A stretch of 64,000 nt of DNA from Spirochaetaceae bacterium (GTDB lineage: Bacteria; Spirochaetota; Spirochaetia; DSM-2461): positions 2,432,001 through 2,496,000 of the forward strand of contig OZ245056.1 in assembly GCA_965224705.1 (NCBI GenBank). Direction: 5' to 3'. This document shows positions 1 through 64,000 of the stretch, one piece after another. The position numbers were made by a program, and so were the translations under genes. Numbering within the stretch: the first letter of the stretch is position 1; every line of letters begins with the position of its first letter. The notes beneath the pieces are model-generated. The model saw nothing but the letters and a program-made list of their open reading frames with translations, was not told where the DNA came from and made no database searches.

Positions 1-705
1 TCTTCTTCAGCAATACCCCCATTGGCCAGAGGAACACTGGCTTTCTTTGTGTCTATAATCTTCTACTATTTTGCCGGTGCATTGTATGGCCCCCTGCCGG
101 AAACCGGGATTTCCTATGCTTTCGTCATTGTTGCCGAAGTGCTATTAGGAATACTCATGGGTTTGTTCCTGCAAATAATATTTGCAGTTTTCCAGACATC
201 CGGACAGTTGTTTTCCTTCCAGATGGGATTTGGTGCCTCTCAGGTGTACGATCATATGGCTCAGGTTGAGATACCATTAATTGGACAGTATTTTAATTTA
301 ATCGGTCTGGCCGTATTCCTGTCCGTCAGCGGCCTGCAAAAAATCTTCTTATCAGGACTTGCCGCTTCATTCAGGGTTATGAAGGGTACTGATTTTCTTC
401 TTGCCGATGCCTATCTCAGAGATACCCTGATCCGATCTTTCGGGCGGTTGTTTGAACAATCATTGATTCTGGGTTTCCCCATCCTGGGAACACTGATTTT
501 AATATCGGTGACGATGGGATTGCTGGCAAAAGCAGCACCACAGATGAATCTTCTGATCGTGGGGTTCCCCATACAGATAGGTGTCGGATTCACCATCATG
601 ATCATTGTAACCCCATTTATTGTAGAGAAGATGTCTTTACTGATTGATGTAGGTTTTCAAATAATTGCTGACTATCTCCGAATGACGGAAAGGGCTTTGC
701 CATGA
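1..705 (+). CDS. fliR: Flagellar export protein FliR (5' part outside window)
   Basis: Frame open from base 1; hydrophobic; GQLFSFQMGF and KAAPQMNLLIVGFP motifs; directly upstream of flhB. Confidence 0.95.
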   Translation, partial: SSSAIPPLARGTLAFFVSIIFYYFAGALYGPLPETGISYAFVIVAEVLLGILMGLFLQIIFAVFQTSGQLFSFQMGFGASQVYDHMAQVEIPLIGQYFNLIGLAVFLSVSGLQKIFLSGLAASFRVMKGTDFLLADAYLRDTLIRSFGRLFEQSLILGFPILGTLILISVTMGLLAKAAPQMNLLIVGFPIQIGVGFTIMIIVTPFIVEKMSLLIDVGFQIIADYLRMTERALP

Positions 706-1859
706 TGTCGAGCAATTTGCTGCCCTGTAAGAATAGACCGGTGAGATATCCAGCTCTGGGAGATGGCACCGTATTCGATATTCATATTCAATGGTTTGCT
801 GCCGAGGATGAAGGGCGGACTGAGGATCCCACCGAGCACAAAATTCGCAAGGCCAGACAGGAAGGAAATGTTGCAAAGTCCAGCGATATTACGTCAGCTC
901 TTGTTATGATCTTCGGACTCATTGCACTTATTCTCTTCTCCGGAAACATTGTCACTATCATTATTGATATGATGCGTCATTTCATTTCCCTGGCCAATCC
1001 TGAACCGATAAATTCAAACAGAGCCATTATATCATTCGGAAATTACATCTTACGGCTGATTCTACCATTTATGTCTGTCTGTTTCATTGCTGCCTTCCTT
1101 GGAAATATTGTGCAGGTTGGGTTTTTGTTTTCAACAAAACCGGTCACACCCGATTTCAGCCGCATTCAACCAAATCTGGCCAAATGGGCCCAGAAATCGT
1201 TCTTTTCAACAGAGGCCATCTTCAATCTGTTTAAATCAATATTCAAGATGCTGATTATCGGACTGCTGGCTTACTTCAATATCAAATCAGAGATACCTCG
1301 ATTAACGAATTCCATTGGCATGATGCCATTCCGATCTCTCATCCTGGTGTCAGGAATTGCTGTTCGTCTCATGCTGGAAGCCGCCATATTGCTGCTGATA
1401 TTCGCGATTCCGGATTACATGTTTCAGCGGAATAAACACCGTGAATCATTGAAGATGTCCAGACAGGAAGTAAAGGATGAATACAAACGAATGGAAGGTG
1501 ATCCCATGATAAAAAGTCGGTTAAGGCAGCGCATGCAGGAGTTGTTATCGTCCAGCATTGCAAAAACTGTCCCTGAGGCTGATGTTGTTATTACAAACCC
1601 TACCCATTACTCAGTGGCTGTCAAATGGGATAGCGCAACAATGCTCTCACCAAAAGTCACTGCCAAAGGTATAGACGAAGTGGCATTGAGAATTCGAGAA
1701 ATAGCAAAAAAATCTGATGTTCCCATAGTTGAAAATCGTCCGCTGGCCCGGGTTTTATATAGCAATGTGGAAGTTGGGGATGAGATCCCGGAGGAATACT
1801 GGGATATCGTGTCCATTGTCCTGTCAGAAGTCTACAGACTTGCGGGCCGAGTGGTATAG
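702..1859 (+). CDS. flhB: Flagellar export protein FlhB
   Basis: RTEDPTEHK..KARQEG N-terminal motif, EGDP, NPTH autocleavage site. Confidence 0.97.
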   Translation: MMSSNLLPCKNRPVRYPALGDGTVFDIHIQWFAAEDEGRTEDPTEHKIRKARQEGNVAKSSDITSALVMIFGLIALILFSGNIVTIIIDMMRHFISLANPEPINSNRAIISFGNYILRLILPFMSVCFIAAFLGNIVQVGFLFSTKPVTPDFSRIQPNLAKWAQKSFFSTEAIFNLFKSIFKMLIIGLLAYFNIKSEIPRLTNSIGMMPFRSLILVSGIAVRLMLEAAILLLIFAIPDYMFQRNKHRESLKMSRQEVKDEYKRMEGDPMIKSRLRQRMQELLSSSIAKTVPEADVVITNPTHYSVAVKWDSATMLSPKVTAKGIDEVALRIREIAKKSDVPIVENRPLARVLYSNVEVGDEIPEEYWDIVSIVLSEVYRLAGRVV

Positions 1860-1868
1860 GAGTTCGTT

Positions 1869-3956
1869 ATGGCCGATGCAACGGTTACCTCAACAATAAG
1901 AAACATCTTTGGGCAGAAGATGGGTGATGTCTATATTGCCTTCGGTGTCATCTTCATTGTAATGATGCTGATTATTCCCCTGCACACCTTTGTACTTGAC
2001 CTATTAATGGCAATAAACCTGATGCTGTCTTTACTGATTATTCTTCTGGTTTTATATAATAAGGATCCGCTTGAATTCTCGCTGTTCCCGACCATACTGC
2101 TGGTTTCAAGTGTTTTTGGCTTGGCACTCAATGTTTCATCAACACGGTTAATCCTTAGAGATGGCGGACAGTTTAAGGGTCAGATTATCAGAGCTTTTTC
2201 AACATTTGTCGTGGGAACAGACGGGACACAGGGTCTTGTTATTGGTTTTATCATTTTCATCATTCTGGTTGCTGTTCAGTTCATGGTCATCACCAAGGGA
2301 GCTACCCGAGTATCAGAGGTTGCGGCACGATTCGCATTGGATGGACTTCCAGCAAAACAGATGGCTATCGATTCCGAGTACAGTTCTGGAGCTATAACTG
2401 AAGAAGAAACCAGAAAACGTAAGAAACACCTTGATGATACCGTGCAGTTTTACGGCTCCATGGATGGTGCAACAAAATTCATAAGCGGTACTGTCAAAGT
2501 CAGTATTGTAATCACTCTGGTTAATATTGTGGGGGGGTTGACTGTTGGAACAGCGATTCATGGTGAAGCCCTTCAGCAAGCTCTTGTTACATATGTTTCC
2601 CTTACGATAGGGGATGGACTGGTATCACAGATTCCAAATCTCCTGCTTTCCATTGCAACCGGACTGATTGTAACTCGTTCAATCAGTGAAGGGAGTTTTG
2701 GAAGTGATGTTCAGTTTCAGTTCTCAAGACAATCCCGTATTTATTACATTGCCGCCTTCTTCATGACTGCCATGGGCATCCTTCCCGGATTTCCATGGTA
2801 TCTGATGATGCCCCTTGCTGGAATTACAGGATTTCTGGCCTGGCATCTCAGCCGAAAAAAAGAATCGGAGAAAGTGGATCTGGAGGCGGAGAGAAATGCT
2901 GAGGCAGAATCCCTGGAGATCTCGCCAGTTGTCCCCCTTGATCCTATTTCCCTTGAATTGGGATTCGGTTTAATTCCATTGGTTGACAAGGATCAGGGTG
3001 CTGAGCTGCTGGCCAGAGTAACCAGGATACGTAAAGAGGCTGCATTGGATCTTGGTCTGGTTGTTCCCCGGATCAGGATTATGGATAATATGCGCCTGGA
3101 ACCATCGGAGTATGCGATAAAGCTGCGTGGAGTTGAAGTCGGCCGGGGAGCCATTCTCATGGGGCACCTGATGGCTATAAATCCCGGAGGTGAGCGTGAA
3201 GAATTGGAAGGAAAGGATACAAAGGAGCCCGCATTCGGTCTGCCTGCAAAGTGGATTAATGAATCCAGCAGAGAACAGGCTGAACGAGCCGGGTATACTG
3301 TTGTGGACGGCCCATCAATAGTTGCGACTCATCTGACGGAGATCCTCAAGCAGCATGCCGGAGAAATTCTGGGACGCCAGGAGATTCGAGCCATGCTGGA
3401 TACTTTGAGGAATGATTATCCTGCTGTTGTGGATGAAGTCACTAAAAACTTCTCTCTGGGTGAAATGCAGAAAGTGCTTCAGGGACTACTCAACGAGCAG
3501 GTGAGTATACGGAATCTTGTTGCTATTTTTGAAACACTTGTAGATTACTCGTCAGTATCCAAAGAAACAGGGTTCTTAATCGAGAAAACCAGACAGGCTC
3601 TTGGCCGCCAGATTTGCCTGCACTATGCTGATGACAATAAAAATCTCCAGGTTTTAACCATAGCACCGGATGTGGAAAAAACCATACTGGATTCAAGAAC
3701 GGAAACACCCACAGGCGAAATCGCTGCTCTTGATCAGGCATTTCACCAACGCTGGATTAACAGTGTCATCAATACGGTTAAAAAGGCTCGAGATAATGGG
3801 AAATGGCCTGTAATCCTTTGTTCTGATGTTACCAGACCCCTGGTTCGTTCCACAGTGGTCAGGGCCATGCCCGATCTGGTTATTCTTTCAGCTTCAGAAA
3901 TTGCCGATGGAATTCAGTTAGAATCACTTGGTGAAATACCGTCAGGAGAAATATGA
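1869..3956 (+). CDS. flhA: Flagellar export gate protein FlhA
   Basis: FHIPEP motifs RVSEVAARFALDGLPAKQMAID and FYGSMDGATKF. Confidence 0.98.
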   Translation: MADATVTSTIRNIFGQKMGDVYIAFGVIFIVMMLIIPLHTFVLDLLMAINLMLSLLIILLVLYNKDPLEFSLFPTILLVSSVFGLALNVSSTRLILRDGGQFKGQIIRAFSTFVVGTDGTQGLVIGFIIFIILVAVQFMVITKGATRVSEVAARFALDGLPAKQMAIDSEYSSGAITEEETRKRKKHLDDTVQFYGSMDGATKFISGTVKVSIVITLVNIVGGLTVGTAIHGEALQQALVTYVSLTIGDGLVSQIPNLLLSIATGLIVTRSISEGSFGSDVQFQFSRQSRIYYIAAFFMTAMGILPGFPWYLMMPLAGITGFLAWHLSRKKESEKVDLEAERNAEAESLEISPVVPLDPISLELGFGLIPLVDKDQGAELLARVTRIRKEAALDLGLVVPRIRIMDNMRLEPSEYAIKLRGVEVGRGAILMGHLMAINPGGEREELEGKDTKEPAFGLPAKWINESSREQAERAGYTVVDGPSIVATHLTEILKQHAGEILGRQEIRAMLDTLRNDYPAVVDEVTKNFSLGEMQKVLQGLLNEQVSIRNLVAIFETLVDYSSVSKETGFLIEKTRQALGRQICLHYADDNKNLQVLTIAPDVEKTILDSRTETPTGEIAALDQAFHQRWINSVINTVKKARDNGKWPVILCSDVTRPLVRSTVVRAMPDLVILSASEIADGIQLESLGEIPSGEI

Positions 3957-5197
3957 TGCAGAAGTATTTTGAAGAACGTGGACGTAATTATGATGAAATC
4001 ATGGAAAGACTTCGAAGAAAATACGGTGAGAATTTCCGCATTCAGGGCAGGAGGGATGTTCCGGCTTCTGGAATACCAGGATTATTTGGTCGAATGGATG
4101 TCGAATTCTTTGGATACATTATTACAAAAGCAGAAGCCAGACAGGCGCAGAGAAATAAAGATCTGGAAAACAGAGCAGAAATACTGTCATTGGTCGGTGC
4201 GAATGTTCCGGCTGTCAACGTTGAAAACGATGGAGGAAGAGTTGATCCAGAGCCTCCAGAGATGATGACTCGGGTCCTTGAAGAAATTCAAAGTCTTAAA
4301 GGGCAGCTGGCTGTAGGAGCATCAGCAATGCCTCCGAAACCTTATGCTGTTTTAACAGAACTGTCAGATATCCTTAAGGAAAATGAATTTGAACCATCAT
4401 GGATTGACTCCATTATGAACAGGCTGAGATGCAGTCTGACAGCTGACCAGCTGGATAATAGACAGGTAGTTCATGATTCAGTGGCAGGACATATTATTGA
4501 ATCTATCTCATTTATGCCGCCGGAAAAGAAGCAAAGATCACGAATTACAATACTCGTCGGACCCACAGGAGTTGGTAAAACAACAACTATCGCTAAATTG
4601 GCAGCGCAGAGTTTTCTAACAGGAGCAGTAAGCAATGTCCGAATTATAACAGTGGACAGCTATCGTATAGGTGCCCGCGAACAAATGATACAATATGGAG
4701 ACATAATGGAGATTCCTGTTATTGCGGTTAATGAACCTCAACAGCTTGAACAGGAAATTGAATCATCATCTGACTCGGATCTGATACTTATTGATACCTT
4801 TGGGAGCAGTCCTCATGATAAGAATAAGATTGATGAAATGATGAAACTGCTCTCAGTCTGCGGGACAGACGCATCCATACAATTAGTGTTGAGTGCTACA
4901 ACAACAACATCGAACCTGAGAGAGCTCTTATCTCATTTTCGATTCTATGGATATGACTCGATTATAATCACAAAGCTGGATGAAACATCCCGAATAGGCA
5001 GCTTGATAAGTGGATTGACGGGAATTTCGGCCGAATTGAGTTATTTTACTGACGGACAGGGTGTTCCGCTGGATATTGCCGCTGCCCAGCCTTCACGGTT
5101 ACTCGGATATGTGAAAGGGCTTGATTACTCACCTGATATCCTGGAGGCATTGAACACCTCTGTCAATCATTCAGAACGTGGAGTCAATTATGCATGA
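3953..5197 (+). CDS. flhF: SRP-type GTPase FlhF
   Basis: GPTGVGKTTTIAKLA P-loop, DSYRIGA, TKLDET; position after flhA. Confidence 0.95.
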   Translation: MMQKYFEERGRNYDEIMERLRRKYGENFRIQGRRDVPASGIPGLFGRMDVEFFGYIITKAEARQAQRNKDLENRAEILSLVGANVPAVNVENDGGRVDPEPPEMMTRVLEEIQSLKGQLAVGASAMPPKPYAVLTELSDILKENEFEPSWIDSIMNRLRCSLTADQLDNRQVVHDSVAGHIIESISFMPPEKKQRSRITILVGPTGVGKTTTIAKLAAQSFLTGAVSNVRIITVDSYRIGAREQMIQYGDIMEIPVIAVNEPQQLEQEIESSSDSDLILIDTFGSSPHDKNKIDEMMKLLSVCGTDASIQLVLSATTTTSNLRELLSHFRFYGYDSIIITKLDETSRIGSLISGLTGISAELSYFTDGQGVPLDIAAAQPSRLLGYVKGLDYSPDILEALNTSVNHSERGVNYA

Positions 5198-6047
5198 TCA
5201 GGCTGAGAAGCTCAGGGAAATAGTTCGATCCAAAAATGACAGTAAAACCCGGATTATTACTGTTACAAGCGGAAAAGGTGGAGTCGGTAAGACCAATCTG
5301 TCTATAAACCTGGCCATCACATATGCAAAGGCAGGCAAGAAGGTGCTGGTTCTTGATGCGGATCTGGGATTGGCGAATGTCAATGTCAATCTTGGAATTA
5401 TACCACGGTTTAACCTTTATCATGTTATTCGCAAACAAAAGACAATGAAAGAAATCATAGTGGACACAGAATATGGTATCCAGATCGTTGCCGGTGCTTC
5501 TGGATTCAGTCGAATAGCAAATCTTCTGGATGAGGAACGTCAGAATTTTGTTAAAGAATTAACCTCTCTTTCCGAAGCCGAAATCATCATAATTGACACA
5601 AGCGCAGGGGTGAGTGCCAATGTTCTGGCCTTCGTTGAAGCGGCAGATGAAACTCTGGTTGTAACCACACCGGAACCACCGGCAATTACCGATGCATATG
5701 GTATAATAAAAATCATTTCAACTGAAATAGATGACCTGGATATGAATCTGAAACTGATAGTTAATCGAGTATCCACTGTCACGGAGGCCAAAAAAGTTGC
5801 CCAGAGGGTTATCGATATCACAGGGCAGTTTCTTAATATCAAAGTGGATTATCTTGGATTTGTATATGATGATCAGGCCGTTTCAAATGCTGTCCGCCGA
5901 CAGCAGCCTTTTACGATCATTGATCCGCAATGCAGAGCATCTCAGTGTATGCAGTTTATAATAAGCCGATTGGAGAAAGTTGAATATCATGAAGGAAAGG
6001 GTGTATCTCAATTCCTTAAAAAACTTTTCAAACGTATGGATAGTTGA
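5190..6047 (+). CDS. flhG: MinD-like ATPase FlhG/FleN
   Basis: DQAEKLR N-terminus, SGKGGVGKTN, DADLGLAN; ATG at 5190 preferred over 5178. Confidence 0.93.
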   Translation: MHDQAEKLREIVRSKNDSKTRIITVTSGKGGVGKTNLSINLAITYAKAGKKVLVLDADLGLANVNVNLGIIPRFNLYHVIRKQKTMKEIIVDTEYGIQIVAGASGFSRIANLLDEERQNFVKELTSLSEAEIIIIDTSAGVSANVLAFVEAADETLVVTTPEPPAITDAYGIIKIISTEIDDLDMNLKLIVNRVSTVTEAKKVAQRVIDITGQFLNIKVDYLGFVYDDQAVSNAVRRQQPFTIIDPQCRASQCMQFIISRLEKVEYHEGKGVSQFLKKLFKRMDS

Positions 6048-6093
6048 CGGTGTTCCAGAGGTTCAATATCCTTGAATTGTTATTAATGGAGAA

Positions 6094-6663
6094 TTGAGTG
6101 AAAACAGTAATATTGGAACTGGGTCGAAAACAGTTATTGAGACAGACCCTCTGTCGAATTCAGTTTCACGAAAGGAAGACTGTCTTTTGAATGATTTGAT
6201 TCACTGGAAATTTGTCGCAGCAGTAGACATTCTGGCATTTGTAGTATTACTTATAAGTGGTATCCTGGGAGGAGTGAGTTTCTGGGCATTGGTAGTCAGA
6301 GCCTTGATCGCTATTGTTCTGTTTGCAGTATTTGCTGTTGGTATCAATATACTCGTCGTGAAGATGTACCCTGAATTGCTGACGATTATGACATCGGATC
6401 CTGATGGCTCTGCGGAAACAGGAGCAGTGGTTGATATTATGTCGGATGCTGGTGAGCATACAATATCACAACCCTTTCAGGATGAGAGTGAATCATACGA
6501 ATCAGTGAATACTGAGGGAGATGCTGGCCTGGAGACAGACGGTGCTTCCAGAAAACCGGGCAGTAAATCGCAATCACTGGCAGAATCCTTCAGTAATGAA
6601 CATTCGCCAGCCCTGATGGCAAAGGCTATTCGATCTGTTATTGTAAAGGATGAGAAAGGTTAA
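6094..6663 (+). CDS. Hypothetical membrane protein in the flagellar operon
   Basis: Two hydrophobic segments and an acidic tail; fills the flhG-fliA gap; start uncertain. Confidence 0.7.
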   Translation: MSENSNIGTGSKTVIETDPLSNSVSRKEDCLLNDLIHWKFVAAVDILAFVVLLISGILGGVSFWALVVRALIAIVLFAVFAVGINILVVKMYPELLTIMTSDPDGSAETGAVVDIMSDAGEHTISQPFQDESESYESVNTEGDAGLETDGASRKPGSKSQSLAESFSNEHSPALMAKAIRSVIVKDEKG

Positions 6664-6666
6664 TTC

Positions 6667-7461
6667 ATGCTTGATGACGAAATTCAGATAGCCGGCATAC
6701 CAGAAAAAGATTTGTGGAGAGAGTACCGGGCAACAGGAGATCAGAGTATACGGGATACCATTGTCAAGCAGTATGCTCCATTGGTTAAATATGTTGCGGG
6801 AAAGATTTCTATTGGAATGCCGCAGAATGTCGATTTTGAAGACCTGGTAGGATTCGGCATATTTGGACTCTTTGATGCTATTGAGAAGTTTGATGTTGAC
6901 AAGCATATTAAATTCAAGACCTACGCAGTAACAAGAATACGAGGCGCAATATTTGATGAACTTCGTTCAATTGACTGGGTTCCTCGATCTGTTCGCCAGA
7001 AAACTCGTGAAATTGATGAGACAACACAGGAGTTGGAAGCCCGGATTGGCCGCTCAGCCACTCATGAAGAAGTCGCCAACGAAATGGGTGTCAATATTGA
7101 GCAATACAATCAAATAATGCTCAAAGTCAATAGTTCCTCTTTGATGTCGCTCAACGATATCTGGTATTCAGGTGATGATAATGATAAGGTTCCCATTGCC
7201 GACAACATTGAGTCTGTGAGTTCGTTTCGTCCGGATACAATTGCTGAGAAGAATGATTTAAGACGTGTCATTATTGAAGCAATAAACGAATTGCCGGAGA
7301 AAGAAAAGAAAGTTCTGGTCCTCTACTACTATGAAGATCTTACCCTCAAAGAGATAGGAAAAGTCCTGGGAGTGACTGAGTCAAGAATTTCACAGCTGCA
7401 CACCAAGGCTGTCAGCCGTCTCCAGACAAAGCTTACAAACATCAAAAAAGGCATTTTCTGA
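6667..7461 (+). CDS. fliA: RNA polymerase sigma-28 factor (FliA/WhiG)
   Basis: FKTYAVTRIRGAIFDELRSIDWVPRSVR and region 4 LTLKEIGKVLGVTESRISQLH. Confidence 0.97.
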   Translation: MLDDEIQIAGIPEKDLWREYRATGDQSIRDTIVKQYAPLVKYVAGKISIGMPQNVDFEDLVGFGIFGLFDAIEKFDVDKHIKFKTYAVTRIRGAIFDELRSIDWVPRSVRQKTREIDETTQELEARIGRSATHEEVANEMGVNIEQYNQIMLKVNSSSLMSLNDIWYSGDDNDKVPIADNIESVSSFRPDTIAEKNDLRRVIIEAINELPEKEKKVLVLYYYEDLTLKEIGKVLGVTESRISQLHTKAVSRLQTKLTNIKKGIF

Positions 7462-9428
7462 TGTCACTCAGCCTTGAAGATTTCCGGTCAAGGATGCGTA
7501 CTGAATCAGAAAAAACCAGGAAAATAGTGAGTGTCCAGGTTTCTGGATTCAATCTGGAAGATGCATTGAAGCAGGCCTCATTGGAACTGACACTTCCCCT
7601 TCGAAGTCTGGATTATGAAGTTCTTGAACGCGGCAGAAGAGGATTTCTGGGATTTAAGCGTACTCCATGCCGCATTATAGCCTATGAGGCCCATAAGACC
7701 AAAGCGAAAACACAGAATATGGATTCCGACTCGGAGAGAATCATTGGAATGGATAAGAGTGATTCGCTGCAGGATAATGCTAACCAGGATGGCCGCATTG
7801 CTTTGCGCCTTGCATCGGAAGGCGCATTGGTGAAGGTTTTCCCTCCCAGAGGAACCGGTGTACCTGCAACTATGGAAGAATGTATTGGTAAACTTCAATC
7901 CAGAGGTGTAACAGATATTACCATGCCTCTTCTATCATCAGTCGTAGAAAAAGCAGATCAAATCTGGGTCAAATGCGGTGATTTCGAATATGTACCTGAG
8001 TACAGTGCCATCCCGTCACTTAATATTCTGGAAAATGGAATGAAAGCTTTTCTGACTATCCAGAAGCCAGGTATTGGAGGAACGGATCTATCTGCCGAAG
8101 ACATAAAGGGATTCATGTACAGTCACAGCATTATTCATGGAATTCGTGAAGATGTGATTCAGGAATTGGAAGATTTCCCTCAGTATGGACTTGCATTCTC
8201 AGTGGCTGAGGGAACACCTCCAGTGCATGGATCAGATGCAGAGATCATATATGAATTCGAAACTAAACCCAAACGTATTAATATGGAAGAACAGGATGGT
8301 ACCGTTGATTTTAAAGCAATGAAACTCGTGCACAATGTTGTAGAAGGTCAGGTTCTTGCCAGAAAAATTCCTGCCGAAAATGGAACTGATGGTCAGAACA
8401 TATATGGAATCCACATGCCGGCAAGAGATGGCCGTGATCTGGAATTCGCAACCGGAAAGAATGTTGCTGTTGTCGACGCAGGCTCTACAGTGAAATCGAC
8501 AGTGAATGGTCATGTACTCCTTAAATCTGGAGTGATAAGTGTTGAAACAATACTCATAATACCAGATAACGTTGATATGAAAACAGGTAACATCGATGTT
8601 CTGGGATCCGTGGATATTAGAGGAAACGTGGAAGATGGTTATTCTGTCAATGCCCAGGGAAATATCACAGTATCAGGCTATGTCAGCAAGGCCAATCTCA
8701 CTGCTGGCGGTGACATCCTGGTCTCTCGAGGTATCAATGGAGGAGAAGGTGATGAGTTTGGGCACATTACTGCGGGAAAGAGTCTCTGGTCTACATTTAT
8801 TCAGAATGCTGAAGTTGAATCAGGGGAGTTTGTAATAGTCAGCTCTGGGATTGTTAATTCAAGTATTGTTGCCCAGAGAAAAGTCCTTTGCAAGGGAAAA
8901 AGAGCACGAATTGTCGGCAGCCATGTTAAAACTTCTGAAGAAGTCAATGCGGTTACACTGGGATCTGTCAGTGGAGTAAAAACCATTATTGAGGTTGGCT
9001 TTGATCCAAAAGTAAAGGAGGAAGTCGATAGATTGACAAAGGAAAGAACTCAACTGGAGGAGCAGCGTTTAAAAATTCACCTGAGCCTCCAGAGAATCCT
9101 GCGCAAGGTCAAAGTTAAGAAATACCGACTTACCGATGAGAAAAAAGCAATATTCGCGGATTTGAAAGCTCAATTCAACTCCCTCCAGTCACAAATCGAA
9201 GCAATAAGCGAAGAAATAAAACAACGTCAGGACTACCTGGATGCTCTTGTGCTGAAAGGGAAGATTTCCGCATCAAACAAAGTACAGGCCGGTGTTATTC
9301 TGCGAATTAAAGATATTGAATATGCAGTTCGAGATGCCTATACGAACCCCGTCACTTTTTTACGTGAGAAGGATTACATACGGACGATAAAATATCAGGC
9401 TATAGAGGATGACATAACCAGGAGTTAA
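7461..9428 (+). CDS. FapA/DUF342 family protein with N-terminal Jag_N-like domain
   Basis: LDYEVLERGRRGFLGF (Jag_N-like), GTVDFK, VDMKTGNI...GSVDIRGNV; typical position after fliA. Confidence 0.85.
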   Translation: MSLSLEDFRSRMRTESEKTRKIVSVQVSGFNLEDALKQASLELTLPLRSLDYEVLERGRRGFLGFKRTPCRIIAYEAHKTKAKTQNMDSDSERIIGMDKSDSLQDNANQDGRIALRLASEGALVKVFPPRGTGVPATMEECIGKLQSRGVTDITMPLLSSVVEKADQIWVKCGDFEYVPEYSAIPSLNILENGMKAFLTIQKPGIGGTDLSAEDIKGFMYSHSIIHGIREDVIQELEDFPQYGLAFSVAEGTPPVHGSDAEIIYEFETKPKRINMEEQDGTVDFKAMKLVHNVVEGQVLARKIPAENGTDGQNIYGIHMPARDGRDLEFATGKNVAVVDAGSTVKSTVNGHVLLKSGVISVETILIIPDNVDMKTGNIDVLGSVDIRGNVEDGYSVNAQGNITVSGYVSKANLTAGGDILVSRGINGGEGDEFGHITAGKSLWSTFIQNAEVESGEFVIVSSGIVNSSIVAQRKVLCKGKRARIVGSHVKTSEEVNAVTLGSVSGVKTIIEVGFDPKVKEEVDRLTKERTQLEEQRLKIHLSLQRILRKVKVKKYRLTDEKKAIFADLKAQFNSLQSQIEAISEEIKQRQDYLDALVLKGKISASNKVQAGVILRIKDIEYAVRDAYTNPVTFLREKDYIRTIKYQAIEDDITRS

Positions 9429-9432
9429 TACT

Positions 9433-9759
9433 ATGAGTATTAAACCCATTGACCTGCAGTCTTTGTTTGCCAAAATGGATGAGGTAAGCAGAGAGCAGGC
9501 CTATGCCAAAGAGCATTCAACTCTCCAACAATCTCATGCGGCCAGAACACAGGTAGCCAGAGAGCTTGAAGAGGATAGACGGGTTACAGAGTCTTCAGGG
9601 GATGAAGGACTGGATAAAATCAAGGATGATGAGTCCAGTAAACAAAATGCTGATTATAAACGAAATGGCAGCGAAGGAAAGAATACGTCTGGAGATAAAA
9701 AAGGCCGTACCATAATTAAGGATCAGGATGTGGGTCAGCACATTGATCTGGAAGGGTAG
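9433..9759 (+). CDS. Hypothetical protein
   Basis: MSIKPIDLQ...GQHIDL pattern as in small proteins downstream of fapA; RBS AGGAG. Confidence 0.75.
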   Translation: MSIKPIDLQSLFAKMDEVSREQAYAKEHSTLQQSHAARTQVARELEEDRRVTESSGDEGLDKIKDDESSKQNADYKRNGSEGKNTSGDKKGRTIIKDQDVGQHIDLEG

Positions 9760-9762
9760 TCC

Positions 9763-10263
9763 ATGCAGGTTCTGACATTGGCTGCTTCATCTCTCATTGC
9801 CGGTATGACAAGTTTGATATTCATTTTATGGTGGAATAAGCGCATAAAGGATAAAGCCGGTACTCAGAAAGCAGTCAATCGGCTGCAGTCTGAGATTGGA
9901 GAACTTATTACCGAGATTAACAGTACAACTGAACGCAGTATTGCATTGTTGGAGAACAAAATATCATCTTTGAACGCCTTGATTGACAGAGCAGGCAGAA
10001 TTCAAAAGGTTCTGACAATAGAAAAAGAAAGAAATGAATCAGCTGACCGTATATACACTGAACTGGGCAGGAGTAAGTCACTTCCGATAGTTCCTCCCGA
10101 CCAATCCCAGGGCTCCAGAACAAATTTTGACTCTTTATCCGATCGGAACAAGGTTCTTTTCCTCCGCCGTCAGGGTGATACCATCGATTCCATTACAAAG
10201 TCACTGGCAATGAGTCGGGGTGAGGTGGAATTGATCATTGCTCTCTACGACGGTAATTCCTGA
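9763..10263 (+). CDS. Membrane-anchored coiled-coil protein with C-terminal HTH-like end
   Basis: N-terminal TM helix, coiled coil, ITKSLAMSRGEVELII C-terminus. Confidence 0.75.
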   Translation: MQVLTLAASSLIAGMTSLIFILWWNKRIKDKAGTQKAVNRLQSEIGELITEINSTTERSIALLENKISSLNALIDRAGRIQKVLTIEKERNESADRIYTELGRSKSLPIVPPDQSQGSRTNFDSLSDRNKVLFLRRQGDTIDSITKSLAMSRGEVELIIALYDGNS

Positions 10264-10287
10264 CACGATGAAGATGTCCATTGCTTT

Positions 10288-10785
10288 TCAGGCCGTCGAT
10301 TCTGTCCCCCGGCTCATGACTACCTTGCCCGTGCGGACCAGTTCCATTATGCCGAATGGTTTCATCATCTGCTGAAAGGCATCCACTTTTGTTGTTTGTC
10401 CGGTTATCTGGAATGTCATGGTTTCATCGCTGATATCCACAGCCTGACTGCGAAAGGTATCAGCAATCTGGAGGATTTGAGTCCGTATTTCTGGACGGCA
10501 GGTAACTTTAACCAATGCGAGTTCCCGCTGCACAACATTGTCTGCGACGTGATCGACGGCATGGATAACATCAACAAGACGGTTGAGCTGAGCAAGCATT
10601 AGAGTCAGTGTTCGTTCATCGCCGGTTGCTTCAATATTCATTCGGGAGAATTGGGCAGATTGACCCTGGGATACAACGAGACTGTCGATGTTGTAGCCGC
10701 GTCTGGCAAAAACCAATGCAATCCGGGTAAGCACACCTGGCTTATTGCTTACCAGAAGGCTGATCGTGTGCTTCATTGTATTCAT
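10288..10785 (-). CDS. ilvN: Acetolactate synthase small subunit
   Basis: HTISLLVSNKPGVLTRIALVFARRGYNIDSL ACT domain; ELVRTG. Confidence 0.96.
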   Translation of the reverse strand: MNTMKHTISLLVSNKPGVLTRIALVFARRGYNIDSLVVSQGQSAQFSRMNIEATGDERTLTLMLAQLNRLVDVIHAVDHVADNVVQRELALVKVTCRPEIRTQILQIADTFRSQAVDISDETMTFQITGQTTKVDAFQQMMKPFGIMELVRTGKVVMSRGTESTA

Positions 10786-12491
10786 GTTGTTTCCTCCTGT
10801 GTTTCATTCTCTCGAATCCTGGGGGCCTCGATTATCATTTCCTCGAGAGTGGCTCCGGCAGGCACCATTGGAAAAACATTATCATGCTGTTCTACCACAG
10901 CTTCAATCAAAAAGGGACCTTCATTCCAGTCGAGCGCTGTTCTCAATACCTTTCTTACATCGGAACTGCGTTTGACTCTCAAACCTTTTATACCGTATGC
11001 CGCAGCAAGCTTGATGAAGTCGGGGTTGCCGTCCAGATCCACACCCGTCAGACGATTCTCGTAAAAAAGATGCTGCCACTGACGAACCATACCCAGGTAA
11101 TTATTATTGATGACTAAGATTTTTACGGGCAATTTGCGGACGGCTGCAGTGGCCAGTTCACACAATGTCATCTGAAAAGACCCGTCGCCCACAATTGTAT
11201 AAACCCTTTTATCCGGTCTTGCTATCTGTGCCCCAATAGCCGCCGGAAGACCAAAACCCATTGTTCCGGCTCCTCCGGAGGTCAGCCAGTTTTCTCCTTT
11301 CGTGGATTTCACGAATTGGGCGGCCCACATTTGATGCTGACCCACATCCGTGCAGGCAATGGCATCGTCACCCATCATCAGGGCCATTTCTTCAATGATG
11401 TGCTGAGCTCTCAGTTTTCCTCCCTTGCGGTACTTGAGGGGGAATTCCCGCCGCCATCGGTTCACCTGCTTGATCCATTGTGCTGTATCATTGGGTGAGA
11501 GAAGAGGCAGGAGTTTTTGAAGGGAGTCTTTTGCATCACCAAGCACAGAACTCTGGGGGGAGATGATTTTACCGATTTCCACCGGATCTATATCGAAGTG
11601 GATTTTCACTGCGTTCGGGCAGAATTTGTCCGGGTTTCCCGTGATTCGATCATCCCAGCGGGCACCGATTGCCACGATCAGATCACTTTCACAGAGGGCT
11701 TTATTGGCATAGGCCGTGCCATGCATGCCTGGCAGCCCGAGGCTTAATTCATGGGTATCTGGAAAACTGCCCTTGCCGAGCAGTGTGGTGATAACAGGTA
11801 TTTTCATCTTCTCCGCTACTTTCAGGAGTTCGCTGGAGGCTCCGGACAATTGGACACCATGCCCGGCCATAATGATTGGTTTTTCCGCCCTGTTAATCAG
11901 GCTGGCTGCAATCTTAAGATCCTCGGGATTGGCTGACGGTACCTTGTGATAACCGGGAAGGTCGTACTCCTGATCGTCCGTAAACTCTATTTCCGATGCG
12001 GAGATATCCTTGGGAATATCGATGAGAACAGGTCCAGGGCGTCCTGTGGTTGCTATGTGAACAGCTTCCCTGATGACTCTTGCAATGTCATTCGGATTGG
12101 TTACCATGTAGGAGTGCTTCACGACGGGATAAGACATGCCAAGTACATCCGCTTCCTGAAACGCATCCAATCCGATGAAACGTGTGGCGGACTGCCCTGT
12201 CAGTATCAGCATGGGAACTGAGTCCATCATGGCTGTAAGGATTCCGGTAAGAGTATTGGTTGCTCCAGGTCCGGAAGTGACACATACAACTCCCGGCTTA
12301 GAACTGGATCGGGCATAACCATCAGCCATGTGAGTTGCACCCTGCTCATGCCGGGTAAGAACAAGTTCTACAGGATGATGCGTCAGAGCATCATATATGG
12401 GAATAGAATTCCCTCCAGGTATGCCGAAGACTTGACGAATTCCAATTTCATAGAGAACATCCAGGACAACTTCTGCTACGGTTTTCTTCAT
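10782..12491 (-). CDS. ilvB: Acetolactate synthase large subunit
   Basis: RHEQGATHMADGYAR, TDVGQHQMWAAQ, GDGSFQM TPP motif; ATG 12491 follows GGAGG. Confidence 0.97.
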   Translation of the reverse strand: MKKTVAEVVLDVLYEIGIRQVFGIPGGNSIPIYDALTHHPVELVLTRHEQGATHMADGYARSSSKPGVVCVTSGPGATNTLTGILTAMMDSVPMLILTGQSATRFIGLDAFQEADVLGMSYPVVKHSYMVTNPNDIARVIREAVHIATTGRPGPVLIDIPKDISASEIEFTDDQEYDLPGYHKVPSANPEDLKIAASLINRAEKPIIMAGHGVQLSGASSELLKVAEKMKIPVITTLLGKGSFPDTHELSLGLPGMHGTAYANKALCESDLIVAIGARWDDRITGNPDKFCPNAVKIHFDIDPVEIGKIISPQSSVLGDAKDSLQKLLPLLSPNDTAQWIKQVNRWRREFPLKYRKGGKLRAQHIIEEMALMMGDDAIACTDVGQHQMWAAQFVKSTKGENWLTSGGAGTMGFGLPAAIGAQIARPDKRVYTIVGDGSFQMTLCELATAAVRKLPVKILVINNNYLGMVRQWQHLFYENRLTGVDLDGNPDFIKLAAAYGIKGLRVKRSSDVRKVLRTALDWNEGPFLIEAVVEQHDNVFPMVPAGATLEEMIIEAPRIRENETQEETT

Positions 12492-12731
12492 ATCAACCAC
12501 TATGCCTCCAAAGAATTCTGGAAATATAGATTGCAGAGGGATAAAAGTCAATCAAGATATACGATAGTTTCATATATTTGGTCATAATAGATGCAAAAAA
12601 CATCTTTTACTTGGAATATAGGTGAAAATATGTTAGTTTTTTTGATGATTGAATGCATGTTCTGATAATTTGGGGAATATTTTGTCCAGATTCTTTTGTC
12701 ATGTAGAATAGAATCCATTGCAGGAGTAGTC

Positions 12732-13808
12732 ATGCCCAGGGAGATTTATAATGTCAACATTCTCAGCCAACGCCCGCTGATCAGTCCCGAGAAACTCAAA
12801 ACTGAACACCCGTTTGACGATGAAATCAAGAATACAATCATCAGTTTTCGAGAGGAAATCGTTCGTATTCTTACACATGAGGATGACAGGTTTCTGATTA
12901 TAACCGGACCATGCTCCATTCACGATATGAAGTCAGCTGTTGAGTATGCTCAGAAATTAAAAATTTTAAGAGACCGCTACAAGGACACTCTCAATATAAT
13001 GATGCGTGTTTACTTTGAAAAACCACGGACAACACTTGGCTGGCGGGGCTTTATAATTGACCCCTATCTTGATGGTTCCTACAACATTCAGGATGGACTC
13101 AAAGAAGCTCGAAATCTCTTGCTTGAAATGGTAGAAACTGGTATACCAGTTGGAACGGAAGTTCTGGATCCTGTCATCCCGGAGTACATTGGCGATCTTG
13201 TTTCCTGGGCGGCTATTGGAGCTCGTACAACTGAGTCTCAGACACATCGGGAAATTGCCAGCGGCCTGTCCATGCCTGTGGGATTCAAAAATGGTACGGA
13301 TGGAGATTTGAACAAGGCTGTCAATGCCATCCTCTCAGCACAGCACAGTCACAGCTTCATTGGAATTGACCAGAGAGGTCAAACCTGCATTCTTAATACT
13401 CAGGGAAACAGGACAGGACATCTTATTGTCAGGGGAGGAAATTCAGGTCCTAATTATTATGAAGAAGATATCATACGGGCAGAGAATTCCCTTACAGAAG
13501 CAGGTGTATTGCCATCTATACTCATTGACTGCTCCCATGCCAATTCGGGTAAGCAGCATAAAAAACAATCCGGGGTATTCCAGGCAGCACTGGATCTCAG
13601 GGAAAGAGGAAGGAATTCTGTGAGAGGGGTGATGTTGGAGAGTCATCTGGTTGCCGGACGACAGGATATGACTGATAATTCTTTCAAGCTCAAATATGGG
13701 CAATCCATTACCGATTCCTGCATCGGCTGGAATGAAACGGAGATGCTCCTATCCATGGCTGCTCAAAGACTTTCGCAGAGATTCTGCGGCAGAATGGAGA
13801 ATGTATGA
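12732..13808 (+). CDS. DAHP synthase, class I-alpha (AroF/G/H type)
   Basis: GPCSIHD, RVYFEKPRT, IGARTTESQTHRE, DCSHANS, YGQSITDSC; ATG 12732 follows AGGAG. Confidence 0.96.
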   Translation: MPREIYNVNILSQRPLISPEKLKTEHPFDDEIKNTIISFREEIVRILTHEDDRFLIITGPCSIHDMKSAVEYAQKLKILRDRYKDTLNIMMRVYFEKPRTTLGWRGFIIDPYLDGSYNIQDGLKEARNLLLEMVETGIPVGTEVLDPVIPEYIGDLVSWAAIGARTTESQTHREIASGLSMPVGFKNGTDGDLNKAVNAILSAQHSHSFIGIDQRGQTCILNTQGNRTGHLIVRGGNSGPNYYEEDIIRAENSLTEAGVLPSILIDCSHANSGKQHKKQSGVFQAALDLRERGRNSVRGVMLESHLVAGRQDMTDNSFKLKYGQSITDSCIGWNETEMLLSMAAQRLSQRFCGRMENV

Positions 13809-15271
13809 CGCGGCGTGAAAGACTGAGCCAGCGTTTAGCTGTCTTAATTGAGTCATTGCTTGAAAAAAAGGCTTCATGGTCTGGTGACTTTTACTCCGGT
13901 ATCAGTCTGGAAGGCCGGTCTGTTCACTGGTTTCTCACTGCCCAGCGTATAGGAAAACGTCTCAATCTTATTGAAACCGTTACCGGATCCGATCAGGATT
14001 CAAGGGTTGTACGGGCATGGACAGTTATTTCTGCGGGAAAGGATCAATGGAGCCTTGAAGCCGCTGAAAAAAACCATGAAGAGTTACCGGAAGAATGGAT
14101 AAATGATGAACTTGAAGAGACAATTGGCCGCCTGGAAGACCCGGAAACAGCAAGGTCAACATTGGAAGTTCCCAAGGCCAGATTGATTGACTCAATCGTT
14201 CCTTCACCAATTCATGGAACATGGCCCAGGCGTTTACGGCTCGGATATGGAATCGGGGTATTCATACTGGCGTTTTTCATTCTGGTAACAGTCAGTACGT
14301 ATCAATTTCACAGGATGGCAGGTCTGGTCAGGGAGATTCATTCGACTATAGATGTATCCTCAACCAGACAGATCCAGACGGATCAGACAATCAGTGCCCG
14401 GCTGAAAGCCATGGACAATGAAATAGAGAAACTCAGGAATGATATTCAGCGGGAACGCATGGCCTTTGAATTCACCCGCAAAAATACGGCTATGTCACTT
14501 CGAGAACAGGCGGAAGGTTTCTCACGGGATGACTACTCCAGATTCCGTGCCTGGAACCATCTCGCAGATCGGGTTGAATATGCTGGTAGTTATGGAGATA
14601 TCTTCCAGGAAATCTCACGTTTACCTGAAAATAATGCCCAGGCCGAGACAGTGATGGCACTGGATAGAGCCAGGATAGTTCCTTTGTCGGCATATCGTTC
14701 AACTGTTCACCAGTTGTTGTTTCCGGTTCGTCTGGATGGCAAAGGGGCCGATGGAGATGATTTCATGATTTCCAGTGGTTTCGGAGAATTGCGTCCCTCC
14801 AGTCTGGGTACAGGCGGATATTTGCCCCACATGGCTGTTGATATTATCAATATCAGAAACATTCTCACCGTTACCCCGGGAAACTCCATCATACGATTTC
14901 CAGGTGAACCCGGAAATGTTGTAGCGTCAGCGAATGGCGAGGTAGTCGAGAAGGAATACAGCAGCATCTACGGCTGGTTTATCGAGGTGAATCATCCCAT
15001 CAATCCGATCTGGCAGAAGAATTTTTCGGGACTGAAATATCTCACAACTTTCTATGCACATCTGGCCGATAAGCCGGTCTGGAATGTGGGAGATGCCGTG
15101 CGTCAAAGTGATAAGCTTGGTTCTATAGGCAATACTGGTAAGACAACAGGGCCTCATCTTCATTTTGAAGTGAGAGTTTATCGAGATAATGCAGAGTTTC
15201 ACGGTAAACTTGGAAAATTTGACAGAATCAATCCCTTCGTCCCGATTGGGAATCAGGGTTTGGAGCCATAA
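13805..15271 (+). CDS. Membrane-anchored M23 family metallopeptidase
   Basis: TM helix, coiled coil, HMAVD (HxxxD), YAHL, GNTGKTTGPHLHFEVR. Confidence 0.88.
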   Translation: MTRRERLSQRLAVLIESLLEKKASWSGDFYSGISLEGRSVHWFLTAQRIGKRLNLIETVTGSDQDSRVVRAWTVISAGKDQWSLEAAEKNHEELPEEWINDELEETIGRLEDPETARSTLEVPKARLIDSIVPSPIHGTWPRRLRLGYGIGVFILAFFILVTVSTYQFHRMAGLVREIHSTIDVSSTRQIQTDQTISARLKAMDNEIEKLRNDIQRERMAFEFTRKNTAMSLREQAEGFSRDDYSRFRAWNHLADRVEYAGSYGDIFQEISRLPENNAQAETVMALDRARIVPLSAYRSTVHQLLFPVRLDGKGADGDDFMISSGFGELRPSSLGTGGYLPHMAVDIINIRNILTVTPGNSIIRFPGEPGNVVASANGEVVEKEYSSIYGWFIEVNHPINPIWQKNFSGLKYLTTFYAHLADKPVWNVGDAVRQSDKLGSIGNTGKTTGPHLHFEVRVYRDNAEFHGKLGKFDRINPFVPIGNQGLEP

Positions 15272-15663
15272 ACCTCCAGGGGATTGAACAGGGGATCAGA
15301 AATGATTTTCAATTTGTTATCTTCAATACGGTAGAAGAAACAGCTTCTTCGGCCTGTATGACACGCAGCATCTCCTGCTTGCTGGACCTTTAGAAGAACT
15401 GTATCCCTGTCACAATCCAGAAAAATCTCCTTCACATATTGTTTATTGCCCGAAGTTTCGCCTTTCTCCCATATGCGGCATTGTGATCTCGACCAATAAA
15501 CGGCGACACCTCGTTCCATGGTCATATTCCACGCCTCAAGGTTCATCCACGCCAGCATCAAAACTTCACCAGAGGTATAATCCTGTGCGATAACCGGAAC
15601 CAGTCCGCTTGCTTCATTAAAACTGGGTATCAAAGGGGATTCAGCTTTCAAGGCGTTCTTCAA
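15253..15663 (-). CDS. hisI: Phosphoribosyl-AMP cyclohydrolase
   Basis: YWSRS..IWEKGETSGN, DCDRDT, AACHTGRRSCF. Confidence 0.95.
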   Translation of the reverse strand: MKNALKAESPLIPSFNEASGLVPVIAQDYTSGEVLMLAWMNLEAWNMTMERGVAVYWSRSQCRIWEKGETSGNKQYVKEIFLDCDRDTVLLKVQQAGDAACHTGRRSCFFYRIEDNKLKIISDPLFNPLEVYGSKP

Positions 15664-16102
15664 TCGGACTCAACAGGAAGTGAAGCTCATCGCAGGAGAT
15701 AACTCGATTGTCGGGTTTTCTGCCATCCAGTTTACTGAGTTTTTCTTTGATTATTAGAATATCATCCAGATGATCGGCTGCAATCTTCTTGATTTCTGAA
15801 AATTCAGGCTTGAATACTGTCAGGTAGTCATCTTTCGCCCTGAGAATGGTTTCAAGCAGTTTTCCATACACGACTTTAGTTTTCATGATGGAATGGAGAT
15901 GGGTCGGACCGTGGATGAGATTGTTATTCTCGATCAATGATGTGTAGATTTTTTGAATAATTGTATTGATGAAGAGGCAGTCTTCAAGAATTTTCGATGC
16001 AAAATACTCCGCATTGACATTGAGTTTGATGGCATCATGGAGATTACGAATCATCACCATGAGAAAGAAGATATTGTCATCATATTGAATTCTTTTCGTC
16101 AT
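15641..16102 (-). CDS. Hypothetical protein
   Basis: 153 aa ORF (IQYDDNIFFL...ISCDELHFLL) overlapping the hisI start. Confidence 0.7.
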   Translation of the reverse strand: MTKRIQYDDNIFFLMVMIRNLHDAIKLNVNAEYFASKILEDCLFINTIIQKIYTSLIENNNLIHGPTHLHSIMKTKVVYGKLLETILRAKDDYLTVFKPEFSEIKKIAADHLDDILIIKEKLSKLDGRKPDNRVISCDELHFLLSPIEERLES

Positions 16103-16183
16103 ATCAGTTCTATTACTCTTTCTTTATCGGTGAGTGCGATGATTTGCTTGACGCTATTTCGATTTTCATATAGTCTTCTTTGA

Positions 16184-16227
16184 CTCCTTTCCTATACTAT
16201 TTATAGGACAAGTATGTCCATAAGGAG
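16184..16227 (+). promoter_or_regulatory. Putative rpsF (S6:S18-type) ribosomal protein leader
   Basis: CTCCTT (16184-16189) can pair with SD AAGGAG (16222-16227), enclosing hairpin CCTATA-ctatt-TATAGG; position expected for an autoregulatory leader. Confidence 0.5.
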
Positions 16228-16234
16228 ACTGAGA

Positions 16235-16525
16235 ATGAGGAACTACGAATTGGTTTGTGCCTTCCGAATAAAGGAAGCACAGGATGTTAAAGGAATTGAG
16301 GCAGTCAAAGAAATACTGACCAATATCAAGTCTGACATCAAATCTGAAGTCGATATGGGAGACAGGGAACTTGCTTACGAAGTGGACAATGAAACTCGGG
16401 CACGTTACCGTCTGTTCAATATTGAACTGGATCAGAAATCACTTCCCAGAGTTGAGGAATCGTTGAAGCTGCGTACAGAAATTCTACGCTACCTTTTTGT
16501 CGCTAAGCAATTATCAACAGTTTAG
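16235..16525 (+). CDS. rpsF: 30S ribosomal protein S6
   Basis: MRNYEL, GDRELAYEV, ILRYLF; rpsF-ssb-rpsR-rplI order. Confidence 0.95.
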   Translation: MRNYELVCAFRIKEAQDVKGIEAVKEILTNIKSDIKSEVDMGDRELAYEVDNETRARYRLFNIELDQKSLPRVEESLKLRTEILRYLFVAKQLSTV

Positions 16526-16533
16526 GAGGGAAT

Positions 16534-16989
16534 ATGGCCGATATAAATAAAGTTGTATTGGTTGGGCGACTCACTCGAGATGCAGAACAATCCTATACAA
16601 GGAATGGTTTTGCCCTTCTGAAGTTTGCAGTTGCTGTGAATCGGCGACGAAAGCAGGGTGATCAATGGATTGATGAAGCAAATTTTTTTGATGCGACAGT
16701 TTTTGGGCGTCAGGGAGAAGCGATTGCGTCCTTTATGAAGAAGGGGAAACAGGTCGCCATCGAGGGACAGCTTCATCAGGAACGATGGGAAGCCCAGGAT
16801 GGATCAAAACGTTCGAAAGTAAGCATAGATGTGAATAATATTCAACTTCTGGGATCAGGTCGCAGGGATGACTTTACTTCAGAGAGTGATTACCAGCCCC
16901 ATGCGGATAAAGAGCCCCTCCCCGCACAGAGTTCCGGAGCCAGCATTGGATTCCCGGAGACGAATTTTGAAGATGATATACCATTCTAG
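16534..16989 (+). CDS. ssb: Single-stranded DNA-binding protein
   Basis: NKVVLVGRLTRD OB fold, C-terminal FEDDIPF. Confidence 0.98.
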   Translation: MADINKVVLVGRLTRDAEQSYTRNGFALLKFAVAVNRRRKQGDQWIDEANFFDATVFGRQGEAIASFMKKGKQVAIEGQLHQERWEAQDGSKRSKVSIDVNNIQLLGSGRRDDFTSESDYQPHADKEPLPAQSSGASIGFPETNFEDDIPF

Positions 16990-17151
16990 GAGTCTGTCGG
17001 ACTTACGCCTCACGGCTCGATTTTTGCCCTTTTCCCCTGCTGCTGCGTTGCCAAAATACTCACGTAGCCCAGCTACGCTCCGTTTTTGTCGCCTTGCATC
17101 AGGGAAAAATCATCAAAAATCGCCTCAAAGACTTAAAGTCCGACGGACTCC
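16989..17151 (+). mobile_element. MITE-like element copy 1 (163 bp, ~16 bp terminal inverted repeats)
   Basis: GGAGTCTGTCGGACTT...AAGTCCGACGGACTCC; internal hairpin CGTAGC-cca-GCTACG; homologous to copies at 21797-22124 and 40356-40570. Confidence 0.85.
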
Positions 17152-17175
17152 CGAGAAAACATAAGGAGAGAAATA

Positions 17176-17481
17176 ATGTCTGATCATAGTAATGAAATGA
17201 GAGCGGATTCCCATGATTATCGTTCATCCGGACTCCGCGATGACAGGGACGACAGAGGAGGAGCTCGCCGCAAATTTTTCAGACGGAAGGTTTGCAGAGT
17301 GTGTATTGGCAAGATCAGGATTGACTACAAGGAATCGGATGCACTCAGCCGTTTCACAACAGAAAGAGGTAAGATTCTCCCCCGTCGGATTACCGGTACC
17401 TGTGCCAGACATCAAAGGCTGGTTGCGCGTGAGATTAAGAGGGCCAGAATTCTGGCCCTACTCCCGTTTGCCGCTAAGTAA
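17176..17481 (+). CDS. rpsR: 30S ribosomal protein S18
   Basis: [31 protein letters not shown]. Confidence 0.98.
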
Positions 17482-17493
17482 GGAGACCTGTCA

Positions 17494-18048
17494 ATGAAAA
17501 TCATACTTTACAGTGATGTTCCCAACCTTGGTGAGGAGGGTGATGTCAAAGTCGTTGCTGATGGCTATGCTCGAAATTATCTGATTCCCCGTAAATTTGC
17601 TGTACGATACTCGAAAGCAACAGAAATGGAATTGACCCAGAAACAAAGAGCAATTTCCCAGCGTAAGGCTGAAAAAACACTTGCGGCTGCTGGAGACAAG
17701 ACCAGAATTGAGTTGTTGGAAATGAATCTGGATGTTGCGGCAGGGGAATCCGGAAAACTTTTTGGTTCGGTTACCAGTTCCGCTGTTGCCGATTATCTGA
17801 GCATTCAGGGGATAATGGTCGAACGGAAGAGAATTGAATTACCGGACAGTGGAATCAAAGTTGTTGGTTCTCACTCAGTGACAGTCAAACTCTATGGCGG
17901 TGAAAGGGCTGTTCTAAAAGTCAATGTTTCGGCTATCGGGAATACGGACTCTGTGGCAGCGCAGGAAATTGCTGACAGCGATAAACCGAACAATCTGCCG
18001 TCAATTGAAGATGAGGATTCAGAAATCGAAATCAACGGGGAGGAATGA
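17494..18048 (+). CDS. rplI: 50S ribosomal protein L9
   Basis: LGEEGDVKVVADGYARNYLIP, GKLFGSVT; acidic tail. Confidence 0.98.
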   Translation: MKIILYSDVPNLGEEGDVKVVADGYARNYLIPRKFAVRYSKATEMELTQKQRAISQRKAEKTLAAAGDKTRIELLEMNLDVAAGESGKLFGSVTSSAVADYLSIQGIMVERKRIELPDSGIKVVGSHSVTVKLYGGERAVLKVNVSAIGNTDSVAAQEIADSDKPNNLPSIEDEDSEIEINGEE

Positions 18049-19406
18049 TATCTTTGGCGATGGAGTCACTACAAAAATCAATTCCTCCATACAATGAAGA
18101 GGCGGAAATGGCCACTCTTGGAGCTCTACTGCTCAATTTCTCCGTGGATTTCCTGGACGAAGTTCAACAGCATGTCAATGCTGATGATTTTTATAAGAGT
18201 GCTCATCAACTCATATTCAAGGGAATTGCCACTCTTAATGAAAAGGGCGAGGGAGTTGATATCCTCACTCTCACTGACATGCTTACCTCTACGGGTGACA
18301 TAGAGAGGGTCGGTGGAACATCGTACATAGCATCCCTCACATCCAGAGTTCCTACAACGGCCAATGTTTCCTACTATGCGAAGATCGTTAAGGAAGCAAG
18401 TATGCGCCGTTCTTTGCTTAAGGCGGCAAGGGATGTCATTGCCCAGGTTTACGATGATACATTGGAGATTCGTCATGCAATTGAAGAGGCAGAGAAATCT
18501 ATTTTTGACCTCATCGACAACCAGAGACGGGGAGAACTCAAACCAGCCGGATCCGTGATATCGGATACGGTTAAGAAAATCGAAGAACGAATTCATTCAA
18601 AGCAGGCATACACCGGAATACCGTCAGGATTCAAGGAGATTGACACCCTCACCAGTGGTTTTCAGGATTCAGAGGTAACAATTATTGGAGCCAGACCATC
18701 CGTCGGTAAAACAGCATTGGCTCTTACCATGGCAACCAATATTGCCGTAAGGAGTAATATTCCCTGCGGATTTTTTACCCTGGAGATGTCTGCGGTCTCA
18801 CTGATGATGAGGATTGTATCATCGGTCAGCAACATAGATTCCAACAAAATCCGCACTGGATTAATGGGAAAGAAGGATATGAATAAACTCACATTGGCTG
18901 CAGGAGATATCTATGAAGCTCCATTGATATTGCAGGATACTCCCAACATCCCTCTTCTCGATCTTCGATCTCTGGCCAGAAAAATGGTCATTAAGCACAT
19001 GGTTCGGATCATTTTCATTGATTACCTGGGCCTGATAACCCCTGAAGATATTTCTATTCCACGTCATGAGCAAATTGCATCTATCAGCCGTTCCTTGAAA
19101 TCTCTTGCTCGTGAACTCAACATCCCTGTCGTTGCCCTCTCCCAGGTTGGCCGACAGTCACATTTTAAAGCACCCTCATTAGCTGATTTGCGTGAGTCAG
19201 GAGCTTTGGAGCAGGATGCCGATGTTGTATTCTTGCTGTATCGAGAACACGATGCGGATAAAACAGGTGCTGAACAACAGAGCAGTGAATTTGTTGAAAC
19301 TATACTATCGGTCGCCAAGCAGCGAAACGGCCCTACTGGAGTTTTGAAGCTTAATTTCATACCTCGATATACACGTTATCAGCAATTCAATTATGATGGT
19401 GCTTAG
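18045..19406 (+). CDS. dnaB: Replicative DNA helicase
   Basis: GARPSVGKT, IDYLGL, LADLRESGALEQDAD, KQRNGPTG. Confidence 0.98.
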   Translation: MISLAMESLQKSIPPYNEEAEMATLGALLLNFSVDFLDEVQQHVNADDFYKSAHQLIFKGIATLNEKGEGVDILTLTDMLTSTGDIERVGGTSYIASLTSRVPTTANVSYYAKIVKEASMRRSLLKAARDVIAQVYDDTLEIRHAIEEAEKSIFDLIDNQRRGELKPAGSVISDTVKKIEERIHSKQAYTGIPSGFKEIDTLTSGFQDSEVTIIGARPSVGKTALALTMATNIAVRSNIPCGFFTLEMSAVSLMMRIVSSVSNIDSNKIRTGLMGKKDMNKLTLAAGDIYEAPLILQDTPNIPLLDLRSLARKMVIKHMVRIIFIDYLGLITPEDISIPRHEQIASISRSLKSLARELNIPVVALSQVGRQSHFKAPSLADLRESGALEQDADVVFLLYREHDADKTGAEQQSSEFVETILSVAKQRNGPTGVLKLNFIPRYTRYQQFNYDGA

Positions 19407-19414
19407 GAGGAATT

Positions 19415-19720
19415 ATGGCTCTATCTGATATGTATGATCTTTCAGTTCTCGGCAATCAAATCGAAGAATTTGTATTCGATGAGTTGGAAAGCCAGCTTGA
19501 TTCAGTTGAACACAAAGGCATCTGTAAGTGCAATGATTGCATTCTTGACATGGCTTGTTTTGCTCTGAATCAGCTCTCACCCAGTTACAGCTCATCCCTG
19601 ATGGGAAAAATCTACAACCAGGAAGTATATCAAAATGAAATACCAAAAGTTAAAGCAAAAGTCAGGGAAGCTATAATTAAAATTAGTCAGAATCCATTGT
19701 GCGGCAATAATACTCTTTAA
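19415..19720 (+). CDS. ComFB family protein
   Basis: CKCNDCILDMACFALNQLSPSY Zn-binding signature; RBS AGGAGG. Confidence 0.85.
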   Translation: MALSDMYDLSVLGNQIEEFVFDELESQLDSVEHKGICKCNDCILDMACFALNQLSPSYSSSLMGKIYNQEVYQNEIPKVKAKVREAIIKISQNPLCGNNTL

Positions 19721-21789
19721 TTCAGATCCAGGATATTCAGGTTTTTCAGCCTGGATGGATTGAGTTCTTTTCTACCGCTGTACAGGATGAAATTCCCCAG
19801 TGCTTCTTTGGTTGTCCACATTGTATCCCGGTTCGGACTCTGGGCCAGCCATAGATCTCCCTTGAAGAAACGGACACTCAGCAAGGCTTGCTTACCTCTT
19901 TTTGCATCCCAGAGAATCAGTTTCCCGCCCGCATCTATTCCGTAGAGAAAATTTCCCTGTTCGTAGAGACTTATTATCTGTTCATCCCATTCAAATTTTT
20001 TCCTCTGATTTCCGCTAATCCTGGTTATTGTACCGCCTAGAGTCGTGTACACTCCACCATCTGATTGATCTGGAATAACAATGGCATTGAAATCTTCACC
20101 ATCGATTCGAGCCAGTAGTCTGGAAACCGCGGGATCTTCAATATTATGAGCCCTCAGTTCTGTGGTCATCTCACCGCGATTTTTTCGGGAAGCACCCAGA
20201 GTGTAAAAGAATTGTCCATCAGAAGTAATGCTGTAAACTATAAATCGATCATCAGGAATGGGAGAGGACTCTTTTGTTGACATCTCAATTCTTTCCAGAG
20301 AAGCATGGTTTTTCTTATTAACGGATCGGCCGACAAGGACGAAATTCCCATCTGGAGAATAAGATGCATCCAGTATTCCCAGAGATGTGTATTTATCCAG
20401 TATCATTCCGTTCTGGATGTCTGAAATTCGTATCGTCCCGGTATTATCCACGGTCAGGGTCTGTTCACTGTCAATGACTTCAAGTTCCTGTATCATTGTA
20501 TTGTTCATTAGATATTTCATGTCTGCGGGATAATCGAAATCTAAAACTCTTATTCCTTTATCAGCTGTCTGTTCAGTCCACAGAAGAACGTCACCGTTAG
20601 AGATGATTTCCAGACCAGTGCCCCCAACAGATAGACCTGACATTGTCAGATTATCTGTGAGTTTTTCCAGATTATTGGAATCTTCATGGGAGTTTGAATT
20701 AAAAAATGGAGATGTGAAACGCAGTATTCTGCGACTGTTACTGATGTACATTTGATCATTGTAAAACTCTGAATCCTGTGGATACCACAGTACATCACGG
20801 ATGATTTCTGATAACCCCAGTTCTGTATGCTGGAATAATTCACCAGAAGAAGTCGCAATATAGGTATGATCTTTGTCTCTGGTAATGCTGACAGGGGGAG
20901 ATGGTGTCTGCAATAGGAATTTTGTCGGCTTGTAGTCTCTGTCAATGAAATCTCCATCAATTATTGTAAACTGCTGAACCATTGAACCTGAGTTCGTTTG
21001 AACGAGAACGTCCAGGTAGCCATTTGAAGCATCAATGACGGTATCAATAATTCCAGGGATACTCAATGTACTCTGAACAGCACCTGTTTGACGGTTGATA
21101 GTGTAAAGGGTGTCGGAATTGCGGGCGAGTAGATTCAGTTTTTCACCAGTCTGAAGTACAACAATATCCTGTAAGTCCGGAAGTGTGTTGACAGTCATTT
21201 TTCGGGCCGATGCCGAAATATCCCAGTAATGAATGACGCCGCTTGAAGAGTACGCCATCAAAATTTTTTCAGTTCGACCGATGTATCCCATGTCGTACAA
21301 TGAGGAGATGTTCTTCAAGTAGGATAATTGTCGGCCAGTTTTGCTCTCGATAATGAGTATGTTGGGTGCATCAATTTTTCCTGCAACCAGATATTTCCCC
21401 CTGGTAGACCAGGATATGTAAAGAGGTTGGGCATTGAAAGAAAACCTGTATAGTTCTTTCTCGTCATTCCAATCCCAGACAGAAAGGGTGTATGAATCAT
21501 TCTCTGATGAGATCAATGCTATTCTGTTTCCTGTTGGATCGCTTCGAAACAGATGACTTTTACCATTTGTTACCTTGATTCGATGGAGAACTTTTCTGGA
21601 TTTCGGATTGGTAACGATGAGTATTCCATCCTGCCCGACAGAAAGAATCATGCCGGATTTCCTGTGCCACTGTACATCAACAGGTTTACCCCTGTGAAAC
21701 GATTGGATGACAAGTCGATCAACGGCTGATACCTGATGAACAGACAACGCAAAGAACAGGATGAAAGATACAGGCTGGAAGAATCGCAT
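19717..21789 (-). CDS. Secreted WD40/beta-propeller-like protein
   Basis: Likely start ATG 21789 (MRFFQPVSFILFFALSVHQVSA signal peptide, GGAG upstream); WD-type strands (LSVWDW, IHYWDI, LILWDA). The ORF-track extension to 22137 is repeat-derived. Confidence 0.8.
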   Translation of the reverse strand: MRFFQPVSFILFFALSVHQVSAVDRLVIQSFHRGKPVDVQWHRKSGMILSVGQDGILIVTNPKSRKVLHRIKVTNGKSHLFRSDPTGNRIALISSENDSYTLSVWDWNDEKELYRFSFNAQPLYISWSTRGKYLVAGKIDAPNILIIESKTGRQLSYLKNISSLYDMGYIGRTEKILMAYSSSGVIHYWDISASARKMTVNTLPDLQDIVVLQTGEKLNLLARNSDTLYTINRQTGAVQSTLSIPGIIDTVIDASNGYLDVLVQTNSGSMVQQFTIIDGDFIDRDYKPTKFLLQTPSPPVSITRDKDHTYIATSSGELFQHTELGLSEIIRDVLWYPQDSEFYNDQMYISNSRRILRFTSPFFNSNSHEDSNNLEKLTDNLTMSGLSVGGTGLEIISNGDVLLWTEQTADKGIRVLDFDYPADMKYLMNNTMIQELEVIDSEQTLTVDNTGTIRISDIQNGMILDKYTSLGILDASYSPDGNFVLVGRSVNKKNHASLERIEMSTKESSPIPDDRFIVYSITSDGQFFYTLGASRKNRGEMTTELRAHNIEDPAVSRLLARIDGEDFNAIVIPDQSDGGVYTTLGGTITRISGNQRKKFEWDEQIISLYEQGNFLYGIDAGGKLILWDAKRGKQALLSVRFFKGDLWLAQSPNRDTMWTTKEALGNFILYSGRKELNPSRLKNLNILDLN

Positions 21790-21796
21790 TACTCCA

Positions 21797-21960
21797 GGAG
21801 TCTGTCGGACTTTAAGACTTCGAGGCGATTTTTGATGATTTTTTTCTGATACAAGGCGCCAAAAGCGGAGCGTAGCTGGGCTACGTGAGCATTTTGGCAA
21901 CGCGGTAGCGGGAAAAAAGGGCAAAAATCGAGCCGTGAGGCGGAAGTCCGACAGACTTCC
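21797..21960 (-). mobile_element. MITE-like element copy 2
   Basis: Near-identical to copy 3; period 165 bp; terminal inverted repeats. Confidence 0.85.
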
Positions 21961-21961
21961 A

Positions 21962-22124
21962 GGAGCCTGTCGGACTTTAAGACTTCGAGGCGATTTTTGA
22001 TGATTTTTTTCTGATACAAGGCGCCAAAAGCGGAGCGTAGCTGGGCTACGTGAGCATTTTGGCAACGCGGTAGCGGGAAAAAAGGGCAAAAATCGAGCCG
22101 TGAGGCGGAAGTCCGACAGGCTCC
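21962..22124 (-). mobile_element. MITE-like element copy 3
   Basis: Perfect 16 bp TIR GGAGCCTGTCGGACTT / AAGTCCGACAGGCTCC; overlaps the last base of the rseP TAG. Confidence 0.88.
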
Positions 22125-23512
22125 TAGTGGCTGGCATCTTTATAACCCATTAAATCGCCGGTAGTCGCGATAATGGTGAGAATGAATACGATTATTATAC
22201 CTGCGATTTGATATCTGTAGATTAATTGAGGCTTCAATGGCCGTTTCTGTAACCATTCTGTAATGAATAACACGATTTGCCCTCCATCAAGAACAGGTAT
22301 GGGGAGGAGATTGAGAAAGGCCAGGGATATCGAAATAAATGCTATGAGTCTGGATGTCATTAAAAGACCGGGTCTGAACCCATATTGGAATCCCCTTACA
22401 ACGGTTTCACCGGTCAGGGAAATAAGACGGACAGGGCCGGAAACTGCATTCCGCAACTGTATCCCCATAAACATCATGCGAATACTCCGTAAGGTTGATT
22501 CAATTGTATTCCATGATTCTGATACCCCTCGACCTATTGCACCGAATAATCCCAGCTTTTCGGAACGACCGGTTCTCACTGCAAACTCAATACCCAGGTC
22601 CTCCCCGGAGGATAAATCCCAATTAGATTCAAGACGTTTCCCATCGCGCAGGAATTCGATGTTCACGGTGGTGTTTGAACTCTTCAGTGAATTGTAGATA
22701 TCAAAAGTGTGGGAGACAGGTTTATTGTTGATTGAGATGATCTCATCTCCAGATTGAAGCCCTGCCAGAGCGGCTATGGATTTTGATTCAATAGATGATA
22801 TCACCGGGTTCACCCAGTTCATCACTCCAATAACAGCTCTCCCATCGACTTTATCCAATTGAGGAGTAATTGTGGTGGACAGTTTTTTACCATCTCGAAG
22901 AAAAGTCAATGCGATTTTCTCACCTGGTCTGAATATCAATCTCTGCCGCAATTCCTGAAATCGGTCAATTTCCCTGTCATCAATTTCAAGAATGAGATCA
23001 CCAGTTTTCAATCCGGCTTCATCTGCGGGCCAGGTAAGGCCATCATCTGAGTATTCTGAGATCAGAATAATTCTAGGTTCTGTATACTGCTCATTGTATC
23101 CAATCCATGCAATTACTGTAAAAACAAGAATGGATAAAACAATATTACCTGCGGGGCCGGCAATGGATACAAGGATCCTTTTCCAGGGCGGACTGGCATA
23201 GAAATCACCTTTATTGGCAGGAATGGCCTGCATTCTTTTTTCCAAAGCCAATCTCAATGACTCTTCTCCGTCGAAACGGCAATACCCACCAAGAGGAATC
23301 AGGGATAACCTGTAGTCTGTTCCTTTGTATTGAAATCCAAGCAAACGCTTACCAAATCCTATAGAAAATGTCGTTACTCTTATTTTTACCAGTCGGGCAG
23401 CAAAGTAGTGACTGGCCTCATGGATCAATACAACGAAGGATAAACCTGCTATTCCAAGAGTTACTTTGGCAACGATGCTCAGTATTGGACTACTCAATTG
23501 TGTGCCTTCCAA
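22124..23512 (-). CDS. rseP: RIP metalloprotease RseP
   Basis: HEASH (HExxH), IPLGGY, two PDZ domains, NLLPIPVLDGG; start may be 23497. Confidence 0.95.
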   Translation of the reverse strand: MEGTQLSSPILSIVAKVTLGIAGLSFVVLIHEASHYFAARLVKIRVTTFSIGFGKRLLGFQYKGTDYRLSLIPLGGYCRFDGEESLRLALEKRMQAIPANKGDFYASPPWKRILVSIAGPAGNIVLSILVFTVIAWIGYNEQYTEPRIILISEYSDDGLTWPADEAGLKTGDLILEIDDREIDRFQELRQRLIFRPGEKIALTFLRDGKKLSTTITPQLDKVDGRAVIGVMNWVNPVISSIESKSIAALAGLQSGDEIISINNKPVSHTFDIYNSLKSSNTTVNIEFLRDGKRLESNWDLSSGEDLGIEFAVRTGRSEKLGLFGAIGRGVSESWNTIESTLRSIRMMFMGIQLRNAVSGPVRLISLTGETVVRGFQYGFRPGLLMTSRLIAFISISLAFLNLLPIPVLDGGQIVLFITEWLQKRPLKPQLIYRYQIAGIIIVFILTIIATTGDLMGYKDASH

Positions 23513-24335
23513 TCTTAAGGAATATAATAAAAAGTGGTGCAGTGAACAGACATGAATCTATGGAATCCAATATCCCCCCTCGGCCAAGGATCACTCTTCC
23601 TGAATCCTTAACTCCAACAGCACGTTTAAGAGCCGACTCAACAAGATCTCCAATAATAACAGTAATACCCAATATGATGCCGAAAAAAAGAAGCTGCCAT
23701 AGTGTGTGGGGGAGCAGGCGGGGAAGAAACCGCGATGCGACGACGATGACAATGGCCGAAGATATAACACCGGCTATAAAACCTTCAAGGCTCTTATTGG
23801 GACTGACAGCAATCAGTTCACGGTGTTTACCAAGAAGTACACCAATAAGCCATGCACTTGAATCATTGAGAAAAATGATCAGCATAAATACAAAGATTGC
23901 ATAGCGATTTTGGGGCAGCAGACTGATTTCATGCATCCACCAGAGAAAATATCCTGGATATACAACCATTATCAATTTAGCACCAATGTTTTTGATAACA
24001 GAGGGGAACTCAGCCTCCGAGGCAAATACCGCATGGGTAAAAGCCCAGGTTATTCCGAGAGTAAGAGAAAGAATGGGTATTTCAGGATAAATCCAGCCTT
24101 GATGGACCAGCCATGAGAGGACAGGAGCCATAGCAGGAATAAAGATAGACCAGGGGGGAATGCTGATATCGGCCTGCCTGAACATGGCCCTCATCTCAAG
24201 ACCGGCAATAAGTCCAAGAATAACGATGAGTACTGTGTACCATATGTAGTATTTGAGAGGTGTAAAAAGAATCAGCATTCCCAGAAAAGGTATGGCGACG
24301 ACAAACAGGATGACTCTCTTCATTACATTACTCAT
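23490..24335 (-). CDS. cdsA: Phosphatidate cytidylyltransferase
   Basis: SPNKSLEG, GDLVESALKRAVGVKDSG...GRGGILDSIDS; ATG 24335 preferred. Confidence 0.95.
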   Translation of the reverse strand: MSNVMKRVILFVVAIPFLGMLILFTPLKYYIWYTVLIVILGLIAGLEMRAMFRQADISIPPWSIFIPAMAPVLSWLVHQGWIYPEIPILSLTLGITWAFTHAVFASEAEFPSVIKNIGAKLIMVVYPGYFLWWMHEISLLPQNRYAIFVFMLIIFLNDSSAWLIGVLLGKHRELIAVSPNKSLEGFIAGVISSAIVIVVASRFLPRLLPHTLWQLLFFGIILGITVIIGDLVESALKRAVGVKDSGRVILGRGGILDSIDSCLFTAPLFIIFLKIGRHTIE

Positions 24336-25035
24336 GGACCCTCCCAAATCGGCGCTGACGGGATTGAAAATGAGATATTGCCTCATCAAGATGCTCTGGT
24401 GACCAATCCGGCCAGAAAATATCGGAAAAGTAGAACTCTGAGTATGCCGTTTGCCAGAGAAGAAAATTACTCAATCGGCACTCTCCCCCAGTGCGTATCA
24501 TTATGTCAGGATCAGATATTTCCGGCTGATCCAGATTCTGGCGTAAAAGTTCTTCCGTCAGTGATTCCAATTTCCCGCCTTTTTGGGCAAAACATTTGAT
24601 GGCTCTCACGATCTCATCTCGGCCACCATAATTTATAAGGAGGTTGACCTTCATACCATCGAACAGGGCTGTTTCGCTCTCAGCCCGAAGAATTTCATCC
24701 CGTACTGACTTCGGCAGACTTTCGAGATTTCCAGAATGGATGATTCTTATCCGGTGCTCTTTATAAAAACCATACTGTTTCCTGAGATTTGAATTCAAAA
24801 GGTTCATCAGGAAATCCACTTCAATAACAGTACGGTGCCAGTTTTCAGTGGAAAAAACATACAGAGACAGGACTTTGATGCCCAGATTTGAAGCATGAGC
24901 CACAATTCGTTTTGCTGTTTTCAATCCTTCCTTGTGACCACTGGTCCGGGGGAGGCCTCGTTCCTGTGCCCAACGACCATTCCCGTCCATTATTATACCA
25001 ACATGGTATGGCATAATGGGGGTTTCATCCCTCAT
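24328..25035 (-). CDS. uppS: Undecaprenyl diphosphate synthase
   Basis: HVGIIMDGNGRWA, FSTENW, IRTGGECRLSNFLLWQ. Confidence 0.97.
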   Translation of the reverse strand: MRDETPIMPYHVGIIMDGNGRWAQERGLPRTSGHKEGLKTAKRIVAHASNLGIKVLSLYVFSTENWHRTVIEVDFLMNLLNSNLRKQYGFYKEHRIRIIHSGNLESLPKSVRDEILRAESETALFDGMKVNLLINYGGRDEIVRAIKCFAQKGGKLESLTEELLRQNLDQPEISDPDIMIRTGGECRLSNFLLWQTAYSEFYFSDIFWPDWSPEHLDEAISHFQSRQRRFGRVHE

Positions 25036-25580
25036 TAAACTTCCATAATCTCCTGCTCTTTGGCCTTAAACATATTGTCAATCTTTTCTATATGGGAATC
25101 TGTCAGCTTCTGGATAGTGGCTGTTTCTTTTTTTTGTTCATCTTCGGTATATTCACCGTGTTTAATCTGATCATTTAAATCACGGCGAATGTTTCGGATG
25201 GAAACCTTGGAGGCTTCGGCAATACTTTTTGCCTGTTTGACAAGTTCCTTACGCCGCTCTTCATTAAGCGGGGGAATGGCTATGCGGATTATCTTTCCAT
25301 CATTACCGGGATTCAGACCCAGTTCAGAGGTCAGTATTGCTTTCTCGATATCCCCTATGGATTTTCTGTCAAAGGGCTGGATTACGATTAAACGAGCCTC
25401 AGGAATGGAAATATTGGCCAGCTGGTTCAAAGGGGTAGGGGTTCCGTAGTAATCAACATGTATTCCGTTGAACAGAGATGCTGAAGCACGGCCTGTTCTT
25501 AACTGACTGAAGTCGTCTTCAAGAGCATTGATACTTTTGCCCATTCTCTTTTCGGCATCAGTCCTTTTCGTATCATCCAC
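25035..25580 (-). CDS. frr: Ribosome recycling factor
   Basis: LRTGRAS, VDYYG, PPLNEERRKELVK. Confidence 0.98.
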   Translation of the reverse strand: MDDTKRTDAEKRMGKSINALEDDFSQLRTGRASASLFNGIHVDYYGTPTPLNQLANISIPEARLIVIQPFDRKSIGDIEKAILTSELGLNPGNDGKIIRIAIPPLNEERRKELVKQAKSIAEASKVSIRNIRRDLNDQIKHGEYTEDEQKKETATIQKLTDSHIEKIDNMFKAKEQEIMEV

Positions 25581-25603
25581 AAGTATTCTCCTTCGAAAAC
25601 AAT

Positions 25604-26449
25604 CTAGTCTTCCTGACCGATTGCAATGTACGCATAATCAGTCAATGTCAGGCTGCCATTGATACTCTTCGCCGTTTCATTGATTACCTGTTTAACAGAC
25701 TTTTTATTCTCCTTTATGTGATCTTGATCAATGAGACATATTTGACTTAGATGCTTATTCAGTTTTCCCTGAACTATTCCTTTTACTACTTTCTCAGGCT
25801 TGTCGCCCAGTTTATTGGCTTGAGAGAGAAAAATCTCTTCCTGTTCTTTGATGTAAGCTGGGTCAATAGTGTCTCTGCTCAGGTAAGATGGGTTATATGC
25901 AGCGACATGTAAGGCCAGATCAAATGCCAGGGCTCTCACTTCATCCGAGCCTGCAGTTTCTGCACAGTCACATGTCAATTTTACCATACTTCCTATAACA
26001 CCGTCATTATGGGCATAACTGGTAACAATTTCATTATTTGCATAATCCCAGTAGACAATTCTCCCCAGGAGCATGTTCTCCTTAAGAACAGCCATAGCCT
26101 CTTTGACCATATTTTCAACAGAGGTGCTTCTATCGGCGGAACCTGAGTTCAAAATAGCCGCAGCAATTTTTTCTCCAGTTGTCCGAAATACATCATTCTT
26201 AGCGACAAAGTCCGTTTCACAGGTGAGTTCTATCATGGATGCTTTACCACCCTCAATGGATGTGAAAACTAAACCATTTTTAGTTGCCCGGCCCATGCGT
26301 TTATCGGCACTTGCCATGCCCTGCTCCTTGAGAATTTTCTCAGCAAGAGTGAACTCGCCTGCTGCTTTGATCAGAGCATTCTTACAATCCAGCATACCTG
26401 CACCAGTTTTATCCCGGAGTTTCTTTACATCCTGAGGAGTTACAGTCAT
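25604..26449 (-). CDS. tsf: Elongation factor Ts
   Basis: VKKLRDKTGAGMLDCKNAL, ELTCETDFVAKN. Confidence 0.98.
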   Translation of the reverse strand: MTVTPQDVKKLRDKTGAGMLDCKNALIKAAGEFTLAEKILKEQGMASADKRMGRATKNGLVFTSIEGGKASMIELTCETDFVAKNDVFRTTGEKIAAAILNSGSADRSTSVENMVKEAMAVLKENMLLGRIVYWDYANNEIVTSYAHNDGVIGSMVKLTCDCAETAGSDEVRALAFDLALHVAAYNPSYLSRDTIDPAYIKEQEEIFLSQANKLGDKPEKVVKGIVQGKLNKHLSQICLIDQDHIKENKKSVKQVINETAKSINGSLTLTDYAYIAIGQED

Positions 26450-27709
26450 TTATTCACTCCCATCTTTGTCAGAACTGACATTATTTTCCTGGTTTGCATC
26501 TTCCTTCTTCTTTTTCTTTTCTTTAGTTGTATTGGAACTTTTGGTTCTGGTTTTTCCAGGGGCTGTTGTTTTTGTCTTCGCGGCAGCTTTTGCCCTGTCG
26601 GAAGTCTCTGCTATGTCAGAAGCCTCCACCCTGTCGGAAGTTTCCTCTATGTCGGAAGTCTCCGCTATGTCGGAAGTTTCCGCTATGTCAGAAGTTTCCG
26701 CTATGTCGGAAGCCTCCGCTATGTCAGAAGTCTCTGCTATGTCGGAAGCCTCCACCATGTCGGAAGTTTCCGCTATGTCAGAAGTCTCTGCTATGTCAGA
26801 AGTCTCTGCTATGTCAGAAGTCTCTGCTATGTCAGAAGTCTCCGCTATGTCGGAAGTTTCCGCTATGTCGGAAGTTTCCACCATGTCAGAAGTCTCCGCT
26901 ATGTCAAAAGACTCCACCCTGTCGGAAATGGTTATGGAGTTCTTTTCCAGGGTGTCTGTTTCAGTAATTGGTTCTGCCTGGAGTTCCTCATCGTCATCCT
27001 GTAAAGTTTCTATAACCTTCAGTCCCTGTTCATTGTCAGCTTCAATAACGGCGTTGGCAATGACCTGGGTAAACAGGTTGATTGCTCTAATTGCATCATC
27101 ATTACCCGGGATCGGGAAGTCAATTCCCTCAGGATTGCAGTTCGTGTCAACGATCGCTATAATAGGGATCCCCATACGCCGAGCTTCAGCAACCGCTATC
27201 GCTTCCTTTCTTGTATCAATAACGAACATGACTCCCGGGAGATCATTCATATTCTTGATACCGCCGAGATTCTTTTCCAGTCGGCCTTTTTCCTTGAGCA
27301 ATTTGGCTACTTCTTTCTTGGTAAGTTGATCAAAGGTACCATCAATCTCCATCTTTTCAAGTTTTTTCAGCCTTAAAAGTGATCTCTTGATAGTACTGAA
27401 ATTGGTCAGCATACCACCCAGCCAGCGATTGTTTACGTAGAACATTTCACAACGCTCAGCTTCATTTTTGACCGAAGCCTGGGCCTGTTTCTTCGTTCCG
27501 ACAAACAATACCGATTGACCGGCCAGAACCGTTTGCCGGACAAGATCGTATGAATTCTTGATGGCAATTATGGTCTTTTGTAAGTTGATAATATGAATCC
27601 CATTCCTCTTGGTGAAGATGTATTTATTCATTCTGGGATCCCAGCGACGGGTGTGATGACCGAAATGGACACCAGATTCCAACAGGTTCTTCATGGTTAC
27701 AACAGCCAC
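26450..27709 (-). CDS. rpsB: 30S ribosomal protein S2 with repeat-expanded acidic tail
   Basis: [30 protein letters not shown] start after GAGGAGG. Confidence 0.97.
26593..26927 (-). repeat. In-frame 18 bp tandem repeat (~18 units, consensus peptide DIAETS)
   Basis: Plus-strand unit ATGTCRGAAGTYTCYGCT repeated head to tail inside rpsB. Confidence 0.95.
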
Positions 27710-28063
27710 GAACCTTCCTCCTCATTTCTACGAAGCATGAACGGCGTAGAGACTGAATTATTTCTCGGTGAATAAGCACCGGAAGATTTTGGCTCTGATT
27801 TATTCAGGCCAGACCGGTATTCTACCAGTCATTATCAATATGGCATACAGTACCTGAAATGACAAGCTCTGTTTTCAGTATTTGTGGATTAAAGTCTATA
27901 TCACGATTTTGATAATCAAATACTGCTGGTTATTCCTGCATGGCTATGCTGTTTCCCAGGTATGGTAACATGGTCTGTATCATAAAAAACGATTGAGTTG
28001 TGTGCCAATTGAGTTGCCTGTTCACCTGGGAACGGCTATAATGCAGAGTAATCAGGAGAACTT

Positions 28064-28528
28064 ATGGCAGGATCTGAAACAGCTATGCAGGCAGTAACTT
28101 TCCAATTGGGTGTCGATAACTATGGCATTGATATTATGAGTGTCCAGGAGATAGTTGACTGTAATGAGATCCGCAGAATACCACATGTACCAGACTATAT
28201 TGAAGGTCTTTACAATCTTCGGGGGGATATCCTGCCAATTATAAATCTCCATAAACGATTTGATTTAAAAAAAGCAAAAGATATACAGAATGATTCATTG
28301 CTCATTCTCAATATGGGAGATGTGCAGTTTGGTATAATAATTGACAAAGTTCTAAGGGTTATTTCAATCAATACGGATGAGATCCAGAATCCTCCTCAAA
28401 TGCTTTCGGGAATTGGGGTTGAATACATTCAGGGGGTTGTCCATCAGGAAGACGGTTATCTTATACTACTGGATTGCAGTCATCTTTTCCAACAGGATGA
28501 ATTGAGTAAAATCAACCACTATTCATAA
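28064..28528 (+). CDS. cheW: Chemotaxis coupling protein CheW
   Basis: VTFQLG...YGIDIMSVQEI, GLYNLRGDILPIINL. Confidence 0.93.
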   Translation: MAGSETAMQAVTFQLGVDNYGIDIMSVQEIVDCNEIRRIPHVPDYIEGLYNLRGDILPIINLHKRFDLKKAKDIQNDSLLILNMGDVQFGIIIDKVLRVISINTDEIQNPPQMLSGIGVEYIQGVVHQEDGYLILLDCSHLFQQDELSKINHYS

Positions 28529-29559
28529 TGCCCATTCCCGTATTTAAGCCATCCATAAGAAGAAGAGATATGCATTCAGTTCTGGAATGTCTGGTGACCG
28601 ATGTTATTGGTCCAGCCAGTATAGCTGAAGAGTTGGTAGACACAATTGTGAAAACCTACATGTTTTCTGGTGGAGCTGCACTCAGGGAATATGTAAGGGC
28701 AATTGAAGTCGTCTTTGGTACTCTTGATCTCAAAAGGGGAGATAAAATAATGATCTCCTCCCTTGCACCTGGTGCGTATGGAAATGCCATTAAACGCTCT
28801 GGACTTTCTCCCGTATTGGTGGATGTTATTGAGGATAACGCCTGTCCGGATCCAGATTCAGCACGCAAAGCCCTAAAAGAGAATATCAGGGCAATGGTTA
28901 TCCATGCTCCCCTCGGAAGAGTCCCCGATATGAATTTTTTCTATGAAACAGGCATCCCGGTTGTTATTGATATTGGTGAAGCACTGGGCGCAAAGGAAAT
29001 CGATGGATTCCTTGGGCAGGAAGCCGCAATCGTTGTATTACCAATGGAAACAGACGGTATTGCAACGACCGGGGGTGGAACCATTATCATGGCGAAAGAA
29101 AAGGCATGTTATCTTAAGATGCGTTCAGAGCTGAACGATCTGAATCCCGATGCTTTTCTTCCAGATCTCAATGCCTCTCTTGGTATTGTGCAATGGCGGG
29201 ATTATCACAAAGCACTGGATGAACGTAGAACCATATATGAAGCTTATATGCAGTCGCTGATGAAAGGGAACCATCGGACTTTTAACAGTCCTGAAGATGA
29301 ACTCTATCAACCGGTGCCTTATTCCTTTCCTGTTGTTGTTAAGAGTCCAATGAATGAAGTTCGCCGATATGCAGGGAAAAAAGGTGTTGAGGTATTACCG
29401 GCTTTCTCAGGCCGCTTACTGGAGAAAATTCCCACAGCCGATCAATTATGCCCGAAAGCACGATCCTTAACTCTAAGTACAGTTCTGTTTCCATTATATC
29501 CGACATTGGGCAAAAAAAATGTTCAACTCATCATGAAAGTCCTGTCAACATTGCCTTAG
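28528..29559 (+). CDS. DegT/DnrJ/EryC1/StrS aminotransferase-like protein (degenerate)
   Basis: IPVFKP N-terminus, LFPLYPTL C-terminus; no obvious PLP-binding lysine before TTGGG. Confidence 0.75.
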   Translation: MPIPVFKPSIRRRDMHSVLECLVTDVIGPASIAEELVDTIVKTYMFSGGAALREYVRAIEVVFGTLDLKRGDKIMISSLAPGAYGNAIKRSGLSPVLVDVIEDNACPDPDSARKALKENIRAMVIHAPLGRVPDMNFFYETGIPVVIDIGEALGAKEIDGFLGQEAAIVVLPMETDGIATTGGGTIIMAKEKACYLKMRSELNDLNPDAFLPDLNASLGIVQWRDYHKALDERRTIYEAYMQSLMKGNHRTFNSPEDELYQPVPYSFPVVVKSPMNEVRRYAGKKGVEVLPAFSGRLLEKIPTADQLCPKARSLTLSTVLFPLYPTLGKKNVQLIMKVLSTLP

Positions 29560-29578
29560 TTCTATATCCTATGGTGAA

Positions 29579-30424
29579 ATGAAGGATACAACTGTAATTG
29601 TCTATAATCAGGCCAGCATTCCTGCCGCCTCACTTTACGAAGAAATGAAAGTATGGATGGAGAAACGCGGTATTTCTGTCAGTGGCTGTAATTCACATTC
29701 GTGTCAATTCGGGGATGCTGATTCGGATGCCCAGTTTGCGGTTTCATTGGGAGGAGATGGCACTTTTCTTTCCTGTGCTCGCGCAGTATCCCATCGGCCC
29801 ATCCCGATTTTGCCGGTTCACCTGGGAACATTCGGGTTCATTACAGAAGTAACCGGAGATGAGTGGGCTGAAGTTCTTGAATTGTGGCTGGAGGGACAAC
29901 TGGGTATAGAGGAACGTCTGGTTGTTGATGTTGAATTAATACGTGCTGAGAATTGTATAGCCCGGTTCACCGGTGTGAATGATGCGGTTGTGAATACTGC
30001 TGGAATGAGCAAAATCATTCGGCTTTCAATTCAGCTGGGCGGGTTTGATGCGGGACGTTTTCTTGGGGATGGAATAATACTCTCGACTCCGACTGGTTCA
30101 ACAGCCTATTCCATGGCTTCAGGCGGCCCTATTATGGTCCCTTCCATGCCTGCCATGGTTCTTACTCCGATCTGTCCGTTTTCCCTTGCCTGGCGGCCAA
30201 TGGTCATTCCCTCCAGGGATGAAATTGTTATTAATATTGAACCGAATCAACGAGCCAGTCTTCTTTTAACAATTGATGGTCAGGAATCACACCCCCTTGA
30301 GGAGGGTGATTTGGTCAGCATTTCTGGAAGACCGGGTGGAGTTAAACTGATACAATCAAATAAGCGCCGATTTTATGAAGTTGTTAGATCTAAACTAGGT
30401 TGGTCTGGAGGCCCATATGCTTGA
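29579..30424 (+). CDS. nadK: NAD kinase
   Basis: LGGDGTFL, GDGIILSTPTGSTAYSMASGGP. Confidence 0.95.
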   Translation: MKDTTVIVYNQASIPAASLYEEMKVWMEKRGISVSGCNSHSCQFGDADSDAQFAVSLGGDGTFLSCARAVSHRPIPILPVHLGTFGFITEVTGDEWAEVLELWLEGQLGIEERLVVDVELIRAENCIARFTGVNDAVVNTAGMSKIIRLSIQLGGFDAGRFLGDGIILSTPTGSTAYSMASGGPIMVPSMPAMVLTPICPFSLAWRPMVIPSRDEIVINIEPNQRASLLLTIDGQESHPLEEGDLVSISGRPGGVKLIQSNKRRFYEVVRSKLGWSGGPYA

Positions 30425-32129
30425 GGAGCTTAGAGTTAAGAATTATGCACTGATTGATGATTTAACTGTATGCTTTGAGCCAGGATTCAATGTTCTTACT
30501 GGAGAAACGGGTGCCGGTAAATCCATTCTTATTGATGCACTGTCTCTTGTCCTTGGAGGAAAGAGTAAGGGTGATGGTGTACGTCAGGGAGCCAGTGAGG
30601 CTGAAGTAACGGCGATTCTAAAAACAACAAACTCGCCTGAATTACAGGAATGGATCAGAAAGTATTCAATACAGCCGGAAGATGATACCCTCCTGCTGCG
30701 ACGTGTAATAAAGCCAAATGGGCGTGGGGCTTTCAGTATTCAGGCTGTACCTGTAACACGAACAGCGTTGGAAGAGCTTGCAGGATTTCAGGTAGACATA
30801 CATGGACAACACGAACACCAGTCACTTTTCCAGATCTCAACACATCGTAAACTTCTTGACCGATTTGCTGGCTTGGAGGAAAGGGTCAGCGTTTATACAG
30901 AGCAGTATCTAAAGCTTTCAGCACTGAGTAAGCGTATTGATGAATTGAATCGGGGGAAGGAAACTCTGGAACGTGAGATTGAATTTCTTCGGCATGCTGT
31001 TGAGGAAATAGAATCAGCGGAGCTTCGTGAAGGAGAAGAGGAGGAATTGGTTGAGCGGCAGAAAATTCTTTCACAGCATGAAGAATTGGCACGAAGCCTG
31101 GAAAGAGCTGTTGATGCAGGTGCTGAATCCCGTAACGGAGCGGCAGCTTTCCTGAGAAAAACAATGGAACAGCTCAATGGAGCAGTGAAAATAGACCAGA
31201 GATTTTCTGATCTCCTAAAACGCTGTGAAGGGGTATTCTATGAAGTCGAAGATATAGTTGACGAAATCAGAGGACGGCAGAATTCTGTTGTTTTTGATCC
31301 GGAAGAATTGGAAGAAAATGAAGATCGTCTGACTAAAATCAGAAATCTTGAAAGAAAATACAGTGCCGCTACAGTACACGGTGTACTTGATTACTCCAGA
31401 AATGCCCGCATTAAACTCGATAAATTGAAAAATCAGGATGGTGAAATCCAATCCTTGAGTAAGGAAAGAAAACTATTGCAGGAAAGCGTCAAAGCTGAGG
31501 CTTTATTGATCAGTCGGAAAAGAAAATCTGCGGCTCTGTCGTTCGAGAAAAAAGCTGAGAAGCATTTACATGACCTGGGGATGGTTGATGCTCGTTTTAC
31601 TGTTTCATTAGAGAACAAACTCAGTGATGATGGTCGGCAGGTTATCAGCCCCCATGGAGTGGACAGTATTGAATACCTCCTGTCGGCAAATCGCGGAGAA
31701 CGGGCAAAGCCAATAAAAATGGTCGCTTCCGGAGGTGAACTCTCCCGTGTAATGCTGGCATTGAAAACAGTCCTGGGTGAATCGGATCCAGTACCTTCGA
31801 TGATCTTTGATGAAGTGGACTCAGGAATTGGCGGTGAAGTTGCCCGATCTGTGGGAGAGCATCTCAGCAAACTGTCCAGGAGAAAGCAGGTGTTCTGTGT
31901 CACTCATCTTGCCTCAATAGCCGTTTTTGCGGATAATCACTTACAGGTAATGAAAACCATAGTTGATGGGCGAACTCTAATCAGGATAAATAGAGTTGAG
32001 GGAAAGATGCGTGTGAGAGAAGTTGCACGCATGCTGGCTGGTGATAATGATAATTCGGCCTCTTTGGAACACGCACTGCGATTGTTAAACACACAGGGAT
32101 GGTGTATAACTGTCGATGAAACAGGTTAG
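30417..32129 (+). CDS. recN: DNA repair protein RecN
   Basis: LTGETGAGKSIL, ASGGELSRVMLALK, IFDEVDSGIGG. Confidence 0.97.
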   Translation: MLEELRVKNYALIDDLTVCFEPGFNVLTGETGAGKSILIDALSLVLGGKSKGDGVRQGASEAEVTAILKTTNSPELQEWIRKYSIQPEDDTLLLRRVIKPNGRGAFSIQAVPVTRTALEELAGFQVDIHGQHEHQSLFQISTHRKLLDRFAGLEERVSVYTEQYLKLSALSKRIDELNRGKETLEREIEFLRHAVEEIESAELREGEEEELVERQKILSQHEELARSLERAVDAGAESRNGAAAFLRKTMEQLNGAVKIDQRFSDLLKRCEGVFYEVEDIVDEIRGRQNSVVFDPEELEENEDRLTKIRNLERKYSAATVHGVLDYSRNARIKLDKLKNQDGEIQSLSKERKLLQESVKAEALLISRKRKSAALSFEKKAEKHLHDLGMVDARFTVSLENKLSDDGRQVISPHGVDSIEYLLSANRGERAKPIKMVASGGELSRVMLALKTVLGESDPVPSMIFDEVDSGIGGEVARSVGEHLSKLSRRKQVFCVTHLASIAVFADNHLQVMKTIVDGRTLIRINRVEGKMRVREVARMLAGDNDNSASLEHALRLLNTQGWCITVDETG

Positions 32130-32979
32130 GGGAATGGGTAAGCTCAGTATTGAATCCAAGGAAAAGTACAGTAAAAGCATTACACCATATAGAAATACAA
32201 TAAAGAAGTTATTACTTGAAGATTCTCAGTACGAGGCCAAAATAGCCAGTGGAAAATCCCCGAATCCTTATGAGATACTGAAATTGGTAGAAAACGATCT
32301 CACTATCATTTCATTTCAATTAGTGATGAATTCAGTTTCTCTGGCTCAATTAGGTCTCAAGAATGAAGTAGCCCTGAATGATGCAAGAAAAACTTGTTAT
32401 AAAGCAATAATAAAATTGGAGAGAGTATTCACTAACTTTGTGGATGTTCCGTTTAGTGAGTACGAGGATTCCCTGAAGGCAGTCTCTTCAGTATCAGAAT
32501 TAGAACGCTGTAAACTGATTAAAAAGGCGGGGTTTTCAATTGCAATGGTCAGCGATGGATTTGGTGAAAACAGCCGTTGGAAATGGTCATTAGTTGAGTT
32601 GGAAGCAAGATTGGCTGTAGTTGGGAAAAACACATTGAATCTCAAGACTCTTTTTTCCGGAATGGATCCCAGATCCGAAGGGTATCAGGAGAGAGTTCAT
32701 TATTTCAACCTTATCTGGAGACTTCTTGAAAATTCTGCTGATCAATATCGTAAGAAATATGAGCTTTCAACCGGGCGAATGGATGATTTTCGCATTGCCA
32801 TTAACTACCTATCTACATTACGGCGTCTTGCTGTGACACTGAACCGTCAGCAGGAAGTCGTAGTTCTGAAGCGCAAGATAGAAACCTGGAAAGAAAAAAT
32901 GGAAAAAGATGACCAGAACATGGAGAGAAAACAACGCTTTCAGCGATTGCAATCATCATCGCCTGCTCAAAAGAGTTAA
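32116..32979 (+). CDS. Hypothetical helical protein
   Basis: 287 aa ORF overlapping the recN end; no recognisable motif. Confidence 0.75.
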   Translation: MKQVRGMGKLSIESKEKYSKSITPYRNTIKKLLLEDSQYEAKIASGKSPNPYEILKLVENDLTIISFQLVMNSVSLAQLGLKNEVALNDARKTCYKAIIKLERVFTNFVDVPFSEYEDSLKAVSSVSELERCKLIKKAGFSIAMVSDGFGENSRWKWSLVELEARLAVVGKNTLNLKTLFSGMDPRSEGYQERVHYFNLIWRLLENSADQYRKKYELSTGRMDDFRIAINYLSTLRRLAVTLNRQQEVVVLKRKIETWKEKMEKDDQNMERKQRFQRLQSSSPAQKS

Positions 32980-33272
32980 GAGTCGAAGGACTCCTGTATC
33001 TCATAGACTCGGGTACTGATAACAATGGGGCATTTCCCTGCAACCGAACCTGCTTCTGCCAGGTCTTTTGCTTTAATCATTGTATACCCGGTGATTGATT
33101 CCTCAGCCATGGGAAGCTCTACCGTACCGTCATTGGTAAATTCCCGCCCTTGAGGGAAATGTGCCTTCTCTATCACCCGGTCACTTATTGAATCAAACCA
33201 TTTATTCCACTCGGCCATCTCTTCTGAAGATGGCATTTTGAAACCAAAATGCAGAATCATAAATTTTTTCAT
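32976..33272 (-). CDS. YCII-related protein
   Basis: MKKFMIL, EEMAEWNKWF, ITGYTMIKA..LAEA...A.KCP; ATG 33272 after GAGGT. Confidence 0.75.
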   Translation of the reverse strand: MKKFMILHFGFKMPSSEEMAEWNKWFDSISDRVIEKAHFPQGREFTNDGTVELPMAEESITGYTMIKAKDLAEAGSVAGKCPIVISTRVYEIQESFDS

Positions 33273-33358
33273 AACAACCTCTTGCCTGAACAATAGCAGA
33301 GTTGTGCTGATCGTGCAATATACAAAATTGTTTCAGTGATTCAACGAGGTGCCCTTAA

Positions 33359-34003
33359 CTAGATCCAGCGAATATCTTCAATCTTCTGGACGAAAGGGGT
33401 TACGGTAGCCCTGAGTTTTTCTTCAGTGATATCGGACACTTTTGCAATACCAAGTCTATTGGTCGGAGCATCTCCGCGAGTAAATCCAAAGGCAAGGAAG
33501 TTACCGCCAGCATCTCGGATCGCACTGCTCAGGTCAGCCAGTTCTCCCTTATGATCCGGCATCAGAAAGGTTATACGCAGGCCGTGTTCCCGTATGGCGA
33601 ATAACTCAATGAAGACTTCGAAAAGGTCTGATTCGGTGATTATTCCAATGAGCAGGTCATTGTCGGTTACCGGTAAACCACCTATATCATTGTCTGACAG
33701 TATTCTGGCCGCCTCCTCAATGGGTGTGTCTGGAGAACATGATATTGGATTGTTTGTCATGATTTTTGAAACTTCAAGTTTGGCGAGTAGAGATGTTATT
33801 TCCCATACATCAAGGGTACTGGCTGGCGATGGGGAGGCATATAGGATGTCTTTTTCTGTAATGATACCGATTAAACGGCCATTATTATCAATGACGGGCA
33901 GGCGATGAATTTTCTCCTGTTTCATCATTTCCCGGGAATCTGTGACAGAAGTTGTTGCTTTGATAGAGAAAGGATTCTTCACCATACGATCTTTTACATA
34001 CAT
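33359..34003 (-). CDS. CBS-pair plus ACT domain protein (AcuB-like)
   Basis: IHRLPVID..GRLIGIITEKD, IGGLPV...LIGIITESD, then PDHKGELADL. Confidence 0.88.
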   Translation of the reverse strand: MYVKDRMVKNPFSIKATTSVTDSREMMKQEKIHRLPVIDNNGRLIGIITEKDILYASPSPASTLDVWEITSLLAKLEVSKIMTNNPISCSPDTPIEEAARILSDNDIGGLPVTDNDLLIGIITESDLFEVFIELFAIREHGLRITFLMPDHKGELADLSSAIRDAGGNFLAFGFTRGDAPTNRLGIAKVSDITEEKLRATVTPFVQKIEDIRWI

Positions 34004-34206
34004 GAGAAACCTCCTTGTTTCTATATAATAGTTGTCCCATCGTATTCAGGTCAATGTTCCCCATATCATTTTTCTAAGAGTTCCTGGTTGTTTCAGCGAG
34101 GGTCTCTCAAGAACGGCAACACTGGAATACGGTTAATCTCTGTGTCCGTATGAACCAGAGTAACATGGCATCACATAGAATCCCTGAAGATTTTCATCCT
34201 TTCCTG

Positions 34207-35268
34207 CTAAAATCTGACGTATTGAAGTGTTATGTACAGAATGTAGATCCCTGTAAGATAAACTCCCTGCCACCGTTTGAATCGGCCTGTTTTGTTCAAA
34301 TCTGCAAAGAGTTTGAAAGAAATGAGAATAATCAGCATCACGGGGAAGTGGAGCCGGAGAAAATTGGGTGGTATAGCCAGTGGTGCGGCCAGTGATGCGG
34401 CTCCGATGACAAACAGGGCATTGAGGACGTCGGCTCCTGCAATGTTTCCAATAGTGATTTCGGGGTGACCTTTTCTAATGGCGGCAACAGCAGTCGTGAG
34501 CTCAGGCAAAGATGTTCCCAGAGCGACCATGGTTGCTGCAATGACATCCTCAGGAACCTTCAGCCGTCGGGCAGTTTCGCTGGCGGCTGGTATAAGGATT
34601 CGTGAGGCAAGAAGTACGAAGAAAAGTCCTCCCAGAAACAATATGAATGTAAGGGCTAACGAAACTTTTCCTTCCTGGTCGTCCTCATCATCCTGTTGAC
34701 TCCTGGATTGTGCCCATCGATAACTCGACCATAGATACACACCCAGAAGTGAAACAAGGATCAATCCCATCCATCGGCTGATAGATGGAGTCTCATTGGA
34801 GATCAATTGAGCTGTGACAGCAAGCAGTACCAGAAGAATTGCCGAACCCAGTTGCCACCAGCCAGTTCTGTTGAGGAGCCATTTATTGTGCGGCGGTGCT
34901 GCAATGAGGACCACAAGACCAAATATCAATCCTGTATCGGCTATGATTGAACCAACTCCGTTTCCCAGTGCCAGGCCAGGATTTCCTGTAAAGGCAGCCA
35001 TCACTGAGACAAAAGCCTCCGGTGCCGTTGTTCCCAGACTGAGTATCGTTGCTCCAATCACGAATTTTGGAAGTCTGGTTCGAAGTGCAAGGCTGACTGA
35101 ACCATCGATGATCCAATCTGCCCCCTTGGTGAGTAAGTATATTGTTACGGCTATTACAATGAATATTATTCCGAGTGGTAGACTCTCAAAAAGCATTGCC
35201 AGACTGTGCTCGTCAGTCAGATAGTTCCAGAATTGCATGATAGAAAGAATAGGGATCTTGTTTATCAT
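34207..35268 (-). CDS. Ca2+/Na+ (CaCA family) antiporter
   Basis: Alpha repeats LGTTAPE and LGTSLPEL; GNGVGS, GNIAGA. Confidence 0.9.
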   Translation of the reverse strand: MINKIPILSIMQFWNYLTDEHSLAMLFESLPLGIIFIVIAVTIYLLTKGADWIIDGSVSLALRTRLPKFVIGATILSLGTTAPEAFVSVMAAFTGNPGLALGNGVGSIIADTGLIFGLVVLIAAPPHNKWLLNRTGWWQLGSAILLVLLAVTAQLISNETPSISRWMGLILVSLLGVYLWSSYRWAQSRSQQDDEDDQEGKVSLALTFILFLGGLFFVLLASRILIPAASETARRLKVPEDVIAATMVALGTSLPELTTAVAAIRKGHPEITIGNIAGADVLNALFVIGAASLAAPLAIPPNFLRLHFPVMLIILISFKLFADLNKTGRFKRWQGVYLTGIYILYITLQYVRF

Positions 35269-35337
35269 TGTATAGTAGTGAGATTCTCTTCAAGATGCCT
35301 GATATCAGATACTCAGCATAAAAAACGTCGGCAGGAC

Positions 35338-35366
35338 TTGATAAAAATGAAAGAATTCAGTATACA
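35338..35366 (+). promoter_or_regulatory. Putative sigma-70 promoter of tRNA-Gly
   Basis: TTGATA-17 bp-TATACA ending 10 bp upstream of the tRNA. Confidence 0.5.
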
Positions 35367-35376
35367 TCATTACTGT

Positions 35377-35448
35377 GCGAAAGTAGCTCAGTGGTAGAGC
35401 TCCACCTTGCCAAGGTGGATGTCGCGAGTTCGAATCTCGTCTTTCGCT
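35377..35448 (+). tRNA. tRNA-Gly(GCC)
   Basis: Acceptor GCGAAAG/CTTTCGC, anticodon arm CCACC-TTGCCAA-GGTGG, T loop TTCGAAT; CCA not encoded. Confidence 0.97.
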
Positions 35449-35685
35449 TCGGGATTCTTAAATATACAGTGTCAGGAAGCTTGTTGTAGCCTGGTTTCAT
35501 TGAAATTCAACGAGGTGAAGATCCCTGTCAGATATAGCAATTTAATGTTGAATACGACTGTTATTCGGCGAATTACTCTTTGGTACGATAAGAATTCTTA
35601 CCGGCACGGTGAATAGTAAATATTGGTCCTATAAGTATTAGTTCTCTGGTAGAAAAAACCAATCTATCTAACAAGCTTTCTGACA

Positions 35686-36270
35686 CTACATTTTTCTGAG
35701 TTTATTCAGATCTTCTTTTGTATCAATGTCAGTGAATATACCATAATCATTCACTGGAACAGGCATGGGTTTGAGAGGTTCTATCACATCCATGGCTTTT
35801 TCGTCGGGCTGAGCCATTCTTATCAACTGAGCGGCCTGTCCATCCATCAGCACGGGATGACCTCGTTTATCATTGCAGAAGGGGTATACTACATGGTTGT
35901 TTTTGATGGATTTGGCCAGCTTGAAAAAAGTCTGAGGCATAATGTGGATGAGGTCTGCCAGTAGAACAAAGAATAGTTTGCTTTCAAGCCTGGTGATTCC
36001 GACTTGCAGTGAACCAAGTTGACCTGACTGATAATTGTTATTGTGGACGATTTCGACATTTTCACCATGTTGAAGCACTGAAGATATATCCACTGCCCCC
36101 TGAACAATAATAACTCTGGTACAGCATCTCAGCGCCAATTCTAAACTATGCCGCAGGATGGGTTTCCCCTTTATTTGTATCAGCTGTTTACTCAAGCCCA
36201 TTCGATGGGATTCACCCGCTGCCAGCAAGATACAATCGATATTCAGTTTCTTCATTATCTCATTCATCAT
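35686..36270 (-). CDS. MocA/MobA-like nucleotidyltransferase
   Basis: ILLAAGESHRMG..K, GQLGSLQVG, LAD, RGHPV, DIDT. Confidence 0.87.
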   Translation of the reverse strand: MMNEIMKKLNIDCILLAAGESHRMGLSKQLIQIKGKPILRHSLELALRCCTRVIIVQGAVDISSVLQHGENVEIVHNNNYQSGQLGSLQVGITRLESKLFFVLLADLIHIMPQTFFKLAKSIKNNHVVYPFCNDKRGHPVLMDGQAAQLIRMAQPDEKAMDVIEPLKPMPVPVNDYGIFTDIDTKEDLNKLRKM

Positions 36271-36606
36271 TGGCTGTAAGTGTCAGGTTCAAACCTGTTC
36301 TTCACCGGAAAATGGTGTTCAGTAATCTTTCCTTACGACCGATGCAGCCTTTGAGGACGACTTCATACTATGCGGTATTTTCTTTCTGGACAAGACACAC
36401 TTCAGATTATAAGGAATAACAGATGCTGGATACAGGACTGAGATATCAGTATTCCAGATGAATTTCTTCAATATGAAACAGAAAGGCTGCACGGGATTGT
36501 CACGGAGCTGAACAGTCTGTATTGGCAGCCGATTGCTGAAGAATCATTCAGCTTCATATTCCTTCTTCTCAGACAGTATATTCTGAGGCGCACAGTGGGA
36601 TTATAT

Positions 36607-36680
36607 CGATCGCTAGAGGATTCGAACCTCTGACCTTTGCCTCCGGAGGGCAACGCTCTATCCAGCTGAGCTAAGCGACC
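36607..36680 (-). tRNA. tRNA-Arg(CCG)
   Basis: GGTCGCTTAGCTCAGCTGGATAGAGC..TTGCC-CTCCGGA-GGCAA..GGTTCGAATCC..AGCGATCG. Confidence 0.97.
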
Positions 36681-36884
36681 AGTTCAATCATTATAGTCGA
36701 AATAAGAGTTCTTCATAGATGGGAAAAGGTCAGATACGGTTTATCCTCTATTCTTTCAAGTGAATCACAATGGACTGAAGTTCAATCATGGCCGGTACAG
36801 CTTCTCTGTGGCAGTATTCATAGTTTGTATGGCATCAGGGATTCATAGAAGTGATTCTTACCGTAGATCTGATACTCATGTGTT

Positions 36885-38165
36885 TCACCTGGCGTTGTAT
36901 CTCCTTTCATTATTATCAAGTAGTCTGGATTCCATGTAGTAACGTTTTTCTACTGCCTCACCAATACTGAATGATTTTCCCGGATATGGACCAACCTGGC
37001 TTATCCTGCTGAAGAAAGTCTTTTTGTCAAGGTTGGGGAGTAGAATTCCAACCGTTTCCGGTTTGTCTGCCAGCTCTCGAAGAGATTTTTCGCCATGAAT
37101 GTAGTCAATGCCTGTTTCTGGATGAGCATCAATATAGGAATTCAAAGATTCCTGAACGAGTTCAATGGTTAGTTTCTCCATAGTTGTATTGCAGAGTGTA
37201 AAAGTCATCTCCTTGCTCTCGGAAATGATCATGATGGTATCAAAATCCTGTCCAAATCTGTTGATCCTGGATTCACTCAAGGATAATCTTTCTTTCAGGA
37301 AAGTGATTAAACTTCTTGTATCAGCATTATAGAGCAGCCGGTGAATTGGGTGAAAATGTAACCCTTCATCATGAATGTTTATTACTTCCACAAGGGCAAA
37401 ACGTGCTGGATGATCAACAGGAGCACCGGCAGATTTCTTCTCTTCCCATATTTTCTTTGCAGATGCCAGAGAATGATTTCCATCGCCAACAGCAAATAGG
37501 AAGTCTGTGTTCCGGGCAATAGATTCAAAGGCCTGTGTGAGGTCTTCCAGATCTGATACAAGACGACCAGTCAGGTGGCCCCCTCTCTGAATGAGATCAA
37601 AATCATAGAGGGTCTCTTTTTCGGCATGATTTGAAGCTGTGGTCATCACAACATCGTCAGGATCATCAATAAGGAGAATAGTGTGAGAAAGATCCAGGGA
37701 AGCATTCCGGCGTACAGCTATACGAGGAGGCAGCCGATCCTGAATAGTTCCCTCTGTAGGCCGAGCCAGGCTGGTTGACTTTTCTGAGAAGTCGTAGTTT
37801 TCCAGGTCCAGTGCTAAAACCAATCCCCGTCGCTGTGCAACAAATGGAGTTGAGCGTTCGACAAAAATGATCCCATTGGGCAGCGGCCGTAAAATTCCAT
37901 TGGAGATCGATTCTTTCATTGCCGAATGGATCTCTTTGACTTTCTGATCAATACTCCCTTCATTCAGGTAGTATTCTGGAAGAATCAAATTCAGAGTAGA
38001 TGGATGATTGCCAACAATATGTTGAGTTTCTTCCCAGTATTGCTTCTCAGATGTGAATTGATCACATGCGATGACAGACCAGTATTCAGGTTTGATCGTA
38101 TTACCGGGAATCATAATCTCTGGTACTGAAATTCCAAGTTTGCTCAGACGTTCAATCAGGTTCAT
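36885..38165 (-). CDS. DUF1015 family protein
   Basis: WSVIACDQFTS, PTEGT...RLPPR, FAVGDGNHSLA, FHPIHR; ATG 38165 preferred. Confidence 0.88.
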   Translation of the reverse strand: MNLIERLSKLGISVPEIMIPGNTIKPEYWSVIACDQFTSEKQYWEETQHIVGNHPSTLNLILPEYYLNEGSIDQKVKEIHSAMKESISNGILRPLPNGIIFVERSTPFVAQRRGLVLALDLENYDFSEKSTSLARPTEGTIQDRLPPRIAVRRNASLDLSHTILLIDDPDDVVMTTASNHAEKETLYDFDLIQRGGHLTGRLVSDLEDLTQAFESIARNTDFLFAVGDGNHSLASAKKIWEEKKSAGAPVDHPARFALVEVINIHDEGLHFHPIHRLLYNADTRSLITFLKERLSLSESRINRFGQDFDTIMIISESKEMTFTLCNTTMEKLTIELVQESLNSYIDAHPETGIDYIHGEKSLRELADKPETVGILLPNLDKKTFFSRISQVGPYPGKSFSIGEAVEKRYYMESRLLDNNERRYNAR

Positions 38166-38637
38166 TGTCTTCTTTGTCCATATTGATATCATCTGTAGTA
38201 AATGGGACTTTAATCTCAAAACCCTTGTAGACCATAAAAGATTCAATGGATTCTATTCGGTCAACTTTGCTTAATTCTTCGCTGAGGAATTTCAACAGGT
38301 CGAATCCCTGCTGAAGATGCACAGTGATGAGTAAATCGTAGCGACCGGTTACAACACCAACTGAAACAACACCGTGAAGTTTACTTACCTCTTCTCCTTT
38401 GGAAACGTAATTCATATCTTTGAGCTTGGCACCGATGTAGATGATTTGATGACCCAGCATGGCTTCAGGGTCAACATAGCCTGCAATTTTCAGTATTCCA
38501 TCCTGTTCAAGTTTACGTACTCGTGCTTTTATTGTGTTTTCTGATACTCCAAGAGCAACAGCGATTTTTTTGTACGGCTTTCGTCCTTCAGTCAAATGAC
38601 TGATAATGCTCATATTCAATTGATCAATCTGAGTCAT
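38152..38637 (-). CDS. Lrp/AsnC family transcriptional regulator
   Basis: GRKPYKKIAVALGVSENTIKARVRKLEQDGIL HTH; VTGRYDL. Confidence 0.92.
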   Translation of the reverse strand: MTQIDQLNMSIISHLTEGRKPYKKIAVALGVSENTIKARVRKLEQDGILKIAGYVDPEAMLGHQIIYIGAKLKDMNYVSKGEEVSKLHGVVSVGVVTGRYDLLITVHLQQGFDLLKFLSEELSKVDRIESIESFMVYKGFEIKVPFTTDDINMDKEDNEPD

Positions 38638-39718
38638 AGTACCTGCTTGCGAAATCCTTCATTAGTTCCATCAGTCTCATCAGACCATCCATACTCATGG
38701 CATTATACAGGGAGGCTCGGCATCCTCCCACACTGCGGTGTCCCCTGAGACCTACGAGTCCGTTTGCTGCAGCCTCCTCAAGAAATTTGTTCTCTAACTG
38801 TTCCGTTCTTAATCGCCAGACTATATTCATATCCGATCTCATATTGGGGTCCACGGGATTCCTGTAGAATCCTTCAGACTCATCAATGAGCCTGTAGAGT
38901 GCTGCGGCCTGCTGCTTGTTCTCTTCTGCAACTCGACTCAAACCACCTTGATCTTTTAGTTTTTCCAAAACCAGTTTCATTGCCCAGATAGAGAATACTG
39001 GAGGAGTGTTATATAGAGAATTGCTCCTGGCATGAACGGCGTAATTCAAATATGAACCAAGATAATTGGGACAGCGTGAAAGAAGATCTTCTCTGATTAT
39101 CACGACTGTTGCGCCAGCTGGACCAAGGTTTTTCTGGGCACCGGCATAAATCACAGCAAACCTGGAAACGTCAATTGGTCTGCTGAGGATATCGCTGGAC
39201 ATGTCGGCAAAGAGGGGAATCTCCTGTGTGTCAGGAAAAGATTTCCACTGAATCCCTCCTATTGTTTCATTGGTGGTTATGTGAAGATAGGATGACTCCT
39301 TATGTATTGTCAGATCGAGGGGATTGGGCAGCGTGCAGTATCTGTTACTCTCACCATCCCATGGGATAGATATCGAACCGAACTTCTTTGCTTCTGTAAT
39401 TGCTTTTTGTGCCCATGCACCGGAATTAATATACTCGGCTCTGCTGTTGGGTAATAGAAAATTCATTGGGATCATGGAGAACTGCAAAGTAGCACCTCCA
39501 CTGAGGAGGAGAATGCAATAGGATTCAGGGATTTTCATCAGTTCTCTGAGGAGGAGAATCACTCCGTTATGTACTTCTCTGTATGGGGTTTCCCGGTGGC
39601 TCATTTCCACTATGGAGAGACCAGTCCCATTGTAGTCGAGCATTTCCTGTGAAATAGTCTTCAATACTTCAACAGGGAGTACAGATGGACCAGCAGAGAA
39701 ATTAACAGGGCGATTCAA
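38624..39718 (-). CDS. serC: Phosphoserine aminotransferase
   Basis: NFSAGPS, EMSHR, GAQKNLGPAG, GHRSVGGCRASLYNA; start TTG 39718 or ATG 39733. Confidence 0.96.
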   Translation of the reverse strand: MNRPVNFSAGPSVLPVEVLKTISQEMLDYNGTGLSIVEMSHRETPYREVHNGVILLLRELMKIPESYCILLLSGGATLQFSMIPMNFLLPNSRAEYINSGAWAQKAITEAKKFGSISIPWDGESNRYCTLPNPLDLTIHKESSYLHITTNETIGGIQWKSFPDTQEIPLFADMSSDILSRPIDVSRFAVIYAGAQKNLGPAGATVVIIREDLLSRCPNYLGSYLNYAVHARSNSLYNTPPVFSIWAMKLVLEKLKDQGGLSRVAEENKQQAAALYRLIDESEGFYRNPVDPNMRSDMNIVWRLRTEQLENKFLEEAAANGLVGLRGHRSVGGCRASLYNAMSMDGLMRLMELMKDFASRYYDSD

Positions 39719-39748
39719 TCCTTCTCTCCTCATTCAGCGGCTTGCTGG

Positions 39749-39778
39749 ATTGTGTCATTATTTGTGTCAGGGATGCAA
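39749..39778 (-). promoter_or_regulatory. Putative serC operon promoter
   Basis: TTGCAT-18 bp-CACAAT with TGn extension; overlaps a TGACACAA direct repeat pair. Confidence 0.35.
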
Positions 39779-39782
39779 TAGG

Positions 39783-40248
39783 CGAGGAGAAGAGCAAAAC
39801 AGGAAAGGCCGATGTTATCAAGTTTTTGGGTATGACCATTGTGGCCGGAATGATCACGATTTCGTCGGTGTCAATGAGCCGAGCCAATGATAGGCTTTGT
39901 GAATTGATACCCAGACGAACGAATCAGTCTATTGAATCTGCAATGGAAAAGCTGAATACCTGGTACCGGGGCTGGAGCGGATATTACGGTATGACCGAAG
40001 ATAAGCACCAGCTTCAAAGAGTAGAAGCCCATGCCAGAAGGCGATTGAGATCCCGAATAGTGTATGAGCACAAGAGACCCCGGAATCTGAAACGAACTCT
40101 ATTAAAAAGGGGAGTATCAGAGTATGGGGCCAATCGTATCATCAACAATATGGGCATCTGGGCGACTTCAAGGAGTCCGGCTATGCACAAAGCTTTTCCC
40201 AATCGGTATTTCATTGAAGAACTCGGGCAGTTTATTTATTCAGCCTGA
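39783..40248 (+). pseudogene. C-terminal fragment of a group II intron RT/maturase
   Basis: EEKSK...KFLG (RT7), LNTWYRGWSGYY (domain X), GIWATSRSPAMHKAFPNRYF; no YADD, no endonuclease domain. Confidence 0.88.
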
Positions 40249-40355
40249 GACTGAAAGAAATTTGAACACATGCATGAGGAGCCGTGTACGGACCCGTACG
40301 CACGGTTCTGTGAGAGGACGGCATCCCTGCTTTCGCAGGGTGCCTCCTACTCGAT
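39783..40355 (+). mobile_element. 5'-truncated group II intron, class C-like
   Basis: Domain V GAGCCGTGTACGGACCCGTACGCACGGTTC (40279-40308), domain VI with bulged A, ending ...CCTACTCGAT; left boundary approximate. Confidence 0.9.
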
Positions 40356-40570
40356 GCGTAGCTGGGCTACGTGAGTATTTTGGCAACGCAGCTGCAGGGG
40401 ATGCGAGTCTATAAACTCGCATCCTGAGAGAGTGCCGAGCGATAGCGAGGAAAAGCCGCCACGGATGGCGGCGAAAACGAACGAAGGCGGCTTTCCAGAA
40501 GCAAGCAGGAGGCTTGCTTCTGGAGAGAAGGGCAAAAATCGAGCCGTGAGACGTAAATCCGACAGGTTCC
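40356..40570 (-). mobile_element. MITE-like element copy 4 (partial, with ~125 bp internal insert)
   Basis: GCGTAGCTGGGCTACGTGAGTATTTTGGCAACGC and AAGGGCAAAAATCGAGCCGTGAG...TCCGACAGGTTCC match copies 1-3. Confidence 0.85.
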
Positions 40571-40891
40571 CTATGCAGAATCGTAGACTTCGTCTTTTGT
40601 CGGAAGATTGACTCTCAACTCTTTCATATAGGATTTCAAATCTCCCATCGGTGTATATGTATCACAGTGATCCATGAACCGACGTGCGATTGTAAAATAC
40701 TTGTGTAATTTCTCGTCGCCAAGTTTCTTGCGCCATTTCCCGGCACTGCATCTGATTCGCAGCATGTATTTACCATCATTGGTGTAATGACGGATGAGTT
40801 TGCAGTTTATGCAATTGGCACAGTAGATTTTCTTATTTAAATTCTCTTTTAACGGATCAAATGCTGGAACCATTTCCATCCTCTCGAGCAC
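40571..40891 (-). CDS. Small Cys-rich hypothetical protein
   Basis: YCANCINCK...RC...C pattern, possible metal binding; follows glgP; start uncertain. Confidence 0.7.
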   Translation of the reverse strand: MLERMEMVPAFDPLKENLNKKIYCANCINCKLIRHYTNDGKYMLRIRCSAGKWRKKLGDEKLHKYFTIARRFMDHCDTYTPMGDLKSYMKELRVNLPTKDEVYDSA

Positions 40892-41002
40892 CTCTGAAAA
40901 AGAATCCTGTTCTTGAAGCTGTTTTCTGGAGATACCCTTTTACTTAAAGAGTCTCCTTGTTCTGGATTATCGACGAAACAGATGAAAAAATTGAATCCCC
41001 TA

Positions 41003-43453
41003 TCAGACTCCAGGATCATGACAGGGAACAGTATTCCAGATTTCAGCTGCATATTCTCTGATTGAACGATCGGAACTGAATCTTCCACTGCCGGCAATGT
41101 TGTGCAGGGCCATTTGATTCCATATCTCCCGATTTGTCCATGTCAGATTTGCTTTTTTTCGTGCTTCACGGTAGGAAGCAAAATCGGTTAATACGAAATA
41201 GTTGTCAGCAGCATTTCCTTCCACTCCATGAACCAGGGAATCATACAATTCCCTGAAGTCATCGCCTGAACCAAGGGTTCCATCGACAAGAGTGTTTAAT
41301 GCACGTTTAAGCATGGGATCTGATTCAAGTATGGCGGCAGGATTGTTTTCTTTTGAATTACGGAGGGCGGCAACTTCCTCAGGAAGCATTCCGAAAATAA
41401 AAGCATTGTCCTCGCCGACTTCGTCAACGATTTCAATATTGGCACCGTCCATAGTGCCCAGGGTAACGGCTCCATTCATCATGAATTTCATATTGCCAGT
41501 CCCTGAAGCTTCTTTTCCGGCAGTGGATATCTGCTGAGATATTTCTGCACCTGGGAAGAGTATCTCGGCAACACTCACCCGGTAATCGGGGATAAAAACA
41601 ACTTTGAGACGTTCGGAGTTTTTTTTATCGTTGTTAATGATATTGGCCGCAGTATGAATCAGATGGATGATTTGCCTGGCTCTTCTATAACCTGGTGCTG
41701 CTTTACCCCCGAAAAAAATAGTTCGGTGCGGTATCATCAATTCCGGATTTTCCTTGAGAATCAACCAGTCGTGTATGACTGAGAGAATGTTCATCAGCTG
41801 ACGCTTGTACTCGTGAAGACGCTTTATCTGTACATCAAACAAGCTGGATGGATCAATGATCTGACCGGTGAGTTGTCGGGTCAGACTGGCCACCCGTATT
41901 TTGTTGATCTGTTTTATTTCGCCCAGATTCAGCAGTATGGCCCTATCACCGGCCAGAGATTTCAGATTCCTGAGCAGTGACAGGTCTTTTGTCCATTGGG
42001 GTCCAATTGTTTCATTCAAAAAACTTGCCAGGGAGGGATTGGCTTTTCTCAACCAGCGTCTCTGCGTAACACCATTTGTTTTATTGTTGAATTTGTCCGG
42101 CCAGAGTTTGTACCAGTCGTTGAGCACACTGGTTTTGAGGATCTCTGTGTGTATGGCGGCAACTCCGTTGATGCTGAAAGAGGCCACAATAGCCAGATGA
42201 GCCATTTTGATCATTCCATCAGCCAGTATGGACATTCTATGATGCCGTTCTCTTTCTCCAGGGACTGTTTTAATGAGTAAGGCCATGAAACATCTGTTAA
42301 TCTCTTCCACAATTTGTATAAGACGTGGACACTCCGCACGAAAAAGGTCAATACTCCATTGCTCCAGTGCTTCGGTCAGAACTGTATGATTCGTATAGGC
42401 AAAGGTTCGAGTGGTTATCTCCCATGCCTGATCCCATTCCAATCCTTCAATATCCAGAAGCAGCCGCATGAGTTCAGGTATGGCGATTACGGGATGGGTA
42501 TCGTTAAGCTGTATAACCGCCTTTTCTGGAAATAATGAGAGGTCTTCACCATAAACAACATGGTATTCCCGGATGATATCCTGCAGAGATGCGGAAGCAA
42601 AAAAATACTGTTGACGCAGCCGTAAAACCTTACCGGCCGGATTGCTGTCATCAGGGTAGAGTATTCTTGTAAGATCTTCCGCCCTGTTCTGAAATTCCAC
42701 AGCTTTCTGATATTCTGTGCTATTGAACAGCTGGAGGTTAAATCCATCCACTGATTCAGCTTCCCACAGTCTCAGGGTATTGATGGTTCCAGTTTTCCAG
42801 CCAATGACAGGCATATCACAGGGTATGGCCCGTACATCCTCCGTATCCACAAGTCTGAACCTGGGTGTACCATCAGAGTTTATTTCACTGACCACGCGTC
42901 CTCCAAAAGGCACGATGACCATTTGATCAGTTCGGCGTATGGACCATGGATCGCTTTTGGCCATCCAGTCATCGGGTTCTTCCACCTGCCTGCCGTTGAT
43001 TATTTCCTGTCGGAACATTCCATACCTGTAGCGTATGCCATATCCACGGGCTGGCAGGTTGAGAGTGGCCAGTGATTCCATAAAACAGGCGGCCAGACGG
43101 CCAAGGCCTCCATTGCCCAGCGCTGCATCCGGTTCAGCATCCTCGGCGGCATTGAAATCAACATCTATTTCCTCGAAAGCCGCGGTAATATCATCTCTCC
43201 AGCCAAGATTGATGAGATTGTTTCCCAATACGCGACCGATGAGGTATTCCGCAGAAAAGTAATATGCCTTCTTCAGTCCGAATGAATGCACATGTTTCTC
43301 GACATCTCTCCACTGATTCCAGAGCAGATCCATGATGGCCCTGGAAACAGCTTCATAGATATCTCTGGAACTCGCTCCAGCAGTTCCATCTCCTGTTTTT
43401 CTATCAATCCAATAGTAAAATCGATCCAGGAACTTCTTCTTATCCAGTTTCAT
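41003..43453 (-). CDS. glgP: Glycogen/starch phosphorylase
   Basis: LGNGGLGRLAACF, QLNDTHP, KRLHEYKRQ, EASGTGNMKFMMNG. Confidence 0.97.
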   Translation of the reverse strand: MKLDKKKFLDRFYYWIDRKTGDGTAGASSRDIYEAVSRAIMDLLWNQWRDVEKHVHSFGLKKAYYFSAEYLIGRVLGNNLINLGWRDDITAAFEEIDVDFNAAEDAEPDAALGNGGLGRLAACFMESLATLNLPARGYGIRYRYGMFRQEIINGRQVEEPDDWMAKSDPWSIRRTDQMVIVPFGGRVVSEINSDGTPRFRLVDTEDVRAIPCDMPVIGWKTGTINTLRLWEAESVDGFNLQLFNSTEYQKAVEFQNRAEDLTRILYPDDSNPAGKVLRLRQQYFFASASLQDIIREYHVVYGEDLSLFPEKAVIQLNDTHPVIAIPELMRLLLDIEGLEWDQAWEITTRTFAYTNHTVLTEALEQWSIDLFRAECPRLIQIVEEINRCFMALLIKTVPGERERHHRMSILADGMIKMAHLAIVASFSINGVAAIHTEILKTSVLNDWYKLWPDKFNNKTNGVTQRRWLRKANPSLASFLNETIGPQWTKDLSLLRNLKSLAGDRAILLNLGEIKQINKIRVASLTRQLTGQIIDPSSLFDVQIKRLHEYKRQLMNILSVIHDWLILKENPELMIPHRTIFFGGKAAPGYRRARQIIHLIHTAANIINNDKKNSERLKVVFIPDYRVSVAEILFPGAEISQQISTAGKEASGTGNMKFMMNGAVTLGTMDGANIEIVDEVGEDNAFIFGMLPEEVAALRNSKENNPAAILESDPMLKRALNTLVDGTLGSGDDFRELYDSLVHGVEGNAADNYFVLTDFASYREARKKANLTWTNREIWNQMALHNIAGSGRFSSDRSIREYAAEIWNTVPCHDPGV

Positions 43454-43462
43454 TCTCTTCTC

Positions 43463-44782
43463 TCATAAGATTTCTGCATGCTCATCAATGATGCGGATGT
43501 TTACAGCATTCCCGTTCACGAAGGGCATGGCTTTAATGTTTTCAAATGCTCTTGTGATATCTTTCACCCTGGCTTCATGGGTAGTAAGGACAACCGGGAC
43601 ACAATCCCCCTCGTGATATTCTTTTTGTACAAAAGAATTAAGGCTTATATTTCTTTCAGCCATTTCAGTTGCGATTTTCGCAACAACACCACTTTTGTCC
43701 TCTACATCGAAACGCAGATAATGTCGGTGGGTGGTGTTCTGCATATCAGCCAGTTTTATCGGCTCATGTTGATCTGGCCAGAGAGGTAGCTTCTGAAACA
43801 GAACAGGCCAGGTTCCTATGACAATGGAGAGAATATCCGATACAGTAGCAGAGGCTGTGGGGTTTCCACCAGCACCCCTGCCATAGTACATGGTATGCCC
43901 TACGGCATTGCCATAGACACTTATCGCATTGAATGGCCCTGAAACAAAGGCAAGAGGGTGGTCGTCAGGGAGAAATACAGGTTTGACCGCCATTTCCAGA
44001 CCCTGATTGGACCGGCGGGCAAAGGCAATGAGTTTGAGAATGTAACCAAGTTCCCTGCCCGTGGTTACATCGAATAAATCAAGATTATCTATTCCTTCAA
44101 CAGGTATGGCATTCAGGGGAATAATCCCGCCGAATGCAAGAGATGCCAGCAGGGTGAGTTTGTGAGCTGCATCGGTTCCATTAACATCCAGTGCGGGATC
44201 GGCTTCTGCAAGTCCATCAGCCTGGGCCTGTCTGAGGGCTTCCTCATAGGTTTTTCCGTGTTCCACCATTTCGGTCAATATGAAATTAGATGTTCCATTG
44301 ACGATACCATATAAGGCGTCGTTTGTGTTGGCTGACAATCCATCGCTCAGAGCTTTTATTACAGGTATTCCACCGGCACAGCAGGCTTCCATTCCAATGC
44401 TGACATTGTTTTCCCGTGCCAGTTCAAAGAGTTCTGTGCCGTGATGGGCCAGGAGGGCCTTGTTCGCCGTTACTACGTGTTTTCCCGCTTTTAATGACTT
44501 TTCAATTATGTTTTTTGCATGGGTGACTCCTCCGACAGTTTCCACTACGAGGTGAATAGAGTCATCTGCCAGAACTTCATCCAGGTTTCTCGTGAACAGG
44601 TTTTCGTCAAGGCCAGCTTCCCTGGCTTTGTTAAATGTTACACTGATCAGGGCTTTGATGACCAGTTTTCTCCCCGTCAAATTATTGAAGCGTTCACTGT
44701 TTTCGTTTAACAAAGCTGCAGTAGCATTGCCGACTGTACCGCATCCTGCAATGGCTATACCAAATTCTTGAGAATTCTCCAT
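43463..44782 (-). CDS. hom: Homoserine dehydrogenase with C-terminal ACT domain
   Basis: GCGTVG, HVVTANKA, GIVNGTSNFIL, AEADPALDVNGTDAAHK; ATG 44782 after GGAGGT. Confidence 0.95.
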   Translation of the reverse strand: MENSQEFGIAIAGCGTVGNATAALLNENSERFNNLTGRKLVIKALISVTFNKAREAGLDENLFTRNLDEVLADDSIHLVVETVGGVTHAKNIIEKSLKAGKHVVTANKALLAHHGTELFELARENNVSIGMEACCAGGIPVIKALSDGLSANTNDALYGIVNGTSNFILTEMVEHGKTYEEALRQAQADGLAEADPALDVNGTDAAHKLTLLASLAFGGIIPLNAIPVEGIDNLDLFDVTTGRELGYILKLIAFARRSNQGLEMAVKPVFLPDDHPLAFVSGPFNAISVYGNAVGHTMYYGRGAGGNPTASATVSDILSIVIGTWPVLFQKLPLWPDQHEPIKLADMQNTTHRHYLRFDVEDKSGVVAKIATEMAERNISLNSFVQKEYHEGDCVPVVLTTHEARVKDITRAFENIKAMPFVNGNAVNIRIIDEHAEIL

Positions 44783-44969
44783 AATACCTCCATGGTGATT
44801 TGAAAGAATGAATGAAGGTGAAATCTTTTTCAAGAGGTTTTATCCCTGAATTAGAAGGATGATGACTGGTTCTCATGTGCAAAACAATGCAAGGGTTGAC
44901 ATGAATTTATGATTTTTTTAGGATTCAGTGACAACTAGAAAATCCAGGATTATGATTACAGGAGCTGAT

Positions 44970-45569
44970 ATGAAAAGTATTTCAGTCATTACAATTCTCA
45001 TTGCAGTTCTTGCAGGCTGTGCAAGTAGTGCGCCGAATGTCACACGGACGTCTTCTGATGAAGTTATCGATTTAAGTGGACGCTGGAATGATACAGATTC
45101 CCGATTGACGGCAGAAACAATGGTGAATTCCATGCTTACTGGTGTGTGGGCAGGCCAGTTTATGTCGGAAGAAGATAGAATCCCGATTGTTATTGTTGGA
45201 CGCATCCGCAACAAAAGTTCCGAACACATTGATTCAGACACATTTGTCAAGGATATTGAACGGGAATTGGTGAATAGCGGCAAGGTTTCCTTTGTTGCAG
45301 CCGGTAAGGAAAGAGAAGAAGTGCGTGCTGAGCGGGAGGATCAACAATCCAATGCTGCTCAATCAACTGCAAAGGCCTTAGCCGCTGAAACAGGAGCTGA
45401 TTTTATGATTCAAGGAATCATAACCAGCCAGACAGATGCTATTGAAGGAAAAAGAGCGACACTCTACAAAGTTGATATGGAACTCATCGATTTAGAGACA
45501 AATCAGAAGGTTTGGATTGATACCAGGAAGATTAAAAAACTTGTAGAACAGAAAAAATCTTCATGGTGA
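44970..45569 (+). CDS. LpoB-family lipoprotein
   Basis: Lipobox LAGC; DLSGRWNDTDSRL, NKSSEHID, GADF. Confidence 0.85.
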   Translation: MKSISVITILIAVLAGCASSAPNVTRTSSDEVIDLSGRWNDTDSRLTAETMVNSMLTGVWAGQFMSEEDRIPIVIVGRIRNKSSEHIDSDTFVKDIERELVNSGKVSFVAAGKEREEVRAEREDQQSNAAQSTAKALAAETGADFMIQGIITSQTDAIEGKRATLYKVDMELIDLETNQKVWIDTRKIKKLVEQKKSSW

Positions 45570-46981
45570 TATCTTCTTTCGGGTATCGATTAATCCCGAT
45601 AGTTCTTCTCAGCATATCCGTCTCCTGTGCCAGCACAAGGACAGCACAGGAACAATACGCTGAAACCATCCCACTGGTAAGAAAGGGGGAATATCAACGA
45701 GCTGCCGAAATAATCAAAGACGCCAAGGAAGATAGATACAAGGAAAAGGACAGGGTTCTCTATTATCTGGACTCAGGTATGCTCATGCACTGGGCAGGTG
45801 AGTATGAAGAGAGTAATCGATTACTCACTCAAGCTGAAGAAGGAATTGAAGAATTGTTCACTAAAAGCATATCTAAAGGACTCTCATCGGCAGTTCTGAA
45901 CGATAATGCCCTGGATTACTCTGGCGAAGACTATGAGGATGTCTATCTCAATGTCTTTAAATGTTTAAATTACATTGCTTCTGGTGATATTGAGTCTGCC
46001 CATGTAGAAATCCGCAGGGTTCAGATTAAACTCAATCTTCTTGAGGATAAGTACAAAAAACTTGTTGAGGAATACAATGCCTCAGAAGAGGCCGAAGGAC
46101 AGATTGAAGCAAGGGAAAACAGGTTTCACAACGATGTTCTGGCACGGTATCTGAGTCTTCTCCTTTACCGTGCGGAAGGAGCATTGGATGATGCCCGGAT
46201 AGATCTTCAGTCAATAAATGACGCCTGGCTTACTTTGCCTCAGTTATATGATTTCGAAAAACCGCCTCTACCTGCCATTGAGGAGCTTTCTGATGGTAAT
46301 GCTCTGGTTAATTTCATAAGTTTTACCGGATTAAGTCCTGTAAAACTGGCTGATACTCTCAGGATTAACAGCGGCGCAGATAAACTGTTTCTCACCATGG
46401 AAGGACAGGATGAGGAATATGTTAACAGTTTGACAGGTTTTACAGTCCTCCCCGTACCTGGAACAGCCGCAGGAGTCCATTTCAAAATACAGTTCCCCCG
46501 GCTGGAGAGTCGTCAAACATCGGTTGATCGCATCATTGTAAAACTTGATGGGAAATCTATGCATGAAATTCTACTGCTGGAGGATATGGAAGCGATAGCA
46601 AGGGAGACTTTTCTTCTCAAACTTCCTCTTACTGTTGGACGTACAATCATCCGGGCAACTGTAAAACATATTGCAAAAGAAACTGGAAAGGCAGCACTGA
46701 ATCAGGGTTTGAGTGATCAGGGAGTTGGAGGGGCAATTGTCGGCGTTTTGGCTGGTATAGCTGCAGAAGTTGCGGTTGATGCTTCTGAAAATGCGGATCT
46801 CCGCATATCTCAGTTTTTCCCGTCATCAGCATGGGCTGCAGAAATCTCAATTAAACCTGGATCCTACCATGTCAGTCTGGACTATTGGGATGGAGATGTT
46901 CTGCTGGGAACAATTGATCATGGAGTTCGTGAATTTGTTCCCGGGCAGCTTAACTTAGTTGAAAGTTACCTATTGAAATAA
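45563..46981 (+). CDS. TPR-like lipoprotein (COG3014-like)
   Basis: Lipobox SVSC; NDNALDYSGEDYE, ADLR motifs. Confidence 0.75.
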   Translation: MVISSFGYRLIPIVLLSISVSCASTRTAQEQYAETIPLVRKGEYQRAAEIIKDAKEDRYKEKDRVLYYLDSGMLMHWAGEYEESNRLLTQAEEGIEELFTKSISKGLSSAVLNDNALDYSGEDYEDVYLNVFKCLNYIASGDIESAHVEIRRVQIKLNLLEDKYKKLVEEYNASEEAEGQIEARENRFHNDVLARYLSLLLYRAEGALDDARIDLQSINDAWLTLPQLYDFEKPPLPAIEELSDGNALVNFISFTGLSPVKLADTLRINSGADKLFLTMEGQDEEYVNSLTGFTVLPVPGTAAGVHFKIQFPRLESRQTSVDRIIVKLDGKSMHEILLLEDMEAIARETFLLKLPLTVGRTIIRATVKHIAKETGKAALNQGLSDQGVGGAIVGVLAGIAAEVAVDASENADLRISQFFPSSAWAAEISIKPGSYHVSLDYWDGDVLLGTIDHGVREFVPGQLNLVESYLLK

Positions 46982-46990
46982 GGAGAAACT

Positions 46991-48049
46991 ATGTCAAATA
47001 CCGGATATGTTGTTCATTGGATCATGATTTCAATCGCTGTGATGAGTATTTCATGTGCATCAGCTCCTCCCGCATCTGTATCTGTTCCCCGTGGAGGTGA
47101 TGCACCGGATTGGGTGAGAGACAAGGATTCTGCCTACCCCGTGGCCCAATACCTTGCCGAACTTGGTGAGGGAGACAGTCTTAAAGGGGCAAAATCCAAT
47201 GCGGCAGGAGCAATAGCTCAGCTTTTCAAAACACAGATAACGGTTGACAGCACAATTCGCACCCGATATAAGGAAATTACAGGTCAGGATGATGCCATTC
47301 TTGATCTAACCACCCAGACAGATATTGATCAGACAATTGGCCAGAGTGCTGATGAATCCCTGTCCAATCTTAGATTTGGAGAATCATGGCAAAATGACAT
47401 GGGACAGGTCTATGTCATTGCTTATCTCGACAGGACTGAGACTGGAAACCTCTACAGGCAGCGCATTCTTGATGACGATAATCGGGTCGTGGAGTTACTC
47501 AATCGTTCACGCAGCCAGGAAGAAGCCCTACGCCGTTATGCTTTCGTCGATGCGGCCCTTGTGATGGCTGAATCAAATATGGTCCTTGTGGAGCAGCTTG
47601 AAATCATTAACCTGCCCATGTCTCGATCCATTATTCACCCGTATGACCTTGGAAATCTTAAGGCGGAGAAAGACAATCTGGCTTCAGAATTAAGAATCAA
47701 ACTGGAAGTAACTGGTGATGACTCTGATCAGGTTGAGGCCGCCCTTTCCGATTGGGTCACCGGCCGGGGATTTTCAATCACACCGGATGGAGATATGTTC
47801 CTGACAGGAGTTGTCAACATCATACCCGTGGAGCTTGATAATGATTATACAAATCTGAATTGGGAGTTGAATCTCAACCTTCTTGACAGCAATGGCATCC
47901 CGGCTGTATCTCTGGCAAACCAGGATCGCTCAACGGGAATAAGTGATTCAGCCGCTGTTTCCCGGGTTTACCAGGATATGACAGGTATGATTCGCAAAAA
48001 ATTTGATAAGGCCTTTAATAAGTATCTTAATTCTTTCCTGGATAAATAG
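46991..48049 (+). CDS. LPP20-like lipoprotein
   Basis: Lipobox SISC; PDWV, AKSNAAGAIA. Confidence 0.7.
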   Translation: MSNTGYVVHWIMISIAVMSISCASAPPASVSVPRGGDAPDWVRDKDSAYPVAQYLAELGEGDSLKGAKSNAAGAIAQLFKTQITVDSTIRTRYKEITGQDDAILDLTTQTDIDQTIGQSADESLSNLRFGESWQNDMGQVYVIAYLDRTETGNLYRQRILDDDNRVVELLNRSRSQEEALRRYAFVDAALVMAESNMVLVEQLEIINLPMSRSIIHPYDLGNLKAEKDNLASELRIKLEVTGDDSDQVEAALSDWVTGRGFSITPDGDMFLTGVVNIIPVELDNDYTNLNWELNLNLLDSNGIPAVSLANQDRSTGISDSAAVSRVYQDMTGMIRKKFDKAFNKYLNSFLDK

Positions 48050-48051
48050 CA

Positions 48052-48938
48052 TTGCAGGATAAACGGGGGCTTTTCGCTTTTCTGGCGGCATTTTTTTTTT
48101 ACTTATCTTCCCGGTCAGGCCTGTTTTCTCACGGGATGCACGACAGATTTTTGATACCCTGCTTCAGGCCTATCCTGAGAAGATTTCCAATGTAAGTTAT
48201 CAGGATGGGGAATGGAGTTTTATGATCAGGGAAACTCTGCTTTTCTGGGCTGATGGTCGATTACTACCTCTCAGTGATAAGAATCAGGAAGAAAAGTATT
48301 CTCCATACCATTTTTACCAGAGCCCAGAAGAAATGCCGCTTATCCGAACACTTTCCAGGAGTGAACAGCACAGGATTCAGGAGGGTATTAAGCGTCAGGA
48401 ATCCAGGAAGTATCCGCGACACCCAGCTTTTCTTAACTCACTATGGGGTATGAAGGATTTCCAAACTGCTGAAAACACTGTTCAATCCATTGTTTTTCTT
48501 GGAAAGGATATCCTGGTTCATCCAGAAATAGTTGAAAAACTTGCCCTTGTTGAGAAAACAATCAGGAAATTGGCATCCCATGATGAAACAGTCGGAATCT
48601 GGTTGAAAAGCCTGTCAACCATTGGAGCTTATGTCTGGAGAGATGTTGCAGGTTCAGCAAATCGGAGCCTTCATTCTTATGGTCTGGCCCTGGATCTGAT
48701 TCCTGAGGATTATGGAGGCAAACAGGTTTACTGGCGATGGTCCAGGTTCTATAATCCCGAATGGTGGGCAATACCTTATGAGGAGAGATATTTTCCTCCA
48801 GAGTCTGTAATCCTTGCTTTCGAAAAACAGGGATTCATCTGGGGAGGAAAATGGTTCTTCTTTGATCAAATTCACTTTGAGTATCGTCCGGAATTACTCA
48901 CCAGTCGTGATCATTTGAAGAAGAATTTACAGGATTGA
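48052..48938 (+). pseudogene. M15 family peptidoglycan metallopeptidase, frameshifted at a T10 tract
   Basis: RSLHSYGLALD and DQIHFEY Zn motifs; catalytic frame open from 48063 with no ATG/GTG/TTG until 48222; TTG 48052 plus signal peptide lies in another frame, joined at T10 (48091-48100). Confidence 0.7.
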
Positions 48939-49138
48939 GAACAGTGAAGGTGCAAAGCAGTATCCCTCCGCCACCCTTCTGTCCCAGGTGCATTCATTAC
49001 TTCGTTACATGGGACGTCAATTTCCCAAGGGGGTGTCGGCTGTTTGGCATTAAATCCCGTCAATTGCCCAGTACTGAAGTCCGCATGGCCAATGGTATTG
49101 ATTGCCCCTCATTTCAGAAGAAGCAGCACTTGAAATAA
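48935..49138 (+). CDS. Small Cys-rich conserved hypothetical protein
   Basis: CPRCIHYFVTWD..FPRGC..FGIKS..LPS...G..CP.F pattern. Confidence 0.7.
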   Translation: MRTVKVQSSIPPPPFCPRCIHYFVTWDVNFPRGCRLFGIKSRQLPSTEVRMANGIDCPSFQKKQHLK

Positions 49139-49179
49139 AAGCTCTTTCTCCTGCTCAGGCTTAGGGGTATAATGACAGT

Positions 49180-50283
49180 ATGAACTGCGGAATCATTGGT
49201 CTTCCAAATGTTGGTAAATCAACAATATTTTCAGCCCTGACTTCAGTGCCCGCTGAGGCAGCCAACTATCCTTTCTCCACGATTAACCCGAATGTTGGAA
49301 TTGTGGATGTTCCTGATCCTCGTCTTGATCGAATTCATGAAATCATCAAAGCTGATAGGCGGGTTTTTGCTACAACAGAATTTGTGGATATTGCCGGTTT
49401 GGTAAAGGGTGCGTCTCAGGGCGAAGGACTGGGAAACCAGTTTCTTGCGAACATCCGTTCTGTGGGTATCATCGCCCATGTCATCCGATGCTTTGAAAAT
49501 GATGACATTGTTCATGTTGACGGCAAACTCAATCCAGTCAACGATGTGGAAATTGTCAATACGGAACTTGTTCTGGCCGACCTTCAAACTGTTGAGAAAC
49601 GACTCGAAAAAAACAGCCGTCAGGCGAAGGCTTCTGATCCAAAAACACGGCAGGAAGCACTGGCTCTGACGGAATTGCTGAGCAGAGTGGAAGCCCATCT
49701 GCAGGAAGGGATGCCAGTCCGGAATATGCTGCTCGACAGTTCTGATTCTGCCCGTCTTAAAGAATTGTTTCTGCTGACTGCCAAGAAGCAGATATATGTG
49801 TGCAATGTTGACGAGGGCGGAATCGCTAACGAAACACCCCATACTGCCGCCGTCCGGAAAATGGCCGCCGAACAGAATGCTGAAGTTATTGTACTGTCAG
49901 GAAAACTTGAAGCCGACATTGCCTCCCTTGAAAATGAAGAAGAACGGGCACTGTTTCTTGAAGAATCCGGTATAACAGAATCCGGCCTATCATTATTAGT
50001 TAGAAGTGCCTGCTCTTCCCTGAATTTGAGAACATTTTTTACGGTTGGCGGCACTGAGAACCGAGCCTGGACATTTAAAAACGGAGCAATGGCACCCCAA
50101 TGTGCCGGTATAATTCATTCCGATTTTGAACGGGGTTTCATCAAAGCTGAAGTCTTCAATTGTAACGATCTGTTTGATCTTGGCAGTGAATCGTCCGTAA
50201 AATCTGCCGGCAAGCTGCGTCTTGAAGGCAGAGAGTACCCTGTACAGGACGGTGATGTTCTTCATTTCAAGTTCAATGTCTGA
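49180..50283 (+). CDS. ychF: Ribosome-binding ATPase YchF
   Basis: GIIGLPNVGKST, DIAGLVKGASQGEGLGNQFL, IHSDFERGFIKAEV. Confidence 0.98.
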   Translation: MNCGIIGLPNVGKSTIFSALTSVPAEAANYPFSTINPNVGIVDVPDPRLDRIHEIIKADRRVFATTEFVDIAGLVKGASQGEGLGNQFLANIRSVGIIAHVIRCFENDDIVHVDGKLNPVNDVEIVNTELVLADLQTVEKRLEKNSRQAKASDPKTRQEALALTELLSRVEAHLQEGMPVRNMLLDSSDSARLKELFLLTAKKQIYVCNVDEGGIANETPHTAAVRKMAAEQNAEVIVLSGKLEADIASLENEEERALFLEESGITESGLSLLVRSACSSLNLRTFFTVGGTENRAWTFKNGAMAPQCAGIIHSDFERGFIKAEVFNCNDLFDLGSESSVKSAGKLRLEGREYPVQDGDVLHFKFNV

Positions 50284-50471
50284 CAGTACTTCTGGTTTCA
50301 CCCTCCCTGATACAGCAATCGGCAGATGGGCTACACAGGCATCATCGTGGGCCAGCCCTGCGCAATCAATCCAGATGGTCCAACTCTGGCGGCAACTCCT
50401 ATATCTGGTTCTTGGGGAAAGGGCAGGGAAGAATGCACAACCTTCCTGTCAGTGCATGTGGAAAAACCTGG

Positions 50472-51833
50472 TTATCGCAAATATCCCAGCCAGTCCTGCT
50501 GCTGATCAATCATGGTATCCACCATTTCAGACATCCCATGGTAGTTATTGACCATCGGACATGCCAGCACCGCCTGAAGTACGAGATTCCGGCTCTCCTG
50601 TAGTATGGCTTCGGCAGTAAGGTCATACACACCCGCATAGCTCCGCATCAGGGCACCAAATCCCTTTGGATAATCATCAAAGTGTACTGGCTGTATTCCA
50701 TTCTTATGTATGATTCCCGGTACCTCCACCGCAATGGAATCAGGAAAGTCGGGAATCGCCCCATTATTAAGAACATTGACCGCAAGCTCCTCATGACCGG
50801 AATCGGTGATGATTCCTTCAATAATGGGAATGACCCGTTCATGGACATCCAGCGTGATTTCAGACCAGGACTGGTTTGAGAGGGCATAACGGTAGAACTC
50901 ATAAAAGTCCATAATCCCCTTATGATCGGCGGCATCCTGGGCCCAGGAAACATACTCGCCAAGATGGCTGTCCAATGTGATGGGAAGCAGTCCATAAGTC
51001 TCAAAAATAGCCCGAAACAGACGTCTGTCCGTCCAGGGGCGTTTGCTCTCCTGCCTGTTTATCATCCAGCGTTCATTTGTTCCTTCCGTTCGGGGAACAG
51101 TGCCCGTTTCACGGACGTAGTCCCAGATATCAGTAAACCCTGGTTCCTTTTCAAAGAAGGCAGGTGCCTTGTGCCTTATGTCGGGATAAGCATCTTTTCC
51201 GCTGTCAATATAATGGGCCTCAAGCAAAACGGAGAAATGATTCAAGCCTGCTGCCCTGACCTGAAGATTTTCCAATCCGGTGTCCAGGATGGCGGGTAAA
51301 TAACGTTCGAGAGATGCGATTTCATGACACAGTCCAATAAATCTGAGATCTGGATACCTGCGAAGCACTGTTGTGGTGATGGCCGTCATGGGATTTGAGT
51401 AGTTGAATACAATGGCATCGGGACAGTGTAATTCCACATCGCCGCAGATTTCCAGGATGGGAGGAATGATGCGCAGGGCGTGAAAAATCCCGCCGGGACC
51501 GCCATTCTCCCCATAAACTTGATTGACACCGAACTGCAGGGGAGTCTTCCAATCCTGGTCCCAGAGTGTAAATCGATCGCCCACTTCAATGGAAATTATG
51601 ATGAAAGCGGCTCCTTTTAGAGCCTCAGCCCGGTCAGTGGTGGCTGAAAGGGTGAATTCCAGACCATGTTTCTCAATGAATTCACATCCTTTTTTGTATA
51701 CGGCATCCAGAGCCATGCCATTGATGTCCAGCAGAACTAATTCCGTTCCCCTGAGTACCGAACTCTGAAATACTTCACCCATTGTTCCTAAACCGAATTG
51801 GGAACTTCCTGCTCCAATGAGAACAATTTTCAT
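50472..51833 (-). CDS. Family 4 glycoside hydrolase (NAD-dependent alpha-glucosidase/galactosidase)
   Basis: KIVLIGAGS, GENGGPGG, NYSNP, GLCHE, AGLNHF. Confidence 0.92.
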   Translation of the reverse strand: MKIVLIGAGSSQFGLGTMGEVFQSSVLRGTELVLLDINGMALDAVYKKGCEFIEKHGLEFTLSATTDRAEALKGAAFIIISIEVGDRFTLWDQDWKTPLQFGVNQVYGENGGPGGIFHALRIIPPILEICGDVELHCPDAIVFNYSNPMTAITTTVLRRYPDLRFIGLCHEIASLERYLPAILDTGLENLQVRAAGLNHFSVLLEAHYIDSGKDAYPDIRHKAPAFFEKEPGFTDIWDYVRETGTVPRTEGTNERWMINRQESKRPWTDRRLFRAIFETYGLLPITLDSHLGEYVSWAQDAADHKGIMDFYEFYRYALSNQSWSEITLDVHERVIPIIEGIITDSGHEELAVNVLNNGAIPDFPDSIAVEVPGIIHKNGIQPVHFDDYPKGFGALMRSYAGVYDLTAEAILQESRNLVLQAVLACPMVNNYHGMSEMVDTMIDQQQDWLGYLR

Positions 51834-52029
51834 AATATCTCCTTCAGGGCATCTTCAAGATAGTTCCGGCTCTGACTTGAATTTCTGTCAGATTCCGGGA
51901 AGCTGTTATTGAGATTCCTTTCATTTCCAGAACCTATTCATTAACGACCGGGGGGGTATTGTCAATGGGAAAACAATGTATCCAGAAAGATCGCACGAAT
52001 AATGAGTATTGAAAACTGTGTATCTGGTT

Positions 52030-53367
52030 TTATTGCTTTACCGTCCTGACACGTCCGACAGACTCCAGGGAGTCTGCGAAACTGGCCATCACCTGAATTG
52101 CTTTCCGGTAGTGTTCTTTCTCCAATGCAGTCATAAAGGTAGTTCCGGATGTGCGATGGGAGGCGAATACCGGCGCGATACTCTGTTCAGCCATTCTGGT
52201 CAGCACAGCAGGGATGAGAGCTGCTTCATCTCCAAGATTCTCACCCACCGCCCCGACTATACAGAGGTCCGACCGTTTCTCAACCTCACTTAGATGCAGA
52301 TCTTCCTTCATGGTATCAATATCTCCATCCCCAGGATTCCGATTTTCAAGGGGTTCCAGAATGACCAGAAGTGTATCACACTGGCATGCTGAATACAAAA
52401 TTTTCCATCCCATCGCGGCCAAACTCTCCAGGATTTTCAACTGTAGAGAAAGGTTGTCCCCCAGATGGGCATTCTGAAATCGACAGACGGATACACCCAT
52501 CTTTCCGGCAACCCCGGTAATTCCCGGATGGGACTTCCTTTTTTTAATCACGATCATGGTTCCCGGAGCTTCGGGGATATTGGTATTCCGGATATTGATT
52601 GGAATTCCGGCGGTGCTGACAGGCTGAATAGCCTCTTCATGAAACACTTTTGCCCCCAGGGCCGAAAGTTCGCGAAGTTCCCTGAAAGAAACCTCTTCTA
52701 TGGGAGCAGGATCATCCACGATGCCGGGATCCGCTGCCAGCAGTCCCGATACATCGGTCCAGTTTTCATAAACCCGGGCCCCTGCGCCACGAGCTATCAC
52801 AGCACCGCTGATGTCGGACCCGCCGCGGCTGAAGGCCTTTATACCCCCTCTGGCATCCTGACCATAGAATCCTGGAATAACCACCTGGCTGTCGGGGGAA
52901 ACAGCCTGATCGATCAGTTTGTAGCTCTCCGACGAAAGTTTCCCCCGGGCATCAAATCGGATGATTTCTTCGGCATCCAGGAAGGAAAATCCAATGTATT
53001 CGGCAATGAGGCGGGCCAAAAAATGCTCCCCCCTGGATACGGCATAGTCATAGGATTTTTCACTCTGAATCCGGTCTTGAGCCTGATCAAGAAGCTCTTT
53101 CAGTCCTGAGCCAACTTTCAGATCGGCGGCTATCTCCAGAAATCTCTCACGGATGGGCTCAAAGTCTGCTTCAATTGACTTCTCCCTCACAGCAGCCTGG
53201 TAACAGGCGATTAAACGGTCGGTTATCTTTACATCGTTTCTGGTCCGCTTTCCTGGTGCCGATACAACGATCAATCGTCGCTCATTGTCTGATTGGACAA
53301 TGTCGGCACTTTTTTTTATTTGATCTGCCGACGCCAGAGAGGTTCCGCCGAATTTGACAACTTTCAT
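52030..53367 (-). CDS. Aspartate kinase with divergent regulatory domain
   Basis: KVVKFGGTSLA, VVSAPGKR, SRGE, FSRGGSDISG, ENWTDVSG..ADP. Confidence 0.93.
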   Translation of the reverse strand: MKVVKFGGTSLASADQIKKSADIVQSDNERRLIVVSAPGKRTRNDVKITDRLIACYQAAVREKSIEADFEPIRERFLEIAADLKVGSGLKELLDQAQDRIQSEKSYDYAVSRGEHFLARLIAEYIGFSFLDAEEIIRFDARGKLSSESYKLIDQAVSPDSQVVIPGFYGQDARGGIKAFSRGGSDISGAVIARGAGARVYENWTDVSGLLAADPGIVDDPAPIEEVSFRELRELSALGAKVFHEEAIQPVSTAGIPINIRNTNIPEAPGTMIVIKKRKSHPGITGVAGKMGVSVCRFQNAHLGDNLSLQLKILESLAAMGWKILYSACQCDTLLVILEPLENRNPGDGDIDTMKEDLHLSEVEKRSDLCIVGAVGENLGDEAALIPAVLTRMAEQSIAPVFASHRTSGTTFMTALEKEHYRKAIQVMASFADSLESVGRVRTVKQ

Positions 53368-53375
53368 AGCATCCT

Positions 53376-54557
53376 CTACTTGATGAATAGTTTTTGTGGG
53401 TATTCGATAAGCTTTTCACAGCCTGTTTCGGTAACAAGAAGGGGTTCGGAACACTCCACACCGCAGGTATCCAGCCAGATTCCCGGCATGAAGTGAATCG
53501 TCATCCCCGGTTTCAATACAGTTTTATCCCCTGGACGAAGGCTCAGGGTATGCTCCCCCCAGTCCGGGACATAGTTCAGACCAAAGGAATAGCCCACTCG
53601 AGAGGGTTTCTCAATACCCGTTCCGGCAAGATAACTGCGCCATTTCTCCTCCACCTCTTCGGCGGTAACTCCGGGTTTAATGAAATCCAGCGTTCCATTC
53701 AATCCCCTTATGACGGTATCCGAAATCCGCTGCAGATCCTCCGGCGGCTTTCCCAGGTAGAGAGTACGCGACAGCGGTACATTGTAGTGGTGACGGGCCC
53801 CCGCCAGTTCCAACAGCACTACATCTCCCTTTTGATAGTTTCTGTCTGGATTAAAGGTTAGATGGGCGGTACTTGTTCTCTCTGCCGTTGGCATTATGGG
53901 AAAGAGAGCCGTGGGATCTCCGCCGAATTCCCCGGTTCCCCAAATCTGAGCCTTCGCAACATTCGCCGCTGCGTCTTTTTCAGGAACTCCAGGGGCAATA
54001 CTTTCGACGGCCGCATCCATCACTTTCCTGCAGATTTCACTGGCCTCCCGGATTACGGCGATTTCCGCAGGTGATTTAATTGTTTTTATCCAGTTCACCA
54101 ACCCGGTGGCATCCATCTTCCTTGAGTGGGGGAGTTCTTCTTCCAGCTGGGTGTACATCCTGGCGTTGAACCAGTAGCCATCCATGTCTAAACCCATAGT
54201 CCGTTTTTCCCACCGCCTTTCTTTGATTATTTCCGCCACGTAGCTCATTGTATGAATATATCGGGATTGTACATATTCATCCCTGTATCCCCATATATGA
54301 TCCTGGGGAAGAAAAGACGTAATCCGGGCCCCATTGGAATCCTGCTCCCGGCCAAACCAGTGGGGAGTATCATCATCCAGTGAAAGGAGGAGCCCCTGAT
54401 GGACATAGAAACTCCAGCCATCATAACCGGAAAGATAGTTCATCTGCCCAGGATCGGTGATCAGGAGTATTTCTATTCCCCGGTGATCCATGGACTGCTG
54501 GGTAAGTCGAATTCGCTGTTTGTATTCCTCCACACCGAAGACAGTCTGATTTCTCAT
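53376..54557 (-). CDS. eutD: Ectoine hydrolase EutD/DoeA-like (M24 fold), paralogue 2
   Basis: GYDGWSFYVHQ, AHLT, LELAG, PDWGEHTLSLRPGD, HFMPGIW. Confidence 0.88.
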   Translation of the reverse strand: MRNQTVFGVEEYKQRIRLTQQSMDHRGIEILLITDPGQMNYLSGYDGWSFYVHQGLLLSLDDDTPHWFGREQDSNGARITSFLPQDHIWGYRDEYVQSRYIHTMSYVAEIIKERRWEKRTMGLDMDGYWFNARMYTQLEEELPHSRKMDATGLVNWIKTIKSPAEIAVIREASEICRKVMDAAVESIAPGVPEKDAAANVAKAQIWGTGEFGGDPTALFPIMPTAERTSTAHLTFNPDRNYQKGDVVLLELAGARHHYNVPLSRTLYLGKPPEDLQRISDTVIRGLNGTLDFIKPGVTAEEVEEKWRSYLAGTGIEKPSRVGYSFGLNYVPDWGEHTLSLRPGDKTVLKPGMTIHFMPGIWLDTCGVECSEPLLVTETGCEKLIEYPQKLFIK

Positions 54558-54566
54558 TTGACCTTC

Positions 54567-55562
54567 CTAACGGGGAATCTGGATTCCGATTCCCCGCTCC
54601 CTGGCAAGTTTGCAGGCGCCCAGGGCAATCATTGTATCCTGCACACCAACCCCGGTCAGGTCGCAAACGGTGAAGTCATCTTCATTGGTTCGCCCGGGAT
54701 GGACTCCATCGATGAAGGTTCCCAATTCAGTCATGGGGGAGTCAGCGGTGAGAATTCCCTGCTCGACGGCAGATCGAACTTCGCCCAGACGCAGAGCCTG
54801 GCTTTTCATGTCACAGGCCAGAAGGTCAGCCCTGGCAAGTACCTCTGCTTCCAGTTCCTGTTTCTCTTCCGTGTCACTTCCCATGGCGGTGATGTGGAGG
54901 TTGGGGTGGATCCAGTCGGCCTTGATAAAACCCTCGCGGGCAGGGGTGGTGGTTACAACAACCTGACTTTCCCTCACCACCTCTTCTGCGGTGGTACTCT
55001 TAATAACCGTTACTCCCAGTTCAGATTCCATATCGTTGACATAGGCATTCTTCACATCCTCATTGCTTGAAGAATACATTCGGATTGTTTTTATGTCACG
55101 CATTAAAGCCAGGCCCCGCATCTGCCAGCGTGCCTGGGCTCCGGCTCCGATGACTCCAGCCTGACTGGCGTTTTCAGGGGCCAGGTATTCAGCGGCAATT
55201 GCTCCGGCTGCGCCTGTCCGGACATGGGTGAGATAGCCATTATCCAGTAAAACAGCATCGAGAAAACCAGTCTCTGCGGAAACAACCAGCATGAGACCGC
55301 TTCCTGAAGGAAGACCCAGTCGGGAATTCTGGAAAAAACCGGAAGCAACTTTGACGGCCATTCTGTCCATGCCCTTGATGAAGGCACTTTTTATATCAAC
55401 TTCACCCTGTTTTTCATCGACCGGAAGCATCATAATGGGGGGAACAATTGCATTTCCCCTCTGTAGTTCCTTGAATCCGAGGGCTGTATTTTCTACCACG
55501 GCATGATCCAGTTTGACCAGATCCATCAGTTCTTTCTCATTGACTATAATGATAGGTTCCAT
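54567..55562 (-). CDS. eutC: EutC-like cyclodeaminase/mu-crystallin family protein
   Basis: GEVDIKSA, KVASGFF.N..LGLPS, LLDNGYLT.VRTGAAG, DLTGVGVQDT; ectoine context. Confidence 0.88.
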   Translation of the reverse strand: MEPIIIVNEKELMDLVKLDHAVVENTALGFKELQRGNAIVPPIMMLPVDEKQGEVDIKSAFIKGMDRMAVKVASGFFQNSRLGLPSGSGLMLVVSAETGFLDAVLLDNGYLTHVRTGAAGAIAAEYLAPENASQAGVIGAGAQARWQMRGLALMRDIKTIRMYSSSNEDVKNAYVNDMESELGVTVIKSTTAEEVVRESQVVVTTTPAREGFIKADWIHPNLHITAMGSDTEEKQELEAEVLARADLLACDMKSQALRLGEVRSAVEQGILTADSPMTELGTFIDGVHPGRTNEDDFTVCDLTGVGVQDTMIALGACKLARERGIGIQIPR

Positions 55563-55571
55563 CTTCTCCTC

Positions 55572-56552
55572 CTATATATGTTTTGAAATAATACTGCGGT
55601 AACGGGCAGGATCGACACTGCTGCCGCTTATGACCAGGCCGACCTTCCTGTTCGTCACATCCAATTTTCCGGTTTGTACAGCTGCAATTCCCACCGCCGA
55701 AGCTCCTTCAATCACAAGGCTGTGTTCCGTAAAGGCGTATACCATACCCACTTCAATTTCCTCTTCGGTGATCACTATGTGATCATCTACAAACTTTTGA
55801 ATCAGAGGAAGAGTGTAGTTGTTTTCAATACCAATTCCGCCAAGCAGAGAGTCGGCATGCGTGTCTTTTTCCTCCACCTGCACCGGTTTTCCGGCCTTTA
55901 AACTCTCCAGCATGGCAGGAGAACGTTTTATTGTAACACCGACAATTCTTATGGAAGGTTTTATGGTTTTGGCCGCCAGGGCAATTCCCGCCAGAAGTCC
56001 GCCACCGGAGAGCGGCACCAGAATAACATCCATATCAGGCTCAGCCTGGAGCATTTCCAGAACGGTGGTTCCCTGTCCCGATACAATGGCAGGATCGTCA
56101 AAGGGGACTACCGGTATGTACTCCTCCTTTTCCATCAGCTCAAAGTAACGGCCCTCCGCTTCATCCTGGCAGGAACCGAATATCTCTACGTCTGCACCGA
56201 GGGCTTTAATCTTTTTCACCCGGTACTCGGGAACATTCTGCGAAAGACAAACCACCGCCCTGACACCTGTTTTTCCGGCAGCGAAGGAAACCGCTTTTCC
56301 ATGGTTTCCCGTGGAGAAGGTAATAACTCCACGCTGCCTCTCTTTTTCATTGAGGGATAGAATTTTATTGGCCGCCCCCCTTATCTTGAATGAGCCGGTA
56401 TTCTGGAGGCATTCAAGTTTCATAAAAATCTGATCCGCTCCCATGCTGTCTGCCAGGGCAGGCGATTCCCAGAGCGGTGTCTCCCAGATCATTGTCTTTA
56501 TTCTTTTTTTTGCCCTGTAGACATCCTCCAGGGTCGGCAGCCTGTGCTCCAC
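55572..56552 (-). CDS. eutB: EutB-like PLP-dependent dehydratase (threonine dehydratase family)
   Basis: KLECLQNTGSFKIRGA, STGNHG, VPLSGGGL, ADSLLGGIG..N.YT; GTG 56552 after AGGAG. Confidence 0.88.
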   Translation of the reverse strand: MEHRLPTLEDVYRAKKRIKTMIWETPLWESPALADSMGADQIFMKLECLQNTGSFKIRGAANKILSLNEKERQRGVITFSTGNHGKAVSFAAGKTGVRAVVCLSQNVPEYRVKKIKALGADVEIFGSCQDEAEGRYFELMEKEEYIPVVPFDDPAIVSGQGTTVLEMLQAEPDMDVILVPLSGGGLLAGIALAAKTIKPSIRIVGVTIKRSPAMLESLKAGKPVQVEEKDTHADSLLGGIGIENNYTLPLIQKFVDDHIVITEEEIEVGMVYAFTEHSLVIEGASAVGIAAVQTGKLDVTNRKVGLVISGSSVDPARYRSIISKHI

Positions 56553-56563
56553 TGCAGGAACTC

Positions 56564-57742
56564 CTATTTGGTGAAGATATCCATGGGGTATTCGAAAAGC
56601 TGCATACATCCCTCTTCAGTGACGATGAGGCTGGCATCAATTTCGAATCCAACATCCTCAAACCAGATGCCGGGTATCAGATGAAGGGCCATATTGGGTT
56701 TTAATACAGTTTTATCGCCGGGGCGGATACTGATTGTGTGCTCACCCCAGTCGGGAGGATAGTTGACACCTATGGAGTATCCTAAACGGGATTCTTTCAC
56801 AACTGTTGAGCCGCTGATGGCCTTCCGCCATCCTGCTTCCACCTCTTCAGCGGTGACTCCGGGCTTGATAAGCTCAAGAGTTTTTAAGAGACCATCGATA
56901 ACCACCGCTGCGGTATCCTTCATCAGTTGAGGCGGCTCGGGACCCAGAAAAATGGTTCTGGCAATGGGGCAGTGGTAGTGCCTGTAACACCCCGCCAGTT
57001 CCAGCAAACAGGCCTCATTCTCCTTGAAGGTCGCATCCGACCAGGTAAGGTGGGGAGTCTTTGTGGCTTCACCGGCCATTATGAGGGGTACGATGGCGGG
57101 ATAATCTCCGCCAAACTCCCTGGTTCCCGTGTATTCGGCCTGGACAATGGCGGCGGCGGCATCACACTCACGCACCCCAACATTGATACTTGAAATGGCT
57201 GCATCCATCACTTTTTCGGCAATATTGCCAGCCCGGTGCATCATTTCTATCTCAGCATCTGACTTAATCACCCTTACCCAGTTCACCAGGGCATTGGCAT
57301 TTTTCAACGTTCCCCGGGGCAGATCCTTTTCCAATTCCACATAACACTGGTGGGTGAAGAAAAACTGGTCCGATTCCACACCAATAATCCTGTTATCCCA
57401 CCCCTTTTCCCTTATCACGTCCGCCACAAAATTCATGGGATGTTTCACCAGGGAGTGAACATAGTCATCGGCGTAGCGGCGAATGTTATCTTTGGAGAGG
57501 AAGGTGGTGATGTCCGCCCCATTGCCGTCCATCTCCCGTCCCAGCCACATGGGTTCATCCTGGTCCAGAGAAACCAGAACCCCCTGGTGAACATAGAAAC
57601 TCCAGCCATCGTAGCCGGTAAGGTAGTTCATATTGGCAGGATGACTCACCAGAAGAAGATCAATCCCCCATGCAGACATTGATTCTTTGGTCGCCCTCAC
57701 TCTACGGGCATATTCTTCACGCGTGAATACTGGCATATGCAT
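56564..57742 (-). CDS. eutD: Ectoine hydrolase EutD/DoeA-like (M24 fold), paralogue 1
   Basis: GYDGWSFYVHQ, GGDYPAIVP, PHLTW, ELAGCYRHYHCP, YPPDWGEHT. Confidence 0.9.
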   Translation of the reverse strand: MHMPVFTREEYARRVRATKESMSAWGIDLLLVSHPANMNYLTGYDGWSFYVHQGVLVSLDQDEPMWLGREMDGNGADITTFLSKDNIRRYADDYVHSLVKHPMNFVADVIREKGWDNRIIGVESDQFFFTHQCYVELEKDLPRGTLKNANALVNWVRVIKSDAEIEMMHRAGNIAEKVMDAAISSINVGVRECDAAAAIVQAEYTGTREFGGDYPAIVPLIMAGEATKTPHLTWSDATFKENEACLLELAGCYRHYHCPIARTIFLGPEPPQLMKDTAAVVIDGLLKTLELIKPGVTAEEVEAGWRKAISGSTVVKESRLGYSIGVNYPPDWGEHTISIRPGDKTVLKPNMALHLIPGIWFEDVGFEIDASLIVTEEGCMQLFEYPMDIFTK

Positions 57743-57778
57743 CTCCTTTCCCTGTATGGTGACTGTTGAACAGCATGG

Positions 57779-58519
57779 CTACATAAATCCGTTATATTGA
57801 CGGGGGACCACGGCGGAATAGACATAATCTATCATCGTGTGATAGTCAAAGACCGGTAAACCTGTGGCCTCCCTGACAGCCCTGGCATAGGGTGGGAGGA
57901 GGCTGCACTCAAGAAGGATCATCTCCACCCGGGGATCAGATTCAACAATCCGCTCTGCCTCCACCACCACCTCCTTCTCAATACGGTTCTGATCGAGATA
58001 GCCTGCCTCATTAAAAACCGCCTCATGAAAGTGTTCCGATTTCTCAAGTCCCCTCATCACCAGATCGGAACCATCCTTGATCCCAATCTGCCGCAGAATG
58101 AAATCATCCAGGGAAGGAAGATTGGCGGTAATAACCCCAATTTTTCCCTTTCGTGAAAGCATCATGCGCATGAATGGGATTTGAAGCAGGCTGGAGAGGA
58201 ATACAGGAATTTTTACGGCTTCCTGGATATCCCTTTGGAAAAGTGCCATGAATCCGCAGTCTCCTGTGATTGCTCTGACACCTTCGGTCTCCAACTCCCG
58301 TGCTCCCTTTTTAAGGCTTTCGACCAGACTCATATCGTGCTCCATGATTCTGGCAACCGAAAAACCAGGGATTCGCTGAAATCTCACAGGATAATCATAG
58401 CTTGTGGCGTTGGCGACATCCCCGGGTATGAAGGGAACGTAGTTTTCCAATAGAATGATACCAATGGCCTCGCCATAACTGAGCTGCCCGGGTTTTACTT
58501 TATATACCATATCAATCAA
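57779..58519 (-). CDS. Asp/Glu racemase-superfamily protein
   Basis: IPGDVANA, two-cysteine pattern AITGDCGF and ILLECSLLPPY. Confidence 0.8.
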   Translation of the reverse strand: MIDMVYKVKPGQLSYGEAIGIILLENYVPFIPGDVANATSYDYPVRFQRIPGFSVARIMEHDMSLVESLKKGARELETEGVRAITGDCGFMALFQRDIQEAVKIPVFLSSLLQIPFMRMMLSRKGKIGVITANLPSLDDFILRQIGIKDGSDLVMRGLEKSEHFHEAVFNEAGYLDQNRIEKEVVVEAERIVESDPRVEMILLECSLLPPYARAVREATGLPVFDYHTMIDYVYSAVVPRQYNGFM

Positions 58520-58525
58520 CCAGCT

Positions 58526-59806
58526 TTAACGCACAAATGCATGATTGGGCAGCCAGGTGGCAATTCCCGGGAAGAAAATCAGCAGAGCAGTAGCCAGAAG
58601 GAGGATCATGATGAAGGGTGGTGTATTCTTGATGACTTCAAAATAAGGCCGCCGGAATACTAGCTGGGCCGTAAAAATATCACACCCAAAGGGTGGCGTG
58701 GCCGATCCAATCGCTGCCTGAAGGGTAACAATGGTTCCAAGGAGAACGGGGTCAACCCCTGTGGAAATTACATAGGGCTGAAAGATCGGGCTCAATACAT
58801 AGATCGCCACTATGGGATCGACAAACATACAGGCCACGAAGTAAGCCGCCGCTATGGTGAAAATCAACTGGAGCTGACCAGGATCAGTCCCCAGTATAAC
58901 AGGCATAATTGCCTGGGGGATCCTTAAAAAGCTGATAAGCCAGGAAAATGCCTGTCCCGCTCCAACCAGAACAAACACAACTCCGGTGATAACTCCTGTA
59001 TCCATCAGGATCTTCACCAGTTTCTTGAAACTGAGGGTACGATAGACCAGACCTTCAAGAAGAAGCGCATAGAGTACGGCTACCGCCGCCGCTTCGGTGG
59101 GACTGAATATTCCCGCATAGATTCCGCCGACGATGATCAGGGGAAATCCGAGTACCAGTATCCCCTGTTTTACAGCCTTCCAGCGTTCTGCCCAGGAGGC
59201 CCGGGGTATGACTCCTACTTTTTTTATTCGGGAGTAGAAGTAGCAGTAAACCGAAAAAAGTAAGAAAATCATAAGTCCCGGGATAATACCTGCCAGAAAG
59301 AGCTTCCCCACAGATGTGGAGGTGACGACTCCATACACGATGAATCCAATGCTTGGAGGAATTAAAAAGGCGATGTCACTGGAATTGATTATCAAACCCA
59401 GGGTAAATGAGCTTTCATAGCCTGCCTTTAAAAGCATGGGCCGCATGGTTCCGCCAATGGCAGCCACCGTTGCCTGAGTAGAACCGGAAACCGCTCCAAA
59501 GAGGGTACAACTGGCATTTGTGGTAATTGGGAGTCCGCCGTGGATATGACCCACGAAAGATTTTACCATATTAATCAGCCGGGAAGCCACCTGACCGGAG
59601 GTGATGATACTCGCTCCCAGGATGAACATGGGAACACAAACTAATGCGGGAGGAGAAATCCCCGTCAATACCTGCTGAACCAGGACCTGCATGTTGAAAG
59701 TGGGGATGTTGATTTCCAGGTGCAGCAGCAGCGATCCAAGAATGACAACCATAAAGGGAAATCCCAGAAGGAGCATCCCTACCATGCTTATCCAGAGCAA
59801 ATTCAT
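58526..59806 (-). CDS. teaC: TRAP transporter large permease (TeaC/UehC-like)
   Basis: SCTLFGAVSGSTQATV, IINSSDIAFLIPPSIG, IGSATPPFGCDIFTA as recalled for TeaC. Confidence 0.88.
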   Translation of the reverse strand: MNLLWISMVGMLLLGFPFMVVILGSLLLHLEINIPTFNMQVLVQQVLTGISPPALVCVPMFILGASIITSGQVASRLINMVKSFVGHIHGGLPITTNASCTLFGAVSGSTQATVAAIGGTMRPMLLKAGYESSFTLGLIINSSDIAFLIPPSIGFIVYGVVTSTSVGKLFLAGIIPGLMIFLLFSVYCYFYSRIKKVGVIPRASWAERWKAVKQGILVLGFPLIIVGGIYAGIFSPTEAAAVAVLYALLLEGLVYRTLSFKKLVKILMDTGVITGVVFVLVGAGQAFSWLISFLRIPQAIMPVILGTDPGQLQLIFTIAAAYFVACMFVDPIVAIYVLSPIFQPYVISTGVDPVLLGTIVTLQAAIGSATPPFGCDIFTAQLVFRRPYFEVIKNTPPFIMILLLATALLIFFPGIATWLPNHAFVR

Positions 59807-60393
59807 ATCTCTACCTCCTGGTAGTCGAGTTCCTCTTCATAATCACTCTGCTGCTCCGGTGAAAGCCATACACTTTTCTCAACAATGTTTTTAGCAAAGG
59901 TTCTTACATATTGGATGCCTGCGGAAAAGAACCCGATGGGGGTGATGATCAGGGGAATCCAGGAGGGGATTCGGAGGGCAGAACTCTCCTGTCCCAGCTC
60001 AAACACCTTGGCCATATATTGGAAGGAGTGGAATGCCATTATGAACATCACTATGGCACTGACGGCTGATATCACGAAAATAAAAACCTTTTCCACCTTC
60101 TCGTTCATTAGATCCAGAAAGGCTCCCATTCGTATATGCCGTGCTTTTCTGGCGGCGTAGCTTATCCCCACGAAGGTGGTGAAAATGATGAGGAATTCAG
60201 ATACCTCATCGGCAAAATAAATGGCCTGGAAGAAGGTTCGGGCGATAACGTTACTGATTAACAGAATCGCAAGGAAGCTGATACAGAGACAGAGGGCCCC
60301 CACTTCAAAGGCATCCACACCTCGTCCCAAATAATGGAAAAACCCTCTCTTCCGTTCTTTACTCTCGTCGTTTGAAGTATTTTCGATATCCAT
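59803..60393 (-). CDS. teaB: TRAP transporter small permease (TeaB/UehB-like)
   Basis: Four TM segments, GISYAARKARHIRM. Confidence 0.85.
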   Translation of the reverse strand: MDIENTSNDESKERKRGFFHYLGRGVDAFEVGALCLCISFLAILLISNVIARTFFQAIYFADEVSEFLIIFTTFVGISYAARKARHIRMGAFLDLMNEKVEKVFIFVISAVSAIVMFIMAFHSFQYMAKVFELGQESSALRIPSWIPLIITPIGFFSAGIQYVRTFAKNIVEKSVWLSPEQQSDYEEELDYQEVEI

Positions 60394-60452
60394 ACTGTCC
60401 CCTGTATTGAGTAACGAAACGACAGACCATGCCGCCGTTCCGTTAGAAATTA

Positions 60453-61541
60453 CTATTTGATGCCCAGGGCTGCCTTGGCATCCGCGATGTCTTTTAGAAG
60501 TGTGTCCAGCACCAGCTGCGCATCACTGCCACCCATTTCAACATACTTTGGATAAACAGTTTCTGCAGCGGCCTTGAATTCGGCGATGGTTTCGTCATCA
60601 AACTCATGGAACTCAATGGAAGGCTTATCCGCCATGATCGCCGCTTTTGCCCTGGCATTTACATCGTCGATCCATTGAGCAGAGGGAATAACCGCATCGG
60701 CCCAGAATTTCTTCATATGATCCTGCTGCTCCCTGGTCAGAGAGTCGAAAAAGGCGGCATTGGCCGTAGGAATTCCAAGAAAAGGTTCGGCCCAGAATTG
60801 CGTGAAGTAGTCGGTCACTTCGTAGAACTTCATAGAGTGATCGGCAAACAGGGGGTTCACCTGGGCATCAATGAGACCGGTCTGCAAGGCACCGTAAACC
60901 TCACCGTAACTCATGGGAGTGGGGCTCATGCCATAGGCACGGAAGTCTTCGATAAGGATTTTAGAACCCATGAGACGGGTTTTCATTCCCTGGAGGTCGT
61001 CCATTCCCTTTACTTCGGCTTTGGAAGTCATCCACTGCCACCCTTCGTAAACTATTCCTAAAGGAACCAGGTCATTTTCACGGAATTTTTCCTCGATAAG
61101 AGGCATGAATTTACCATTCTTCAAAACCCACTGGAGGGTTTCAGGCATTTTTTCCCTGGGCCAGAGATAGTGAAGGGCAAGGACCTGTACCTGGGGAACG
61201 AAGCTCGAAATCCAGGCGTAGTCGGAGAATACGAATTCCACCACGCCGAGCTGTGCCAACTCATTGATATCCCTGGTATCTCCAAGGGATCCGTAGGGGT
61301 AAACGGTGATGTCGATCTTTTCATCGGTGTTTTCCCTCATGTAGTCTGCGAATTTCTCCGCCCAGACGGTCATGAAGTCCCCTTCAATTTCTTCAGAAGC
61401 AAGTTTGGCTTCTATTACATCACTGTCACCCGCGTCACCCGCAGTCTCTTCCTGCCCGGCAGCAAAAAGACCATGACTCAAACAAATCAGAGCCAAAATC
61501 ATTGTTAAACTGATAATCTTTGTAAACATAGTTTTCTCCAT
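60453..61541 (-). CDS. teaA: TRAP substrate-binding protein (TeaA/UehA-like)
   Basis: Signal peptide, EEIEGD, KTRLM, GEVYGALQTGLIDAQVNP. Confidence 0.82.
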   Translation of the reverse strand: MEKTMFTKIISLTMILALICLSHGLFAAGQEETAGDAGDSDVIEAKLASEEIEGDFMTVWAEKFADYMRENTDEKIDITVYPYGSLGDTRDINELAQLGVVEFVFSDYAWISSFVPQVQVLALHYLWPREKMPETLQWVLKNGKFMPLIEEKFRENDLVPLGIVYEGWQWMTSKAEVKGMDDLQGMKTRLMGSKILIEDFRAYGMSPTPMSYGEVYGALQTGLIDAQVNPLFADHSMKFYEVTDYFTQFWAEPFLGIPTANAAFFDSLTREQQDHMKKFWADAVIPSAQWIDDVNARAKAAIMADKPSIEFHEFDDETIAEFKAAAETVYPKYVEMGGSDAQLVLDTLLKDIADAKAALGIK

Positions 61542-61608
61542 TTCTTATTTGCGAGAGGGGTCAATCCTCTCTTCCGACTTTTCCTGAATCATTCCAGGCT
61601 GTTTCAGT

Positions 61609-62805
61609 TCAATCATTACCTCCTTTTTTTAAATACTCTATTGCCGTTCTTACGAAGAACTCAACTCCCAGAACCATGACATCCTCATCAATATTGAATC
61701 GAGCATTGTGATGGGGGAAATCAGTACCTTTCTTTCTATCAGCAGCTCCGAGAAAGGCAAAAACAGAGGGAACTCGAGAAGAAAAGGCCGAGAAATCCTC
61801 ACCTGCCATGGAGGCATGTTCTACCACCCTGTCAACTCCCCCCAATATCTTCTCCGCTATTCCACGGCTGAGGGCTGCCATCTTTACATCATTGATCACC
61901 GAGCAGTTTTCCTGTTTCAGTTCCACTTCAATTGTACAGCCATGGACAGCGGCGACTTTCTGTGCCAGATCCATCAATTTATCCGATGGACTGGAGCCGT
62001 TTTCCGGTTCATCGGCATAGAGGTAGCGAATTGATCCTTCCAGAACCACTTTGTCGGGGATAATATTGTTCTTTGAGCCGCCCTTGATGACACTGAACAT
62101 CAAGACCGTAGGATTCATGAGGCTGATTTCCCGGGTCTGAATTCTCTGGGCGGTCAGGACAATGTCAGAGGCAGCGATGATCGGGTCAATGGCGGTTTCG
62201 GGGTAGCCGGTGTGGCCGCCGTATCCTTTGACCGTCATCTTAAACACATCCATACTGGCCATAACTGCTCCGGCCTTGATTCCCATGGTTCCACTGGGAA
62301 GGGAGGTCCAGATATGGAGGCCCAGGGCTGCATGGGGGGAGGGATTTTTCATCACTCCATGCTCAACCATGAGTTCAGCTCCCGCAACCTCTTCGTTAGG
62401 TTCAAAGACAAACTTGACAGAACCCTCCAGAACCTCACGGAATTCACAGAGAACTTTGGCGGCGATCAACAGCATAGCCGTATGGGCATCATGACCACAG
62501 GCGTGCATTTTTCCGGGTATTTCAGACTTATAGGGAACGTCATTCTCCTCCTGTACCGGCAGTGCGTCCATGTCCGCCCGCAAAAGGAGTACCGGACTGG
62601 AGAGCTTTCCCTCAAGAACGGCTGTAATACCGGTGCCGGCTATTCGCCTGGGTTCCAATCCGAGATCCTTCAGGTAGGATTCAACGATCCCGGAGGTTCG
62701 ATGCTCCTCAAATCCCAATTCAGGATAACGGTGAAAGTCCCTCCTTAGCTCTATAAGTTCCTTTTCCAGCTCCCTGATGCGTTTTCGGATAGGGTCCCCG
62801 TCCAT
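61609..62805 (-). CDS. M20D family amidohydrolase (candidate N-acetyl-diaminobutyrate deacetylase)
   Basis: RRDFHRYPELGFEE, LRADMDALP, MHACGHDAH, EPNEE, GEDFS, HHNARF; substrate is inference from context. Confidence 0.9.
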   Translation of the reverse strand: MDGDPIRKRIRELEKELIELRRDFHRYPELGFEEHRTSGIVESYLKDLGLEPRRIAGTGITAVLEGKLSSPVLLLRADMDALPVQEENDVPYKSEIPGKMHACGHDAHTAMLLIAAKVLCEFREVLEGSVKFVFEPNEEVAGAELMVEHGVMKNPSPHAALGLHIWTSLPSGTMGIKAGAVMASMDVFKMTVKGYGGHTGYPETAIDPIIAASDIVLTAQRIQTREISLMNPTVLMFSVIKGGSKNNIIPDKVVLEGSIRYLYADEPENGSSPSDKLMDLAQKVAAVHGCTIEVELKQENCSVINDVKMAALSRGIAEKILGGVDRVVEHASMAGEDFSAFSSRVPSVFAFLGAADRKKGTDFPHHNARFNIDEDVMVLGVEFFVRTAIEYLKKGGND

Positions 62806-62808
62806 AGG

Positions 62809-63834
62809 CTATAGTAAATCTCTTTCTACAAGGGTTTCGACGATCTGAATGGCATTGAGAGCTGCTCCCTTGCGTACATTATTGGAAACAATCCACAGAT
62901 TGAGCCCATTTTCAATGGAAGAATCCTCTCGAATGCGTCCTACCAGGGTTTCATCCACATCGGTGCAGAATAGAGGCATGGGGTAGAGATTTTTTGCGGG
63001 ATCATCCTGAAGAATGATACTGGGAGCGTTTTTCAGGAGTTCCCGGGCCCTCTCTCGAGAGATATTTTTTTCGGTCTCAATGTTGACAGATTCGGAATGT
63101 CCCACCGCTACAGGAATTCGAACACAGGTGGCGGTTACCTTGATGTTTTCATCACCCATGATTTTTCGGGTTTCAAATATCATTTTATTCTCTTCTTTAG
63201 TGTATCCCCCATCCTGAAAGACATCAATGTGGGGGATGGCGTTAAAGCCCAGTTGATAGGTAAACCCTTTAGAATCCTGAATCTTTCTGGTTTTCAGGAA
63301 TTGTTCACTTTCATCATATAGAGAGTCGATTCCCTTCTTACCGGCACCGGCAGCGGCCTGGCAGGTGGACACAACCACCCTTTTAATCCTTCCTTCGTCA
63401 TGAAGGGGCTTTAATACAACCACCATCTGAATTGTGGAACAGTTGGGGTTGGCTATGATTCCTTTATGCCAGTCAAGATCCTGGGGGTTTACCTCGGGAA
63501 CCACCAGGGGACATTGATCGTCCATCCGCCAGGCAGAACTATTGTCGACTACAATGGCACCCATCTCGACTGCATCTGGAGCCAGGGCTTCACTGGCCGC
63601 CCCACCGGCGGAGAAAATGGCGATATCGATGTCCTTGAAGTTGTCTTTCTTTGCCTCTTTTACCTTACAGGGCCTGCCGTTAAACAGGATTTCTTTTCCA
63701 GCATTCATCGCCACATCCAGGGGGCGGAATTCTGTCACCGGAAAATTTCTCCTTTCCAGAGTTCGTATCATTTCACCGCCCACAAGTCCCATGGCTCCCA
63801 CAACGGCTATGTTGTAAGCTGTTTTCTTTTTCAT
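62809..63834 (-). CDS. asd: Aspartate-semialdehyde dehydrogenase (phosphorylating)
   Basis: VVGAMGLVG, DNSSAWRM, IIANPNCSTIQ, GHSES, NNVRKGAALNA; ATG 63834. Confidence 0.96.
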   Translation of the reverse strand: MKKKTAYNIAVVGAMGLVGGEMIRTLERRNFPVTEFRPLDVAMNAGKEILFNGRPCKVKEAKKDNFKDIDIAIFSAGGAASEALAPDAVEMGAIVVDNSSAWRMDDQCPLVVPEVNPQDLDWHKGIIANPNCSTIQMVVVLKPLHDEGRIKRVVVSTCQAAAGAGKKGIDSLYDESEQFLKTRKIQDSKGFTYQLGFNAIPHIDVFQDGGYTKEENKMIFETRKIMGDENIKVTATCVRIPVAVGHSESVNIETEKNISRERARELLKNAPSIILQDDPAKNLYPMPLFCTDVDETLVGRIREDSSIENGLNLWIVSNNVRKGAALNAIQIVETLVERDLL

Positions 63835-63841
63835 TAAGACT

Positions 63842-64000
63842 TCATACCTCCTCCAGGGGAAGCTTTTTCGCTTCAATGTCCTGAATGACACTGGCGATAA
63901 TCTCTATACCCTTCATTAGAAGCTCTTCCGTTATTACCAGAGGCGGTAACAAACGGGCTACGTTGGAATGGTGTCCGCCAACCTCAATCATAACACCCCT
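63842..64000 (-). CDS. C-terminus of a class III aminotransferase (diaminobutyrate transaminase-like), truncated by window end
   Basis: Own translation: RGVMIEVGGHHSNVARLLPPLVITEELLMKGIEIIASVIQDIEAKKLPLEEV*; not in the ORF track. Confidence 0.8.
   Translation of the reverse strand, partial: RGVMIEVGGHHSNVARLLPPLVITEELLMKGIEIIASVIQDIEAKKLPLEEV

Follow-up and report, generated by a model that had tools for sequence, protein, structure and literature searches.

A class C-like group II intron remnant at a MITE core in a Spirochaetaceae genome and the palindromic targets of its lineage

In a 64,000-nucleotide stretch of Spirochaetaceae DNA (the window, meaning the whole stretch analysed, which belongs to the 3.0 Mb genome G000), the end of a group II intron is joined directly to the core hairpin of a MITE. 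This locus raises the question whether the intron belongs to a lineage that homes into a multicopy MITE, as proposed in an earlier note on the same DNA, or whether the MITE core is one of several palindromes that such introns enter.

The window copy and its lineage

Rfam places an Intron_gpII match at positions 40277–40355 of the forward strand of the window, with 47.9 bits against a gathering score of 40. The intron terminus is formed by CCTACTCGAT, with its last base at 40355, and GCGTAGCTGGGCTACG of the MITE core follows directly on the 3' side; the spacer-free junction described in the earlier note is thus real. The 5' exon has indeed been lost, as the note also stated: the match to full-length copies, which are 2035 nt long, begins at 39783, and the first 1463 intron nucleotides are missing, as are domains I to III and most of the RT gene. 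The remaining part, copy c1 (Table 1), is 94.6–97.2% identical to the 3' ends of four other copies in the genome, while its protein remnant is 94.6% identical to residues 278–426 of the full frame. It is a dead copy. The hallmarks of a group II intron are present, i.e. domains V and VI with a bulged A, an AY end, a GUGYG start and an RT/maturase gene, of which the window copy retains only the 3' part. The MITE hairpin adjoins the junction, as the note had seen, but on its 3' side, while the class C rule that the note invoked puts the hairpin 5' of the site. The compensatory changes listed for this apical hairpin are based on four sequences.

Table 1. Features of the window, with elements elsewhere in G000 and in the same-genus genome G035 (a slash in a motif marks the insertion point)
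Feature	Position	Strand	Basis or remarks
Class V aminotransferase gene	38624-39733	-	start only 49 nt from c1 truncation point
Copy c1, 3' remnant of class C-like group II intron	39783..40355	+	573 nt, 5'-truncated
C-terminal remnant of intron-encoded protein (maturase/thumb)	39783..40248	+	Pfam GIIM E=3.8e-12, frame 39742-40245
Domain V, short distal stem, AGC triad at 40280-40282	40279..40310	+	Rfam alignment with 4-nt gap; exact motif match; fold
Domain VI, bulged A at 40349, terminal AT	40313..40355	+	sequence; fold of same region in c2
Right part of long-form MITE (3' exon): core hairpin, long-form insert, right terminal inverted repeat	40356..40569	+	~97% identical to other long-form copies
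Apical hairpin of MITE core, first G = +1 base (IBS3)	40356..40372	+	DNA fold; compensatory changes versus G035 core
Second target site of long-form MITE (AACGAA/GGCGGC)	40480..40491	+	empty in window copy, occupied in c2
Empty short-form MITE	21797..21957	+	core site 21869/21870
Empty short-form MITE, tandem copy	21962..22122	+	core site 22034/22035
Empty short-form MITE	16991..17151	-	core site 17079/17078
Apparently intact autonomous DDE element (L282)	G000:C1:1526964-1528570		CTAG duplication, MITE's ends; ~5 kb from intron copy c5
MITE-bearing G035 introns, starts	462043, 1498693, 1505762, 1524256, 2694447, 3241704, 3285181		L209, L215, L225, L226, L220, L222, L223

Synteny with the related genome G037 stops at 39779 and is picked up again at 40577, so that a rearrangement has its junction at the c1 remnant and the half MITE beside it; the 5' part of c1 was probably lost in this later rearrangement of the genome. 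Given the short distance between the truncation point and the start of the neighbouring aminotransferase gene, the upstream region of this gene has been altered; no sigma-70-like site was found that could serve it as an outward promoter. Elsewhere in the window, residues 26527–26963 form an array of more than 20 units of an 18-nt tandem repeat. The intron is covered by four public runs from three studies, and contigs from one RNA run cover it. No new intron junctions were found among the loose ends listed from the public runs, several of which, holding the stretch, are labelled mollusc metagenome.

Target recognition was analysed in 22 introns taken from at least 120 metagenomic loci, with both ends present, at least 47% protein identity and duplicates removed, to which three copies from G000 and G035 contribute. 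Intron nucleotides 237–239 are Watson–Crick complementary to exon positions -1, -2 and -3 in 20, 19 and 19 of the 22 introns, respectively, a level of covariation reached by none of 40 shuffles. At -4 the covariation is borderline, and at exon positions -5 to -15 none was detected in 21 introns, i.e. there is no EBS2 signal. EBS1 reads UUCG and forms a perfect pair with CGAA; with the CGGA of the MITE, the pairing for which the earlier note had asked, it also pairs, through one G.U wobble. A candidate for EBS3 is weak, fitting 13 of the 22 introns and leaving the T-rich +1 position in G035 unexplained. Recognition consists of a 3–4 bp EBS1–IBS1 pairing and a G at +1, with no sign of EBS2 and no endonuclease domain.

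The 421-aa protein P0001 contains RVT_1 and GIIM domains only, and its best matches among solved structures are the GsI-IIC RT (E=9e-97) and the E.r. maturase (2e-85). Domain V is short, with a 4-nt gap relative to the Rfam consensus, and the AGGAA motif of domain I is present, as GAAGGAAG in 19 of 22 aligned rows and as GAAAGAAG or GAAGAAAG in the other 3. As there is no endonuclease domain, a short domain V, an EBS1–IBS1 pairing of 3–4 bp and no EBS2–IBS2, the intron works like class C. A CGC catalytic triad is given as a class C trait in the available text of PMC1702495; in the window and in the lineage rows with a located domain V the triad is AGC, in the corresponding reference rows it is CGC. 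In the trees, from which loci without an intact frame were omitted, the lineage forms a clade of its own (100/99) that groups with the CGC-type rows (96/94). It is their sister in the 56-row tree and has an unresolved position at the CGC-type base in the 26-row tree, from which four long branches were dropped; the reference rows of both are labelled from triad and context, not curated, and do not include g6, U1 and U2 references. The latter introns are near class C and often follow terminators, according to the accessible part of PMC8919778. A tree uniting the lineage with the integron-borne attC introns is rejected, though mildly (AU p=0.035), and the sites are CGRA/G, where membership of IIC-attC would call for TTGT/T in the attC bottom strand and a place in the attC clade. 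The class C assignment of the earlier note is thus right as regards class C-like features and needs amending as regards the AGC triad and the position outside the IIC-attC clade.

The lineage motif was found in none of 400 other genomes of the phylum sample and in no viral contig, and genomes G034, G036 and G037 gave no match to the 3' or 5' end of the intron, though MITE cores are present in them. A scan of genome contigs yielded 13 loci, mostly distant. Protein relatives number in the thousands, with top hits near 60% identity, and the clade seems to be without a characterised member. The closest named protein, P0002, is 78% identical and carries the label of a Shewanella MAG, which, together with the 0/400 result, suggests horizontal arrival. 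Several arrangements were noted among the relatives. In L131 and L110, introns of the lineage stand in tandem, head to tail, with one inserted at the 3' end of another or immediately behind it. L081, L101, L164, L171 and L176 form a related sub-branch with 3' exons that start CGTAGCG, and in L081 the intron is preceded by GGAG, an echo, in another small palindrome, of the register found in G035. L077, L095, L103, L108 and L153 belong to a second, more distant clade (~38% protein identity) with the same short AGC domain V sequence. Genomes G009 and G010 (L016, L017, L027-L043) contain 9–11 introns each, clustered within tens of kb, which group with integron-borne attC introns and suggest intron-rich cassette arrays.

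The MITE core as an insertion site

The repeat is a MITE: it has terminal inverted repeats and a target duplication, lacks a transposase and has an autonomous partner with matching ends. In G000, 142 paired MITE ends were found, mostly delimiting 150–300 bp, with 4-bp target duplications in 67 of these elements. The autonomous element is 1607 bp long, has the same ends as the MITE and encodes DUF772 and DDE_Tnp_1_6; we take the architecture to be of the IS1182 kind. MITE-derived DNA makes up 206 intervals, or 1.03% of G000. A second family, F2, has different ends and the same core, which presumably resembles ERIC/RPE repeats. The core motif has 90 matches in G000, preceded by CGGA in 80 cases, by an intron end in 3 and by variant bases in 7. 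Counting empty against occupied cores, as the earlier note had suggested, thus gives 80 to 3, an occupancy of 3/83. The three other MITE copies of the window, which the note took to be empty sites, are so, reading CGGA/GCGTAGC. The second target sequence of the long-form MITE has 31 empty exact matches in G000.

Six copies with a domain V are present in G000: three at the MITE core, one at the second MITE site and two in other palindromes. Full-length copies begin GTGTG and carry a 426-aa frame, which is intact in c2 and c4 (2035 nt) and contains a stop in c3; c5 and c6 have internal deletions, c7 is a 5' fragment and two further short remnants exist. The core-site copies c1, c5 and c6 have a long F1, a short F1 and an F2 element, with its other terminal repeats, as respective hosts. 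Copy c6 retains both exons (CGGA/intron/GCGTAGC) and has an A as first intron base, while c5 has a non-MITE 5' exon joined to a MITE 3' exon. The second site of a long MITE is occupied by c2, a unique hairpin by c4 and a third repeat family by c7; c3, located ~4 kb from an integrase fragment, and one short remnant have attC-like flanks. The region around c3 (L283, G000:C1:1064000-1083999) is decayed and integron-like; besides attC-like palindromes it contains a fragment of a tyrosine integrase and a gene for a cytosine methylase. Of the six surviving 5' exons, five have CGAA as their last bases and the sixth has CGGA, so the 5' exon ending in the CGGA of the MITE that the earlier note expected exists in c6 and not in the others. 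The sequence CGAA/G presumably resembles stable GAA-triloop DNA hairpins. All 7 surviving 3' junctions start with G. A check of leading and lagging strand gave 5/9 copies, with a noisy skew.

Fragments of a sister intron with 71–75% protein identity occur in G035, where no intact frame was found with the query used. There are 21 matches to the 3' end and 30 to the 5' end, beside 125 empty copies of the homologous core. The intron ends lie at this core in 5 of the 30 5' exons and in 4 clear cases and 1 degenerate case of the 21 3' exons; the core insertions are in five different host variants, and both exons are at the core in only one copy. The register is one base further on (CGGAG/T), and the EBS1 loop has changed accordingly to fit CGGAG, reading CCCTCTGA in 11 of the 12 copies where the loop was located; among the 30 5' exons, 17 have GAG as their last bases. 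Short 5' fragments inside a tandem repeat, and not true insertions, account for six of the 30 5' matches. At G035:C1:3145982-3150620 and at 2436187, a tandemly repeated unit has come to include roughly the first 60 nt of the intron. The remaining insertions are in other repeat families and attC-like sites. Most near-complete G035 copies (e.g. L044, L046 and L050; ~950-1100 nt) lack the same internal part of the RT gene; what has multiplied there is thus a form without the gene, no intact protein having been found with the query used. In L232 (G035:C1:1194500-1205000), a unit of two genes is duplicated in tandem between two direct intron copies; the left half of a MITE lies at one outer end and the right half at the other. 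Re-integration of a circle was considered for the swapped exons of these two introns and rejected, as the predicted empty site is absent and the empty homologues show a different 5' partner; the exons are simply chimeric. Dispersed intron copies appear to reshuffle both genomes.

The nesting also occurs the other way round. Seven of the eight exact G000-type cores of G035 lie inside intron domain I, in antisense orientation and at one position, in copies with different exons; at least seven dispersed copies are thus MITE-bearing (Table 1). As the exons differ while the position is the same, the MITE has likely been spread as a passenger of the intron, via retrotransposition or gene conversion.

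The recurrence at the core might stem from one ancient insertion that was multiplied later, by transposition of an intron-bearing MITE or by recombination between intron copies, and not from repeated targeting. The mixed exons of c5, the location of c1 at a rearrangement break and the single G035 copy with both MITE exons all fit this, and many copies have mismatched exons, indicating that recombination has shuffled their flanks. However, the host MITE families differ in their terminal repeats, the core-associated introns are not each other's nearest copies, and the G035 insertions have another register and another EBS1. Copies c1 and c5 are even the most divergent pair of introns (30 differences over 570 nt), an argument that they were inserted separately. 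A single ancient insertion is therefore regarded as very improbable.

At the other extreme, the lineage could be adapted to the MITE core, with all other sites being rare ectopic events. Four of the six domain V-bearing G000 copies are within MITEs, the G035 sister intron is found at the homologous core with a 5-bp EBS1 match, and the pairing beside the insertion point covaries (53 AC..GT, 21 GC..GC and 4 mixed), conserving the fold of the core. Three of six copies at 83 cores is also far more than expected from all 11,180 CGRA/G sites (P=8e-6) or from the 1,811 such sites outside long ORFs (P=0.002). When the 216 most stably folded sites outside long ORFs are taken as the reference, however, P rises to 0.42 (0.09 and 0.02 with looser cut-offs). 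Furthermore, the perfect EBS1 match CGAA, and not the core with its wobble, ends most surviving G000 5' exons, 25 of the 30 G035 5' ends are elsewhere, few G000 cores are occupied, and the core starts none of 102 metagenomic 3' exons among the loci listed. Dedicated homing is thus considered quite improbable. As core use is not above chance among the most stably folded sites, the MITE is best read as the commonest good palindrome and not as a unique home; its core is a recurrent target, neither dedicated nor exclusive, among many palindromes. Of the homing claimed in the earlier note, the targeting of the MITE stands, with one core occupied three times, both exons kept in c6, the EBS1–CGGA pairing and the sister intron at the homologous core, while the dedication does not. 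The note had named unrelated flanks as evidence against its reading, and such flanks are found in part, in the copies located in attC-like palindromes, a unique hairpin and other repeat families.

Predicted geometry of the targets

For IIC introns, a stem-loop 5' of IBS1 is the norm in the accessible parts of PMC1702495, PMC7923331 and PMC10190682, and the last of these describes, in the text available, a cryo-EM structure in which the IIC protein reads a DNA helix by its shape. At the MITE core, the 5' exons have no hairpin of their own: their predicted folding energies are -2.5 and -2.7 kcal/mol, compared to a background mean of -3.4, and that of the G035 core 5' exon is -1.4 kcal/mol. Instead, the predicted helix is formed between the 5' and 3' exons and stops 4–6 nt short of the site; IBS1 then falls into a G.A internal loop, also predicted, that adjoins the helix CAAAA/TTTTG. 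The target structures are minimum-free-energy predictions from a model that scores sheared G.A pairs and triloops poorly.

A helix across the exons is predicted for 12 of 16 reconstructed G000 and G035 site types, the MITE core among them, which would thus depart from the class C arrangement of a stem-loop wholly in the 5' exon, and for 1 of 12 metagenomic relatives (Fisher P=0.0006, with kin not independent). For 6 of the 16 site types, besides the two MITE-core rows, the reconstruction started from empty homologues chosen by the authors; for the remaining ones it used the copies' own, possibly chimeric, exons, and with two related genomes the types are not independent. In the strongly folded background, 140 of 306 sites (46%) have a predicted cross-exon helix, against which 12/16 gives a binomial P near 0.02. 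The other 11 of the 12 metagenomic relatives have the 5'-only pattern in their predicted folds, or at least no cross-exon excess. Among the loci listed, the 5' exons of the wider relatives are structured (mean z -1.56, n=16) and their 3' exons unstructured. Hairpins in the 3' exon were considered as a rule for the whole lineage and rejected (mean z -0.24 versus -0.23 for controls, n=63 and 42). In L143/L150, a relative is located in a MITE with similar ends, but 3' of the hairpin of that MITE. Together with the absence of the core from the metagenomic 3' exons, these data suggest that the departure in geometry is confined to the branch of G000 and G035. From the predicted folds, this branch likely enters the loops of DNA palindromes, while its relatives land just after a hairpin.

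It could be argued that the class C rule still holds in its canonical form, with a 5'-only stem-loop or hardly any structure being required, and that the cross-exon folds reflect the survival of harmless insertions in intergenic palindromic repeats. The exon structure of the wider relatives points that way, as does the strongly folded background, of which nearly half is already of the cross type, and usable 5'-only hairpins are also found at the G000 sites c2, c4 and c7. Nevertheless, hairpin-less 5' exons have been hit repeatedly at one base of the MITE core, and the excess over the background would remain to be accounted for; an unchanged rule seems unlikely.

On balance, we think it probable that c1 is the dead remnant of a copy that arrived by ordinary reverse splicing, and that the intron has a wide range of palindromic targets, to which the core belongs as an abundant one. 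The RNP, having no endonuclease, would attack folded single-stranded DNA at replication forks, and would read CGRA/G via base pairing and the adjacent DNA helix via its shape. In the G000 and G035 branch, this helix is usually predicted between the 5' and 3' exons, which would put the site in the loop of a palindrome or in an internal loop; the frequent use of MITE cores would then follow from their being the most numerous strong palindromes that contain a match. A more far-reaching proposal, tentative and on the whole rather doubtful, is that the structural rule for target choice has changed in one branch of the class C-like introns with an AGC triad, which would dock on a cross-site helix and enter palindrome loops and G.A internal loops, that sister introns retune EBS1 to different registers of the MITE core, and that MITEs ride inside the intron RNA, so that a retroelement and a DNA transposon would become nested in each other in a cycle running both ways. 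With c2 and c4 intact and dozens of natural target variants at hand, the question of geometry is directly testable.

Relation to known systems

The location of an intron inside a MITE is in itself the less surprising part, since IIC introns after "other inverted repeats" and RmInt2 at IS ends are already known, as far as the consulted parts of the sources tell; the altered target geometry, if the predicted folds are right, is the unusual part of the system. In a search of largely open-access literature, no description was found of a IIC-like intron with a MITE core or a cross-exon helix as its target. RmInt2, a class D intron of Sinorhizobium meliloti, likewise lacks an endonuclease and uses the inverted repeats of the multicopy element ISRm17 to spread. 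However, in the accessible text (PMC4615759), it uses long EBS1, EBS2 and EBS3 pairing to one sequence and enters terminal repeats, while here ~5 nt are paired, many palindromes are used and the internal core of the MITE is entered. The "MITEtron" of Ca. Thiomargarita nelsonii has a MITE within an intron, as the G035 copies do, but is a single group I intron in the part of PMC4853749 consulted, compared to at least seven dispersed group II copies with the MITE at one position in G035. The IIC-attC introns of the S.ma.I2 type and the Enterobacter cloacae IIC intron that inserts in the attC top strand resemble the present lineage in having a multicopy palindrome other than a terminator as target, and some copies described here are in attC-like sites; IBS1/IBS3 is CGRA/G or GGAG/T here and, in the available text of PMC7923331, TTGT/T there.

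The closest parallel is with the class C introns B.h.I1, GsI-IIC and that of E. rectale, which, according to the accessible part of PMC1702495, share the short domain V, the 3–4 bp EBS1, the lack of EBS2, the AGGAA motif and the inverted-repeat targets. In contrast, the G000 intron has an AGC and not a CGC triad and belongs to a separate clade at or beside the class C base, the targets in G000 and G035 are MITE, REP-like and attC-like palindromes and not terminators, and the helix is mostly predicted across the site and not wholly 5' of it. Structure-guided targeting is the defining trick of IIC introns; if the cross-site helix serves like the 5' stem-loop, the rule would be one of helix geometry and not of terminators.

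Follow-up and report, generated by a model that had tools for sequence, protein, structure and literature searches.

The stretch of DNA analysed here, referred to as the window, comprises 64,000 nucleotides (genome positions 2432001-2496000) of a spirochaete genome that is 95% complete and consists of a single contig. The ectoine-catabolic genes form one tight train on the minus strand, with the 5'->3' order iclR-doeD-asd-M20 amidohydrolase-TRAP-PQM-eutA-eutD1-eutB-eutC-eutD2-ask; iclR and the larger part of doeD are placed just past the window end, in the extended locus L001. The features are as follows.

52030..53367, minus strand: ask, aspartate kinase of 445 amino acids, final gene of the train
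53376..54557, minus strand: eutD2, second DoeA/EutD-like M24 hydrolase (TIGR02993, E = 1e-124)
54567..55562, minus strand: eutC, ornithine cyclodeaminase family (NF006141, TIGR02992)
55572..56609, minus strand: eutB, PLP-dependent dehydratase (NF005680)
56564..57742, minus strand: eutD1, ectoine hydrolase, DoeA/EutD-like (TIGR02993, E = 1.2e-136)
57779..58519, minus strand: eutA-like, Asp/Glu racemase family protein (NF005679)
58526..59806, minus strand: TRAP large permease, DctM (PF06808, E = 2.9e-103)
59803..60393, minus strand: TRAP small permease, DctQ (PF04290, E = 8e-24)
60453..61541, minus strand: TRAP solute-binding protein, UehA/TeaA-like (PF03480, E = 4.6e-53)
61609..62805, minus strand: M20 amidohydrolase, predicted N-acetyl-DABA deacetylase (TIGR01891, NF038260)
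62809..63834, minus strand: asd, B-type phosphorylating (NF011456), directly 3' of doeD
63842..64000, minus strand: 3' end of doeD (DABA:2-oxoglutarate transaminase), whose remaining 1236 nt lie outside the window
L001:1842-3236: doeD, whole gene (TIGR00709, 403.8 bits against a cut-off of 401.6)
L001:3337-4131: iclR, upstream of doeD

The intergenic gaps of the train measure 3-67 nt (8 nt between eutD2 and ask), and 11 kb of ectoine genes separate asd from ask. A preliminary description had reported that an Asd and an aspartate kinase bracket the catabolic genes and that no ALDH-family (DoeC-type) gene is present in the window, and both statements hold: no match to Aldedh (PF00171) was found in the window or in the 18 kb beyond it. 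The seven PF00171 matches of the genome all lie outside the window, and the three full-length ALDHs are in unrelated contexts, none beside ectoine genes. Neither doeC nor ectABC lies upstream of asd, because doeD, iclR and then a divergent avtA occupy that stretch. The anaerobic setting that had been assumed also agrees with the genome; the host is an anaerobic spirochaete in whose genome searches for haem-copper (COX1) and cytochrome bd oxidases each gave no match, with matches in 9 of 14 reference genomes as positive controls. A hom gene is present in the window, 7 kb from the cluster. Promoter and terminator scans gave results at chance level, and Pfam and NCBIfam profile searches revealed neither an acetyltransferase gene nor an acylphosphatase-type gene in the cluster.

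Judging from its gene products, the cluster is a genuine operon for the catabolism of ectoine/hydroxyectoine. Among solved structures, EutD1 matched the ectoine hydrolase DoeA best, over its full length (6twk, E = 2e-107); the score of EutD1 against TIGR02993 (455.9 bits) is below the cut-off of 613, and it therefore represents a lineage sister to the proteobacterial enzymes. EutD2, which is 51% identical to EutD1, reached 416.7 bits against the same cut-off. EutC exceeded the cut-off of NF006141 (418.1 bits against 408) and matched the EutC model TIGR02992 (E = 3e-103), the EutA-like protein exceeded that of NF005679 (287 bits against 231) and had a weak Asp_Glu_race match, and EutB obtained 404.5 bits (E = 2.7e-121) against a cut-off of 413 for NF005680, hydroxyectoine utilization dehydratase EutB. 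The score of DoeD, above its cut-off, identifies it as a DoeD/Atf-type DABA transaminase. For the TRAP binding protein, the best solved matches were 3fxb (E = 8e-46), 2vpn/2vpo and 3gyy (E = 7e-42), followed by 4pfi (E = 5e-39) and by all others from E = 2e-27; we take 3fxb and 2vpn to be the ectoine binders UehA and TeaA. The M20 amidohydrolase exceeded the cut-off of TIGR01891 (323 bits) and matched the DoeB2 model NF038260 (E = 1.5e-80) with 270.9 bits, below the cut-off of 550; it stands in the place of a DoeB/EutE-family deacetylase, of which none was found in the cluster.

The canonical systems, as portrayed in PMC3187862 and PMC5924519, are DoeABCD of Halomonas elongata and EutABCDE-Atf-Ssd with UehABC of Ruegeria/Sinorhizobium. 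They have in common with this cluster a DoeA/EutD-type hydrolase, EutA/B/C, a DABA transaminase and a TRAP transporter with a UehA/TeaA-like binder, and their chemistry is matched here down to aspartate semialdehyde. Unlike them, the host cluster has no DoeC/Ssd ALDH; instead, asd is placed after the transaminase gene, and the last gene of the operon encodes an aspartate kinase. It also differs in using an M20 deacetylase, in having two EutD paralogues and an IclR-type rather than an EnuR/AsnC-type regulator, and in residing in an anaerobic spirochaete.

The asd ORF as called spans 62809-63891, but its true start is likely the ATG at 63834, 7 nt past the doeD stop and preceded by GGAGGAGG. The product matched both Asd Pfam domains (PF01118, PF02774) and exceeded the cut-offs of NF011456 (464.9 bits against 223) and TIGR01296 (456.1 against 324.2), and solved Asds align with it end to end. 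It retains, in H. influenzae numbering, the catalytic residues Cys136 and His277, the substrate ligands Arg270 and Glu243, and the phosphate ligands Arg103 and Lys246 (roles as given for the H. influenzae enzyme in PMC3276109, Table 1), as well as the motifs SSAWRM, NPNCST, TKEENK and CVRIPVAVGH with unchanged spacing. The enzyme looks fully functional and, with none of its catalytic or phosphate-binding residues lost, should form the acyl phosphate. NADP+ had been proposed as its cofactor, but the site looks NAD-type: the residues of an NADP-type pocket (Ser37 and Arg39 in S. pneumoniae Asd) are absent, and the cofactor site reads L-D-V-A-M-N versus (A/G)-S-x-R-S in the solved Asds (five aligned structures of seven matches). 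Given the acidic residue at the strand end, the Rossmann-fold rule predicts a preference for NAD+ over NADP+; Asp occupies this position in 18/18 aligned spirochaete B-type Asds.

AA_kinase (PF00696) matched the ask product with E = 1.2e-34, and its best NCBIfam model was aspartate kinase NF006540 (E = 2.6e-115, residues 1-427). No curated NCBIfam cut-off was reached (385.6 bits against 434 for NF006540; 200.4 against 208.7 for TIGR00657). The C-terminal residues, about 180, align to aspartokinase models; no Pfam ACT family matched Ask at E<=0.1, and ACT_9 matches in its relatives are weak, whether these are eut-linked or not. This gene is the single aspartokinase of the host genome, being the sole TIGR00657 match and the only locus matched by five Ask queries. 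As dapA and thrC are present in the genome, ask must also work in the biosynthetic direction, running forward at least partly and being expressed without ectoine. Of the separate housekeeping copies whose existence the preliminary description had raised, one was found for asd, a second gene of EA type elsewhere in the genome, and none for ask; by that description's own standard, the single-copy state of ask counts in part against it.

These assignments suggest a route from ectoine to aspartate. Homology and synteny show its first part: the TRAP system imports ectoine/hydroxyectoine, the EutD-type hydrolases and the M20 amidohydrolase release acetate and diaminobutyrate, and DoeD converts diaminobutyrate by transamination to aspartate semialdehyde. 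Asd, encoded 7 nt 3' of doeD, would convert the semialdehyde and phosphate into beta-aspartyl phosphate, probably with NAD+, and Ask, at the operon end, may use this compound and ADP to give aspartate and one ATP. The logic would be that of GAPDH and phosphoglycerate kinase: oxidation of an aldehyde in the presence of phosphate yields an acyl phosphate, from which a kinase forms ATP. A further parallel is the carbamate kinase that acts in arginine deiminase metabolism, which shares the amino-acid-kinase fold and works in the ATP-forming direction. At equilibrium, the aspartokinase reaction strongly favours ATP and aspartate. Oxidative assays of ASADH are routine, and the enzyme has been described as GAPDH-like in mechanism (PMC3276109). 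For the H. elongata doeC knockout, PMC3187862 reports no growth on ectoine, despite Asd and LysC, and suppression by ectoine of growth on acetate; therefore, ectoine-derived semialdehyde needs a dedicated, co-expressed consumer. Because ask is also the sole biosynthetic aspartokinase, the pair would serve both directions according to the supply of semialdehyde, and would not be a dedicated catabolic copy. On balance, we slightly favor the view that a reversed aspartate pathway has replaced the DoeC/Ssd step of aerobes in this operon, with a predicted gain of ATP; flux direction and yield are deduced from the genes.

To place the locus in context, we used 401 Spirochaetia genomes, related members of which are non-independent samples in the counts that follow. 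EutD-type genes were present in 42 of them (eut+) and B-type Asd in 59, that is, in 40/42 eut+ versus 19/359 eut- genomes. The two eut+ genomes missing it are 55% and 68% complete, and the 19 eut- carriers include one (G158) with iclR-doeD-asd ending at a contig edge. By genus, in a hand tally from the labels of the EutD and B-type Asd tables, the figures were 19/20 eut+ versus 12/135 eut- genera. In 27/42 eut+ genomes (25 with the B type), no more than 8 kb separated an asd gene from a eutD gene of the same contig; ask was at most 5 kb away from a eutD gene in 22/42, and both held in 16/42; many of the genomes without such proximity are fragmented MAGs. Further spirochaete families share the order iclR-doeD-asd-M20-TRAP-eutA-eutD1-eutB-eutC-eutD2-ask, with identities of 41-79% (G032, G036, L027, L028 and L030), and doeD-asd instead of an ALDH is conserved across many families. 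The link of asd and ask to the eut genes also survives rearrangement: in all four f54 genomes asd and ask are found together on one contig or share theirs with eut genes, with an EA-type asd 1.1-2.5 kb from eutD2 in three (ask on the same contig in two) and a contig without any eutD gene in the fourth (G345), and G235 has the order ask-eutD2.

Loci around EutD relatives gave a complementary picture. An ALDH was found in 16/78, every one of which belongs to an aerobic taxon (Rhizobiales, Bacillaceae, Competibacteraceae) and none of which also carries asd, whereas doeD-asd was found in 6/78, five from spirochaetes and one from a 'Deltaproteobacteria' MAG. Thus, asd and ALDH are mutually exclusive at these EutD loci (0/78 with both). 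In every cluster seen with this doeD (6/6 of these loci, and 4/4 in the comparison that included G032 and G036), asd comes immediately after it.

The alternative that best withstands these data, although we judge it unlikely, is that asd and ask are a resident biosynthetic pair that ectoine genes came to surround. Its metabolic corollary appears just as doubtful: semialdehyde would leave through homoserine dehydrogenase to threonine and 2-oxobutyrate, for which hom lies nearby, or through one of the three distant ALDHs. Besides the single-copy status of ask, this explanation draws on a sister genome (G009) in which 12.5 kb, from iclR through most of eutD2, are deleted and ask is kept with 89% identity, and on the eut- spirochaetes G001, G012 and G021, which have plain ask-asd or asd-ask operons, that of G012 adjoining avtA as the host ectoine cluster does. 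These operons, like lysC-asd operons, combine the same two enzyme families side by side; unlike them, the present locus has 11 kb of ectoine genes in between and a DABA transaminase in front. The Ask subfamily occurs in 113/401 Spirochaetia, 71 of which have no EutD, and in 80 metagenome loci it adjoins hom in 28 and eutD in 0; its default role is biosynthetic. Both host proteins also group with non-eut copies: Asd is closest to stand-alone copies (75-79% identity) and falls outside the grouping of other eut-linked copies, and Ask lies in a separate, divergent long-branch clade apart from them. However, near-confinement of B-type Asd to eut+ genomes and its invariable position after doeD are not expected of housekeeping neighbours, and chance insertion would not restore a single gene order in several families or preserve the association where the cluster is rearranged, as in f54 and G235. 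In the Asd tree, moreover, non-eut copies are nested within a grade of eut-embedded ones, which fits escape and not capture, depending on the rooting.

Somewhat less probable still is that Asd oxidises the semialdehyde without energy conservation, the resulting aspartyl phosphate being hydrolysed or otherwise lost, with Ask at the operon end serving biosynthesis alone. Asd indeed shows a far stronger comparative signal than Ask, and four eut+ genomes with long contigs (G027, G383, G394, G122) carry ask elsewhere. Nevertheless, a fermenting organism is unlikely to waste an acyl phosphate, and the cluster has no acylphosphatase-type gene; ask is present somewhere in 42/42 eut+ genomes, near eutD in about half of them as counted above, and directly after eutD2 (8-63 nt) in the host and four other genomes.

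An aspartokinase gene is also co-located with ectoine genes in the case of Ask_Ect, which section 5.2.5 of PMC5924519 presents as an extra copy feeding synthesis in ectABC(D) clusters, whereas the host ask is a sole copy in a catabolic context. A forward reading, in which Ask, Asd and the transaminase make diaminobutyrate for ectoine or another product, could invoke this precedent and the known Ask-Asd-EctB entry to ectoine synthesis (same review), but it is very improbable, given that the remaining nine genes encode an uptake system and the kinds of hydrolase usual in catabolic clusters, that no acetyltransferase is encoded in the cluster and that ectoine synthase (EctC) had no match in the host genome in a search run without a positive control.

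Returning to the reversed aspartate pathway, the preliminary interpretation as a whole is partly supported. For its fullest form, we consider the chances evenly poised: Ask would be a previously unlisted enzyme of substrate-level phosphorylation, the compatible solute ectoine would be fermented by anaerobic spirochaetes through an NAD-type Asd and a reversed Ask with one ATP per ectoine, and the pair would be both synthetic and catabolic, like GAPDH and PGK in sugar metabolism. Our literature search found no published case of Asd and Ask serving catabolism. In section 8.2 of the 2018 review (PMC5924519), all 539 EutD genomes are from Proteobacteria, and ectoine consumers were known there from this group alone. 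If true, the aspartyl-phosphate route would join the few known substrate-level ATP reactions of fermenting anaerobes, and a core biosynthetic enzyme pair would be shown to work both ways; a naturally occurring Asd that is predicted to prefer NAD is also of interest for aspartate-pathway engineering. Ectoine is a major osmolyte in the sea and in hypersaline habitats, and the route would explain its turnover in anoxic settings.

The cluster genes form a compact train on the minus strand of a single contig of 3.006 Mb, of which the window spans 2432001–2496000, separated by intergenic gaps of 3–67 nt and arranged as follows (positions are those of the window):

62809–63834, minus strand, asd
61609–62805, minus strand, M20 amidohydrolase
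60453–61541, minus strand, TRAP binding protein
59803–60393, minus strand, TRAP small permease
58526–59806, minus strand, TRAP large permease
57779–58519, minus strand, eutA-like gene
56564–57742, minus strand, eutD1
55572–56609, minus strand, eutB
54567–55562, minus strand, eutC
53376–54557, minus strand, eutD2
52030–53367, minus strand, ask (aspartate kinase)

The sequence GAGGA precedes ask, whose start lies 8 nt past the eutD2 stop. A search for the Aldedh family gave no match within the window, confirming the observation of the preliminary description that Asd and Ask bracket the ectoine catabolic genes where no aldehyde dehydrogenase (ALDH) is encoded. The preliminary description had also pointed to the region just upstream of asd as a possible location of doeC or of ectoine biosynthetic genes; neither is there. 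Instead, past the window end we found doeD (diaminobutyrate:2-oxoglutarate transaminase), whose stop lies 7 nt ahead of the asd start codon, and upstream of it an IclR-type regulator followed by a divergent avtA. No riboswitch or leader was detected near the cluster with Rfam, and in the cluster and upstream of it, scans for promoters and terminators performed at chance level (found versus expected: 12/12.6, 15/12.9, 5/3.7 and 1/3.7), so they are uninformative about an internal ask promoter. Base composition was discarded as a mark of asd or ask, since neither gene differs clearly from its neighbours (GC3 of the cluster genes, 0.50–0.58; genome G+C, 0.471). Elsewhere in the window, positions 40277–40355 (plus strand) score 47.9 bits against the Rfam model of a group II catalytic intron domain, whose gathering score is 40.

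Among solved structures, EutD1 is closest to the ectoine hydrolase DoeA (full-length match, E = 2e-107). For the TRAP binding protein, the three top solved relatives were 3fxb, 2vpn/2vpo and 3gyy (E = 8e-46 to 7e-42), followed by 4pfi (E = 5e-39) and the remainder from E = 2e-27; we take 3fxb and 2vpn to be UehA and TeaA with bound ectoine. The NCBIfam models EutB, EutC and eutA were matched by the namesake cluster genes at or near their cut-offs. Homology and synteny show that the cluster provides for uptake of the solute, opening of its ring, deacetylation, and transamination as far as aspartate semialdehyde. In public genomes, the closest EutD relatives belong to Spirochaetaceae, Sediminispirochaeta and Sphaerochaetaceae, with a second tier in Gudongella, Halanaerobiaceae, Syntrophomonadaceae, Atribacteria and Desulfobacterales; the EutD proteins of aerobes appear only at 44–54% identity.

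To compare how these loci deal with the semialdehyde, we examined 78 loci around EutD relatives (tblastn, query cover of at least 50%, E ≤ 1e-15). An ALDH gene is present in 16 loci, every one of them in an aerobic taxon (six Mesorhizobium along with other Rhizobiales, three Bacillaceae and one Competibacteraceae MAG). In six loci doeD is followed by asd; five of these are spirochaetal and the sixth is a MAG labelled Deltaproteobacteria. No locus has both arrangements. The clusters of Desulfobacterales and Halanaerobiaceae lack ALDH, asd and doeD; the last steps of their ectoine route are presumably encoded elsewhere. In the MAG labelled Deltaproteobacteria (L039, 1115–10054) the order is iclR-doeD-asd-eutA-M20-TRAP-eutD1 and the Asd nests among spirochaete Asds, reflecting either transfer of the module including asd or a mis-binned contig.

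The association was also evaluated in 401 evenly drawn Spirochaetia genomes, in which EutD and Asd relatives were counted at E ≤ 1e-60. An EutD-type gene occurs in 42 genomes (20 of 155 genera) and relatives of the cluster Asd in 59, comprising 40 of the 42 genomes with EutD (the two misses are 55% and 68% complete) and 19 of the 359 without it. By genus, Asd of the cluster type (B-type) is present in 19/20 with EutD versus 12/135 without (hand tally from genus labels). One of the 19 exceptions, G158, carries iclR-doeD-asd interrupted by a contig end; only four more reach 59% identity or above to the cluster Asd, and the rest are 39–57% identical, several lying in ask-asd operons of small genomes. 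Among the 42 genomes, asd lies within 8 kb of eutD on the same contig in 27 (B-type in 25), Ask within 5 kb in 22, and both in 16; many of the remaining ones are MAGs with the cluster split across contigs.

The order from iclR to ask is identical in G032 and G036, which represent other families of the class (identity of 50–75% for the catabolic genes, 66–68% for Asd and 41–43% for Ask), and in three more spirochaete MAG loci (L027, L028 and L030); in a fourth, L082, eutD2-ask is found at the contig start. G027 has doeD-asd inside the cluster and ask on a separate contig, and in G235 ask lies ahead of eutD2. The link of asd and ask with the eut genes persists despite changes in gene order. In all four genomes of one family (f54), asd and ask share a contig either with eut genes or with one another. 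EA-type asd, a second type, is near eutD in three of them, and one of the three carries B-type asd as well; the EA-type gene lies 1.1–2.5 kb from eutD2, with ask on that contig in two. The fourth (G345) has B-type asd, ask and EA-type asd on one contig with no eutD gene. On contigs G287:C79, G319:C86, G257:C113 and G345:C20, this archaeal/EA-type asd adjoins eutD2 or is near ask. Here, aspartate-pathway and ectoine genes are associated in a second arrangement that is built differently. Apart from its main cluster, G036 carries a third eutD paralogue that is paired with a second eutA-like gene (L024, contig C15, 7924–9856).

The cluster Asd aligned end to end with solved phosphorylating Asds. 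The nucleophile, acid-base catalyst, and substrate and phosphate ligands of these enzymes are listed in Table 1 and the legends of PMC3276109 and, by that list, the cluster Asd keeps Cys136, His277, Arg270, Glu243, Arg103 and Lys246 (H. influenzae numbering); the alignment gave no sign of a non-phosphorylating variant. In the cofactor pocket, the five aligned solved Asds (of seven matches) have (A/G)-S-x-R-S, and the cluster Asd and 17/17 other aligned spirochaete B-type Asds have L-D-(V/I/L/T)-x-x-x, in which the strand ends in an Asp and the Ser and Arg of the NADP pocket are missing. The motif is L-D-V-A-M-N in the cluster Asd (window 63700–63720 region of asd), and the aligned columns of the other 17 are those in L020, L021, L022, L027–L029, L034, L039, L103, L105, L106 and L194–L199. 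By the usual Rossmann-fold rule, the cluster Asd is predicted to prefer NAD over NADP, and the spirochaete B-type Asds may represent a natural NAD-preferring lineage. Since the motif is common to eut-linked and unlinked Asds, it does not discriminate between them. Ask scores just below every curated aspartokinase cut-off and has no ACT domain detectable by Pfam; because ACT matches are weak or absent in linked and unlinked relatives alike, loss of this domain was rejected as a mark of eut-linked kinases.

The preliminary description had called for a search for separate housekeeping copies. A second asd, EA-type, was found at ~650 kb amid unrelated housekeeping genes, but there is no second aspartokinase: the cluster gene is the sole genome match to TIGR00657 and the only locus matched by tblastn with five different aspartokinase queries. 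Of six genome matches to the amino-acid-kinase family, the five besides ask are proB, argB, pyrH, argA (by neighbourhood or model) and a 315-aa frame. Because dapA and thrC are both present, the single Ask must also serve biosynthesis. Three full-length ALDHs (2-oxoglutarate-semialdehyde-dehydrogenase-like; AldA-like, beside sugar genes; ExaC-type) are encoded in the genome, none beside ectoine genes. No EctC match was found in the genome, a weak negative, since this search matched no control genome either. The best aspartase/fumarase-family match (G000:C1:2259829–2261202, plus strand, in the source genome; 497.8 bits to the aspA model versus a cut-off of 681) contains one in-frame TGA, which may mark gene breakage, the boundary of two frames or recoding.

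Several observations weigh against Asd and Ask being dedicated to catabolism. Of the 401 Spirochaetia, 113 have an Ask of this subfamily, 71 of them without EutD. At 80 metagenome loci among the matches listed, Ask of this subfamily follows hom in 28, is beside asd in one and beside eutD in none; it is an ordinary biosynthetic kinase type. The metagenome relatives among the matches listed reach only 36–45% identity, and the closest clade (P0003–P0007) 49–60%. Spirochaetes without eut genes have two-gene operons, ask-asd in G001 and G012 (beside avtA in the latter) and asd-ask in G021. The sister genome, G009, lacks 12.5 kb from window position 53835 to genome position 2498346, iclR through most of eutD2, and retains Ask at 89% identity, with ~280 nt of the eutD2 3′ end in two pieces ahead of ask (L019, G009:C1:1368001–1388000, 10237–10936). 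Its cluster is gone and ask was kept, so ask is needed without the cluster; its only asd is EA-type, so this type suffices for biosynthesis. G009 also has ~420 nt without a counterpart in the source genome after the eutD2 remnants, and ~300 extra nt between gh4 and ask.

In the Ask tree (quick search, SH-aLRT support), a single clade (99) unites five of the six eut-linked kinases, and the kinases of the source genome and G009 form a separate long-branch clade, sister (88) to those of G001, G012 and G003. The Asd tree came from a careful search and was rooted on the distant copies of G179, G199 and G021; in it, eut-embedded Asds form the basal grade. The Asd of the source genome clusters (96/95) with the stand-alone Asds of G215, G373 and G383 (75–79% identity), and these stand-alone Asds and the G001/G012 operon copies nest within the eut-embedded grade (93/90). 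We read the nested Asds as having probably moved out of the cluster or persisted after its loss, which depends on the root; the Asd/Ask pair of the source genome may have been swapped with resident ones.

The preliminary description took the organism for an anaerobe, which is reasonable because haem-copper oxidase subunit I and cytochrome bd gave no match in the genome, yet each was matched in 9/14 control genomes. Under the label mollusc metagenome, DNA runs and two metatranscriptome runs contain all or parts of window 48000–64000 at 95–100% identity; this organism, or a strain close to it, apparently lives in association with molluscs. The two metatranscriptome runs, from one study, yielded short low-depth contigs that partly cover eutD1, eutA, TRAP, M20, asd and ask, none bridging the eutD2-ask junction. 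With DNA carry-over possible, these contigs do not establish that the genes are transcribed, singly or together.

In the proposed mechanism, Asd would oxidise aspartate semialdehyde with phosphate, and Ask would then form ATP and aspartate. We infer this reverse route because asd directly follows doeD, this Asd type is near-exclusively tied to eut genes, asd and ALDH are mutually exclusive at the loci, and aspartyl phosphate has no other known consumer. The aspartokinase equilibrium favours the ATP side. According to the mutant data in PMC3187862, a Halomonas doeC mutant does not use ectoine as carbon source despite having Asd and LysC, and its growth on acetate is suppressed by ectoine, so a high-capacity, co-expressed semialdehyde consumer is needed. 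As Ask is the sole copy, we regard the pair as bidirectional rather than dedicated. Oxidation by Asd during ectoine breakdown is likely, and we lean slightly towards the whole route, including Ask and the gain of ATP.

All 539 EutD-bearing genomes of the survey cited in a 2018 review are Proteobacteria (PMC5924519, section 8.2). The ectoine reviews describe the ALDH route only (PMC5924519; PMC3187862), and aspartokinase in ectoine clusters (Ask_Ect) is known there on the biosynthetic side only (PMC5924519). Outside subscription journals, we found nothing relevant on a reverse Asd/Ask route or anaerobic ectoine breakdown. The reading of the preliminary description is supported in part, with one amendment: the cell has no other aspartokinase for biosynthesis. 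We regard the cluster as a new form of the ectoine catabolic pathway in which the replacement of DoeC by Asd is well supported, and its predicted ATP-yielding last step via Ask is plausible.

Follow-up and report, generated by a model that had tools for sequence, protein, structure and literature searches.

A predicted ectoine catabolism operon of spirochaetes that includes aspartate-semialdehyde dehydrogenase and aspartate kinase genes

Described ectoine clusters and the spirochaete operon

Aerobes use the irreversible enzyme DoeC for the last step of ectoine catabolism. Within the literature surveyed, the pathway has been tested in Proteobacteria only, and what EutA, EutB, and EutC do is still termed uncertain (PMC8739950). 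The canonical eut/doe clusters share with the locus described here an EutD-type hydrolase, EutB, EutC, a Ueh-type TRAP transporter, and a DABA transaminase step, all arranged in one co-oriented cluster. The locus differs from them in having two EutDs, an M20D enzyme for EutE, a PRK07475 racemase for EutA, Dat for DoeD, Asd plus Ask for Ssd/DoeC, and IclR for EnuR/AsnC, and in lacking Usp. In the doeBDAC cluster of Methylomicrobium alcaliphilum, DoeB2 (22% to Halomonas DoeB) already fills the deacetylase step, whereas that cluster, unlike the present one, retains DoeC as well as DoeD and encodes no transporter (PMC7192451, available text). Clusters with two eutD genes and without eutE or ssd were described in 2026 in sulfate reducers (PMC13188858, available text). 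According to the same text, the putative clusters of Thermodesulfobacteriota and Bacillota resemble ours in having 9-13 co-oriented genes, usually two eutD, and no eutE or ssd, and those of Bacillota also include an amidohydrolase, as here, but differ in carrying hom plus an aldehyde dehydrogenase and PucR. In our tree, the EutDs of these clusters group with EutDs of Priestia, clostridia, and haloarchaea. Thus, the architecture, of which the initial annotation knew no description, is not wholly undescribed: two-eutD clusters without eutE and ssd are known from Thermodesulfobacteriota. Neither spirochaetes nor Asd/Ask are named in the available text of PMC13188858. The main text of that paper, as available, contains none of the terms "spiroch", "aspartate kinase", and "anaerob", and its accessible supplements none of "spiroch", "asd", and "aspartate kinase"; the grey genes of its Figures 6-7 may include asd/ask. 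Our literature search, with most subscription papers outside its reach, returned no study of spirochaetes using ectoine, of its degradation under anaerobic conditions, or of a catabolic aspartate kinase.

The initial annotation listed 12 co-oriented, tightly spaced genes at 52030-64000 of the window (the whole 64,000-nucleotide stretch analyzed), and both the gene order and the family labels agree with that list. Eleven ORFs are complete (52030-63891, minus strand), and the gaps between annotated ORFs range from -46 to +67 nt. The sequence past 64000 holds the remainder of the aminotransferase gene (464 aa in full, L002:1842-3236), a 13th gene encoding an IclR-family regulator 100 nt upstream of it, a promoter, and an operator-like site. 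In transcription order, the features are as follows:

genome 2498102-2498166: sigma70-type promoter and operator-like site in the first iclR codons, from cross-genome comparison
L002:3337-4131, minus strand: IclR-family regulator, likely a repressor
63842..64000, minus strand: 3' end (~53 codons) of a Dat-family DABA:2-oxoglutarate transaminase (TIGR00709)
62809..63834, minus strand: phosphorylating aspartate-semialdehyde dehydrogenase (Asd); asd_B cut-off passed, NPNCST kept, P-L-D-V-A
61609..62805, minus strand: M20D amidohydrolase; TIGR01891 passed
60453..61541, minus strand: TRAP solute-binding protein (SBP) of UehA/TeaA type
59803..60393, minus strand: TRAP small subunit (DctQ); PF04290, 38% to a UehB-type gene
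58526..59806, minus strand: TRAP large subunit (DctM); TIGR00786, 57% to a UehC-type gene
57779..58510, minus strand: two-cysteine Asp/Glu-racemase-family protein (PRK07475), C85 and C202
56564..57742, minus strand: EutD-like amidine hydrolase 1; E 2e-107 to DoeA 6TWK
55572..56609, minus strand: EutB-like PLP dehydratase; NF005680 404.5 against a cut-off of 413, 44-47% to EutB
54567..55562, minus strand: EutC-like cyclodeaminase/imine-reductase family protein; PRK08291 passed, 43-45% to EutC
53376..54557, minus strand: EutD-like amidine hydrolase 2; E 4e-104 to DoeA
52030..53367, minus strand: aspartate kinase (Ask, PRK09034 type); kinase motifs intact, ACT domains eroded

Synteny in other spirochaete genomes had been named as a check, and the operon genes indeed recur across 23 sufficiently flanked loci, each in a different genome and one of them in our own: iclR, dat, the M20 gene, and eutB in all 23, asd (missing from L042), the TRAP genes, and eutC in 22, the racemase gene in 21, the second eutD in 17, and ask in 14, there as the last operon gene. 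This recurrence indicates that the arrangement is not due to chance. EutD-like genes are present in 42 of the 401 genomes of the class, and the operon is common to many other spirochaetes. The closest named relatives are Spirochaetales, Sediminispirochaeta, and Sphaerochaetaceae, and on these the assignment of the DNA to a spirochaete is based. Judging from accession order, the asd-to-eutD1 stretch is present in two type strains in culture, S. smaragdinae DSM 11293 and S. bajacaliforniensis, which points to the presence of the operon in cultured Sediminispirochaeta smaragdinae.

Predicted import, ring opening, and route to DABA

The best PDB matches of the SBP are 3FXB (E 8e-46) and TeaA 2VPN (E 7e-42). 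At the positions assigned to the ectoine pocket of TeaA, E9, E121, R144, F187, and F209 are conserved in 26/26 operon-type rows, position 184 is N or frequently Q, and F66W and W167Y changes occur; position 188, an aromatic W or F in the known proteins, is Ala in all 26 rows, and a new F14 appears in 25 of them. The transporter would import ectoine and hydroxyectoine as the first step of the pathway.

As the initial annotation had proposed, the M24 proteins are EutD-like rather than creatinases or Xaa-Pro peptidases: both of the latter identities were rejected upon tree placement and far weaker E-values (~1e-26 for PepQ and ~1e-5 for creatinase, which was scored for copy 1). Databases label these proteins "creatinase" in one source and "Xaa-Pro dipeptidase" in many, so these genes are probably widely misannotated. 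In alignments, H238, E255, R326, Y329, and E374 (Halomonas numbering) are present in both copies, of which we presume the first two to be catalytic and the other three also functional in EutD/DoeA. Both copies score below the cut-offs of TIGR02993 (456 and 417 against 613) and NF038259 (214 and 176 against 575). EutD2 forms a separate clade (SH-aLRT 99), an old group of paralogues in which differences at the active site have become fixed; its fixed changes are HTM, AHLTF, and YVPDWGE. EutD would open the ring to yield N-acetyl-DABA or hydroxy-N-acetyl-DABA, and the two copies may divide ectoine and hydroxyectoine between them.

The M20 enzyme falls in a 19-row clade with clostridial EutD-linked M20s (support 97), in which 18 rows carry a PNEE motif, and it matches the DoeB2 model NF038260 at 271 bits, below the cut-off of 550. 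No BLAST match links it to DoeB, nor is there a DoeB match anywhere in the genome. It is likely an N-acetyl-DABA deacetylase that replaces DoeB/EutE and would release acetate. Similarly, the racemase-family protein has no BLAST match to EutA and no PDB sequence match, and the genome has no EutA match; by these comparisons it is not an EutA orthologue. Atlas annotates it as "Asp/Glu racemase family" only. C85 and C202 are invariant in 17/17 rows. On three plasmids its homologues neighbor amino-acid ABC importers, without eut genes. The EutB and EutC models are the top NCBIfam matches of the EutB-like and EutC-like proteins, with EutC scoring 345 against the TIGR02992 cut-off of 472 and EutB probably starting at the GTG at 56552. 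On the hydroxy branch, the racemase would adjust the stereochemistry, EutB would dehydrate, and EutC would reduce the imine to DABA.

DoeC/Ssd is absent from the operon, the best aldehyde dehydrogenases (33-35%) lying elsewhere in the genome, and EnuR gives short partial matches only, genome-wide. Together with the missing EutA and DoeB matches and an aminotransferase only 26-28% identical to DoeD/Atf, this shows the non-orthologous replacement that the initial annotation had proposed. Overall, the operon probably serves ectoine catabolism. Against this are the scores of both EutDs, EutB, and EutC (TIGR model) below curated cut-offs, Ala at SBP position 188, and the occurrence of EutD-like proteins in other operon types, one of which includes AOR and an SHMT-like gene. 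The true substrate might instead be a relative of ectoine, either a cyclic amidine or a linear N-acetyl/hydroxy diamino acid, feeding DABA by the same chemistry. The loss of W/F188 and the new F14 in the SBP pocket, the subthreshold Eut scores, the fixed changes of EutD2, and a close EutD1 relative (66%) that adjoins a ureohydrolase and a carbamoylase in another locus all favor such a substrate, which we nevertheless regard as distinctly unlikely, since the combination of EutD, EutB, EutC, a Ueh-type TRAP, and a DABA transaminase is also that of tested ectoine clusters, and since the host S. smaragdinae is an obligate halophile (PMC3035371, available text).

The predicted route from DABA to aspartate

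Dat passes the TIGR00709 cut-off narrowly (403.8 against 401.6), which points to DABA as a pathway intermediate. With 2-oxoglutarate accepting the 4-amino group, Dat would convert DABA to aspartate semialdehyde.

The operon Asd, of which ADK79709.1 is an example, has the coenzyme motifs GA[MLC]G and P-L-D-[VI], not GATG and [AG]-S-x-R-S, the latter being found in the solved Asds compared. Asp replaces the Ala-Ser-x-Arg of NADP-dependent Asds in 24/24 operon rows and in 117 of 118 scored homologues, while the genome also has a separate Asd with an S-x-R-S motif. By a textbook rule, Asp at the coenzyme site goes with NAD use, so NAD use and the oxidative direction are predicted for this enzyme. 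The operon protein has Asp36, Val37, and Met39 where S. pneumoniae Asd has Ala36, Ser37, and Arg39; Ser37 and Arg39 lie in the adenine pocket for the coenzyme, and the reaction is reversible (PMC3276109, available text). The biosynthetic aspartate kinase and NADPH-dependent Asd treated there belong to the same families and share the catalytic motifs, whereas here we find a predicted NAD-type site, eroded ACT domains, and importer-led catabolic operons. With Pi and NAD+, Asd would give aspartyl-phosphate and NADH, from which Ask with ADP would give aspartate and ATP. A different operon also has this Asp-type Asd, placed behind genes for an importer (TAXI), a ThDP enzyme, and an aminotransferase; its version in G021 includes ask, that in G735 does not.

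Since ectoine synthesis also begins with ask, asd, and a DABA transaminase (PMC7192451, available text), the operon might be anabolic or osmoprotective: Ask, Asd, and Dat would supply the DABA from which ectoine-type solutes are made, and the TRAP would recapture these solutes. This is very improbable: EctA is found over cut-off in none of five genomes, the operon contains hydrolases and a deacetylase-type enzyme, and the Asd motif is of NAD type. EctC likewise has no match in the genome, in a search whose control was also silent.

Ask scores 386 bits against the PRK09034 cut-off of 434, and this copy has a Pfam match to the kinase domain only, none to ACT. Across 15 operon rows, mean identity is 61% in the kinase domain versus 37% in the ACT region; the erosion is seen in stand-alone copies too. 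Against ATP formation is that Ask is the sole aspartate kinase found in our genome (G000) and its sister G009, that it occurs in only 14 of the 23 loci, and that G009 lost the operon and kept ask. Ectoine catabolism could therefore proceed without net ATP, with Ask being biosynthetic and the semialdehyde or aspartyl-phosphate being hydrolyzed or drained to Lys/Thr/Met, for which a hom homologue in the window (43463-44833) and thrC and dapB homologues in the genome also speak. We consider this fairly unlikely, because ask is the last operon gene in 14 of the 23 loci, including genomes with a second kinase (G032, G036, and G440, in an 818-834 aa frame); because the loss in G009, whose stub is 92-98% identical, looks recent, so that retention there says little; and because the acyl phosphate from an NAD-type Asd is usable by any reversible kinase, a related one being present elsewhere in the ask-less L020-L022. 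The dN/dS of ask versus G009 is 0.25 (0.04-0.11 for four neighbors), a value that mostly predates the deletion and does not discriminate between the roles considered for ask.

We infer both the substrate and the direction of Asd and Ask. Judged from sequence, the whole chain, an anaerobic breakdown of ectoine and hydroxyectoine to aspartate through a predicted NAD-dependent Asd and a reversed Ask with ATP formed, has about even odds. The broader reading, that ectoine is fermented by anaerobic spirochaetes, which obtain ATP from substrate-level phosphorylation through a portable module of NAD-switched Asd and deregulated, reversed Ask, which would also occur in at least one unrelated operon, is tentative (probability roughly 0.45). 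If true, it would constitute a new ATP-yielding fermentation reaction and would supply the anaerobic sink so far lacking for a major marine osmolyte, with bearing on how ectoine is removed from animal hosts and from saline sediments that are anoxic. The operon would be a full alternative parts list for ectoine breakdown. It makes a sharp prediction, namely that its Asd uses NAD and its aspartate kinase forms ATP; by accession order, type strains in culture carry the asd-to-eutD1 part.

Host physiology and regulation

The host had been called probably fermentative, and an anaerobic lifestyle fits: heme-copper and bd oxidases were found in none of five genomes and an FeFe hydrogenase in all five, yet sdhA is present in the genome. 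In three mollusc metatranscriptome runs of one study, contigs cover 13, 16, and 13 of the 30 bins into which the operon stretch was divided, and 12, 9, and 20 of the 30 in a control stretch; thus, these runs show the presence of the organism, not induction of the operon.

Promoter and terminator scans performed at chance (21 versus 17.8 expected and 18 versus 16.9 expected), and the iclR promoter, which the scan missed, was recovered by comparing genomes. The only further match to the operator-like site genome-wide lies within a gene at 165852 and was treated as chance. The site, AAC-N4-GT(T/A)CAAAT (also written AAC-N4-GTTCAAAT), lies inside the first codons of iclR, and TTGACA precedes it by 47-49 nt in 20 of 21 distinct loci, seven loci without the anchor having been left out of the comparison. 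The codon covering its GT encodes S, R, C, or G (10/5/3/3), a variation that indicates constraint at the DNA level. IclR would likely repress the operon from this site within its own first codons.

Organization and distribution of the operon

The operon is real and conserved and is predicted to encode a new variant of ectoine catabolism. Its eleven complete ORFs follow the gene series described in the initial annotation, which is thus borne out. The aminotransferase gene has only its 3' end in the window (464 aa when completed from the genome); 100 nt upstream of it, beyond the window, is an IclR gene. The full order is iclR-dat-asd-M20-dctP-dctQ-dctM-racemase-eutD1-eutB-eutC-eutD2-ask, in which dat encodes a predicted DABA:2-oxoglutarate transaminase, asd an aspartate-semialdehyde dehydrogenase (Asd), M20 an M20D amidohydrolase, dctP the solute-binding protein (SBP) of a TRAP importer, and ask an aspartate kinase (Ask). 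The operon and, outside it, the genes flanking its 3' side are located as follows.

Positions in the window
52030-63891, minus strand, eleven complete operon ORFs
56564-57742, minus strand, eutD1
53376-54557, minus strand, eutD2
43463-44833, homoserine dehydrogenase, 3' flank
41003-43453, glycogen phosphorylase, 3' flank
50472-51833, alpha-galactosidase-like gene, 3' flank

The nearest named relatives are spirochaetes. Sequencing runs containing the window DNA were labelled mollusc metagenome wherever a label was shown, and those that match best could be the very source of the sequence. At E<=1e-60, EutD-like proteins were matched in 42 of 401 genomes of the class but in 0/37 further members of the family to which the window belongs, and an evenly drawn phylum sample yielded EutD-like matches in 4/401. 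Loci were fetched from part of the 42 positive genomes, and 35 distinct loci carried an EutD1 orthologue (three duplicates dropped). Among the 23 with enough flank for gene counts, which include related and hence non-independent genomes, we found iclR, dat, M20, and eutB in 23, asd, TRAP, and eutC in 22, the racemase in 21, eutD2 in 17, and ask in 14. As the gene order predicts, asd and eutD1 are six accession numbers apart in S. smaragdinae (ADK79709.1, ADK79715.1), and likewise in the named records of S. bajacaliforniensis. In a sister genome (G009; L017:6880-8938), a deletion of ~12.5 kb that begins at the iclR promoter and ends within eutD2 has removed most of the operon, leaving an intact ask and an eutD2 stub. 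A ~165 bp MITE-like repeat with terminal inverted repeats (window 16985-17150 and 21796-22127) occupies ~160-170 genomic places and reaches very high contig depth in RNA runs; a decayed copy, as judged by eye, marks the junction of the G009 deletion. Among 301 genomes from the phylum to which a Tindallia MAG belongs, 13 had an EutD-like match, and the loci examined mostly paired EutD with M20 and TRAP, with no asd or dat.

EutD-like proteins, importer, and comparison with canonical clusters

The M24 proteins are of the EutD type rather than creatinases or Xaa-Pro peptidases, as initially annotated: their E values against Halomonas DoeA are 2e-107 and 4e-104, versus only ~1e-26 for Xaa-Pro dipeptidases and, for EutD copy 1, ~1e-5 for creatinases. 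Their TIGR02993 scores (456 and 417) fall below the cut-off of 613. In a 57-row tree, built by a quick search with long outgroups and rooted at the midpoint, the two copies formed distinct clades, each with SH-aLRT 99, that nest with Priestia, clostridial, and haloarchaeal proteins, separate from proteobacterial DoeA. The EutD2 clade has fixed changes close to the active site. EutD-like enzymes also occur in other operon types, and therefore assignment to this family is not enough to define the substrate. At two such loci (L016:7841-12821 in G036 and L064:248-6484 in G180), the neighboring racemase, ureohydrolase, and N-carbamoylase genes suggest that the pathway acts on a cyclic guanidine or on another relative of the amidine type. 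At loci L047-L050, EutD, M20, and mostly TRAP are joined by aldehyde:ferredoxin oxidoreductase-like and SHMT-like genes, which stand where dat, asd, and ask would be and may represent a further anaerobic solution.

The SBP keeps E9, E121, R144, F187, and F209, with Ala at position 188 (26/26) and N or Q at N184, positions that we take to form the ectoine pocket; the 26 operon-type rows include two duplicates and one MAG labelled Bacillota. Its best solved relatives are TeaA and 3FXB, the latter being UehA (PMC5924519). The genome has a second Tea/Ueh-like TRAP (L095:896-6356, genome 2980896-2986356; SBP 32% to UehA-type); encoded with it are a YgeY-like M20 hydrolase and an M24 protein that is only very distantly related.

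The operon is predicted to work like the canonical eut/doe pathway, but it failed membership on EutE, EutA, Ssd, DoeD, and EnuR. EutB and EutC share 43-47% identity with annotated S. meliloti and Phaeobacter clusters, and the transaminase, which narrowly passes the Dat cut-off, 26-28%. A whole-genome search with those cluster proteins gave no match to EutA, DoeB, Usp, or EhuB, and the best Ssd-like proteins (33-35%) are encoded outside the operon. The M20 enzyme clusters with clostridial EutD-linked M20s. Ectoine pathways with experimental tests are proteobacterial in the sources consulted (PMC5924519, PMC8739950, PMC7192451). That the architecture was undescribed holds only in part, as putative Thermodesulfobacteriota clusters with two eutD and without eutE or ssd are in print, alongside related putative clusters in Bacillota and haloarchaea (PMC13188858); the text and supplements of that report, figures aside, mention neither spirochaetes nor aspartate kinase. 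Our literature search found no study on anaerobic ectoine breakdown or a catabolic Asd/Ask.

Asd, Ask, and the predicted end of the pathway

In all 24 operon Asd rows (22 genomes), the second strand ends with P-L-D-[VI] and the glycine loop reads GA[MLC]G, and Asp occupies this coenzyme site in 117/118 scored top homologues (2/120 unscored). An acidic residue at such a Rossmann-fold position is established to select NAD over NADP, and the operon Asd is predicted to use NAD. The solved Asds (4/4 with alignments among the matches listed) have GATG or GVSG with [AG]-S-x-R-S; the other Asd encoded in the genome likewise shows GATG with A-S-x-R-S. The coenzyme pocket of S. pneumoniae Asd contains Ser37 and Arg39, and the Asd reaction is reversible (PMC3276109). 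Asp-type Asds also occur in a second operon type, after a TAXI-TRAP importer, a ThDP enzyme, and a class I aminotransferase, whereas in G001 and G012 the gene is paired with ask alone. The Asd of G735 shares 79% identity with that of the window, to which it is closer than most ectoine-operon Asds are.

Second operon type with Asp-type Asd
L082:1588-11050 (G021), ask present
L080:3484-10707 (G735), without ask

Ask retains its catalytic motifs, and its identity across 15 operon rows is 0.61 in the kinase domain versus 0.37 in the ACT region, with no Pfam ACT match in the window's copy. In three genomes the operon Ask is accompanied by another kinase, which is part of a reading frame of 818-834 aa. 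For aspartyl-phosphate plus ADP, the equilibrium favours ATP. An ATP-forming pathway end through Asd/Ask is a well-posed prediction for which cultured hosts are available. Against it, ask is absent from 9/23 loci, and stand-alone Ask copies show ACT erosion too. Ask probably also serves biosynthesis, because it is the sole aspartate kinase found in its own genome, which has hom, thrC, and dapB homologues. All five genomes examined lack heme-copper and bd oxidases and contain FeFe hydrogenases. The own genome has an aspartase/fumarase-family gene and sdhA, through whose products aspartate might pass via fumarate to succinate.

The iclR promoter region

The iclR starts compared across genomes have TTGACA, a -10 box, and a start codon ~35 nt downstream of the first base of the -35 box, and the transcript is predicted from sequence to be leaderless. 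In this comparison, which left out 7 loci lacking the anchor, 20/21 distinct loci have an AAC-N4-GT(T/A/C)CA site at a distance of 47-49 nt downstream of the -35 box. This site is a putative IclR operator, and four different amino acids are encoded across its GT.
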